Source: Minwuia thermotolerans
GTDB taxonomy: Bacteria; Pseudomonadota; Alphaproteobacteria; Minwuiales; Minwuiaceae
Length of the DNA stretch: 24,000 bases
Direction: 5' to 3'
Assembly (NCBI RefSeq): GCF_002924445.1
Contig: NZ_PIGG01000053.1
Location: 10,063 to 34,062, forward strand
This document shows, one piece after another, positions 1 through 24,000 of the stretch. The notes below the pieces were generated by a model that worked only from the letters and a program-made list of their open reading frames with translations, made no database searches and had not been told where the DNA came from. Every line of letters starts with the position of its first letter. Position 1 is the stretch's first letter. A program made the translations under genes and the position numbers.

Positions 1-659
1 ACCCGCGACAGCGTGCCGGCGTCGGCCGGGGCCAGCGCCTCGGTCCGGGGCGTCAGGCCGACAACCGCCGAGGTGACCTTGGGCGGCGGCGTGAAGGCGC
101 GCGGCGGCAGATCGAACAGCACACGCGTACTCCAGCGCCAGTTGGCCATCACCGCGAGCCGGCCATAGTGCTTCGTACCCGGACGGGCGGCGATGCGCTC
201 GGCGACCTCGCGCTGGAACATCAGGGTCATGGAGCCGAAATGATCCGGCCGCGCCAGCCAGCGGAACAGCAGCGGCGTACCGACATTGTAGGGCAGATTG
301 GCGATGATCGCCGCGCCCGGCCGCACGAGTTCGGCGGCTTCCGTCTCCAGGGCGTCGGCGCGGATGACCTCCAGCCGTCCCGGATAGACCGCCGCCAGCT
401 CCGCCAGGGCAGCGATGCAACGCTCGTCCTTCTCCACGGCCACCACCCGTGCCGCGTCCGTCTCCAGCAGCGCGCGGGTCAGCCCGCCGGGACCGGGCCC
501 GACCTCAAGCACTTCCCGGCCCGTCAGAACGCCTGCGGCGCGGGCGATCTTGTCGGTGATGTTGAGGTCGAGCAGGAAATGCTGGCCCAGTCCCTTGCGC
601 GCGTCCAGACCGTGGCGGCGGATCACCTCGCGCAGTGGCGGCAGGCCCGGAACGCTCAT
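1..659 (-). CDS. rsmA: 16S rRNA (adenine1518/1519-N6)-dimethyltransferase RsmA/KsgA. The 5' part is in the window and the C-terminus runs off the left edge.
   Basis: This gene is absent from the ORF track because it has no in-window stop. My translation of the reverse complement from the ATG at 659-657 gives [65 protein letters not shown]...[18 protein letters not shown]. It has the SAM-binding E-x-G-x-G-x-G motif and the NLPYN motif typical of KsgA. Its ATG overlaps the pdxA stop as ATGA (656-659). The pdxA-ksgA order is conserved. Confidence 0.9.
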
Positions 660-1648
660 CCCCGTCTGTGGCCGGCGATCTCGCCCGCCAGACGGATCGC
701 CGAGATGAGGCTGTGGGGACGGGCGACGCCGCGCCCGGCAATGTCGAAGGCGGTGCCGTGATCGGGCGAGGTCCGCACGATGGGCAGGCCCAGCGTGACG
801 TTGACCGCGCTGTCGAAATCCAGCGCCTTGACCGGGATCAGAGCCTGATCGTGATACATGCAGATGGCGGCATCGTACTCGGCCCGCGCCGGCGCATGGA
901 ACATGGTGTCGGCCGGCAGAGGACCGACCACGCTGTCGCCGTCGCGCGCCAGTTCGGCCACCGCCGGCGCGATGATGTCGATGTCTTCGCGACCCAGGGC
1001 GCCGTTCTCCCCGGCATGGGGATTGAGTCCCGAGTACGCCAGTCGCGGTCGATCGATGCCGAAGTCGCGCCTGAGGGCGTGGAGCACGATACGGCCGATG
1101 GCGACGAGATCGGCGCCGTTCAGCGCCCGCACGGCCTCGGCCAGTGGCAGGTGGATCGTCGCCGGCACGACGCGCAGGCTGGGTCCGGCGAGCATCATCA
1201 CCGCGCGCGCGCCGCCGCAGAGATGGCCGATGAACTCGGTGTGGCCCGGATGGGTGAATCCCGCTCTATAGAGTTCGGCCTTGTTGATGGGATTCGTCAC
1301 CACGCCCGCCGCCCTGCCTTCGAGACACAGAGCCACCGCGCGCTCGATGGCCGCAATCACCAGCGGCGCGTCGGCTGGATCGGGACGGCCCGGCTCGGCC
1401 GAAACGCGGCCCCCGACCGCCAGAACCGGCAGCGCCTCGGCGAAGACCCCGACCGCCTCGGAGGGATCGCCGATCGGGGCCACCGGCGCGTCGATCTCCA
1501 GACGCCGCGCCAGTCGTTCGAGCCGCGCGGGGTCGTCAATGACGAAAAACGGCGGCAGATCCATCCGCCCGCGGTCCCGCCAGGCGGACAGGGTGATGTC
1601 CCCGCCGATGCCCGCCGGCTCGCCCATCGTGACCGCCAGCGGCTTCAT
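656..1648 (-). CDS. pdxA: 4-hydroxythreonine-4-phosphate dehydrogenase PdxA
   Basis: The 330 aa ORF begins [20 protein letters not shown] and contains [42 protein letters not shown] and [15 protein letters not shown], which are typical PdxA blocks. It lies between surA and rsmA as in the canonical cluster. Confidence 0.95.
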
Positions 1649-1651
1649 GGC

Positions 1652-2914
1652 CTATCTGTAGTCCACGATCGAATCCCGGCGCAGGTCACGCAACTGGGCC
1701 TGGGCGCGAAGGTTCAGCTTGCGGTTCAGGATCGCGTTGCGGATCCGCTCCCGGTCGACGGTCGCCTCCACCGGCTCCGAGCGGTCGCAGACGATCAGCA
1801 GATGGATGCCGGCCGCGGTGCGCAGCGGCGGGCTGACGTCACCCACATCAAGGTCCGCGATGGCCGAACGGAAATCGACGGGCAGGTCGCCGATGCGCAG
1901 TCGCCCGAGATCGGCCGCCTGCGCCCCCTGCACCTCCCCGGCAAGCCGCGCAGCGTCGGCGCAGCCTGCAATCTCGGGTCGGAGCGCAGCCGCCCGGGCC
2001 CGCGCCTCGTCCACTGCCTGCTGCGGCGCGTTCCGCCCCAGCGGAATGAGGATCTGGCTGAGTTCGACCTGGACCTTCTCCGGCTGGCGCTGGCCTTCGA
2101 TCCGCGTTTCGCGCAGCGCCACGATGGCGTAGCCGGTGTCGGTCCGGATCGGATCGGAAACCGAGCCCGGCGTCATGGTCGGCAGCACCTCGCCGATCTC
2201 CGGGCCGAGCTGTTCGGCGCGGATCCAGCCGACATCCCCGCCGCTCTGGGCAGTAGCGCCGGACGAGAACTGCCGCGCCAGAGCGGCAAAACTCGCGCCG
2301 GCCCGAATCTGGCGCACCAGGCGTTCTGCCGAGCCGCGCACCTCGTCCTCCTGGGACGGCTGTTCGACCGTCAGACGGATCTCGTTGACCAGATAGGATG
2401 TCTCGCCCTCGGCGGCCTCAAGCCGGGCGATCTCCTCGTCGATCTCCTCATCGGAGACATCGACGGTCCGCAGCAACCGGGCGCCGATGAAGCGCTGCCA
2501 CGCGATCCCGGCCAGGACCTGCTGGCGGATGGCATGTTCGTCGACGCCGGCGCGATCGAGATTCTGCACCAGCGCCGGGCCGCTCATGTTGTTGCGTTCG
2601 GCGATGGCCTCGATCTCGGCGTCGATATCGCCGTTGGTGACCGTGATGCCGAGATTGCGCGCCGCCTTCTTCTGCAGTTCCTCGTCGACCAGAGTGCGCA
2701 GCACCTGTGGGCGCAGCCGCTGCCGCGTCTCCTCCGTACGCGGCAGATCGGCGGTGACGATGATCAGGTCGATCCGCTCCTCCAGGTCGTAGGCAGAAAT
2801 CACCTCGTCGTCGACCACGGCGACGATGTCCAGCACCTGCTGGGAATGCGCCGGCGCGGCGAACGCCATCCAGAGCGCGGCGGCGATGGCCGGCAGTATC
2901 AGCTTCACGTTCAT
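1652..2914 (-). CDS. surA: Periplasmic chaperone / peptidyl-prolyl isomerase SurA
   Basis: The track ORF is 1652-3007. I place the start at the ATG at 2914 (MNVKLILPAIAAALWMAFAAPAHSQQ), which gives a clear signal peptide. The SurA-like N-domain and parvulin-like C-terminal part are present, and the gene sits between lptD and pdxA. Confidence 0.88.
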   Translation of the reverse strand: MNVKLILPAIAAALWMAFAAPAHSQQVLDIVAVVDDEVISAYDLEERIDLIIVTADLPRTEETRQRLRPQVLRTLVDEELQKKAARNLGITVTNGDIDAEIEAIAERNNMSGPALVQNLDRAGVDEHAIRQQVLAGIAWQRFIGARLLRTVDVSDEEIDEEIARLEAAEGETSYLVNEIRLTVEQPSQEDEVRGSAERLVRQIRAGASFAALARQFSSGATAQSGGDVGWIRAEQLGPEIGEVLPTMTPGSVSDPIRTDTGYAIVALRETRIEGQRQPEKVQVELSQILIPLGRNAPQQAVDEARARAAALRPEIAGCADAARLAGEVQGAQAADLGRLRIGDLPVDFRSAIADLDVGDVSPPLRTAAGIHLLIVCDRSEPVEATVDRERIRNAILNRKLNLRAQAQLRDLRRDSIVDYR

Positions 2915-3017
2915 CGGGGCGGAACGCTGCCTCCTGTTCCATCGAATTCGCGCCTGCTCTAGCGCAGCGCGGTGGTTCTTCCAACCGGCAAGTTGCAGCC
3001 AGGACACCGGGGTTGAG

Positions 3018-5153
3018 CTAGTTCAGCCCGGTGAGACTGATCCGCACGAAGACGGAGGTGGACGCCTCCAGATCGCGGTCGCTGGTGAAATCGCGGACGA
3101 CGCCGAGCTGGAAGTCGAAACACTCGTCCTCGTAGCGCAGACCGCCTTCGAAGCGGATCGGCACGCCGCGGTCGAGGTCGCCGCGATAGGCGCCGAGGAC
3201 CTGCCAGTTCTCGGCGAAGTTTAACGTGCCTTCCGTGGTCAGCTCCTGGGTGTTGCCGACCGCCACGGCGCCGCCCACACGCGGTACGGAGATGTAGCCG
3301 AGGCTGAAACTGTACCAGTCGTCGCGAAGGCTCAGGCGATGCTCGTGCCGATCCAGGTCCGGTCCCTTCATATCGACCCGGAAACGGAATGTGTAGTCGA
3401 TCGAGTCGGTCGGCGCGATGAGCAGCCGCCCGACCACGTCGGAGAGACGGTCGTCGAGTCCGGTGCCGGGCCCGAAGGCACTGGTTTCGTTGAACCGGAA
3501 GGACTGCCCGATCAGGAACTCGCTCTCGCCCCCGCCGTCGCCATAGACGCCCATCCGCACCCCGTAATTGACGCGGGAGCCGCTCTCCACGCGGTCGAAG
3601 CCGACGAAGCGGTTGCGGTCGAACAGGTTGGCGTCGGAAAACTCGAAACTGAGCGAATCCTCGTTGGGAATATCGTTCGGGTTGGCGCCGGCCGGAGATC
3701 CGATGAGCTGCACCACCGGCTCGATCTTCTGGAAGTGCCCGTTGGCCGGTCGTACCAGCGGCAGACGCCAGTCGAGCGTCGCCTGCGGCCAGATGCGGCC
3801 CTCGTAGTAGTCGTTCTCGCTGGCGGTAGGGTCGGTGTCCTGCGCTTCGGAAACCATGTAGCCGTCGGCGCGGAAATGCATGCCGAAGGTCGTCAGACCG
3901 CCGAAGGGGTCGACGGCCTGGCGTTCCCAGGATCCGTCGAAGGACAGCCGGCGGGTGTCGCGACCGCTGGTGCGTTGCAGGGCCACGCCGCCGAAGGTGT
4001 AGTCGACCCGTCCGCCCAGCACGCCGGGGCTGAAGGTGTCCTGCCACGTCGCCAGCGGCATCACCAGTGGCGTCGCGCCGTCGTCATCGTTCTCCTGCAG
4101 GCCCTGGAAGGAGAAGAACTCCAGCCCGCGGAATCGCCGGCCATCGTAATCGGTGACATAGGCCGTCGAGGTGAGTGTGTTGCCGCCGCCGATATCGTAG
4201 ATGCGCAGATAGGTGTCGTCGCTGGCCCGGAACAGGTTGAAGCCCCAGTCGGCGCCTTCGTCGATACGAAAGTCGCCCTTGGAGCGGAAATGACCGCGGA
4301 ACTCCTTGTCGCCGGTCTGCGTGCGGCCCACCACCTCATCGACATAGGTCAGCGAGACGTCTGTATCCCAGCGCCCCGCGTCGAACTGCTGGCGGTACTC
4401 CGCCCCCAGAACCGGAAGTTCCTTGGTCAGGAAGCGTGGCGTCAGGGTCATGTCCTTGTCCTCGTCGAGGACCAGGTAGACCGGCTGTGAGTACTGGAAG
4501 CCCAGTTCGGTGGACGAGCCGACGATGGGCGCGAGCAAGCCGGACTTCCGCTCGACCGTAGGGTCGGGATGATAGAAGTAGGGCGCGTAGAAGACCGGTA
4601 CGCCGAACATTTCCAGGCGCGCGTTCTGGTATTCGACGATTTCCTTGTCCAGATCGCGCGTGACCCGGTTGGCCTTGATCTGCCAGATCGGCGGCCGGTC
4701 CGGATGTTCGGGACATTCCTCGCAGCGCGTGTAGACCACGCGCTCCAGGATCGTGCGGTTCTCGCCTTCACGGCGGGCGCGCCGCGCCGCCATGCGCGCC
4801 CGGTTGGCGAGGCGGATCTTGAGCTCCTCGACGACGCCCTGCTTGAAGTTGTCGGTCAGTTCAACGTAGTCGGCGAACAGCACGTCGCCCGAAGGTTCCC
4901 GCAACACGACATTGCCGCTGGCGGTGACGACCTCGTCGCGTTCGTTGTAGGTGACGGTGTCGGCGAACAGCACCCGCTCGCCCTGCAGGATCTCGACGTC
5001 GCCCCGGGCCGTCACCACGCCCAGTTCCTGTTCATAGATCATTTCCCGGGCCGAAAGCTCGACCGGCAGGTCGTTCACCTGCGCCGCCGCGGCGAGCGGC
5101 ATCCACAGAAAGGCGAACAGCAGCAGAATCGGGAGCGGCCTGCGCGGCGCCAT
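3018..5153 (-). CDS. lptD: LPS-assembly outer-membrane protein LptD (OstA)
   Basis: The 711 aa ORF has the signal peptide MAPRRPLPILLLFAFLWMPLAAAAQ. It has an OstA-like N-domain (ADTVTYNERDEVVTASGNVVL) and a large beta-barrel-like C-terminal part with aromatic-rich strands. Context is lptG-lptD-surA. Confidence 0.93.
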   Translation of the reverse strand: MAPRRPLPILLLFAFLWMPLAAAAQVNDLPVELSAREMIYEQELGVVTARGDVEILQGERVLFADTVTYNERDEVVTASGNVVLREPSGDVLFADYVELTDNFKQGVVEELKIRLANRARMAARRARREGENRTILERVVYTRCEECPEHPDRPPIWQIKANRVTRDLDKEIVEYQNARLEMFGVPVFYAPYFYHPDPTVERKSGLLAPIVGSSTELGFQYSQPVYLVLDEDKDMTLTPRFLTKELPVLGAEYRQQFDAGRWDTDVSLTYVDEVVGRTQTGDKEFRGHFRSKGDFRIDEGADWGFNLFRASDDTYLRIYDIGGGNTLTSTAYVTDYDGRRFRGLEFFSFQGLQENDDDGATPLVMPLATWQDTFSPGVLGGRVDYTFGGVALQRTSGRDTRRLSFDGSWERQAVDPFGGLTTFGMHFRADGYMVSEAQDTDPTASENDYYEGRIWPQATLDWRLPLVRPANGHFQKIEPVVQLIGSPAGANPNDIPNEDSLSFEFSDANLFDRNRFVGFDRVESGSRVNYGVRMGVYGDGGGESEFLIGQSFRFNETSAFGPGTGLDDRLSDVVGRLLIAPTDSIDYTFRFRVDMKGPDLDRHEHRLSLRDDWYSFSLGYISVPRVGGAVAVGNTQELTTEGTLNFAENWQVLGAYRGDLDRGVPIRFEGGLRYEDECFDFQLGVVRDFTSDRDLEASTSVFVRISLTGLN

Positions 5154-5155
5154 TC

Positions 5156-6259
5156 CTAGCCGTCCTCCAGATGGAACATGGCCGCGATGGCCGTCATGGT
5201 GGTGACCGCCGCCGGCGTCCAGGCGGCAAGCACCACGGGCAATTTGCCTGCGGAGCCGAACGCCTCGACCACGTCGGTGACGAAGAATATCGCAAACCCC
5301 GCCATCGTGCCGGCGAAGAACACAAGCCCGACGACGCCGCGGCGCACGCTGAGACGGATGCAGAAGGTTGCGGCCAGCAGGACCATCGAGGCCAGCATCA
5401 GTGGCAGGGAAAGCAGCGAATTCCAGTGCAGCCGGTGCGCGAGCGCATTGAAACCCGACTTCTCCAGCAGCTCGATGAAGGCCGGCAGTTCCCAGAACGA
5501 GAGCGATTGCGGCGGCGCGAGGCTGTCAATGATCTGCGCCACCGTCAGCCGGGTCGGCACCAGCATGGTCTCTCGCTCCTGACGCGGACGGTCCAGTTCC
5601 GTCACCACCGCGTTCTTCAACCTCCATTGCCGGTCGAACAGTTCCGCACTCTCGGCGTCGATCCTGCGCACGAAGCTGTTGTTCCGGGTAAAGGTGAAGA
5701 AGGTCGGGTTGTCCAGCGAAGTGCCCTGCGCCGAAGCGGACCAGGCATGGATCACCTGATGGCCTTCGGCGTTCACCTCCCGGAGCCAGAGGCCGGTCTT
5801 GTCGGAGACCGTGATGCGACTCGTCTCGCCCTGGAACTTGGCGCTCGCGAGCTGCTCGTACTGCCCCGTCAGGGCGGCGGCCAGAGGGTTCAGCACCGTG
5901 ATCAGAATGGCGCCGATGACAGCCGCAGACAGCACCAGGGGCGTCAGGATCTGCCAGATCGAGACGCCGGCGGCACGCGCCACGACCAGTTCGTTGGAGC
6001 GCGACAGCCGGGTCAGCGCCAGCATGCCTCCGAACAGCACAACGAATGGCCAGAGCTTCTCGATCACGGATGGCATCTTGAGCAGGGCGAATTGCACGAT
6101 CAGCCCCAGCCCGATCTCGTCGACGCCGCTGGCGCGGCGCACATGATCGATCACTTCGGCCGTGAACATGACCAGCGACAGCAGCGCGAAGACCAGGCCG
6201 GCACCGAGCAGGAATTGACGGATCAGATAGCGGGTCAGGGTGGGAAGCGTCCGCAGCAT
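5156..6259 (-). CDS. lptG: LPS export ABC transporter permease LptG (YjgP/YjgQ family)
   Basis: The track ORF is 5156-6442. I place the start at the ATG at 6259 (MLRTLPTLTRYLIRQFLLGAG...), which is 2 nt after the lptF stop. The upstream extension overlaps lptF. Motifs include SNELVVARAAGVSIWQIL. Confidence 0.9.
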   Translation of the reverse strand: MLRTLPTLTRYLIRQFLLGAGLVFALLSLVMFTAEVIDHVRRASGVDEIGLGLIVQFALLKMPSVIEKLWPFVVLFGGMLALTRLSRSNELVVARAAGVSIWQILTPLVLSAAVIGAILITVLNPLAAALTGQYEQLASAKFQGETSRITVSDKTGLWLREVNAEGHQVIHAWSASAQGTSLDNPTFFTFTRNNSFVRRIDAESAELFDRQWRLKNAVVTELDRPRQERETMLVPTRLTVAQIIDSLAPPQSLSFWELPAFIELLEKSGFNALAHRLHWNSLLSLPLMLASMVLLAATFCIRLSVRRGVVGLVFFAGTMAGFAIFFVTDVVEAFGSAGKLPVVLAAWTPAAVTTMTAIAAMFHLEDG

Positions 6260-6261
6260 GA

Positions 6262-7377
6262 TCACGCCGCCATCGGCGCCGGTCCCGGCGTCGGCATGCC
6301 CGCGCCGGCCCGCATCAGGAACAGGCTGCCGGCGATCGCGGCCAACAGCAGCACATAGACCAGCGTATTGAAGAAAGGCTCCGTCGCCGCCGCCTGGGTC
6401 AGCCCCAGTACGGCCGCCTGCAACAGGCCTGCGCTGAGGCAACCGACCCAGATACGCGCGCCGACGCCGCGCCGGTCGAACTCGCCATAGAGCACCGTCG
6501 CGATCGCCATCAGGGCGAAGGCGATGGTCAACAGCGGCAACGCCACGCGCTTGTGCCCTTCCGCCTGGATCCTGTGATAGGTCGCCCGGTCGAAGTCGCC
6601 CGGATCGATGAGGAACAGATCCTCGATCGTACGTTCCTCAATCTTGGCCACGCGCACCGGCGCATTGCTGCCTACCAGATCGATCTCGACGTTGTAGCGG
6701 TCGAAGTAGAGGACGTTGATGTTGCCGCTCTCATGATCCTTCTCCTGGCGATTGCCGTTGAGCAGCAGAATCTTCGGGCCTTCCTCGGCGCGGATCAGCG
6801 TTCCCTGCTCCGCCATCATGGTCACCGACTTGCCCGGCTCGCGCTCGTCGTGAATCAGCAGGCCGTGGAGCTCGCCGCCGGACCGCCGTTCGGCGACATA
6901 GACCGTCAGACGGGTCTTGAGCGGCGTGAACGCGCCCTCGCGCAGCACCACGGTGGAGTAGATGTACTTCCACGCGAACCGGGTGTCGCGCATGGTCGAG
7001 TTCGCCATCGGCATGAAGTAGAACGTCATCGAGGCGACGAAAACCGCGCAGAATCCGGCCAGCAGCAGGCCGGGCCCGGCCAGCGCCATGCGGCTGAGAC
7101 CGGCGGCGCGCATCACCACGAGTTCGCTGTCCGACGACATCCGCCAGTAGGCGTAGAGCATCCCGCAGAACAGGCCGATCGGGAGCGTCACAGGCAGAAG
7201 CTGCGGCAGCAGCAAGAACGAGATGTAGAAGAACGCGCCCATCGACATGTCATAGTTGATGATCTCGTCGACGAAACGCAGCGCCTGAAGGATCCAGATG
7301 ATCCCGGTCAGCACCATCGTCACGAAGGCCGTAGGGCCCGCGGCGGCGCGAATCATGTAGCCGGTCAGATGACGCAT
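6262..7377 (-). CDS. lptF: LPS export ABC transporter permease LptF (YjgP/YjgQ family)
   Basis: The track ORF is 6262-7920. I place the start at the ATG at 7377 (MRHLTGYMIRAAAGPTAFVTMVLTGIIWILQ...). The longer extension would run antisense into pepA. The motif DSELVVMRAAGLSRMAL is typical of the family, and the gene is divergent from pepA as in many proteobacteria. Confidence 0.9.
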   Translation of the reverse strand: MRHLTGYMIRAAAGPTAFVTMVLTGIIWILQALRFVDEIINYDMSMGAFFYISFLLLPQLLPVTLPIGLFCGMLYAYWRMSSDSELVVMRAAGLSRMALAGPGLLLAGFCAVFVASMTFYFMPMANSTMRDTRFAWKYIYSTVVLREGAFTPLKTRLTVYVAERRSGGELHGLLIHDEREPGKSVTMMAEQGTLIRAEEGPKILLLNGNRQEKDHESGNINVLYFDRYNVEIDLVGSNAPVRVAKIEERTIEDLFLIDPGDFDRATYHRIQAEGHKRVALPLLTIAFALMAIATVLYGEFDRRGVGARIWVGCLSAGLLQAAVLGLTQAAATEPFFNTLVYVLLLAAIAGSLFLMRAGAGMPTPGPAPMAA

Positions 7378-7552
7378 GGCGGCGGAGTATAGCGACCTCA
7401 GCGGCCTGTGAAACCCGCTTGGGATGCCTTGCCGCGTGCATCCGGGCCACCTGCGCCGTCGCAGGCCCTGGCGGACGCAAAGCGCCCCATTTACACGGCC
7501 CGGCAAAGCTTGCGATATATCTGTCCGACAGTTTTTCAATGGGATGAGACAG

Positions 7553-9058
7553 ATGGATATCTCGATTTCCGGCGCAAGCATTCCGGGCCGCGGCGTCGTC
7601 GTCGTCGGCGTCGCGAAGGACGGCAAACTGACGCCTGCCGCCAAGGCCCTGGACGAGAAGACCGAAGGCGCCATCCGACAGGTGCTGCGCGCCAGCCGCT
7701 TCACCGGCGCAAGCGGGCAGAGCCAGACCATCGCCGCGCCGCGTGGCACCAGGCTGGACCTGATCGTCCTGCTGGGCCTCGGCGAGACCAAGTCCCTGTC
7801 TTCCCATGATCTGGAACTGATCGGCGGCCGCGCCTTCAAGGCGGTCGCCAACTGCGGCGCGAAGCAGGCCAAGGTGATCATTGACGCCGAGGATCTGGCC
7901 GCGAAGTCGAAACTCACCAAGGGTGCGGCCCAGGCGCATATCGCGATGGGCGCGCGGCTGGCCAGCTACCGCTTCGACCACTACCACACGAAGCTGAAGG
8001 ACGAGGACAAGCCCTCCCTGGAGCAGCTCGCCATCGGCGCCCGCGGCGCAGCCGCAGCGCGCGACGCTTTCGCCGCACTGGACAAGGTCGTCGACGGCGT
8101 CTTCCTGACCCGCGATCTGGTCAGCGAGCCTGCCAACATCCTCTATCCCGCCACCCTTGCCGACCGCTGCCAGGAACTCACCAAGCTGGGCGTCAAGGTT
8201 GAGGTGCTGGGCGAGGCGCAGATGAAGAAGCTCGGCATGGGCGCGCTGGTCGGCGTCGGCCAGGGCTCCGAGAAGGAAAGCCGGCTGGTCGTCATGCAGT
8301 GGAACGGCGGGGCGAAGAACGACAAGCCGATCGCCTTCGTCGGCAAGGGCGTCACCTTCGACACCGGCGGCATCTCCATCAAGCCGGCCGCCGGCATGGA
8401 GGACATGAAGTGGGACATGGGCGGCTCCGCCGCCGTCATCGGCGCCATGGCGGCGCTCGCCGGACGTCAGGCCAAGGCCAACGTCATCGGCGTGGTCGGC
8501 CTGGTCGAGAACATGCCGGACGGCAACGCGCAGCGCCCCGGCGACGTGGTCACCTCCATGTCGGGCCAGACGATCGAGGTGCTGAACACCGACGCCGAAG
8601 GCCGCCTCGTGCTCTGTGACGCCCTCTGGTACACGCAGGACCGCTTCAAGCCCGAGTTCATGATCAACCTCGCCACGCTGACCGGGGCCGTCATCATCTC
8701 GCTCGGCGACGAGTACGCCGGCCTGTTCTCCAACAACGACCGGCTGGCCACGCGGCTGATGGAAGCCGGCGAGGCCGTCGACGAGAAGCTCTGGCGCTTC
8801 CCGTTGCACAAGAACTACGACAAGAAGCTGAAGTCCGACATTGCCGACATGCGCAATATCGGAAACGCCCGCGGCGCGGGTTCCATCACCGCCGCGCAGT
8901 TCCTGCAGCGCTTCGTCAACGATGTGCCCTGGGCGCATCTCGACATCGCCGGCGTTACCTGGTCCAGCAGCGCCAGGCCGACGACGCCCAAGGGCGGCAC
9001 AGGCTTCGGCGTCCGTGTCCTCGACGAACTGGTCCGCCGCCACTACGAGAGCAAATGA
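7553..9058 (+). CDS. pepA: Leucyl (cytosol) aminopeptidase PepA, M17 family
   Basis: The track ORF is 7424-9058. The likely start is the ATG at 7553 (MDISISG...) or 7544. M17 signature blocks are present: VGKGVTFDTGGISIKP, MKWDMGGSAAV, NTDAEGRLVLCDAL and ATLTGA. Confidence 0.93.
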   Translation: MDISISGASIPGRGVVVVGVAKDGKLTPAAKALDEKTEGAIRQVLRASRFTGASGQSQTIAAPRGTRLDLIVLLGLGETKSLSSHDLELIGGRAFKAVANCGAKQAKVIIDAEDLAAKSKLTKGAAQAHIAMGARLASYRFDHYHTKLKDEDKPSLEQLAIGARGAAAARDAFAALDKVVDGVFLTRDLVSEPANILYPATLADRCQELTKLGVKVEVLGEAQMKKLGMGALVGVGQGSEKESRLVVMQWNGGAKNDKPIAFVGKGVTFDTGGISIKPAAGMEDMKWDMGGSAAVIGAMAALAGRQAKANVIGVVGLVENMPDGNAQRPGDVVTSMSGQTIEVLNTDAEGRLVLCDALWYTQDRFKPEFMINLATLTGAVIISLGDEYAGLFSNNDRLATRLMEAGEAVDEKLWRFPLHKNYDKKLKSDIADMRNIGNARGAGSITAAQFLQRFVNDVPWAHLDIAGVTWSSSARPTTPKGGTGFGVRVLDELVRRHYESK

Positions 9059-9501
9059 CGGAAGTCGCGTTCTATCACCTGACCCGCAAGCCGCTGGAAC
9101 GGGCCCTGCCCGAGCTGCTGGAAAAGGTGCTGGAGCGCGGCATGCGCGCGGTGGTGCTGGCGGGCTCCGAGGAGCGCGTGCGCGGCCTGGACGCGCATCT
9201 GTGGAGCTATGACAAGGCCTCGTTCCTGCCCCACGGCGCGGCCGGCGATGGCGATGCCGGGCGGCAGCCGATCTGGCTCACCGCCGAGCCGGAGAACCCC
9301 AATGCCGCCGAGGTGCTGATCCTGGTCGACGGCCGCGACGTGGCGGACAAGTCGGATTTTGCCCGCTGTCTGGACATGTTCAACGGCCTGGACGAGGACG
9401 CCGTGGCCGCCGCCCGCGCGCGCTGGCAGGCGGCCCGTGCGGCGGGCCACGTCTGCACCTACTGGAAACAGGGCGAGCGCGGCTGGGAACGGGGCACATA
9501 A
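9055..9501 (+). CDS. holC: DNA polymerase III subunit chi
   Basis: The 148 aa ORF begins MTEVAFYHLTRKPLERALPELLEKVLERGMRAVVL...LDAHLWSYDKASFLPHG, which is a typical HolC N-terminus. It has an ATGA overlap with the pepA stop (9055-9058). The pepA-holC pair is conserved. Confidence 0.9.
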   Translation: MTEVAFYHLTRKPLERALPELLEKVLERGMRAVVLAGSEERVRGLDAHLWSYDKASFLPHGAAGDGDAGRQPIWLTAEPENPNAAEVLILVDGRDVADKSDFARCLDMFNGLDEDAVAAARARWQAARAAGHVCTYWKQGERGWERGT

Positions 9502-9614
9502 GAACATCCCCGCCGCTCACTCTGGAACGTCACCCATGAGCATTGCAGACAGGGTTTCTTCGCGGACAAAGATATTATAGAATATTGCGCATTCGCCAAT
9601 GTGTGGGAAACACT

Positions 9615-10640
9615 ATGAAATCAATATCATTTTTTAATAACAAGGGTGGCGTTGGAAAAACGACACTCACTGAAAATATCGCTGCATATTTTGCCCTAGA
9701 GAAAAAACAGAGGGTTCTTATTATTGACTGCGATCCGCAATGCAATATTACTCAACTTGTTCTAGGTGATATCAAGACTATTGATTTATATTGGCCAGAA
9801 AAAAATAACAAAGAAGAAACTAAATCAAAAACAATACTGGACGTTGTGGATCCAATTCTAAGTGGAGATGCCGACATAAATTCTCGAATAAGACCTCTGA
9901 GATCAAGCAGCAATCGTTTCGGTGTCGATCTGCTACCCGGCCATCCCCGTTTCTCAACATTCGAGGACGAATTATCAGGATCTTGGGCCGAATTGCCTAC
10001 CGGAAAGGCCGGCGGCTTCCGTGTGACAAACTGGCTACGGTCTTATTTACGCGGTTTAGAAGAAGATTACGATATTGTTTTTATTGACGTCAGCCCATCA
10101 TTAGGGGCATTAAATAGATCTGTTCTTCTTTGCTCTGACTACTTTGTTGTCCCACTTGGCGCCGATGCATTTAGTGTCCTGGGTATTCGTAATATTTCCC
10201 GCTGGATGAGCAGTTGGATTGATTATTATGAAGTAGGTCTTGAACAGTCCGACAGATTGAATCCTGGAGGTTTAGAAAAATATAGTATTATGACAGATAT
10301 TTCAATAAAGAGGGGTTTCATAGGCTTCACACTACAACAATACATTGCCAAAGCAAAAGCTGGAGTTCGGCGACCCACTAAAGCATATGAGAGAATATTG
10401 AATGATATACCCAGAGAGATAGACACTTATCTTAGCAGCTTTGTCGCGAACAATATGGCAACTCCACACCTGGGTGATGTTCCAAATCTATATAGCCTGA
10501 TTCCGATGGCGCAGAGCGCGAACGCTCCAATTATTGCGCTCGAATCTAAGGATGGGCTAGTTGGAAGTCAATTTGGACAGGCTGCACGCTACCGCAACAT
10601 TATCGGCGAATTGGCCGAAACTATCGGAGAGAGGGTATAA
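9615..10640 (+). CDS. ParA/MinD/Soj-class P-loop ATPase (deviant Walker A), 341 aa
   Basis: The track ORF is 9543-10640. I place the start at the ATG at 9615 (MKSISFFNNKGGVGKTTLTENIAAYFA), which puts the Walker A near the N-terminus as in ParA-Ib/MinD proteins. The deviant Walker A KGGVGKTT is at 9642-9665. It is followed by RVLIIDCDPQCN (Walker A') and DIVFIDVSPSLG (Walker B). Codon usage is AT-rich and unlike the host. Confidence 0.85.
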   Translation: MKSISFFNNKGGVGKTTLTENIAAYFALEKKQRVLIIDCDPQCNITQLVLGDIKTIDLYWPEKNNKEETKSKTILDVVDPILSGDADINSRIRPLRSSSNRFGVDLLPGHPRFSTFEDELSGSWAELPTGKAGGFRVTNWLRSYLRGLEEDYDIVFIDVSPSLGALNRSVLLCSDYFVVPLGADAFSVLGIRNISRWMSSWIDYYEVGLEQSDRLNPGGLEKYSIMTDISIKRGFIGFTLQQYIAKAKAGVRRPTKAYERILNDIPREIDTYLSSFVANNMATPHLGDVPNLYSLIPMAQSANAPIIALESKDGLVGSQFGQAARYRNIIGELAETIGERV

Positions 10641-11495
10641 GTGCCCGTTTCTTGGCCAAATACACTTGTCCGTGAAATAGCGGAACGAAGAGCAATTCTA
10701 TTCGTGGGCTCCGGCGTCACAAAATCGGCATTGCCCACACTTCCTAACTGGCCCGACCTATTAAGTGAACTGGCAGAGCGCGTAGATAAAAAGAAAGATG
10801 TGGCCCTTGTCAAAAGTCTGATCCGTAGAGACCGGCTTCTTGATGCCGCTGAATTGATAAATTCACTATTGTCGCCGGTTGAAAGACGGGCTATTTTTGA
10901 GAATAAATTTCTATTTACACCGCCACCTCAAGCAGAGATTTATAGATACCTACTGGATTTAGATTTTAAGGTATGCATAACCACAAATTACGATCAATTT
11001 CTTGAAAAGAATTTTGAATACCATAGCGGCGGCGCCATAGCCTACCAAGTTCGAACTTATAAATATGACAATTTTTTAGCTGATCTCAGATCTCCATCTC
11101 GGACTATTCTAAAACTACATGGGTGCATCACCGATCCGAGCAGTATCATACTGGACCGGCAGCCCTATTTTAAAGCAAAGGCCAATAATCCAGGTATATA
11201 TGATATTGTTGAAGCCCTTTCGACGGTAAATACTGTATTATTTTTTGGATACTCTATAAATGATCCCGATATTCAGTTGATTTTAGAAAGAATTCATGCC
11301 AGATCTCGAACCGATCATCCACACTATGCGCTTGTGTCTAAATTCGAGCACCCGTCTCTTCGAAAAGCCCTGAATGAAACATTTAATGTATCGTTCGTCG
11401 AATACCCCAAAGGTATACACCAGGAATTTCCGGAGGCCGTAAAAGAATTGAGAGACGCAGTAAAGGCCGAACGGGCGCGGTTCGGTATTCCGTGA
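10641..11495 (+). CDS. Stand-alone SIR2-like domain protein (SIR2_2-type, predicted NAD+-consuming effector), 284 aa
   Basis: The GTG start at 10641 directly abuts the TAA of the upstream gene, and a GGAGAGAGGG Shine-Dalgarno-like run lies at 10626-10635. Motifs are ILFVGSGVTKS (aa 19-29), CITTNYDQF (Asn116, codon 10986-10988), ILKLHGC (His160, codon 11118-11120) and VLFFGYSINDPDI (aa 199-211). This is the pattern seen in ThsA/DSR-type SIR2 domains. Confidence 0.8.
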   Translation: MPVSWPNTLVREIAERRAILFVGSGVTKSALPTLPNWPDLLSELAERVDKKKDVALVKSLIRRDRLLDAAELINSLLSPVERRAIFENKFLFTPPPQAEIYRYLLDLDFKVCITTNYDQFLEKNFEYHSGGAIAYQVRTYKYDNFLADLRSPSRTILKLHGCITDPSSIILDRQPYFKAKANNPGIYDIVEALSTVNTVLFFGYSINDPDIQLILERIHARSRTDHPHYALVSKFEHPSLRKALNETFNVSFVEYPKGIHQEFPEAVKELRDAVKAERARFGIP

Positions 11496-11614
11496 TAGAA
11501 TTGGGCACGATAATTTTTAGGATCGAACTTGTTTCAATCGCGCTTCTGAGTACGGATGGCATAAGTTTAGGTTGGTGGCTGTCACAAACCCACAAAGGGG
11601 AGGATTAGAATACG

Positions 11615-12538
11615 ATGAATAGCATCTACCACCATATCCGGGTCATGCCGCTGACCGGCGTGCTGGGCGCGGAGATCGAGGGCGCGGATCTCACAATGCC
11701 GCTGCCCGACCCGGTGTTCGAGGAGATCGAGCAGGCCTTCACCGATCATTCGGTGCTGGTCTTCCGGGACCAGGACATGTCCATCGAGGATCAGAAACGC
11801 TTTACGCGCCGCTTCGGCGAGTTCGGCTTCGAGCCCTATGTCGACACCATGAAGGAGCATCCGGAAGTCATCGAGGTCCTCAAGGAGGCCAGCGAGTCCG
11901 GCATGCTGAATTTCGGCGGCAACTGGCACTCCGACTGGAGCTTCCAGGAGGCGCCGCCCCGGGCCACCATCCTGCACGCCAAGGAGATCCCGCCCTTCGG
12001 CGGCGACACCTGTTTCGCCAGCATGTACCTCGCCTACGACACGCTTTCCGACGGCATGAAGGCCATGCTGGAAGGACTGAACGTGATGCATTCGGCCCGG
12101 CGTCCCTATGGCGTCGGCAACAAGCTGTTCGGCAAGTTCAACCGCGCCATGAAGATCCACAACACCGAGGAGGCGCATGCGGAGCTGGCCCATCCGGCGG
12201 TCCGCACGGTGCCGGAGTCGGGCCGCAAGGCGCTGTTCGTCAATCCCGTCTATTCGATCCGTTTCGAGAACATGAGCGAACGCGAGAGCCGGCCGCTGCT
12301 CGAGTTCCTGCACGCGCACGCGACCCGCATCGAGCTGACCTGCCGCGTCCGCTGGGCGCCGGGCACACTGACCATGTGGGACAACCGCTGCGTCCAGCAC
12401 AACGCCATGAACGACTATGACGGCTACCGCCGCCTGCTCCACCGCACCACGGTCAGGGGCGAACGGCCCTGGCTGGAAGGCAGGGCGCCGGGGGGCTCGG
12501 GAGAGCGCGAACCGGCGCTGGCCCAGTCCGCCGGGTAA
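11615..12538 (+). CDS. tauD: TauD/TfdA-family Fe(II)/2-oxoglutarate-dependent dioxygenase (taurine dioxygenase-like)
   Basis: The 307 aa ORF has the N-terminus ...VMPLTGVLGAEIEGADLTMPL, which resembles E. coli TauD ITPLGPYIGAQISGADLTRPL. The H-x-D iron motif is in NWHSDWSF, with a distal His/Arg region (WDNRCVQHNAMNDY...RRLLHR). An AAAGGGGAGGA Shine-Dalgarno-like run lies ~10 nt upstream. The substrate is not certain. Confidence 0.85.
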   Translation: MNSIYHHIRVMPLTGVLGAEIEGADLTMPLPDPVFEEIEQAFTDHSVLVFRDQDMSIEDQKRFTRRFGEFGFEPYVDTMKEHPEVIEVLKEASESGMLNFGGNWHSDWSFQEAPPRATILHAKEIPPFGGDTCFASMYLAYDTLSDGMKAMLEGLNVMHSARRPYGVGNKLFGKFNRAMKIHNTEEAHAELAHPAVRTVPESGRKALFVNPVYSIRFENMSERESRPLLEFLHAHATRIELTCRVRWAPGTLTMWDNRCVQHNAMNDYDGYRRLLHRTTVRGERPWLEGRAPGGSGEREPALAQSAG

Positions 12539-12563
12539 TGGCGGCGGCGGCCGCACTGAAAGG

Positions 12564-12597
12564 AAAAGGGCTCCGGATCAACTCCGGAGCCCTTTTT
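12564..12597. terminator. Bidirectional intrinsic terminator between the convergent tauD-family gene and bioY
   Basis: There is a 10-bp perfect stem, GGGCTCCGGA (12568-12577) paired with TCCGGAGCCC (12583-12592), and a 5-nt loop. An A4 tract lies on the left and a T5 tract on the right, so a U-tract follows the hairpin on either strand. Confidence 0.75.
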
Positions 12598-12619
12598 CGT
12601 GGCCGCAAGAGCGCTCAAC

Positions 12620-13210
12620 TCAGCGGCGCGACAGGCGGGCGATGAAACCGCCGAGAACCGTCGCGAGGCCCGCCGCGAGAGCCAGCTTCACGAGATCGGT
12701 GACGATGAACGGGCCGATACCGTAGGCGATCGCCATATCCACGCCCAGCAGATAGGCCAGCCAGAGCGCGCCAAGGGCCAGGATCGCGACTTCGCCGAGG
12801 AGCATGGCCGCGCCGATCTTGAGCGGGTTGCGCCACCAGCCCCGATCCGAGGCCCAGCCGACAATGGCGGTCGCGGCGACGAAACCCGCCAGGTAGCCCC
12901 CCGTCGGACCTGCCATGTAGGCGACGCCAAGGCCCTTCTCCGGGGTACCCTGGAACACCGGCATGCCGAGCGCACCCTCCATCAGATAGAGCAGGACCGT
13001 AGCCATTCCGAGGCGCAGGCCGAACGTGGCCGCGATGGTGAATACGGCAAGGGTCTGCAGGGACATCTCGACGGGCCACATGGGCACCTTCGCCTTCGCC
13101 GACATGGTCAGGATGATCGTGCCCATCACCATGAACGCAAGGAACCAGGCCGAACGCGTGAACCGATGGCTCGTTCCGATGCCGTCAAGCGGCGCTGCCG
13201 TTGATCTCAT
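12620..13210 (-). CDS. bioY: Biotin transporter BioY (ECF S-component type)
   Basis: The track ORF is 12620-13960. Only the last 196 codons, from the ATG at 13210, look genuine (MRSTAAPLDG...SLQTLAVFTIAATFGLRLGMATVLLYLMEGALGMPVFQG...GPTGGYLAGF...). The protein is multi-TM with BioY-typical blocks. The upstream extension crosses a terminator and overlaps atpF/atpF'. Confidence 0.85.
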   Translation of the reverse strand: MRSTAAPLDGIGTSHRFTRSAWFLAFMVMGTIILTMSAKAKVPMWPVEMSLQTLAVFTIAATFGLRLGMATVLLYLMEGALGMPVFQGTPEKGLGVAYMAGPTGGYLAGFVAATAIVGWASDRGWWRNPLKIGAAMLLGEVAILALGALWLAYLLGVDMAIAYGIGPFIVTDLVKLALAAGLATVLGGFIARLSRR

Positions 13211-13282
13211 GTGTTCGTACCCCCGGGATTCTTGGACAGAACGCTGCGTCGGCGGAATGGACCTCCCCGTTCCCGCCGGCGC

Positions 13283-13313
13283 AAAAAAGGGGCTCCGGCA
13301 ACGCCGGAGCCCC
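13283..13313 (-). terminator. Intrinsic terminator of the F0 ATP synthase operon
   Basis: There is an 11-bp perfect stem, GGGGCTCCGGC (13289-13299) paired with GCCGGAGCCCC (13303-13313), and a 3-nt loop. The A6 tract at 13283-13288 reads as U6 after the hairpin on the minus-strand transcript. It lies 26 nt downstream of the atpF stop. Confidence 0.75.
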
Positions 13314-13338
13314 TGATTGTTGCTTCCTTGCGGAATGC

Positions 13339-13824
13339 TCAGTGCAGGTGGCGTCCCACGCTGCCGATGGCGTCGTCGATCAGCCGGTTGCCGGCGTCGC
13401 CCTTCAGCTCTTCGCGCAGGATGCGCGCGGCCGCGGCGGTGGCGATGTCGACGGCGCGGTTGCGCACCTCGTCGATCGCCTGCTGCTCGGCCTGGGCGAT
13501 CTTGGATTCCGCCTGGGCCTTCCGGCGTTCCAGCGCGGCCTCCATGTCCGACCGCATCTTCTCGGCCGTGCGCTCGGCTTCCTCGCGGGCGTGCTCGACG
13601 ATGCGGTCCGCTTCCTGGACCGCCTCCTCGGCCTTGCGCTGGTAGTCGGCGTAGAGGGACTGCGCCTCCTCCCGGAGCCGCTTGGCCTCCTCCAGCTCGC
13701 CGCGGATGCGGTCCGCGCGGGCGTCGAGCTGCGCCACGATCTTCCCCGGCAGCTTCAGATAGATCATCAGCGCGAAGAAGAGGACGAAGGCGACGGCGAC
13801 CCAGAATGTCGGATCTGCGAACAT
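13339..13824 (-). CDS. atpF: F0F1 ATP synthase subunit b
   Basis: The 161 aa ORF has a single N-terminal TM segment (MFADPTFWVAVAFVLFFALMIYLKLP) followed by a long charged helix (EEAKRLREEAQ...). It is the last gene of the atpI-B-E-F'-F operon. Its start overlaps the b' stop by 1 nt (TGATG). Confidence 0.9.
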   Translation of the reverse strand: MFADPTFWVAVAFVLFFALMIYLKLPGKIVAQLDARADRIRGELEEAKRLREEAQSLYADYQRKAEEAVQEADRIVEHAREEAERTAEKMRSDMEAALERRKAQAESKIAQAEQQAIDEVRNRAVDIATAAAARILREELKGDAGNRLIDDAIGSVGRHLH

Positions 13825-14315
13825 CAGCGGCCTCCCTCGCGCGCGGCCGAAACCGCCTGGCTGACCCGGTCGTCCGACGGCGCCGCGCCCGACAGCTTCT
13901 GAACCAGGGCCGCGGTGACGCTGCAGGCGACGTCGTCCAGCGAGGCCAGAGCCGCGTCACGCTGCTGCGCGATCTGCTTCTCCGCCTCGGTCTGACGCTG
14001 GTCCAGTTCGGCCTCGATCTCCTGGCGGCGCTTGTCGATCTCGGCGTTCATCTCCGCCTTCATGCCGGCGACGATATTCGCCGCGCTGGAGCGCGCTTCG
14101 GCCAACCGGGCCTCGTAGTCCCGGATCGCCTTGTCGGTCTCCGACTTCAGCTCCTCGGCCTTGTCGAGGTCCGACCGGATTCGCTGCTCGCGGTCTTCCA
14201 GGATCCCGCCGATCCGCGGGATGACCACCCGCGCCATGATCAGGTAAAGGATCACGAAAGTGATCGCGAGCCAGACGATCTGGGATGCAAAGGTTTCTGC
14301 AGCAAGCTGCGGCAT
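13824..14315 (-). CDS. atpF2: F0F1 ATP synthase subunit b' (second b-type subunit)
   Basis: The 163 aa ORF begins MPQLAAETFASQIVWLAITFVILYLIMARVVIPRIGGILEDREQRI..., a b-type architecture. Duplicated b/b' subunits are typical of alphaproteobacterial and photosynthetic-type F0 operons. Confidence 0.9.
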   Translation of the reverse strand: MPQLAAETFASQIVWLAITFVILYLIMARVVIPRIGGILEDREQRIRSDLDKAEELKSETDKAIRDYEARLAEARSSAANIVAGMKAEMNAEIDKRRQEIEAELDQRQTEAEKQIAQQRDAALASLDDVACSVTAALVQKLSGAAPSDDRVSQAVSAAREGGR

Positions 14316-14364
14316 GAGCCCGTGGCCTCGCTGTTGACGTTACGTGTTCGCGTTCGCGGAAAGG

Positions 14365-14384
14365 GACGCGCCCGAAGGCGCGCC
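14365..14384 (-). promoter_or_regulatory. Intra-operon stem-loop immediately after atpE (candidate mRNA stabiliser or partial attenuator)
   Basis: The minus-strand RNA reads GGCGCGCC-UUCG-GGCGCGUC. This is an 8-bp stem with one G-U pair and a UUCG tetraloop, starting 3 nt after the atpE stop. The G-U position is an A-C mismatch on the plus strand, so the structure is specific to the atp transcript. No strong U-tract follows. Confidence 0.45.
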
Positions 14385-14386
14385 GA

Positions 14387-14614
14387 TCAGAATGCGAACA
14401 GGATCAGGAACGCGATGACCAGCGCGAACAGCGCAACGGCCTCGGTGAGCGCGAAGCCCAGCAGCACGTTGCCGAACACACGGCCGGCAGCGCCCGGATT
14501 GCGCAGCGCGCCCGCGACGAAGTTGCCGAAGATGTTACCGATACCCACGCCCACACCGGCGAGCGCGATGGTGGCCAGACCGGCGCCAATCAGCTTTGCG
14601 GCTTCAGCTTCCAT
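14387..14614 (-). CDS. atpE: F0F1 ATP synthase subunit c
   Basis: The 75 aa ORF reads [75 protein letters not shown]. It is a classic c-subunit hairpin with the conserved carboxylate (E in LTEA). Confidence 0.97.
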
Positions 14615-14684
14615 TTTCCTAAGTCCCTCTTCAATTCAGGTTGAGGATGATGATCGAAGTTCGAAGTTTCCGGCTCTCTCCGGC

Positions 14685-15422
14685 TCAGTGCCCGGGATGC
14701 AGGGCGTCGTGGAGATAGAGACAGCTCAGAATGGTGAACACATAGGCCTGGAGCAGCGCGATGCCGATCTCCAGACCGGTCAGCGCGACGATGAAGAGCA
14801 GCGGCGCCCAGCCGGCGATGATGCCCAGCGAGACGACGAAGCTGCCGAAGACCTTCAGCATGGTGTGACCGGCCATCATGTTCGCGAACAGTCGCAGGCT
14901 CAGGCTGATCGGCCGCACGAAATAGGAGATGATCTCGATCGGCACCAGGATGAACATCAGCGGCAGGGGCACGCCGGAGGGCACGAACAGTTTCAGGAAG
15001 CCGACACCGTGCTTGAAGATGCCGATCAGGGTCACACCGATGAAGACCACCAGCGCCATCGCGAAGGTGACGATGATGTGGCTCGTCGGCGTGAAGCTGT
15101 AGGGCACCATCCCCAGCAGATTGCAGAACAGGATGAAGAAGAACAGGGTGAACAGGAACGGGAAATAGGGCCGGCCTTCGGATCCCGCATTGTCCCGCAC
15201 CATGTTGGCGATGAATTCGTAACTCATCTCGGCCACCGACTGCAGCCGCCCCGGCACCATGGCCCGGCCGCGCATGCCGACGGTCAGCAGCACCGTGGTG
15301 ACGATCACCGCGATGACCATCCACAGCGCGGAATTCGTGAAGGATACGTCGACGCCGCCGATCTCCAGCGGGACGATCGGGGTGATCTCGAACTGATGCA
15401 GAGGGCTTTCGCCTGCGGCCAC
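14685..15422 (-). CDS. atpB: F0F1 ATP synthase subunit a
   Basis: The 245 aa multi-TM ORF has the conserved SLSLRLFANMMAGH block containing the essential Arg. It lies directly upstream of atpE. Confidence 0.95.
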   Translation of the reverse strand: MAAGESPLHQFEITPIVPLEIGGVDVSFTNSALWMVIAVIVTTVLLTVGMRGRAMVPGRLQSVAEMSYEFIANMVRDNAGSEGRPYFPFLFTLFFFILFCNLLGMVPYSFTPTSHIIVTFAMALVVFIGVTLIGIFKHGVGFLKLFVPSGVPLPLMFILVPIEIISYFVRPISLSLRLFANMMAGHTMLKVFGSFVVSLGIIAGWAPLLFIVALTGLEIGIALLQAYVFTILSCLYLHDALHPGH

Positions 15423-15423
15423 G

Positions 15424-15762
15424 CTATCCGTCCTCTCGTTCCTCGGCGGCCTTCTGGAACTTCATGGCCACCCTGTACACGTTCCTGATACCCACCGCGC
15501 CGCCAATCAGCAACCCGGCAAGGAAGACCCAGGGTCGCGTTCCGATCCACTCGTCGATCCACCAGCCGACGAAGCCGCAGACCAGGAACGCCGCCACCAG
15601 CTCGGCGGAGATCCGCCAGGCGATGCCGTCCGCCCTCGACCTATCCCGCGCCTCGGCCCGCTCCGGGTCCCGGCCTATGTGGCCGGACTCGCGCGCCGCC
15701 TTGATGCGGGCTTCCAGCGTCCCTACACGATCGCGCCACTTTCCGCGCTCATCGTCGCTCAT
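15424..15762 (-). CDS. atpI: ATP synthase protein I (AtpI-like small membrane protein)
   Basis: The 112 aa ORF has a charged N-terminus followed by two hydrophobic segments (ISAELVAAFLVCGFVGWWI / WVFLAGLLIGGAVGI). It is the first gene of the F0 operon, 1 nt upstream of atpB. The call rests mainly on position and topology. Confidence 0.75.
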   Translation of the reverse strand: MSDDERGKWRDRVGTLEARIKAARESGHIGRDPERAEARDRSRADGIAWRISAELVAAFLVCGFVGWWIDEWIGTRPWVFLAGLLIGGAVGIRNVYRVAMKFQKAAEEREDG

Positions 15763-16000
15763 CGACCGGTCCCGCCGGCCGACGCCGCGCTCCGCTCAAG
15801 GCGATGATTGATGATCACGGTACCCATGGCCCGAACGTGATCCGGTTCGGAAGCGGGCGCAACCTATGACGCCCCCGGGGGGTGGTCAACGCGGCCCCAG
15901 CGGACCAAATGACGCACCGATCCGCACTTTGGCCGCGCCGCTCCCGGGGTCCACGATGGCCCGCAGTAGAAGCCCGCAAGCCAGCGAGGAGCGCCCAGCC

Positions 16001-16411
16001 ATGGCCACCGTCCGACCGCCCCGAGACGCCGAGACCGACCCCCGCGTGAAGGCTGTCTTCGACGACATCCGAACGACGCGCGGCACGGACTTCATCAACA
16101 ACTTCTGGCGTTACCTGGCGTTCGATCCGGGCCTGCTGGAGCAGGTCTGGACCGACGTCCGCGACGTCATGGCGAAGGACAGCGCGCTGGACGGCAAGAC
16201 CAAGGAAATGATCTACATCGCCGTCTCCATCGCCAATTCGTGCGACTATTGCATCCATTCCCACACCGCGTCCGCACGCGCCCGGGGCATGACCAGCGCG
16301 GAGTATGCGGACCTCCTGCGGGTGGTCTCCACCGCGGCGCGGACCAATCACCTGGTCAACGGCATGAAGGTGCCGGTCGACCCGGAATTCGACGCCGACC
16401 ACGCCGGGTAG
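16001..16411 (+). CDS. Carboxymuconolactone decarboxylase (AhpD-like) family protein
   Basis: The track ORF is 15866-16411. I prefer the ATG at 16001 (MATVRPP...) because a GAGGA run lies 10 nt upstream, but the starts at 15956 and 15866 cannot be excluded. The CMD-type core is TKEMIYIAVSIANSCDYCIHSHT, containing a C-x-x-C-x-x-H motif. Confidence 0.75.
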   Translation: MATVRPPRDAETDPRVKAVFDDIRTTRGTDFINNFWRYLAFDPGLLEQVWTDVRDVMAKDSALDGKTKEMIYIAVSIANSCDYCIHSHTASARARGMTSAEYADLLRVVSTAARTNHLVNGMKVPVDPEFDADHAG

Positions 16412-16419
16412 CGCGGGAC

Positions 16420-16941
16420 CTACGCCGGTCCGCAGGCGATGTCGTCGCGCTCACGCTCGACACTGTCCCAGTCGGCCGGACGCCGGACCAGACGGCGGAT
16501 CAGGACCACGCCCTTCTCGCCCGGGGCCACGACCGCCCGGCCGCCGAGGTCCGCCGCCTGCGCCTCCGTGGCGAGCGTCACCTCGCCGGCTGCGAGGTCC
16601 GCGCCGGTCAGGGTGAGGAAATTCTCCGTGTCACCGCCATAGGCGGTGACCGAAGCGCGGTCGCCGGTCTCGCCGAAGACGATCCGCACCGGACCCGCGG
16701 CAAGGTCGAAGGGGCAGATCGAGTAGGCCAGATCGGGCGCCGGGCGCGGCAGCATGCGGGCCGCCGCGTCGACGGGCGCGGCGTGGATCATGCGGTTGTA
16801 GCCGAAGCGGTCGCCGGTCTCGGCAAAGACGCGCTTCATCGCCATCCACGGCATCACGGCAACGACGACGACATGGATCAGCGCCGAGGCCAGGGCCGTG
16901 AAGACGGCCCAGCGGAAGATGGTCCGCGCGTTCAACGGCAT
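16420..16941 (-). CDS. Membrane-anchored DUF1254-like protein
   Basis: The 173 aa ORF has an N-terminal TM segment (IFRWAVFTALASALIHVVVVAVM). The block MLPRPAPDLAYSICPFDLAAGPVRIVF...SVTAYGGDTENF resembles the DUF1254 core (P-N-x-D-T-L-Y-S...D-L...G-P-v-v-l). The family was recognised from memory and not searched. Confidence 0.6.
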   Translation of the reverse strand: MPLNARTIFRWAVFTALASALIHVVVVAVMPWMAMKRVFAETGDRFGYNRMIHAAPVDAAARMLPRPAPDLAYSICPFDLAAGPVRIVFGETGDRASVTAYGGDTENFLTLTGADLAAGEVTLATEAQAADLGGRAVVAPGEKGVVLIRRLVRRPADWDSVERERDDIACGPA

Positions 16942-17522
16942 GCCCCCCGGTCGATGGCAAAGAGCGGCGCTTCATCGAGCCGGCGCCAGACCGTCTCGTC
17001 GGGGCCGTGGATTCTGAGGGTGAGGCTGAAGAACCCGCCCGCCCCCTCGACGGCGAGGCGGTTGGCGGCGCCCGGCGGCCCGCCGACCGTGATCTCGATC
17101 CGTCCGTCGCCCCGGAGTTGCACCGTCCCCGCGTCTACCGCGCCGCCCCGTCCCGGATCGGCAACCAGGAACTGGTCGCGGCCGTAGAGCGCCAGCGACC
17201 ACCACTCGCCCGCCGGCGGCCGTCCGGTCAGATGATACAGGCATTCCTCCACCAGCGGCTGGCCCCGGCTGTCGGTGTCGGCGGTGAAGTACAGCGCCTG
17301 CGCCCGCGGCAGGGCGAACAGACCGGTCATGGCCTGGGCCGTCCGCAGCCAGGGCGTCGGGCTTTCCTCGCCATAGGTGGCGTGCGTCCGCCAGGGCCCG
17401 TTGTGGAAGGATTCGACTTCGGCGACCGTGCGCACGGCATAGAGCGCGGATCCGACGCCGAGCACGCTCGAAACCATGAGAACCGACAGCACGAAGACCA
17501 CACGGCTCCAGTCGAAGTTCAT
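16932..17522 (-). CDS. Membrane-anchored DUF1214-like protein
   Basis: The track ORF is 16932-17693. I place the start at the ATG at 17522 (MNFDWSRVVFVLSVLMVSSVLGVGSALYA...), with a GAGGGGG run upstream and 11 nt after the esterase stop. The block ALYFTADTDSRGQPLVEECLYHLTGRPPAGEWWSLALYG resembles the DUF1214 core. It overlaps the downstream gene by 10 nt. Confidence 0.6.
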   Translation of the reverse strand: MNFDWSRVVFVLSVLMVSSVLGVGSALYAVRTVAEVESFHNGPWRTHATYGEESPTPWLRTAQAMTGLFALPRAQALYFTADTDSRGQPLVEECLYHLTGRPPAGEWWSLALYGRDQFLVADPGRGGAVDAGTVQLRGDGRIEITVGGPPGAANRLAVEGAGGFFSLTLRIHGPDETVWRRLDEAPLFAIDRGACR

Positions 17523-17532
17523 CCCCGCCCCC

Positions 17533-18462
17533 TCATGGCATTTTCCGCGCCACGAACTGCGCCAGCTCGCCGATGGCCCGGCGGCCCTCGGGCACGAAGG
17601 CCGCACCCAGATGCCAGACATGATACATGCCCGGCCAGACCCTGAGTTCGGAGACCACGCCGGCGGCGGCCAGCCTGGCGTGCAACCGCTCACTGTCGGA
17701 AAGCAGCACCTCGTCGCCGCCCACCTGAATCAAGGTCGGCGGCAGACCGTGATGGTCGCCCAGAAGCGGCGAGGCGCGCCAGTCGTCGAACGGAACCTCG
17801 TCGGCGCAATAGAGCGTGGCCGCCGCCTGCAACCCGGCCGGGCTCAGCATGGGATCGGCGCGATAACGGGTGCGAAGCGATGCGCCGGCGCCGGTCATGT
17901 CCGTCCAGGGCGAGATCAGGCAGGCCAATGCCGGCAGGGGTTCGCCCGCGTCCCTCAGCGCCATCAGGGTCGCCAGCGCGAGACCGCCGCCGGCCGAATC
18001 GCCCGCCATCACCGTGCGGGCCGGATCGAGGCCATCGGCGACAAGCGCCCGCCAGGCGGATAGCGAATCATCCAGGGCCGCGGGGCAGCGATGCGCCGGC
18101 GCCAGGCGGTAGTCCAGCAGGAAGACCTCGGCCTCCAGCGCCTGCGCCAGCCGCCAGCCGAAGTCCCTGTAGTCCAGCGGCGAGCCCCAGAAATAGCCGC
18201 CGCCATGGCAGTAGAAGACCGAGCGGACCGCCTTGCTGCCGTCCAGCCGCAGCCATTCGCCGCGCGGCGTCGCCTCGACGACCAGATCCCGCGGGGGACT
18301 GGGCAGCCAGCGCCGGGAACTGCTGGCCATGCGGGAGAACTCGGCGGCAATGGCCTCGGGCGTCGCGGCCTCCATCTCGCGGCTGCGGCGGCGAAAGCGC
18401 AGCCACAGCAACCAGTGCGCCAGCCTCGCCTGCCAGCTCATGGCCCAGCGCCGCCGGGCCAC
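17533..18462 (-). CDS. Alpha/beta hydrolase, family IV (hormone-sensitive-lipase-like) esterase/lipase
   Basis: The 309 aa ORF has the oxyanion-hole motif FYCHGGGYFWG and the nucleophile elbow GDSAGGGLA. A C-terminal His region (MYHVWH) is also present. The start could alternatively be the internal Met at codon 8. Confidence 0.85.
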   Translation of the reverse strand: MARRRWAMSWQARLAHWLLWLRFRRRSREMEAATPEAIAAEFSRMASSSRRWLPSPPRDLVVEATPRGEWLRLDGSKAVRSVFYCHGGGYFWGSPLDYRDFGWRLAQALEAEVFLLDYRLAPAHRCPAALDDSLSAWRALVADGLDPARTVMAGDSAGGGLALATLMALRDAGEPLPALACLISPWTDMTGAGASLRTRYRADPMLSPAGLQAAATLYCADEVPFDDWRASPLLGDHHGLPPTLIQVGGDEVLLSDSERLHARLAAAGVVSELRVWPGMYHVWHLGAAFVPEGRRAIGELAQFVARKMP

Positions 18463-18490
18463 CGGCGTGGGCGGACAAAGGCGGCGCGGA

Positions 18491-19846
18491 TCACCGCTGC
18501 GTCAGCTTCAGTTCGATGCGGCGGTTGCGGCGCATGGAGAGTTCGCTGTCGCCCGGCTCGATCGGATGGAACGCGGCGAAGCCGGTCGGCGCCAGCCGGT
18601 CCGGCGGAATGCCCTGTTCGGTCAGGAACTTGGCCACGGCGATGGCGCGCGCCGCCGACAGCTCCCAGTTCGACGGGAAACGCGGCGTGCTGATCGGCCG
18701 GGCGTCGGTATGGCCGTCGATGCGCAGCACCCAGTTGATGTCGTCGGGAATCCTGTCCATCACGTTCTTCAGGGTGTCGGCCAGCTTGGTGAGCTGGATC
18801 TGACCGGCCACGCCCAGATCGGCGCTGCCGGTCTCGAACAGAACCTCGGACTGGAAGACGAAGCGGTCGCCGACGATGCGGATGCCCTGCTGGTTGGACA
18901 GCACCTCGCGCAGGCGGCCGAAGAACTCGGAGCGGTAGCGCGCCAGCTTCTCCACCTGGCTGGCCAGCGCCTTGTTGAGCCGCCGCCCCAGATCGGCGAT
19001 CTGCGCCTGGCTCGCCTCATCGCGGGCCTCGTACTCGTCCAGCAGCGCCTGGATGTCGTTCAGCTGCTTGCGCAAATCCGCGATCTGCAGGTTCAGCAGA
19101 TGCACCTGCCGGCGCGCAGCCTCGGAAATGCGCTGTTCTTCCGTCAGTTCCGAAGCCGTGCGCTCCCGCGCCTCCCGGGCCGTGTCGAGTTCTTCCTCGC
19201 GGCCTTCCAGTTCGTCGAGCGTCGCCTGCAGCCGGGCCGTCGTGTCCTCCAGGTCCCCTTGCAGATTTGCGATGCGGGTCTCCGCTTCGACCTGCTGCTC
19301 TTCCAGTTCCGCGACCCTGTCCTGGGACTGGAAGTAGAGTGTCTGCAGTTCCTGCAGGGACTGCTCCGCCTCGGCCCGGCTGGTCTCCGATTCGTCGCGC
19401 AGGCGAGCCAGGGCGGCCTCCCGCGCGCGCAGCTCGGCGAGTTGCGCCTCGAGCTCGGCCCGGTCGGCTTCGGTGAAGTTCTGCAGCCGCTCCAGTTCGC
19501 CCTCGGCCTGTTCGGCGCGTTCGCGCAGGGTGGCGATCTGCAGCGCCAGTTCGTCCCGCTCCGCGGTCGACGAACTCAGCGCCGCCGAAAGCTGGGAGAC
19601 GTTGCGGCGCAGATCCTCGTTGGCGCGCCGCTCGCTCGACAGGATACTCTGCAGCGTCGCGATCTCCTCGGAGAGCCGCATCAATTCCTCGTCGCGGCCC
19701 GAGATGGCCTGGCTGAGGAAGAACTGCGCCAGCACGAAAACCGACAGCAGAAAGATCATGGCCAGCAGGACCGTGGCCAGCGCGTCGACGAATCCCGGCC
19801 AGATATTGGCCTCGTTGCGGGAACGGCCGCCGCGCAACAGCGCCAT
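18491..19846 (-). CDS. MotB-like protein: N-terminal TM with a conserved Asp, a ~265-aa coiled coil, and a C-terminal OmpA/MotB peptidoglycan-binding domain
   Basis: The 451 aa ORF begins ...NIWPGFVDALATVLLAMIFLL, which is a MotB/ExbD-style TM helix with Asp. A long heptad-like Glu/Leu/Arg/Ala-rich region spans aa ~50-315. The C-terminus is FQSEVLFETGSADL...IDGHTDARPI...NWELSAARAIAVAKFL...NRRIELKL, an OmpA_C-like domain. The start lies 2 nt after the MotA-like stop. Confidence 0.8.
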   Translation of the reverse strand: MALLRGGRSRNEANIWPGFVDALATVLLAMIFLLSVFVLAQFFLSQAISGRDEELMRLSEEIATLQSILSSERRANEDLRRNVSQLSAALSSSTAERDELALQIATLRERAEQAEGELERLQNFTEADRAELEAQLAELRAREAALARLRDESETSRAEAEQSLQELQTLYFQSQDRVAELEEQQVEAETRIANLQGDLEDTTARLQATLDELEGREEELDTAREARERTASELTEEQRISEAARRQVHLLNLQIADLRKQLNDIQALLDEYEARDEASQAQIADLGRRLNKALASQVEKLARYRSEFFGRLREVLSNQQGIRIVGDRFVFQSEVLFETGSADLGVAGQIQLTKLADTLKNVMDRIPDDINWVLRIDGHTDARPISTPRFPSNWELSAARAIAVAKFLTEQGIPPDRLAPTGFAAFHPIEPGDSELSMRRNRRIELKLTQR

Positions 19847-19848
19847 GA

Positions 19849-20979
19849 TCAGCGCCCTTCGTCAGCGATGGCCGCGATGGTCCGCGTCAGCACCTTGATT
19901 TCGGCGCGGATCTCGTCGACCGAGTGCTGGCGGCCGGAGGTTGTCTCCTCCAGCAGCCGCGCGACATAGACGTCGAGATTGCGCAGGTGGGTTTCCATCG
20001 AGCTGTCGCCGCCCTGCTCGGTCGCGACGGCGATACGCTGCAGGATCGGCTTCATCTCCATCTGACCCTCGGCAAGCTTCACCATCAGGTCGCGCTCGGC
20101 GCGCATCTGGTCGGTCAGGCTGGCGAGCCGTTCGGCGAGCTGGAGCAGCGTCTGGTTGCCAGTGCCACGAGATTCCTCGGACCGCGCCATGATCCGCTGC
20201 AGGTTGTCCAGGCTGTCCGCGGTCTGCTCCAGCAGGGCCTGGACGTAGACAGGAACCGAGGCCTCGGACTCGGCCAGCCCGCCCCCGCTGGACAGCCGCG
20301 TGAAGCTGGAAAGCCACTCCTCCAGGTCATTGTAGAAGCGGTTCTGCGCCTGAGAGGCCTGAAGGTCGAGAAAACCCAGCACGAGCGAACCGGCAAGGCC
20401 GAAGAGCGAGGACGAAAAGGCGGTGCCCATGCCCTCCAGGGGCTGTTCCAGCCCGCGCTTGAGATCGTCGAAGACGGCGCCGAACTCGACGCCCTCCACG
20501 GACAGCGAACTGATCGTGTCGCCGATCGATGCGATCGTTTCAAGCAGGCCCCAGAAGGTGCCCAGCAGACCGAGGAACACCAGCAGGCCGATCAGGTAAC
20601 GCGACATGTCGCGGCTTTCGTCCAGCCGCGCCGCGATCGAATCGAGGAGCGAGCGCATGGAAAGCGTCGACAGGCTGACCCGCCCCTTCTTGTCCTGCAG
20701 CATGGTAGCCAACGGCGACATCATGGCCGGCGGCGACTGCGTCGACAGGCCGGGTTCCTTGCGCCGGAAGGTCTCCACCCAGCGCACCGCCGGCCGCAGC
20801 TGGAAGACCTGGCGCAGGACGTAGACCACGCCGATCAGCAACACGCCGACGATCAGGCCGTTCAGCGCCGGATTGGTCATGAAGGCACGGATGATGGGTT
20901 CGTGCAGTACGGCGATGACGCCGACAACGATCACCAGGAAGACGAGTATCCGCGTGAGATAGGCTGAGGGCTGGGTCAT
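19849..20979 (-). CDS. MotA/TolQ/ExbB-family proton-channel protein with a ~130-aa helical C-terminal tail
   Basis: The 376 aa ORF has N-terminal TM segments. The channel core is LLVFLGLLGTFWGLLETI ... GMGTAFSSSLFGLAGSLVLGFL, typical of MotA/ExbB. It is followed by a charged, helical C-terminal region. Confidence 0.8.
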   Translation of the reverse strand: MTQPSAYLTRILVFLVIVVGVIAVLHEPIIRAFMTNPALNGLIVGVLLIGVVYVLRQVFQLRPAVRWVETFRRKEPGLSTQSPPAMMSPLATMLQDKKGRVSLSTLSMRSLLDSIAARLDESRDMSRYLIGLLVFLGLLGTFWGLLETIASIGDTISSLSVEGVEFGAVFDDLKRGLEQPLEGMGTAFSSSLFGLAGSLVLGFLDLQASQAQNRFYNDLEEWLSSFTRLSSGGGLAESEASVPVYVQALLEQTADSLDNLQRIMARSEESRGTGNQTLLQLAERLASLTDQMRAERDLMVKLAEGQMEMKPILQRIAVATEQGGDSSMETHLRNLDVYVARLLEETTSGRQHSVDEIRAEIKVLTRTIAAIADEGR

Positions 20980-21012
20980 GCGTCTCGGGGTTCCTGAATC
21001 TGGTCCGCCACG

Positions 21013-22041
21013 TCAGCGCGACGCGATTTCGACATCCACCCGGTTGCCCGGTCCTTCATCGGCGGGCTCGCCGAGCGCGCGCACCAGGATGCGGAAGCTC
21101 TCGACCCCGTTGTCCAGCAGGATCCGGCGCACGGTTTGCGCGCGTCTGAGCGACACGCGCCGCTTCCAGTCACTGGTTTCGGTCTCCGAATCGGCATAGG
21201 CGCGAACCTGGATACGGTCGTTGCCGTCCTGCACCGCGCGGGCGATCTCGGTGAGTTTGTCGCGTTCGGCGGCCGGTACATCCACCTCCGCGCCCTCGAA
21301 CAGGATTCGCGTGACACCCGGTGCGGCGGCCTGGGCCGGAACGGCGGCCACCCGGGGCTCGGGTTCAGGCGCCGGTTCGGGGGCGGGGGCAGGCTCGGGG
21401 CGCGGCGCAGGCGCCGGCGCCGCTGCCTGGCGCGCAGGCCGCTCGACGGTCTCGGGCGCGGCGGGGGCGGCCACGCGGACCCTTTCGGATTCGGGCTTCG
21501 GCTCCGGCACCGCCTCAGGACGCGGTTGCGGGGCCGGCTCCGGCGTGGGAGTCGGCTGCGGCCTGGATTGGGGCGCCGGGGCGGCGCGGACCTGTTCACG
21601 GGCGGGTTCGGCGGCCCTCTTCGGGGCGGGCTGCGGCGCGGCCGGTTCGGCGCGGACGCTGGCGCGCGGAGCCGGGACCGGCCGGCTGCCATCCTGACCA
21701 GGTGGCCGAAGAGTGATGCGGCGGTCGCCGCGGTTGGCCTGGTGCGGCGGAAGGGACGTATCCGTGGGCGCCATTACCGGGCCGCGCGAGGTGTTGAAGG
21801 GCTTCGTTGCCCTGTCGGGAACGCTGGAGCCCAGGACCGATCCCGGGCGCACGGCCATGGTCGGGTCGACCGAGACGGAAGGCGGCGCGTAGTCGTCCGC
21901 GGTGCGCACGCCGCCGCCGTCGATGATGATGGTGGCGCCGTCGTACTGGGCCATCGCAGGCGCCGCCGCCAAGGCAGCGAGGATCACGGCGCCGGCGCCG
22001 ATCCCTGGCAGTCTGCTCACCCGGTTGCTCTCATCCCGCAT
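21013..22041 (-). CDS. Secreted proline-rich protein with a degenerate C-terminal OmpA-like domain
   Basis: The track ORF is 21013-22248, and the extension overlaps suhB. I place the start at the ATG at 22041 (MRDESNRVSRLPGIGAGAVILAALAAAPAMAQ), which gives a signal peptide. No clear Shine-Dalgarno sequence is present, so the start is uncertain. A ~130-aa Pro/Ala/Glu-rich linker occupies the middle. The C-terminus is ILFEGAEVDV...IQVRAYAD...VSLRRAQTVRRILLDNGV...RI. Confidence 0.65.
   Translation of the reverse strand: MRDESNRVSRLPGIGAGAVILAALAAAPAMAQYDGATIIIDGGGVRTADDYAPPSVSVDPTMAVRPGSVLGSSVPDRATKPFNTSRGPVMAPTDTSLPPHQANRGDRRITLRPPGQDGSRPVPAPRASVRAEPAAPQPAPKRAAEPAREQVRAAPAPQSRPQPTPTPEPAPQPRPEAVPEPKPESERVRVAAPAAPETVERPARQAAAPAPAPRPEPAPAPEPAPEPEPRVAAVPAQAAAPGVTRILFEGAEVDVPAAERDKLTEIARAVQDGNDRIQVRAYADSETETSDWKRRVSLRRAQTVRRILLDNGVESFRILVRALGEPADEGPGNRVDVEIASR
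21320..21700 (-). repeat. Low-complexity Pro/Ala/Glu (PEPAP-like) coding region within the OmpA-like gene
   Basis: The translation contains PQPAPKRAAEP...PQPTPTPEPAPQPRPEAVPEPKPE...APAPAPRPEPAPAPEPAPEPEP. The underlying GC-rich repetitive DNA leaves open ORFs in several frames (track ORFs 20976-21692, 21221-21697, 21321-21716 and 21136-22299). Confidence 0.8.
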
Positions 22042-22082
22042 GCCGGGGAGGATATCGCAACCGGTCAGGATTGCCAGCCCTC

Positions 22083-22883
22083 TCAGGTACTTGCCGATGC
22101 CTTCTTGAGCGCGTTGAGAAGCAGCGGGTGGATCGACGTGTTGCCGGCGACGACGTCGCCGGTCTCCAGCATCTTCCGCCCGCCCCCGATGTCGGTCACC
22201 AGACCCCCGGCCTCCCTGATCAGGATGAGGCCGGCGGCCATGTCCCACTGCTGCAGACCGCGCTCCCAGAAGCCCTCGAAACGGCCGGCGGCGACATAGG
22301 CCAGGTCCAGCGAGGCGACGCCGAGGCGGCGGATGCCGGAAACGCTGTCGGTCAGCGCCCTGAGTTCGGCCAGCAGCGTGTCGTGGCCCGGCTTGCCCAT
22401 ATAGGGAATGCCCGTCGCCAGCAGGGCGTCCGCCATCTTCGTGCGGCCGGACACGCGCAGGCGGCGGTCGTTCATGAACGCGCCCTTGCCCTTCTCGGCG
22501 TAGAACAACTCGTCGCGCACGGGTTCCAGGATGACGCCGGCCTGAATCTCCCCACGCTGCATCAGCGCGATTGAGATGGCGAAATGCGGAATGCCGTGCA
22601 GGAAGTTCGTGGTGCCGTCCAGCGGATCGATGATCCAGTAGCTGTCGCCGTCCGGCGCCTCGACGCGGCCAGCCTCCTCCAGGATGAAACCGAAATCGGG
22701 ACGGGCCTTGGACAGTTCCTCGCGGAGGGTCTTCTCGGCCTGCAGATCCGCGGTGCTGACGAAATCGGCCGGACCCTTGCGGGACACCTGCAGCTGCTCG
22801 ACCTCGCCCAGATCGTGCAGCAGGTTGCGCGCCGCCTTGCGGGCCGCGCGCTCCATGACGTTTATGTTGGCTGTCTTGCGCAA
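22083..22883 (-). CDS. suhB: Inositol monophosphatase family protein (SuhB-like)
   Basis: The 266 aa ORF has the N-terminus NVMERAARKAARNL. IMPase signatures are present: FILEEAG, WIIDPLDGTTNFLHG and a WDMAAG-containing C-terminal motif. Confidence 0.9.
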   Translation of the reverse strand: MRKTANINVMERAARKAARNLLHDLGEVEQLQVSRKGPADFVSTADLQAEKTLREELSKARPDFGFILEEAGRVEAPDGDSYWIIDPLDGTTNFLHGIPHFAISIALMQRGEIQAGVILEPVRDELFYAEKGKGAFMNDRRLRVSGRTKMADALLATGIPYMGKPGHDTLLAELRALTDSVSGIRRLGVASLDLAYVAAGRFEGFWERGLQQWDMAAGLILIREAGGLVTDIGGGRKMLETGDVVAGNTSIHPLLLNALKKASAST

Positions 22884-22894
22884 GGTACTGGCGA

Positions 22895-23458
22895 TCAGTC
22901 GGCGCGCTTGACGTAGGCGCCTTCGGCGGTGGCGACCACGATCCGTTCGCCGACGTCGACGAAAGGCGGCACCATGCAGCGCATGCCGTTGTTCAGGATC
23001 GCCGGCTTGTAGCTGGAGGCCGCGGTCTGACCCTTCACGGTCGGCTCGGTCTCCGTGACTTCCAGCGTGACGTGCTCAGGCAGGATAACGCCCAGCGGCT
23101 CCTCCTCGTGGAACTCCACCTGAACCATCATGCCGTCCTGCAGGTAGACCGCGTCGTCGCCGACAAGTTCCCTGTTGATGTTGATCTGTTCGTAGCTCTC
23201 GGTGTCCATGAAGGTGATCATGTTCTCGTCCATGAACAGGTACTGATAGTCCCGCTGCTCGAGGCGCGCGCGCTCCACCGTCTCAGAGGACCGGAAGCGC
23301 TCGTTGAGCTTGCTGCCGTCGCGCAGGTTGCGCAGCTCCACCTGCAGATAGGCGCCGCCCTTGCCCGGCTGGGTGTGCTGGATGCGCATCGCGCGCCAGA
23401 GGCCGCCCTTGTGCTCGATGACGTTGCCGGGACGGATGGCGTTTCCGTTGATCTTCAT
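22895..23458 (-). CDS. efp: Translation elongation factor P
   Basis: The track ORF is 22895-23560. I place the start at the ATG at 23458, giving 187 aa: [55 protein letters not shown].... This is the classic EF-P sequence with the KPGKG-type loop. Confidence 0.96.
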
Positions 23459-23537
23459 GGCTCGATGGGTCCGGTGATCTGAATGGATGGCGGCGCGCCG
23501 GGCCGGGGCCGGGCCGCCGCGAGGCTGCGGTTGTCTA

Positions 23538-24000
23538 TCAGCTTGGCCGGTTGGCCGCAATCGCCCGCTCGAAGGCGGCGACCGCGGCTCCGGGGCCGCC
23601 CTCGCGGCCCCAGACGCCGTTGACCACGGCCAGGAAATCCGCGCCGGCGCGGACCAGCGGACCGCAGTTCTCCACGGTGATCCCGCCGATGGCCACGCAG
23701 GGGACAGTGGTCATCGAAGACCAGATTTCAATGACATCCGGCGTCACGGACGTCTTCGGCGTTTTGGTGGCGGTGGGAAAGAAGGCGCCGAAGGCGACAT
23801 AGTCCGCGCCCGCGTCGCCCAGTTCCATGGCCCGCTGGCGCGAGTCGTAGCAGGAGACGCCGACTATCGCGTCGTCGCCCACGATGGCGCGCGCTTCCGG
23901 ATAGGGCGTGTCATCCGCGCCCACATGGACACCGTCCGCCCCCATCTCGAAGGCGATGTCGGGCCGGTCGTTGATCAGAAAGGCGACGTCCCGGGCGTGC
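23538..24000 (-). CDS. thiE: Thiamine-phosphate synthase ThiE. The C-terminal part is in the window and the N-terminus runs off the right edge.
   Basis: The track ORF is 23538-23945, but the frame stays open to the window edge. My translation gives ...[30 protein letters not shown]..., matching the ThiE INDR...GADGVHLG block. Downstream are [15 protein letters not shown] and VAIGGIT. Confidence 0.85.

What the first reader, a model, noticed from the sequence alone, without database searches (positions are those of the whole stretch)
9540..11614. Low-GC two-gene island (ParA-class ATPase + stand-alone SIR2-like protein) between holC and a tauD-family gene: candidate undescribed anti-phage system
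Seen in the sequence: composition drops abruptly from about 65-77% GC to about 30-40% GC (hand counts on sampled 60-nt lines) for ~2.05 kb. That segment holds exactly two co-directional genes with no spacer (TAA 10638-10640, GTG 10641). Gene 1 has a deviant Walker A KGGVGKT plus Walker A' and Walker B, which places it in the ParA/MinD class. Gene 2 has the G-S-G, T-N-Y-D, K-L-H-G and G-Y-S-x-x-D-x-D motif set of SIR2_2-type domains. Established knowledge: SIR2-like domains of this type are NAD+-depleting abortive-infection effectors in Thoeris ThsA, DSR1/DSR2, SIR2-HerA and SIR2-associated short prokaryotic Argonautes. There they are always fused or paired to a sensor or NTPase module. Inference: I do not recognise a ParA/MinD-class ATPase as the SIR2 partner in any named system. 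The pair may therefore be a new compact sensor-ATPase plus NADase module acquired horizontally into a core housekeeping region. This is my top candidate in the window.
Basis: partly seen in the sequence, partly recalled or inferred. Interest (0 to 1): 0.9.

Follow-up and report, generated by a model that had tools for sequence, protein, structure and literature searches.

The report
ParA-like ATPase plus SIR2 defence pair
A small piece of foreign DNA in this bacterium carries two tightly linked genes, a ParA-type ATPase and an NAD-destroying SIR2 enzyme. The same pair recurs across many bacterial phyla and looks like a not-yet-named anti-virus system.

Summary
A 2.1-kb low-GC islet (42% against 66% in the flanks) sits between holC and a tauD-family gene of Minwuia thermotolerans. 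It holds exactly two genes: a ParA-like ATPase (9615-10640) and a SIR2_2 protein (10641-11495).

The pair is a conserved, self-contained module. In 119 complete loci from about 10 phyla the SIR2 start lies within -17 to +11 nt of the ParA stop in 118. The two proteins co-diverge (r = 0.90). No third gene is shared by all loci.

The SIR2 keeps the catalytic Asn and His and folds like the NADase domains of DSR2, ThsA and KomC. The ATPase belongs to a distinct ParA subfamily whose only solved member is the uncharacterised 3PG5.

Defence context is partial but real:
- The pair occupies the gpA-portal hotspot of three P2-like prophages.
- It sits beside GmrSD in P. aeruginosa.
- One clade is linked to BamHI-type R-M.
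- Other clades carry a dedicated methyltransferase, once fused to SIR2.

Neither PADLOC-DB nor the literature I could search names this pair.

Most likely it is an abortive-infection NADase controlled by a ParA-like switch. The function is inferred, not tested.

The parts
9502..11614 (.). Low-GC islet, the horizontally acquired unit, between the holC stop (9501) and the ATG of the tauD-family gene (11615).
   Evidence: GC is 0.345-0.515 inside against 0.60-0.74 outside, or 42.4% against 65.6%. No tRNA, integrase, target-site duplication or terminal repeat was found. The flanking non-coding DNA is not conserved among related loci.
9502..9614 (+). Upstream intergenic region, AT-rich from about 9560. 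It presumably holds the islet's own promoter.
   Evidence: Read directly from the sequence. The consensus scan found no 9-of-12 promoter here, so the promoter is inferred, not shown.
9615..10640 (+). ParA-like ATPase of 341 aa, from the DIP2308/3PG5-type subfamily of ParA/Soj/MinD-class deviant Walker A ATPases.
   Evidence: Pfam AAA_31 2.7e-33 and CbiA 1.8e-13. The start is fixed by alignment A1. A profile search against PDB sequences gives 3PG5 at E = 3.1e-77 over the full length, against about 1e-14 for Soj. The AF2 model has pLDDT 81.7; its best Foldseek hit is 3pg5 (TMt 0.81), followed by Soj.
9642..9662 (+). Deviant Walker A motif KGGVGKT, with signature Lys10 and P-loop Lys15.
   Evidence: Read from the sequence. 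Invariant in 29 homologues.
10641..11495 (+). Stand-alone SIR2_2 protein of 284 aa with a GTG start. This is the predicted NAD+ glycohydrolase effector.
   Evidence: Pfam SIR2_2 1.2e-29. Homologues of 283-284 aa align end to end. The AF2 model has pLDDT 90.4. Its best structural matches are the DSR2 SIR2 domain, KomC and ThsA. Sequence-profile hits are DSR2 2.4e-24, ThsA 4.5e-24, KomC 4.4e-20 and FAM118B 6e-17.
10986..10988 (+). Codon for catalytic Asn116, in the TTNYD motif.
   Evidence: Invariant in 42 homologues. The profile alignment places TTNYD opposite the TTNYD of DSR2.
11118..11120 (+). Codon for catalytic His160, in the KLHG motif.
   Evidence: Invariant in 42 homologues. It aligns with the 'KVHG' of DSR2, whose His171 is the residue mutated in the deposited H171A structures.
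10638..10643 (+). Gene junction TAA-GTG with zero spacer. The two genes are in the same reading frame.
   Evidence: Read from the sequence. Across 119 complete pairs the gap is -4 nt in 50 and lies within -17 to +11 nt in 118. This fits co-transcription and translational coupling.
11496..11614 (+). Downstream intergenic region. It ends with the ribosome-binding site (GAGG) of the host tauD-family gene.
   Evidence: Read from the sequence. No terminator-like site was found after SIR2.

Best explanation
The islet is a horizontally acquired, self-contained two-gene anti-phage (or anti-mobile-element) module of the abortive-infection type. The SIR2_2 protein is the effector: once activated it hydrolyses NAD+ and halts the infected cell. 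The ParA-like protein is an ATP-dependent dimerising switch. It is made together with SIR2 and controls it.

My preferred version runs as follows. The ATPase holds SIR2 in an inactive complex on DNA. It changes state when it meets an infection cue, which could be foreign or unmodified DNA, or a phage protein. That change releases SIR2 or nucleates its assembly into the active form.

What is shown:
- the domain identities;
- intact catalytic residues in both proteins;
- obligate adjacency and co-divergence of the two genes;
- horizontal mobility;
- recurrent placement in defence contexts.

What is inferred:
- NADase activity;
- a physical ParA-SIR2 complex;
- DNA binding by the ATPase;
- the nature of the trigger;
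- phage protection itself.
For: Effector.
- SIR2_2 domain at 1.2e-29.
- N116 and H160 are invariant in 42 homologues.
- The closest solved relatives by sequence and by fold are all defence NADases: DSR2, ThsA and KomC.

ATPase.
- All ParA/MinD catalytic and dimerisation residues are invariant: K10, K15, D38, D40, D158.
- The fold is Soj-like with subfamily-specific insertions.

The two genes behave as one unit.
- SIR2 follows the ATPase in 45 of 50 genome loci, 15 of 16 viral loci and 74 of 76 metagenome loci.
- The gap is -4 nt in 50 of 119 pairs.
- Distance matrices correlate at r = 0.90, with 0 of 999 permutations reaching that value.
- No conserved third gene exists.
- Both genes are under strong purifying selection: dN 0.11 and 0.23 with dS saturated.

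Mobility.
- The pair is lower in GC than its flanks in 77 of 81 loci, by a median of 10.5 points.
- It is found on plasmids and in prophages.

Defence context.
- In three P2-like prophages the pair lies between the gpA nickase and the portal, in both orientations (L093, L095, L102). Rousset et al. 2022 showed that slot to be an anti-phage hotspot (PMC9122126).
- In P. aeruginosa it lies next to GmrSD and an integrase remnant in an islet between pdxB and aceK.
- One ParA clade is linked to BamHI-type R-M in 6-7 loci.
- A dedicated roughly 370-aa N6_N4 methyltransferase lies directly upstream or downstream in 6-7 loci, and is fused to SIR2 in P0302.

The wider ATPase family also sits in defence settings.
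- More distant full-length relatives pair with a Schlafen/AlbA_2-HATPase_c_4 protein in 24 loci, one of them next to BREX PglZ.
- A relative sits with a DUF3024 gene in the c2-gp24 moron slot of P22-like phages.
- A relative lies beside a type IV restriction enzyme in Corynebacterium.
Against: - There is no experimental evidence of any kind for this pair.
- In the window's own clade the pair usually sits alone among housekeeping genes, with no defence neighbours (window; L231, L232, L234). Guilt by association therefore rests on other clades.
- Most of the 147 nearest-neighbour ORFs are ordinary metabolic genes.
- The pair is absent from the curated complete phage genomes and from complete E. 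coli genomes.
- The ATPase is more conserved than the 'effector' (mean distance 0.45 against 0.53). That is the opposite of the usual fast-sensor, slow-effector pattern, and leaves open which protein senses.
- DNA binding by this ParA subfamily was not tested.
- No complex prediction could be run.
Confidence: 0.6

Rival explanations
1. The pair is the effector arm of an epigenetic, R-M-like system. The ParA-like ATPase scans DNA and reports unmodified (non-self) DNA. SIR2 then 'restricts' by depleting NAD+ instead of cutting DNA. The two-gene form in the window would rely on a host methyltransferase encoded elsewhere, or on a different cue.
For: - An orthologous methyltransferase family (MT-A; 40-70% identity between members; FxGxG followed by SPPY) is operonic with the pair. 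It lies downstream in L018, L025 and L027, and upstream in Salmonella L090, L224 and L226.
- A natural SIR2::MT-A fusion (P0302, 665 aa, 53% identical to the L018 methyltransferase) follows a ParA-like gene with a 4-nt overlap in two assemblies.
- No restriction endonuclease accompanies MT-A in Salmonella.
- A separate clade is always next to a complete BamHI-type R-M.
Against: - The window and its whole clade have no linked methyltransferase.
- Most of the 119 pairs lack one.
- ParA-type ATPases are known for sequence-nonspecific DNA binding (established knowledge). No modification-reading domain was detected.
- Methyltransferase linkage is confined to particular clades, so it may be an add-on rather than the core logic.
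Confidence: 0.2
2. The pair is a selfish addiction or exclusion module of mobile elements, with toxin-antitoxin-like logic. The ATPase neutralises a toxic NADase. Losing the element, or the entry of a competing plasmid, frees the toxin. Phage defence would be at most a side effect.
For: - The gene order (conserved neutraliser-like gene first, toxic enzyme second, overlapping stop and start) resembles TA operons.
- The pair occurs on plasmids and prophages.
- It is always compositionally foreign.
- It forms solitary islets without defence neighbours in many genomes.
Against: - Most copies are chromosomal islets with no replicon or mobility gene to stabilise.
- A 341-aa ATPase with every catalytic residue invariant is far more machinery than an antitoxin needs.
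- Placement in the P2 gpA-portal hotspot and next to R-M or GmrSD points to immunity.
- Many TA-like modules are themselves abortive-infection systems, so this rival overlaps the main explanation.
Confidence: 0.1
3. The pair is a housekeeping or partition-type system. The ParA-like protein positions DNA or a cargo, and SIR2 is a protein deacylase or ADP-ribosyltransferase that regulates it.
For: - The ParA/Soj fold.
- Public annotation as 'ParA family protein'.
- The gene sits beside holC, a replication gene.
Against: - No ParB or centromere-like repeats are present.
- NCBIfam partition models score far below their cut-offs: ParA_partition 60.9 bits against 180, RepA 53 against 348.
- The Vibrio ponticus plasmid carries its own ParA-ParB in addition to this pair.
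- The SIR2 is of the PF13289 type, whose solved relatives are NADases, not canonical sirtuins.
- Distribution is sporadic and horizontal, and the flanks differ in every genome.
Confidence: 0.04

Closest known systems
SIR2-HerA (Nezha)
   Same: A two-gene operon of an NTPase plus a SIR2-family NADase effector, acting by abortive infection through NAD+ depletion. The ATPase partner assembles with SIR2 and gates it.
   Different: - The partner here is a SIMIBI-class ParA/Soj-like dimerising ATPase, not a RecA-like HerA hexamer. No HerA or FtsK-type domain was detected.
- The SIR2 matches the PADLOC 'SIR2' (HerA-type) models only at E = 1e-3.
- The gene order is ATPase first.
DSR2 and Thoeris ThsA (type I)
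   Same: They have the closest SIR2 domains by sequence (E = 2e-24 and 4e-24) and by fold. They share the catalytic Asn and His.
   Different: - DSR2 carries its own roughly 700-aa sensor that binds phage tail tube. ThsA carries a SLOG domain that binds a TIR-made signal.
- The window protein is only the SIR2 domain (284 aa), with no SLOG, no sensor repeats and no ThsB/TIR gene nearby.
Kongming KomC and vertebrate FAM118B
   Same: Short, essentially domain-only SIR2_2 proteins (264-370 aa) that are activated by assembling into filaments or helices (PDB titles; PMC12700824).
   Different: KomC works with KomA and KomB and a dITP signal. No such genes are present here. Filament formation by the window protein is untested.
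PARIS (AriA-AriB) and Lamassu (LmuB-LmuA, including SIR2-type LmuA)
   Same: The logic I propose: an ATPase scaffold keeps an effector silent and releases or activates it on sensing a phage cue or abnormal DNA. The SIR2 hits the PADLOC LmuA model at 1.4e-20.
   Different: Those ATPases are ABC/SMC-class (AAA_15/21, SMC). This one is ParA/MinD-class. There is no LmuB/SMC-like gene.
ParABS partition systems (Soj/ParA, ParF, SopA)
   Same: The deviant Walker A with a signature lysine, the Walker A' and B motifs, and the overall fold.
   Different: - No ParB or parS is present.
- The protein has about 90 extra residues as insertions.
- It belongs to a separate subfamily (3PG5-like: E = 3e-77 against 1e-14 for Soj).
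- Its fixed partner is an NADase.
PDB 3PG5 (Corynebacterium diphtheriae DIP2308, structural-genomics target)
   Same: A full-length homologue (31-32% identity, TMt 0.81) of the ATPase. It is the only solved structure of this subfamily.
   Different: It is uncharacterised. The Corynebacterium members are 'orphans' without SIR2 and lie next to a type IV restriction enzyme.

Membership tests
ParA/Soj/MinD-class (SIMIBI) deviant Walker A ATPases | Deviant Walker A KGGxxGK[ST] with an N-terminal signature lysine | tested here: met
   K10-G-G-V-G-K15-T16 is invariant in 29 homologues.
ParA/Soj/MinD-class (SIMIBI) deviant Walker A ATPases | Walker A' (Asp pair after strand 2) and Walker B aspartate, and a Soj-like fold | tested here: met
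   D38, D40 and D158 are invariant. Pfam AAA_31 2.7e-33. Foldseek matches Soj, ParA and McdA at TMt about 0.7.
ParA/Soj/MinD-class (SIMIBI) deviant Walker A ATPases | ATP-dependent dimerisation and (for ParA proper) non-specific DNA binding | not testable with these tools
   This needs biochemistry. The residues for the sandwich dimer are present, but the DNA-binding residues were not mapped.
ParABS partition system | An adjacent ParB-type adaptor gene and centromere repeats | tested here: not met
   The only neighbour is SIR2. No ParB-like ORF or repeat array lies in 9300-11800. NCBIfam partition models score below their cut-offs. pVPon1 has a separate ParA-ParB.
SIR2_2 (PF13289) defence-type NADases | SIR2_2 Rossmann-like domain with a GxG NAD-binding loop and the catalytic Asn and His | tested here: met
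   Pfam 1.2e-29 against a cut-off of 24.5 bits. G23, G25, N116 and H160 are invariant. The fold matches DSR2, ThsA and KomC.
SIR2_2 (PF13289) defence-type NADases | NAD+ glycohydrolase activity that is triggered by infection | not testable with these tools
   This needs an enzyme assay and NAD+ measurements during infection.
Thoeris (ThsA/ThsB) | ThsA with a C-terminal SLOG (or Macro) signal-binding domain, plus a TIR-domain ThsB gene | tested here: not met
   The protein ends after the SIR2 domain at 284 aa. The ThsA models match only the SIR2 part. No TIR gene lies in the islet.
SIR2-HerA (Nezha) | A HerA/FtsK-type hexameric ATPase partner | tested here: not met
   The partner is AAA_31/CbiA ParA-like. 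The PADLOC SIR2 (HerA-type) models match only at E = 1e-3.
DSR1/DSR2 | A single large protein of about 1000-1200 aa, with an N-terminal SIR2 and a C-terminal sensor | tested here: not met
   The protein is 284 aa. The Dsr1 and Dsr2 models match only the SIR2 region.
Canonical sirtuin deacylases (PF02146 SIR2) | The canonical sirtuin domain with its Zn-binding module | tested here: not met
   No PF02146 hit at E of 0.01 or better; only PF13289 matches. No canonical sirtuin appears among the sequence hits to solved structures at E of 0.01 or better.
Anti-phage defence system (generic, by genomic criteria) | A conserved operon, patchy horizontal distribution, and enrichment next to known defence genes or in defence hotspots | tested here: inconclusive
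   The conserved operon and horizontal spread are met.

Defence neighbours are found in some clades: the P2 hotspot, GmrSD, and R-M or a methyltransferase in about 14 loci. Many copies, including the window's clade, are solitary. No genome-wide defence score with a background control was computed.
Anti-phage defence system (generic, by function) | Protection against phage on expression | not testable with these tools
   This needs an experiment.

The most novel reading that the evidence does not exclude
The 3PG5-like ParA subfamily is a previously unrecognised, general sensor or switch chassis of prokaryotic immunity that couples to interchangeable partners: SIR2 NADase, Schlafen/AlbA_2-ATPase and DUF3024. 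In some lineages ParA-SIR2 has recruited its own DNA methyltransferase, even as a SIR2::MTase fusion. That would create an R-M-like system in which non-self DNA is answered by NAD+ depletion rather than by DNA cleavage.
Probability: 0.3. Interest if true: 0.85.

Novelty: new variant of a known kind. Interest (0 to 1): 0.68.

Why it matters
SIR2 NADases are a recurring effector of bacterial immunity and have eukaryotic echoes in FAM118 and SARM1-like logic. Each new partner reveals a different way of sensing infection.

A ParA/MinD-class ATPase has not, as far as I could find, been described as an immune partner. This class is known for ATP-gated, DNA-surface-dependent switching. That would be a new sensing principle.

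The module is compact (1.9 kb) and widespread: 545 clusters at 50% identity at E of 1e-30 or better, spread over about 10 phyla. It is present in P. aeruginosa and Salmonella, so it can be tested directly.

The methyltransferase-coupled and fused variants suggest a bridge between restriction-modification and abortive infection.

Tried and rejected
- **Mobility signature at the islet borders.** No target-site duplication, terminal inverted repeat, tRNA or integrase was found. Upstream and downstream non-coding DNA of 14 related loci do not align. How the islet moves stays unexplained.
- **A conserved third gene.** All-against-all BLAST of ORFs within 5 kb of 42 loci found none that is universal.
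- **Promoter and terminator scans.** Nothing convincing turned up around the operon.
- **Named-system match.** PADLOC gave only domain-level hits. NCBIfam gave only sub-threshold ParA and Dsr2 hits.
- **Literature.** Nine searches were submitted, one of which was rejected for syntax, so eight ran; I also read into six papers. These were the NAR 2026 domain-centric screen, the V. cholerae NADase paper, the FAM118 paper, the CRISPR-supervised systems preprint, the acetic-acid-bacteria sirtuin survey and a P. acnes paper. None describes this pair. The supplement of the NAR paper is not held.
- **E. coli complete genomes.** The Salmonella three-gene locus has no match.
- **Curated phage genomes.** The pair is not present. 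Only distant SIR2 proteins and roughly 28% identical ParA-like proteins appear.
- **dN/dS.** dS is saturated, so only dN could be compared.
- **Partition-system reading.** Rejected, because there is no ParB or centromere and the partition models score below threshold.
Full report
**1. Checking the observation**

The window comes from Minwuia thermotolerans (Alphaproteobacteria, Minwuiales). Both proteins are 100% identical to PJK28859.1 and PJK28860.1.

GC composition drops as described. In 200-nt windows GC is 0.60-0.74 up to about 9500. It is 0.345-0.515 from 9500 to 11700, and 0.60-0.72 after that. The two genes average 42.4% GC against 65.6% for the flanks.

The segment holds two co-directional ORFs. 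TAA at 10638-10640 is followed directly by GTG at 10641. The mechanical ORF for gene 1 starts at TTG 9543. An alignment of 29 homologues fixes the start at ATG 9615.

The flanks are core genes: pepA and holC upstream, and a TauD-family gene, bioY and atpF downstream. The window has no tRNA. The islet borders carry no repeats or target-site duplication.

**2. What the two proteins are**

Gene 1 (341 aa) matches Pfam AAA_31 (2.7e-33) and CbiA. Across homologues that are 57-85% identical, these residues are invariant:
- the deviant Walker A (K10 to T16);
- D38 and D40;
- the Walker B residue D158;
- many subfamily-specific positions.

It is not an ordinary partition ParA. NCBIfam partition models score far below their cut-offs. 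A profile search of PDB sequences finds one full-length relative, 3PG5 (C. diphtheriae DIP2308, an uncharacterised structural-genomics target), at E = 3.1e-77. Soj reaches only about 1e-14. The AF2 model (pLDDT 81.7) matches 3pg5 first (TMt 0.81) and then Soj, ParA and McdA at TMt about 0.7. It is one Soj-like domain with insertions.

Gene 2 (284 aa) is a SIR2_2 domain and little else (1.2e-29). Residues G23, G25, TTNYD (114-118), K158, H160, G161 and D208-P-D210 are invariant in 42 homologues down to 35% identity. The AF2 model (pLDDT 90.4) is closest to the SIR2 domains of DSR2, KomC (Kongming) and ThsA. The sequence profile gives DSR2 2.4e-24, ThsA 4.5e-24, KomC 4.4e-20 and FAM118B 6e-17. 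All the bacterial ones are anti-phage NADases. No canonical sirtuin domain is detected.

**3. Is the pairing real?**

Searching from the ATPase side, a scan of one genome per species found at least 590 loci encoding relatives, and I kept 80. Among the 50 closest (ParA identity about 35-80%), 45 have a SIR2 homologue immediately downstream. Of the other five, one is cut by a contig end and four are Corynebacterium 'orphans'.

The hosts span these groups:
- Alpha-, Beta- and Gammaproteobacteria;
- Bacteroidota;
- Planctomycetota;
- Verrucomicrobiota;
- Acidobacteriota;
- Bacillota;
- Actinomycetota;
- Cyanobacteria.

Searching from the SIR2 side gives the same answer. In viral contigs, 15 of 16 full-length members of this SIR2 subfamily have the ATPase upstream, and the sixteenth is cut by the contig end. 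In metagenome contigs the figure is 74 of 76.

In 119 complete pairs, the distance from the ParA stop to the SIR2 start is -4 nt in 50 cases. It lies between -17 and +11 nt in 118. The two proteins' distance matrices correlate at r = 0.90, and none of 999 permutations reached that value.

No third gene is shared across loci. The flanking non-coding DNA is not conserved either. The unit is therefore just these two genes.

Both genes are under purifying selection. Between the window and its nearest relative, dN is 0.11 for the ATPase and 0.23 for SIR2, with dS saturated. The ATPase is consistently the more conserved of the two.

The SIR2 subfamily has 545 representatives at 50% identity with E of 1e-30 or better.

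**4. Is it mobile, and is it in defence contexts?**

The pair is lower in GC than its flanks in 77 of 81 loci, by a median of 10.5 points (Wilcoxon p = 2e-14). This fits a module that keeps moving horizontally.

It occurs on plasmids. One is a Vibrio ponticus plasmid that also has its own ParA-ParB. It also occurs in prophage-like contigs whose neighbours are integrases, portals, terminases and repressors.

In three P2-like prophages (L093, L095, L102) the pair lies between the gpA replication nickase and the portal, in either orientation. Rousset et al. 2022 identified that slot as a hotspot of anti-phage systems (PMC9122126).

In P. aeruginosa the protein is listed in 249 blocks of the collection. 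There the pair sits in an islet between pdxB and aceK, with an integrase remnant, two unknown genes and a GmrSD type IV restriction enzyme.

I scanned the 147 ORFs nearest to the pair in 41 loci. The only recurrent families were DNA methylase (8 ORFs) and BamHI endonuclease (4). The rest were single housekeeping genes.

Methyltransferase linkage follows the ParA tree:
- One clade (L017, L019, L020, L022, L028, L096, and probably L193) is always next to a BamHI-type R-M, in varying arrangements.
- Other clades carry a dedicated methyltransferase of about 370 aa (MT-A, with an SPPY motif). It lies directly downstream in L018, L025 and L027.
- MT-A lies directly upstream in Salmonella L090, L224 and L226.
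- In P0302, MT-A is fused to the C-terminus of SIR2, downstream of a ParA-like gene, in two assemblies.

By contrast, the window's own clade is two-gene only. It usually sits alone between housekeeping genes.

**5. The wider ATPase family**

Full-length relatives at 32-35% identity are not followed by SIR2. In 24 loci they are preceded, with a 4-nt overlap, by a protein of about 395 aa with Schlafen/AlbA_2 and HATPase_c_4 domains. That protein's PADLOC hits are pAgo-associated modules. One such pair lies next to a BREX PglZ, and another lies next to an HEC-01A ATPase.

P22-like Salmonella phages ST160, SE1 and ST-32 carry a full-length relative (28% identity) together with a DUF3024 gene. It lies between the c2 repressor and gp24, the slot where lambdoid phages carry exclusion genes (the role of that slot is established knowledge).

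The Corynebacterium orphans, which belong to the 3PG5 family, lie beside a type IV restriction enzyme.

A conserved ATPase with swapped partners is the pattern of a modular immune chassis. That reading is inference.

**6. Mechanism**

The following points are shown:
- The SIR2 is of the defence NADase type and has an intact active site.
- The ATPase has every residue needed for ATP binding, sandwich dimerisation and hydrolysis.
- The two genes are co-transcribed, probably translationally coupled, and inherited together.

The rest is inferred. The ATPase and SIR2 form a complex. The ATPase's nucleotide- and DNA-dependent state gates SIR2. Activation depletes NAD+ and aborts infection. The logic is closest to SIR2-HerA, PARIS and Lamassu, but it uses a ParA-class switch.

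The methyltransferase-linked and fused variants suggest that in some lineages the cue is unmodified DNA. In the window's two-gene form the cue is unknown.

SIR2 evolves about twice as fast as the ATPase. SIR2, or its helical insertion at residues 37-106, may therefore be the surface exposed to phage triggers or inhibitors. Which protein senses infection remains open.

**7. Comparison with known systems, and novelty**

The pair fails the defining features of each close relative:
- Thoeris: no SLOG domain and no TIR gene.
- SIR2-HerA: no HerA.
- DSR1/DSR2: no fused sensor.
- Kongming: no KomA or KomB.
- Lamassu: no SMC.
- ParABS: no ParB or centromere.

PADLOC-DB v2.0.0 has no model for the ATPase. 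Nine full-text queries (the one was rejected for syntax) found no description of the pair.

I therefore rate it a new variant of a known kind: a SIR2-effector abortive-infection system with a new class of partner.

Limits to that rating:
- The literature library covers only open-access papers and bioRxiv.
- Current DefenseFinder could not be run.
- No experiment exists.

**8. Verdict**

The anti-phage function and the mechanism remain inferences. I put about 0.6 on the NADase abortive-infection model with the ParA-like protein as controller.

Noticed in passing
window 10641-10706: RefSeq calls the SIR2 gene 21 codons short (WP_164516592.1, 263 aa, starting at the GTG inside 'LFVGSG'). This removes a conserved N-terminal helix and part of strand 1. 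GenBank PJK28860.1 (284 aa) and all homologues support the GTG at 10641.
   Followed up: yes
window 9615-10640: UniRef names this ParA-like ATPase 'Helicase DnaB' (A0A2M9FZJ2). JGI names its relatives 'cellulose biosynthesis protein BcsQ'. Neither name is supported by the domain or fold evidence.
   Followed up: partly
L051-L080 (for example L051 8820-10993; L065 666-5133): More distant full-length ParA-like relatives (32-35% identity) form a different conserved pair. In 24 loci an upstream protein of about 395 aa with Schlafen/AlbA_2 and HATPase_c_4 domains overlaps them by 4 nt. In L065 this pair sits directly before a BREX PglZ gene. This may be a second unnamed system built on the same ATPase chassis.
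   Followed up: partly
L092 (Salmonella phage ST160, NC_014900.1) 4515-6068: P22-like phages ST160, SE1 and ST-32 carry a full-length ParA-like gene (28% identity) plus a DUF3024 gene between the c2 repressor and the gp24 antiterminator. That is the position of sieB and rexAB-type exclusion genes.
   Followed up: partly
L039, L040, L041, L046 (Corynebacterium): 'Orphan' ParA-like genes of the 3PG5/DIP2308 type lack a SIR2 partner. They lie beside a 975-aa type IV methyl-directed restriction enzyme (ResIII, DUF3427 and PLD domains).
   Followed up: partly
P0302 (L229 2365-4362; L230 2206-4203); P0370; P0385: The same SIR2 subfamily occurs as fusions: SIR2::N6_N4 methyltransferase (downstream of a ParA-like gene), SIR2::CHAT protease, and SIR2::NA-iREase1-NACHT (Avs-like).
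   Followed up: partly
L017, L019, L020, L022, L028, L096: A BamHI-family endonuclease and its methyltransferase stay adjacent to ParA-SIR2 across Bacillota, Beta- and Gammaproteobacteria, even though gene order and orientation are shuffled. Whether this reflects co-transfer or functional coupling is unexplained.
   Followed up: partly
L081 8829-9794; L098 3900-4931 and L108 3867-4847: ORFs of 320-345 aa with no Pfam, PADLOC or PHROG hit lie directly upstream of the ATPase, on the same strand, in P. aeruginosa and in two prophage contigs. The two prophage ORFs are related to each other (88%). BLASTP did not relate them to ORFs in the other viral loci; they were not compared with the P. aeruginosa ORF.
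   Followed up: partly
L004 (Mesorhizobium shonense) 9942-11339: This looks like a decayed copy. The ATPase match (63% identity) ends early, and only a fragment of about 112 aa of SIR2 remains.
   Followed up: no
window 10638-10643: The two genes are in the same reading frame and are separated only by TAA. Read-through of that stop would produce a ParA-SIR2 fusion. In most other loci the genes overlap by 4 nt in different frames, so this is probably incidental.
   Followed up: partly
window 11645-11731: There is an imperfect 36-nt direct repeat (78% identity, 51-nt spacing) inside the 5' end of the tauD-family gene. It encodes two similar MPLxG...EIE peptide stretches.
   Followed up: no

What the first reader, a model, noticed from the sequence alone, without database searches (positions are those of the whole stretch)
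9615..10640. Orphan ParA/MinD-class ATPase without ParB, parS or any replicon context, enlarged relative to typical ParA
The protein has the dimer-sandwich signature lysine (K10 in NNKGGVGKTT). At 341 aa it is larger than the ~210-260 aa I recall for small ParA-Ib/MinD proteins. The extra sequence lies between Walker A' and Walker B (aa ~55-110, Lys/Glu-rich) and in the C-terminal third (aa ~215-290). No ParB-like gene, centromere-like repeat array, replication gene or division gene is adjacent. ParA-type ATPases bind DNA non-specifically as ATP dimers. Inference: here the fold may be repurposed as a nucleic-acid or ATP-state sensor, or as a scaffold that gates the SIR2 partner.
Basis: partly seen in the sequence, partly recalled or inferred. 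Interest (0 to 1): 0.65.

Follow-up and report, generated by a model that had tools for sequence, protein, structure and literature searches.

The report
ParA-like ATPase paired with SIR2 toxin
This is not a leftover DNA-partition gene: it is the ATPase half of a small, horizontally moving two-gene cassette (ParA-like ATPase plus a bare SIR2 NAD-degrading enzyme) that looks like an undescribed anti-phage or toxin-type system, and relatives of the same ATPase are wired to at least three other toxic enzymes.

Summary
Window 9615-10640 (+) encodes a 341-aa deviant-Walker-A ATPase (K10, K15). It has about 42 extra residues before Walker B and about 44 in the C-terminal third. There is no ParB, parS-like repeat or replicon gene in the 24 kb.

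It is one half of a 2.1-kb low-GC island (42% against 66%), inserted between holC and a tauD-like gene. Its stop codon abuts the start of a 284-aa SIR2_2 gene.

The pairing is conserved. All 24 genome loci with a homologue of at least 47% identity have the SIR2 gene directly downstream, across at least seven phyla. The two proteins co-diverge (r = 0.97). SIR2 keeps its catalytic Asn and His.

More distant full-length relatives sit next to other effectors: Schlafen/AlbA_2 (fused in one protein), HEPN, RelA/SpoT, and possibly a PLD-helicase. A few SIR2 cassettes carry a DNA methyltransferase upstream.

The closest structure is the uncharacterised DIP2308 (PDB 3pg5), followed by Soj/ParA.

PADLOC 2.0 (2023) has no model for this ATPase, and no paper on a ParA-SIR2 pairing was found. 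A ParA/Soj-HEPN dyad was predicted as a toxin-antitoxin pair in 2013.

Best reading: a candidate defence or conflict module in which the ATPase regulates a SIR2 NADase. The mechanism is inferred, not shown.

The parts
9615..10640 (+). 341-aa ParA/Soj-clade deviant Walker A ATPase of the 'DPQCN' enlarged subfamily. Motifs: K10, K15, D38/D40 (Walker A'), D158 (Walker B). Proposed regulatory or sensor subunit.
   Evidence: Pfam AAA_31 2.7e-33. PDB 3pg5 matches over the full length (E 1.2e-64; Foldseek TM 0.74-0.80). The catalytic motifs are invariant across 13 relatives of 24-50% identity.
10641..11495 (+). 284-aa stand-alone SIR2_2 domain protein with a GTG start directly after the ATPase stop codon. 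Proposed NADase effector.
   Evidence: PF13289 1.2e-29. The best solved relatives are the ThsA and KomC NADases. G23/G25, N116, D118 and H160 are kept in at least 93% of 29 orthologues. No sensor domain is present.
9520..11610 (.). Low-GC island of about 2.1 kb (about 42% GC against 66% in the flanks). It carries only these two genes and lies between holC (9055-9501) and a tauD-like gene (11615-12538).
   Evidence: The cassette has lower GC than its flanks in 26 of 26 other genomes. No integrase, tRNA or flanking direct repeat was found in this window.
9502..9614 (+). Upstream leader of the cassette. It includes an AT-rich stretch (9572-9587, ATATTATAGAATATTG) and GGGAA at 9605-9609. The promoter has not been located.
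   Evidence: The consensus scan found no sigma-70-like site in this stretch, so calling it a promoter region is inference only.

Best explanation
The gene is the ATPase subunit of a self-contained, horizontally transferred two-gene conflict module. Most likely this is an abortive-infection type anti-phage system. The partner is a bare SIR2 domain that acts as an NAD+-consuming effector.

Shown here:
- The two genes form one translationally coupled unit. That unit is conserved and co-diverges across many phyla.
- The ATPase keeps every catalytic motif of a ParA-type ATP-sandwich dimer.
- SIR2 keeps the Asn/His pair used by the defence NADases.
- The same enlarged ATPase clade is joined to several unrelated toxic effectors.

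Inferred:
- The ATPase uses its ATP-dependent monomer-dimer switch to control the effector. It may do this on DNA, as ParA/Soj dimers do.
- SIR2 stays off in the resting complex and is released or activated when a phage-derived cue changes the nucleotide or DNA-bound state.
- NAD+ is then depleted and the infected cell stops growing.

The family-specific insertions (residues about 48-140 and 185-285) are the likely partner- or cue-binding surfaces.
For: - Synteny: all 24 genome loci from at least seven phyla with a homologue of at least 47% identity have SIR2 directly downstream (two partial: one degraded, one cut by the contig end). Gaps between the ATPase stop and the start of the SIR2 match range from -13 to +16 nt in 27 of the 28 intact loci measured, with one at 69 nt. 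Pairing persists down to 37% identity.
- Co-divergence: r = 0.97 over 28 loci.
- In the window the TAA stop is followed directly by GTG.
- Non-redundant census of 160 ATPase clusters: SIR2 66, Schlafen/AlbA_2-HATPase_c_4 35, HEPN 9, RelA_SpoT 4, helicase/PLD 2.
- A 731-aa Schlafen-ATPase fusion exists.
- Catalytic residues are invariant in the ATPase and in SIR2. SIR2 is most similar to the ThsA, KomC and DSR2 NADases and has no sensor domain of its own.
- Mobility: the cassette is a low-GC island here and in 26 of 26 other genomes, each time in a different chromosomal site.
- Defence context in several genomes. Acetobacter has type I R-M, MNT/HEPN, an integrase and MazEF alongside it. P. aeruginosa has GmrSD and an integrase fragment. 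Ensifer has an integrase/Prim-Pol island with a second SIR2.
- 19 of the 51 non-redundant viral-contig clusters are SIR2-type.
- A type II DNA methyltransferase lies upstream of the ATPase gene in 8 of 83 SIR2-type loci, within 23 nt or overlapping in 7 of them. This hints at a DNA-state input.
Against: - There is no experimental evidence of phage protection, NADase activity, ATPase activity or complex formation for any member.
- In about half of the genomes inspected, including this window, the cassette sits alone among housekeeping genes rather than in a defence island.
- No defence-island enrichment statistic was computed.
- The ATPase is more conserved than the effector (80% against 59% identity, and so on). 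That is the opposite of what is usual for a fast-evolving phage sensor.
- The order 'ATPase first, toxin second' is equally what a toxin-antitoxin pair looks like.
- DNA binding is assumed from the fold, not tested.
- 44 of the 160 clusters had no classified partner.
Confidence: 0.7

Rival explanations
1. A classical toxin-antitoxin (addiction) pair. SIR2 is constitutively toxic and the ParA-like ATPase is its antitoxin, neutralising it by nucleotide-dependent binding or phosphorylation. The main role is then stabilising mobile DNA rather than sensing phage. This is the model Anantharaman et al. (2013) proposed for the ParA/Soj-HEPN dyad.
For: - The ATPase precedes the toxin and is translationally coupled to it.
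- The same ATPase clade pairs with several toxin classes (HEPN, RelA_SpoT, Schlafen, SIR2), like a promiscuous antitoxin.
- The 2013 prediction exists for the HEPN dyad.
- The cassette is found next to other TA pairs and on mobile DNA.
- Solo ATPase genes occur in P22-like phages. These could be orphan antitoxins.
Against: - From my own knowledge of the published work, characterised SIR2 defence effectors (ThsA, DSR2, SIR2-HerA, SIR2-APAZ, KomC) are off by default and are activated by a partner or ligand. They are not constitutively toxic.
- A 341-aa enzyme with fully conserved catalytic machinery is an unusually elaborate antitoxin.
- The Schlafen partner lies upstream of, or is fused to, the ATPase. 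That is not the usual antitoxin arrangement.
- This model is not exclusive of a defence role.
Confidence: 0.22
2. A housekeeping or regulatory pair. SIR2 is a protein deacylase or ADP-ribosyltransferase acting on cellular targets, and the ParA-like protein positions or regulates it. There is no conflict function.
For: - From general knowledge, SIR2 folds include true deacylases such as CobB.
- Several cassettes sit among housekeeping genes.
Against: - The distribution is patchy and horizontally transferred, and the GC content is foreign in 27 of 27 cases.
- The SIR2 belongs to PF13289 and is closest to the defence NADases.
- The partner is swapped for HEPN, Schlafen or RelA_SpoT in relatives.
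- The cassette is present on prophage-like contigs and in defence islands.
Confidence: 0.05
3. A decayed partition locus: an orphan ParA left after loss of ParB/parS, lying next to an unrelated SIR2 gene by chance.
For: The fold and motifs are ParA/Soj-like, and the best curated hits are partition ATPases.
Against: - Every curated partition model scores far below its cut-off, for example ParA_partition 60.9 against 180 bits.
- SIR2 adjacency is conserved across phyla and the two proteins co-diverge.
- No ParBc Pfam domain appears in any annotated context.
- A crude ParB-box motif scan hit 4 of 197 loci, none of them downstream in the usual ParB position.
- The Vibrio plasmid has its own separate ParA/ParB.
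- The catalytic residues are under clear purifying selection.
Confidence: 0.03

Closest known systems
DIP2308 of Corynebacterium diphtheriae (PDB 3pg5, structural-genomics entry, function unknown)
   Same: It is a full-length homologue with the same enlarged architecture and the same family motifs (FNNKGGVGKTT, DCDPQCN, LPGHP, GxTxxxY). phmmer gives E 1.2e-64 over residues 1-335, and Foldseek gives TM 0.74-0.80.
   Different: Identity is only about 36%. Its nearest relatives in my loci (L129/L130, 68% identical to 3pg5) have no SIR2. L129 instead has a PLD-ResIII helicase-DUF3427 gene upstream. No function or partner has been published for it that I could find.
ParA/Soj-like ATPase + HEPN (MAE_18760 family) gene dyad predicted by Anantharaman et al. 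2013 (PMC3710099)
   Same: It has the same kind of two-gene unit built on a ParA/Soj-type SIMIBI ATPase. HEPN-linked ATPases in my loci are full-length relatives (26-30% identity) that share the family-specific motifs.
   Different: The effector here is SIR2 (NAD+-directed), not a HEPN RNase. That paper, checked by term search, does not contain the word SIR2, and I found no test of its antitoxin hypothesis. I did not check whether the HEPN partners here, which hit Pfam RiboL-PSP-HEPN, are the same HEPN family.
SIR2-HerA (Nezha) and other two-part SIR2 NADase defence systems (Thoeris ThsA, DSR1/2, SIR2-APAZ/pAgo, Kongming KomBC)
   Same: These also have a SIR2 catalytic domain with the Asn/His pair as an NAD+-depleting effector under the control of a separate sensing or NTPase component. 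The cassettes are compact and mobile. The functional descriptions of those systems come from abstracts seen and from my own knowledge.
   Different: The partner here is a deviant-Walker-A ParA/Soj-fold dimer ATPase. It is not a HerA hexamer, SLOG domain, STAND, pAgo or KomB. No PADLOC model of those partners matches, and ThsA models align only to the SIR2 half.
Chromosomal and plasmid type Ib ParA/Soj (e.g. T. thermophilus Soj 1wcv, H. pylori Soj 6iub)
   Same: They share the core fold, the signature and Walker A lysines, Walker A' and B, and the C-terminal 'SLIPxAQ...P(I/V)' element. They are the next-best structural matches (Foldseek E about 1e-12).
   Different: Soj proteins are about 85 residues shorter. 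This protein has no ParB or parS, is about 20% identical, carries the family-specific DPQCN motif and conserved Trp-rich insertions, and scores below all curated partition-family cut-offs.

Membership tests
ParABS partition ATPase (type Ib ParA/Soj) | Deviant Walker A with signature lysine, on a ParA/Soj fold | tested here: met
   K10 and K15 lie in NNKGGVGKTT. After 3pg5, the best Foldseek hits are Soj/ParA structures at E about 1e-12.
ParABS partition ATPase (type Ib ParA/Soj) | Cognate ParB gene adjacent, usually downstream | tested here: not met
   The downstream gene is SIR2_2. No ParBc domain appears in the window or in seven annotated contexts. A crude ParB-box motif scan hit 4 of 197 loci, none of them downstream in the usual ParB position (low sensitivity).
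ParABS partition ATPase (type Ib ParA/Soj) | parS or centromere-like repeats nearby | tested here: not met
   No tandem repeats were found in 8500-12600. Only short, chance-level direct or inverted repeats occur in 9300-11800.
ParABS partition ATPase (type Ib ParA/Soj) | Reaches the curated family score (NCBIfam ParA_partition, RepA, SopA, PrgP) | tested here: not met
   Scores against cut-offs: 60.9 against 180, 53.3 against 348, 26.2 against 725 and 44.8 against 400 bits.
MinD | Curated model score, C-terminal amphipathic membrane-targeting helix, and minC/minE neighbours | tested here: not met
   TIGR01968 scores 23.4 against 212.9 bits. The C-terminus (...IIGELAETIGERV) is acidic and lies in a long helix at 318-340. 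There are no min genes. MinD structures rank below Soj, ParA and McdA.
BcsQ / FlhG(FleN) | Curated model score, with cellulose-synthase or flagellar gene context | tested here: not met
   BcsQ TIGR03371 scores 44.4 against 157.85 bits, aligned over residues 1-42 only. FleN ranks 50th in Foldseek. There are no bcs or flagellar genes nearby. The JGI name 'cellulose biosynthesis protein BcsQ' on homologues is an automatic label.
Enlarged 'DPQCN' ParA-like clade typified by PDB 3pg5 (DIP2308) | Full-length homology including both insertions, plus the motifs FN[NH]KGGV[GS]KTT, DxDPQCN, W201, G237, Q241, P305 and G317 | tested here: met
   phmmer E 1.2e-64 over residues 1-335. Foldseek TM 0.74-0.80. 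The motifs are invariant in 13 diverse members. 118 clusters at 50% identity reach E <= 1e-30.
ParA/Soj-HEPN dyad (Anantharaman 2013) | ParA/Soj-like ATPase gene paired with a HEPN toxin gene | tested here: not met
   The ATPase is homologous to HEPN-linked ones, but the partner here is SIR2, not HEPN.
SIR2-HerA (Nezha) | SIR2 effector plus a HerA-type hexameric ATPase | tested here: not met
   A SIR2 is present. The ATPase has no HerA hit in PADLOC, only a P-loop-only match to PDC-M28B at E 3.7e-4.
Thoeris (ThsA/ThsB) | ThsA made of SIR2 plus a SLOG sensor, and a TIR-domain ThsB gene | tested here: not met
   ThsA models align only to their SIR2 part (profile positions 12-230 of 478). The protein is 284 aa and has no SLOG domain. 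No TIR gene is in the island.
SIR2-type defence NADase (functional class) | Catalytic Asn and His, and a Gly-rich NAD-binding loop | tested here: met
   G23/G25, N116 (TTNYD) and H160 (KLHG) are kept in at least 93% of 29 orthologues. They align with ThsA and KomC. Enzymatic activity itself cannot be tested with these tools.
Anti-phage defence system (functional class) | Experimental protection against phage | not testable with these tools
   Only guilt by association is available: defence or mobile-element neighbourhoods in three of six informative genomes and presence on viral contigs.

The most novel reading that the evidence does not exclude
The enlarged DPQCN ParA clade is a general, hyper-promiscuous ATP/DNA-state switch of bacterial immunity. 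A single sensor module licenses at least four or five unrelated suicide effectors: SIR2 NADase, HEPN RNase, Schlafen-like nuclease, RelA/SpoT toxin and PLD-helicase. In the methyltransferase-linked variants it would discriminate self from foreign DNA by modification, and would answer with NAD+ depletion instead of DNA cleavage. That would be a restriction-modification-like logic without a restriction nuclease. The solo copies in P22-like and other phages would then be either exclusion genes or decoys that disarm the host's versions.
Probability: 0.2. Interest if true: 0.85.

Novelty: new variant of a known kind. Interest (0 to 1): 0.62.

Why it matters
If the cassette protects against phage, it adds a new class of regulator to the SIR2/NAD+-depletion branch of bacterial immunity: a ParA/Soj-fold ATP-sandwich dimer.

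It would also give a function to three things:
- a widespread uncharacterised protein family, which includes a 2010 structural-genomics structure (3pg5);
- a gene common in Pseudomonas aeruginosa isolates;
- a Salmonella variant with a linked methyltransferase.

Because the same ATPase is joined to SIR2, HEPN, Schlafen-like and RelA/SpoT effectors, working out one member would probably explain how all of them are switched. It would also test the 2013 proposal that ParA/Soj-like ATPases act as antitoxins.

ParA proteins are among the best understood molecular switches. Their mutational toolkit (signature Lys, Walker A, and Walker A' dimer-trap mutants) could be applied directly.

Tried and rejected
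- **Partition remnant:** rejected. There is no ParB, no parS and no repeat array, the curated partition models score far below their cut-offs, and the SIR2 linkage is conserved.
- **MinD, BcsQ or FlhG membership:** rejected on scores, context and the C-terminus.
- **Known defence-system membership:** PADLOC 2.0 gave only a P-loop-only hit to PDC-M28B for the ATPase. This held for its HEPN-, Schlafen- and RelA-linked relatives too. SIR2 hit only generic SIR2 models.
- **Literature:** nine searches found no paper describing a ParA-SIR2 pair. The only related item is the 2013 ParA/Soj-HEPN prediction. The P. aeruginosa hotspot paper does not mention it. Subscription-only papers and newer DefenseFinder/PADLOC releases could not be checked.
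- **Insertion scars:** no tRNA, integrase or convincing flanking direct repeats in the window.
- **Empty site:** none was found. The identical HolC protein occurs only on the source contig.
- **Regulatory RNA:** no Rfam family in 9000-12000.
- **Promoter:** the promoter scan found nothing convincing in the leader.
- **E. coli homologue for experiments:** none was found at DNA level.
- **Structure prediction of the complex:** not attempted. Paired alignments from loci are not accepted by the tool, and no interface metrics are returned.
- **Partners left unclassified:** about 44 of 160 ATPase clusters. Several small adjacent ORFs have no Pfam hit.
Full report
**1.

Window 9615-10640 (+) is an ORF of 341 codons. 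It starts at an ATG with GGGAA 5 nt upstream and ends at TAA 10638-10640.
- The N-terminus, MKSISFFNNKGGVGKTT, carries the signature lysine (K10) and the Walker A lysine (K15) of the ParA/MinD deviant Walker A class.
- Pfam assigns AAA_31 (2.7e-33) and CbiA (1.8e-13).

- phmmer aligns residues 3-47 to Soj (1wcv) 8-51 and residues 141-194 to Soj 103-154. That gives about 42 extra residues between Walker A' and Walker B, and about 44 extra residues after residue 194.
- An AlphaFold2 model built on 36 homologues (mean pLDDT 87.8, pTM 0.89) shows three added features: a low-confidence Lys/Glu-rich loop at about residues 60-73, a 31-residue helix at 185-215, and an extra region at 216-285 with a disordered loop at 244-251.

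Nothing in the 24 kb points to a replicon or a partition system.
- The genes identified are pdxA, surA, lptD, lptF/G, pepA, holC, a tauD-like dioxygenase, bioY, ATP synthase F0 subunits and other housekeeping genes.
- There are no tandem repeats, no repeat arrays, no tRNA and no Rfam match near the gene.

**2. What surrounds it**

The gene and its downstream neighbour form a sharply bounded low-GC island at about 9520-11610. It has 42% GC against 66% in the flanks, and lies between holC and the tauD-like gene.

The neighbour at 10641-11495 (+) starts with GTG immediately after the ATPase stop codon. It encodes a 284-aa protein that is essentially one SIR2_2 domain (PF13289, 1.2e-29).
- Its best matches among solved structures are the defence NADases ThsA (3.1e-14) and KomC (8.1e-12), followed by DSR2.
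- In PADLOC it matches SIR2 parts of PDC-S25, ThsA, LmuA-SIR2 and Dsr1/2.
- It has no sensor domain of its own.

**3. The pairing is the conserved unit**

A scan of one genome per species returned 79 loci.
- All 24 loci whose ATPase is at least 47% identical over the full length have a SIR2 homologue directly downstream. Two are incomplete: one is degraded and one is cut by the contig end.
- These 24 come from Alpha- and Gammaproteobacteria, Verrucomicrobiota, Bacteroidota, Paenibacillus, Planctomycetota, Desulfobacterota and Geothrix.
- Intergenic distances, measured from the ATPase stop to the start of the SIR2 match, are -13 to +16 nt in 27 of the 28 intact loci measured; one is 69 nt.
- Identities of the two proteins to the window pair correlate at r = 0.97 over those 28 loci.
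- The pairing persists at 37% ATPase identity on a Vibrio ponticus plasmid. That plasmid also has its own separate, genuine ParA/ParB pair.
- Across 29 SIR2 orthologues the Gly-rich loop (G23/G25), N116 and D118 (TTNYD) and H160 (KLHG) are kept in at least 93%. These are the residues used by the SIR2 defence NADases.
- Across 29 ATPase orthologues, and across 13 relatives down to 24% identity, K10, K15, T16/T17, D38, D40, D153 and D158 are invariant. The ATPase machinery is therefore under selection.

**4. It is a mobile cassette**

The cassette has lower GC than its flanks in 26 of 26 other genomes, and it sits at a different chromosomal site each time.

| Genome | Neighbourhood of the cassette |
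|---|---|
| P. aeruginosa | Between pdxB and aceK, with an integrase fragment and a GmrSD type IV restriction gene. This one protein is listed in 249 blocks of the collection's index |
| Ensifer | Beside an integrase/Prim-Pol island that holds a second SIR2 protein |
| Acetobacter | Between a type I R-M system with an MNT/HEPN-type (NTP_transf_2 + NTase_sub_bind) pair and an integrase on one side, and MazEF plus transposases on the other |
| P. oryzihabitans | After a ribonucleotide reductase small-subunit gene |
| Brevundimonas | After thiC |
| A JGI metagenome contig | Among GGDEF and succinate dehydrogenase genes |

- About half of the informative contexts are therefore defence or mobile-element islands. 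The other half, like this window, are solitary insertions.
- Of the 51 non-redundant ATPase clusters from the 80 viral-contig loci, 19 are SIR2-type.
- No match was found in E. coli genomes at DNA level.

**5. The ATPase belongs to a distinct clade that is wired to different toxic effectors**

The best solved relative is the uncharacterised structural-genomics protein DIP2308 (PDB 3pg5).
- phmmer gives E 1.2e-64 over the full length, and Foldseek gives TM 0.74-0.80.
- It is followed by Soj/ParA type Ib (E about 1e-12), McdA and type Ia ParA. MinD, FleN and NifH rank lower.
- All curated NCBIfam models for ParA, RepA, SopA, BcsQ and MinD score far below their cut-offs.

Family-specific motifs are shared by all enlarged relatives: DxDPQCN, LLPGH, W201, G237, Q241, P305 and G317.

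Scoring the protein against one representative per 50%-identity cluster found 118 clusters at E <= 1e-30.

Relatives of 26-35% identity, with the same length and motifs, have other tightly linked or overlapping neighbours.

| Partner | Position relative to the ATPase |
|---|---|
| HEPN (Pfam RiboL-PSP-HEPN) | Downstream |
| Schlafen AlbA_2 + HATPase_c_4 protein | Upstream, overlapping the ATPase start |
| RelA_SpoT protein | Downstream |
| PLD + ResIII helicase + DUF3427 protein | Upstream of a 3pg5-like member (L129) |

- One 731-aa protein fuses the Schlafen/HATPase_c_4 module to the ATPase. This is direct evidence that the ATPase and its neighbour work as one machine.
- After clustering at 90% identity, a census of 160 ATPase clusters gave SIR2 66, Schlafen 35, HEPN 9, RelA_SpoT 4, helicase/PLD 2 and unclassified 44. 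Sampling is biased towards relatives of the query.
- In 8 of 83 SIR2-type loci a type II DNA methyltransferase lies upstream of the ATPase gene, within 23 nt or overlapping in 7 of them. The methyltransferases are of two different sequence types.
- Solo copies occur in the P22-like Salmonella phages ST160 and SE1, between the c2 repressor and gene 24. From memory, this is a position where P22-like prophages carry exclusion genes such as bstA. A truncated copy occurs in a Pf1 prophage.

**6. How it most likely works**

Shown:
- the conserved, co-diverging, translationally coupled pair;
- intact catalytic motifs in both proteins;
- the effector swapping and the fusion;
- horizontal mobility and partial defence-island context.

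Inferred:
- The ParA-like protein is the regulatory or sensing subunit. From established knowledge, the defining property of this fold is an ATP-dependent monomer-dimer switch. In ParA/Soj proteins the dimer creates a non-specific DNA-binding surface, and partner proteins trigger hydrolysis.
- The SIR2 protein has no sensor domain. The conserved insertions of the ATPase are therefore the obvious candidates for binding the effector and the cue.
- I propose that a phage-derived cue, either DNA or a protein that shifts the nucleotide state, changes the ATPase state and releases or activates SIR2. NAD+ is then depleted and growth of the infected cell is aborted.
- The methyltransferase-linked variants fit a DNA-state input, but that is only a hint.

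The main rival is the toxin-antitoxin reading that Anantharaman et al. (2013) proposed for the ParA/Soj-HEPN dyad: the ATPase simply neutralises a constitutively toxic partner.
- Gene order fits that reading.
- From my own knowledge, the behaviour of characterised SIR2 defence effectors is off by default, which fits it less well.
- The two readings are not exclusive, and one experiment separates them: expressing SIR2 alone against SIR2 with the ATPase.
- One point against a fast-evolving sensor role is that the ATPase is more conserved than SIR2, for example 80% against 59%.

**7. Comparison with what is known, and novelty**

- It works like the two-part SIR2 NADase systems (SIR2-HerA, Thoeris, DSR, SIR2-APAZ, KomBC), but it fails the membership test for each because the partner is different.
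- It shares its ATPase clade with the predicted ParA/Soj-HEPN dyad but has a different effector.
- It is a member of the 3pg5/DIP2308 clade, which has no assigned function.
- PADLOC 2.0 (2023) has no model for this ATPase.
- Nine full-text searches found no description of a ParA-SIR2 pairing. Subscription-only literature and newer database releases could not be checked.

I rate it a new variant of a known kind: a modular NTPase-plus-SIR2 conflict system with a ParA-fold regulator. It has no experimental support, but the comparative-genomic case is strong.

Interest is 0.62. The system is widespread, includes clinically relevant hosts, has a ready-made structural and mutational framework, and points to a promiscuous regulator shared by several effector classes. 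It remains a candidate until tested.

Noticed in passing
window 10638-10643: The ATPase and SIR2 ORFs are in the same reading frame, separated only by the TAA stop, which is followed directly by the GTG start (TAAGTG). Stop-codon read-through would therefore give a fused ATPase-SIR2 protein. This may be coincidence, since the chance is one in three.
   Followed up: no
L085 3905-6919 (Salmonella Infantis record NZ_CP148876.1); also L013, L102, L103, L104, L177-L179: A three-gene variant in which a type II (N6/N4) DNA methyltransferase lies upstream of the ATPase-SIR2 pair, 23 nt or less away or overlapping in 7 of the 8 loci. It occurs in 8 of 83 SIR2-type loci, with two different methyltransferase sequence types.
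   Followed up: partly
L086 3995-5068 (Salmonella phage ST160, NC_014900; also SE1 and ST-32): P22-like phages carry a solo 357-aa relative of the ATPase (28% identity, full length) between the c2 repressor and gene 24. A DUF3024 gene lies upstream and no effector gene is adjacent. It is annotated as a 'ParA-like partition protein'.
   Followed up: partly
L088 3073-4026 (Pseudomonas Pf1 prophage, AY324828, Orf317): A filamentous-prophage relative of the ATPase that, as annotated, lacks the Walker A region: it starts just before the DADPQCN motif. It may be a truncated gene, a pseudogene or a mis-called start.
   Followed up: no
protein P0176 (731 aa, metagenomic): A single polypeptide that fuses Schlafen AlbA_2 and HATPase_c_4 to the ParA-like ATPase. 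These are otherwise encoded by two overlapping genes in L025-L027 and in about 35 clusters.
   Followed up: partly
L232, L242, L246, L253 (IMG/VR viral contigs): Relatives of the ATPase (27-33% identity) are followed directly by RelA_SpoT-domain proteins of 220-280 aa, which resemble toxic small alarmone synthetases. Several other relatives are flanked by small ORFs of 93-95 aa with no Pfam hit (L199-L210).
   Followed up: partly
L129 1912-5974 (metagenome contig; the ATPase is 68% identical to PDB 3pg5): A close relative of the solved structure DIP2308 sits just downstream of a 972-aa PLD nuclease + ResIII helicase + DUF3427 protein. This suggests that the crystallised protein belongs to yet another effector pairing.
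   Followed up: partly
window 18491-21692 (-): Three consecutive minus-strand ORFs lie in a housekeeping region: an OmpA-family C-terminal domain protein (451 aa), a weak MotA/ExbB-like protein (376 aa) and a 238-aa protein with no Pfam hit. This could be a stator or Tol-like module, and is unrelated to the finding.
   Followed up: no
window 1-9500 and 11600-24000: Many long overlapping ORFs appear on both strands, for example 7250-9043 (-) over pepA and 13317-15488 (+) over the ATP synthase genes. These are the usual artefacts of 65-70% GC DNA, not genes.
   Followed up: no
whole window: The window corresponds to NCBI assembly GCA_002798435.1, contig PHIG01000038.1 (99.5 kb). The identical HolC and ATPase proteins were found only on that contig, listed under two samples, so no cassette-free 'empty site' was available for comparison.
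   Followed up: partly

Follow-up and report, generated by a model that had tools for sequence, protein, structure and literature searches.

SIR2 NADases are a recurring executioner of bacterial immunity and have relatives in humans, and the known SIR2 systems differ in how the enzyme is held off and switched on. The SIR2 superfamily includes NADases, deacylases and ADP-ribosyltransferases. In Thoeris, ThsA carries a C-terminal SLOG (STALD) sensor and has the TIR partner ThsB, DSR2 and DSR1 run to about 1000-1200 aa and have a sensor region at the C-terminus, and Kongming KomC is a bare SIR2 NADase of 264 aa that is controlled by a separate KomB together with dITP. ATPases of the ParA/MinD class switch between a monomer and an ATP-sandwich dimer, which in the Soj/ParA branch binds DNA non-specifically. 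In SIR2-HerA (Nezha), a SIR2 NADase is combined with a DNA-acting oligomeric P-loop ATPase, which controls it by assembly (PMC12948488). A computational study also described a dyad of a ParA/Soj-like ATPase and a HEPN protein, in which the ATPase was proposed to be the antitoxin of a new toxin-antitoxin (TA) system (Anantharaman et al. 2013, Biol Direct 8:15; PMC3710099), and 'Sir2' does not occur anywhere in the text of that article. Here we describe a two-gene locus in which a ParA/Soj-like ATPase is paired with a SIR2 protein.

The locus lies in a 24,000-nucleotide stretch of DNA from Minwuia thermotolerans, the whole of which we refer to as the window. Analysis of composition and open reading frames (ORFs) revealed a low-GC island at positions 9502-11614, with 42.9% GC compared with 67.1% to its left and 67.7% to its right, which contained two genes only. 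This island of about 2.1 kb was situated amid housekeeping genes, with a holC-like gene (9055-9501) on its left and a TauD-like gene (11615-12538) on its right. We found no meaningful direct or inverted repeats flanking 9502-11614, no tRNA, Rfam element or integrase at the island, and no further defence gene near the pair in the window, while a promoter and terminator scan of the island returned weak consensus matches and a single 'terminator' that was the gene junction itself. The upstream gene (9615-10640, plus strand) encodes a ParA/Soj-like deviant-Walker-A ATPase of 341 aa, and the downstream gene (10641-11495, plus strand) encodes a minimal SIR2_2 protein of 284 aa, recognised by ORF listing, Pfam, PADLOC, alignment, a PDB profile search, AF2 and Foldseek, which we predict to be an NAD+-consuming effector.

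The GTG codon (10641) that starts the SIR2 gene immediately follows the TAA that ends the ATPase ORF. The NCBI record for Minwuia thermotolerans holds a SIR2 product of 263 aa that is 100% identical along its length. Because the N-terminal residues 1-21 are conserved among homologues, with W5, P6, E12 and R17 invariant in an alignment of 30 members, the 284-aa reading with the long start is correct and the NCBI call is too short. A script recovered the four sequence blocks reported by the first-pass annotation in the same order and at exactly the same residues. FVGSGVT (aa 21-27; 10701-10721) forms the Rossmann GxG dinucleotide-binding loop, with G23 and G25 invariant in 60 of 60 family members; TTNYD (aa 114-118; 10980-10994) holds the predicted catalytic Asn116 (59/60) together with D118 (60/60); KLHG (aa 158-161; 11112-11123) holds the predicted catalytic His160 (60/60); and FFGYSINDPD (aa 201-210; 11241-11270), the fourth conserved SIR2_2 block, retains D208 and D210 in all 60 members, while F201, G203 and P209 do not vary among the 30 aligned sequences. 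The residues invariant in those 30 members were G23, G25, T114-D118, R150, S151, K158, H160-C162, D208-D210, E216, H228 and N249. The suggestion that the Asn/His pair corresponds to the catalytic pair of ThsA-type NADases was upheld by alignment with DSR2, in which TTNYD matched ITTNYD and KLHG matched KvHG (K-x-HG), whose His is the residue mutated in the deposited H171A structures.

We then compared the whole SIR2 protein with known families and folds. Pfam SIR2_2 (PF13289) matched with an E value of 1.2e-29 and 103.7 bits against a gathering cut-off of 24.5, well outside what chance would produce, and the Pfam scan returned no domain besides SIR2_2. The classical sirtuin model PF02146 gave no match at E<=1, and the protein contains no Cys4 zinc-binding module; it has only two cysteines, at positions 112 and 162, and therefore no zinc ribbon. 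The PADLOC models ThsA, LmuA-SIR2, Dsr1 and candidate PDC-S25 matched the SIR2 core alone, while the generic PADLOC SIR2 models gave weak matches (E 1e-3 to 3e-2). When the profile of the 30-member alignment was searched against the PDB, it retrieved DSR2 (5.6e-24), ThsA (1.2e-23), KomC (6e-20) and human FAM118B (8e-17). The AF2 model (pLDDT 88.5, pTM 0.86) was a single globular SIR2 domain and, in a Foldseek search of the PDB, matched KomC, the SIR2 domain of DSR2 and ThsA, with whole-chain TM scores of 0.6-0.73.

These data bear on several further claims of the earlier annotation. It had described the protein as free of any sensor or other additional domain, which agrees with the sole Pfam match and the single-domain model, and as lacking a transmembrane region, which follows from a maximum of 1.15 in the 19-aa Kyte-Doolittle window. 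Its estimate that the protein ends about 75 aa after the last motif was accurate, the chain stopping 74 aa past FFGYSINDPD. The structural comparison that it had recommended placed the SIR2 domains of KomC, DSR2 and ThsA nearest, at a TM score of about 0.7, and the grouping with sirtuin deacetylases that it had named as the outcome that would overturn its reading was not observed, since both HMM and fold placed the protein with SIR2_2 and without a zinc ribbon. Judged from its sequence and predicted model, the protein is thus a SIR2 domain of the NAD-hydrolase type that is complete yet carries nothing else, and by analogy with its relatives it probably has NADase activity and would be toxic. 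That the enzyme is constitutively active was the premise from which the annotation had argued for external control, and this premise is an assumption. Searching 1.84 billion representative proteins, we identified 509 family clusters at E<=1e-30, and almost all of the top 150 among them had a length of 275-305 aa, indicating that the minimal architecture is the rule for this SIR2 family.

The ATPase begins at an ATG codon (9615), and its 341 aa were 100% identical to the Minwuia thermotolerans product named 'ParA family protein' by NCBI. Its assignment relied on Pfam (AAA_31, 3e-33; CbiA, 2e-13), a PDB match, AF2 and Foldseek, and we predict it to be a nucleotide-dependent switch or regulator of SIR2. 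The sequence contains the features of the deviant Walker A class (ParA/MinD, SIMIBI), namely KGGxGK[ST], Walker A' and Walker B, from which hydrolysis and dimerisation are predicted. The deviant Walker A motif NNKGGVGKTT (9636-9665, plus strand) includes the signature Lys10 and the P-loop Lys15, and at least 95% conservation across 63 partner ATPases was found for FNNKGGVGKTT, for D38/D40-P-Q (DxDPQ, Walker A') and for D153/D158 of Walker B, indicating that the nucleotide cycle matters. PDB entry 3pg5, the sole close solved relative, matched the ATPase over its full length (E 1e-64), so a crystal structure already exists for the partner family. This entry is DIP2308 of Corynebacterium diphtheriae, a structural genomics target of unknown function, with 31-32% identity in structural alignment and a TM score of 0.71-0.81; it also ranked first in the Foldseek search with the AF2 model (pLDDT 84), followed by Soj, ParA, ParA2 and McdA. 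PADLOC returned nothing better than E 8e-5 for this protein. The ATPase evolves more slowly than SIR2, with a mean pairwise distance of 0.54 versus 0.61 and an identity in close relatives of 67-85% versus 47-71%. This slower evolution, unlike that of the fast-evolving sensors of many defence systems, would fit a housekeeping-like regulator or an antitoxin equally well and speaks against a direct protein-sensing role.

To describe the pairing across genomes, we scanned one genome per species and obtained 79 loci, of which 66 had a family-type SIR2 and 65 were informative, the SIR2 of the remaining locus (L063) being at a contig edge. The ATPase gene was directly upstream on the same strand in 63 of the 65 informative loci, which came from at least nine phyla; hosts of the pair included Alpha-, Beta-, Gamma- and Zetaproteobacteria, Acidobacteriota, Bacteroidota, Firmicutes, Actinobacteria, Cyanobacteria, Chloroflexi, Myxococcota and Desulfobacterota. 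The two exceptions were a locus with both genes decayed (L065) and one in which an intact family SIR2, lacking an ATPase, followed a Type ISP-like methylase/specificity protein of 1092 aa (L038). We measured the gap from the ATPase stop to the SIR2 start in 58 loci; it was -4 nt in 28 of them and fell between -8 and +10 nt in 56, and pairwise distances of the two proteins were correlated at r = 0.88, which was not attained in any of 2000 Mantel permutations. When the look-up began with the ATPase instead, its homologues in Pseudomonas aeruginosa, Agrobacterium vitis and Mesorhizobium all had SIR2_2 downstream, and among 14 informative viral or prophage-like contigs in IMG/VR there were 13 intact pairs and 1 partial pair. 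Clustering the flanking ORFs of the 63 loci yielded no conserved third gene. The only recurring neighbours were uvrA/uvrB, all from closely related Lachnospiraceae loci.

These results indicated that the ATPase is an obligate, co-evolving and translationally coupled partner of SIR2. The first-pass annotation had argued that control of SIR2 must come in trans and had named the abutting ATPase as the obvious candidate; this proposal is now strongly supported at the sequence level by the 63/65 adjacency, the usual 4-nt overlap, the correlation of r = 0.88 and the conservation of both catalytic sites. Loci with a single surviving gene were also found. In A. vitis, SIR2 was frameshifted at about codon 123 beside an intact ATPase in two independent assemblies, and solo ATPases without SIR2 exist; an intact family SIR2 beside a decayed ATPase was not seen among the scanned loci.

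The composition of the island and the distribution of its relatives further imply that the cassette is horizontally acquired and mobile. Similarity did not track taxonomy, with a Chromatiaceae ATPase 80% identical to that of the window and a Rhizobiales copy 55% identical. The 114 nearest neighbours of the pair spanned 193 Pfam families and, by Pfam and PADLOC, were mostly ordinary genes with some YhcG, Fic, PIN, ResIII and DNA methylases, so that the neighbourhood is suggestive, not decisive, as a defence-island signal. The pair was widespread in P. aeruginosa, in which its ATPase cluster represents 157 contigs and appears in the index of 249 collection blocks, and copies there adjoined GmrSD, a type IV restriction gene, together with an integrase fragment. 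Plasmid copies also exist, and a Vibrio ponticus plasmid with the pair additionally carries its own ParA-ParB and a RelE/Phd TA pair.

In a subset of relatives, a DNA methyltransferase accompanied the pair. In Salmonella Infantis (L080) and in four further loci (L034, L039, L047 and L012), the pair was abutted by a co-oriented N4/N6 DNA methyltransferase, of one family throughout, and on one metagenomic contig this methyltransferase was fused to the SIR2 C-terminus in a 665-aa protein (P0305), with the upstream ATPase overlapping by 4 nt. Among 5,426 complete E. coli genomes, none matched the three-gene Salmonella locus, and the window copy is without a methylase. This linkage and fusion, together with the Type ISP-like partner of the solitary SIR2 in L038, suggest that DNA and its modification state matter in at least some members.

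Considering the published ParA/Soj-HEPN dyad, we further compared the SIR2-linked ATPases with their HEPN-linked homologues. Full-length ATPase homologues were present in 32 plasmid records, 8 of them SIR2-linked, and the others showed 26-32% identity and were without SIR2. In Burkholderia glumae, the ATPase gene overlapped a 204-aa HEPN_RiboL-PSP gene, and alignment showed the SIR2-linked and HEPN-linked ATPases to be homologous from end to end, C-terminal region included. We then used the B. glumae ATPase to seed a metagenome scan, which produced 80 loci, in 43 of which the co-oriented downstream gene encoded a HEPN protein of about 200 aa. Among the 46 downstream proteins tested by Pfam, 39 were HEPN_RiboL-PSP and 2 were MAE_28990/18760-like HEPN, and none of the 80, which are the loci closest to the HEPN-linked ATPase, had SIR2 downstream. 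The SIR2-linked and HEPN-linked ATPases shared 24-27% identity and formed separate clades.

The window pair has in common with the ParA/Soj-HEPN dyad that the ATPase comes first, that the stop and start overlap or abut, that there are two genes and that they are mobile. The dyad layout, a ParA/Soj-like ATPase directly upstream of a toxin-domain gene, is thus present in the window, whereas the effector is of the SIR2_2 NADase type in one case and a HEPN RNase in the other. Since the downstream gene is SIR2_2 and not HEPN, the system of the window varies the dyad in its effector and does not belong to the dyad in its published form. The alignments and neighbourhoods show that the predicted effector, SIR2 or HEPN RNase, has been exchanged at the level of the ATPase family, and on this evidence the pair is the SIR2-effector counterpart of the predicted ATPase-toxin class.

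Taking these observations together, we propose that the pair is a self-contained, mobile toxin-plus-switch conflict module, most likely an abortive-infection anti-phage system, with a probability of roughly 0.6. In this proposal we infer the NADase chemistry, the restraint of SIR2 by the ATPase at rest, the DNA cue and the phage trigger. The SIR2 protein would be the effector, which once released or activated would consume NAD+ via Asn116 and His160, as ThsA, DSR2 and KomC do, and the loss of NAD+ would stop the metabolism of the infected cell. The ATPase would be the controller, forming an ATP-sandwich dimer and cycling between states like other deviant-Walker-A ATPases, and its cycle, probably coupled to DNA or the nucleoid, would decide whether SIR2 is kept inactive or gains its assembled active form or access to NAD+. 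A phage-induced change, which might be foreign or unmodified DNA, lost nucleoid binding or nucleotide imbalance, would then free the NADase activity. The 'helical' ThsA and KomBC structures among the Foldseek matches indicate that activation of defence SIR2 enzymes proceeds through a change in their assembly state. Restraint of SIR2 by the ATPase at rest is weakly suggested by the SIR2 frameshifts in A. vitis, the solo ATPases and the lack of an intact SIR2 beside a decayed ATPase among the scanned loci. We also entertain, as a doubtful extension, that the ParA/Soj-like ATPase family might be a general immunity sensor or switch that reads DNA state and licenses interchangeable suicide effectors (SIR2 or HEPN), reading methylation state in the methyltransferase subclade so that unmodified DNA would count as foreign. 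If this were true, it would amount to a restriction-modification-like logic with NAD+ depletion as the output, not DNA cleavage.

The main rival to the abortive-infection proposal is a classical toxin-antitoxin or addiction module, in which SIR2 would be a constitutive NADase toxin, the ATPase an antitoxin acting by nucleotide-dependent binding or phosphorylation, and the cassette would stabilise itself or its carrier element. Exactly this role has been proposed for the ATPase of the homologous HEPN dyads (PMC3710099), and an upstream, translationally coupled position is usual for antitoxins; the decay patterns, with SIR2 lost, the ATPase kept and the reverse never seen, and the plasmid copies that adjoin other TA genes point the same way. 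However, an enzyme of 341 aa whose catalytic site is fully conserved does not resemble the usual labile antitoxins, L038 retains an intact family SIR2 without an ATPase, and the methyltransferase-linked or fused subclade points to DNA discrimination. We consider an addiction module unlikely on balance, although it overlaps with abortive infection, from which it differs mainly in the trigger, and the two roles are compatible and not mutually exclusive.

An addiction module and abortive infection both have SIR2 consuming NAD+, and a further rival would dispense with NAD+ depletion, with SIR2 instead modifying proteins, as a deacylase or ADP-ribosyltransferase, and targeting either the ATPase or something associated with DNA within a regulatory or DNA-transaction system. 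The existence of both activities in the superfamily, the partnership with a DNA-binding ParA/Soj class and the DNA methyltransferase linked or fused in some members are in keeping with such a role, but with neither a classical sirtuin match nor a zinc ribbon, with NAD+-hydrolysing immune effectors as all of the nearest sequences and structures, with a sporadic and horizontally transferred distribution and with an RNase toxin in the same position of the sister dyads, we regard it as quite improbable. Even less can be said for an ordinary partition or positioning ParA beside which SIR2 would be an unrelated passenger. The NCBI name and the weak, sub-threshold matches to ParA_partition and RepA are what favours this explanation, which is effectively refuted by NCBIfam partition scores that all fall far below their cut-offs (ParA_partition, 60.6 bits versus 180), by the absence of an adjacent ParB gene or parS-like partner, which equally excludes ParABS membership, by the separate ParA-ParB on the Vibrio ponticus plasmid that carries the pair, and by a SIR2 adjacency that is kept across phyla while both proteins co-evolve.

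We found no description of a ParA-SIR2 pair in openly accessible full-text articles, the pair was not listed in the review PMC12948488 or in a further review, and it is not modelled as a system in PADLOC (2023) or NCBIfam, although it may have been listed as a candidate elsewhere, for instance in a subscription journal, a supplementary table or the DefenseFinder models. The same literature contained no demonstration of a ParA/Soj-class ATPase controlling an immune effector. The coupling of the ATPase to SIR2 is as tight as that of any validated two-gene system. As the ATPase family is common to HEPN toxins, solving one system would explain the whole class, and as this system is small, with 2 kb and two soluble proteins, and a homologue structure is available (3pg5), both the trigger and the direction of control can be tested directly.

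Compared with the known SIR2 systems, the window protein has the same SIR2_2 catalytic core and motifs as ThsA and DSR2, which were its strongest relatives in the PDB and PADLOC, with TM scores of about 0.7. It lacks both the SLOG (STALD) sensor and the TIR partner of ThsA, the PADLOC ThsA match being limited to profile positions 12-230 of 478 and the neighbours being the ATPase and a TauD-like gene, so that it does not belong to Thoeris. At 284 aa, against the 1000-1200 aa of DSR2 and DSR1, and with 16.5 bits for NCBIfam Dsr2 against a cut-off of 1400, it is not a DSR2 either. KomC was the best Foldseek match (9v0g_E, E 1.8e-13; 9xvc_E, TM 0.73) at about 20% identity, and it is likewise bare and of similar size, but its partners are the HAM1-type pyrophosphatase KomB and the deaminase KomA, whereas that of the window SIR2 is a ParA-type ATPase; no KomA or KomB gene accompanies the ATPase and SIR2 in the island, which excludes Kongming. 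With SIR2-HerA (Nezha) the pair shares an organisation of two genes, SIR2 and a P-loop ATPase. HerA is a hexameric ATPase of the FtsK/HerA class, whereas the window partner is of the SIMIBI-class ParA/Soj dimer type, and the adjacent ATPase, being AAA_31/CbiA with a Soj/ParA fold, is not HerA. Systems of this kind are therefore already known, since KomC provides a bare SIR2 with a separate regulator and HerA a SIR2 with an ATPase; the new elements are the ParA/Soj-class controller and the methylase-linked subclade, and the pair itself is, as far as sequence comparison can tell, a real and widespread SIR2-effector variant of the ParA-like ATPase-toxin dyads.

The NCBI product for the Minwuia thermotolerans SIR2 gene is 263 aa long, its start having been set 21 codons downstream, which leaves out window positions 10641-10703. 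Because W5, P6, E12 and R17 of the missing N-terminus are kept in homologues, we consider the public annotation to be probably truncated.

The low-GC island holding the ATPase-SIR2 pair breaks an ordinary high-GC housekeeping region of the window (9055-9501, 11615-12538 and 13339-15762), where ORF translations alone indicated pepA-like, holC-like (9055-9501), TauD-like (11615-12538), BioY-like membrane protein and ATP synthase F0 genes, and no integrase or transposase was recognised in the translations inspected between 7000 and 16000. In P. aeruginosa, the pair is housed in a small variable region (L082-L085:2744-9384) bordered by pdxB-like and aceK genes, together with an integrase Arm-DNA-binding fragment, a GmrSD type IV restriction gene and two genes lacking annotation (products of 109 and 321 aa). 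This region looks like a defence hotspot.

In one subclade of homologues, a co-oriented N4/N6 DNA methyltransferase of a single family adjoins the pair, as observed in Salmonella Infantis (L080:6856-9870) and at four other loci (L034:3811-6861, L039:3813-6867, L047:4893-8000 and L012:4923-9131). On a metagenomic contig (L230:1310-4362), the SIR2 protein runs on at its C-terminus into the methylase, giving a 665-aa fusion (P0305), with the ATPase gene upstream. This linkage and fusion hint at methylation-based self-marking in the subclade. The sole intact family SIR2 without the ATPase, found in a Demequinaceae MAG (L038:2392-6849), is preceded in its place by a protein of 1092 aa that carries both N6_Mtase and Type ISP C-terminal specificity domains.

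Two independent Agrobacterium vitis assemblies carry a SIR2 gene frameshifted near codon 123 (L086:6026-6876 and L087:1266-2107) beside an intact ATPase, which is a recent inactivation limited to the effector. The Walker A motif of one partner ATPase (L041:4952-5995) reads KGGVGR, not KGGVGK, a form covered by a separate NCBIfam domain model, 'KGGVGR-motif variant AAA ATPase', which matched weakly in the NCBIfam scan.

Several other genes adjoin homologues of the ATPase. A 231-aa protein with a 'FLDVLGFTEM' cyclase-like motif lies beside one of them (L170:4056-4751), and a 208-aa protein without a Pfam match beside another (L093:5352-5978). Among three further loci (L131:1526-2557, L133:1261-2280 and L140:1850-2923), one gene convergent to the ATPase encodes a TIR-like protein ('IFLSYS'), and convergent ~340-aa proteins were also seen, whose N-terminus we take to resemble the Abi_2 family. 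These neighbours may be further effectors, or merely members of the same defence islands.

Around 40 viral or prophage IMG/VR contigs (L190-L229) encode a different SIR2 protein, of ~530 aa, and lack the ATPase gene beside it; this protein may belong to the family that PADLOC covers with its candidate model PDC-S25 (517-528 profile positions). Homologous ATPases at L092:3995-5634 and L094-L152 are partnered by HEPN proteins of the RiboL-PSP type (~200 aa, R-x4-6-H motif), and these pairs are the ParA/Soj-like ATPase-HEPN dyad predicted in 2013 (PMC3710099), which appears abundant in metagenomes.
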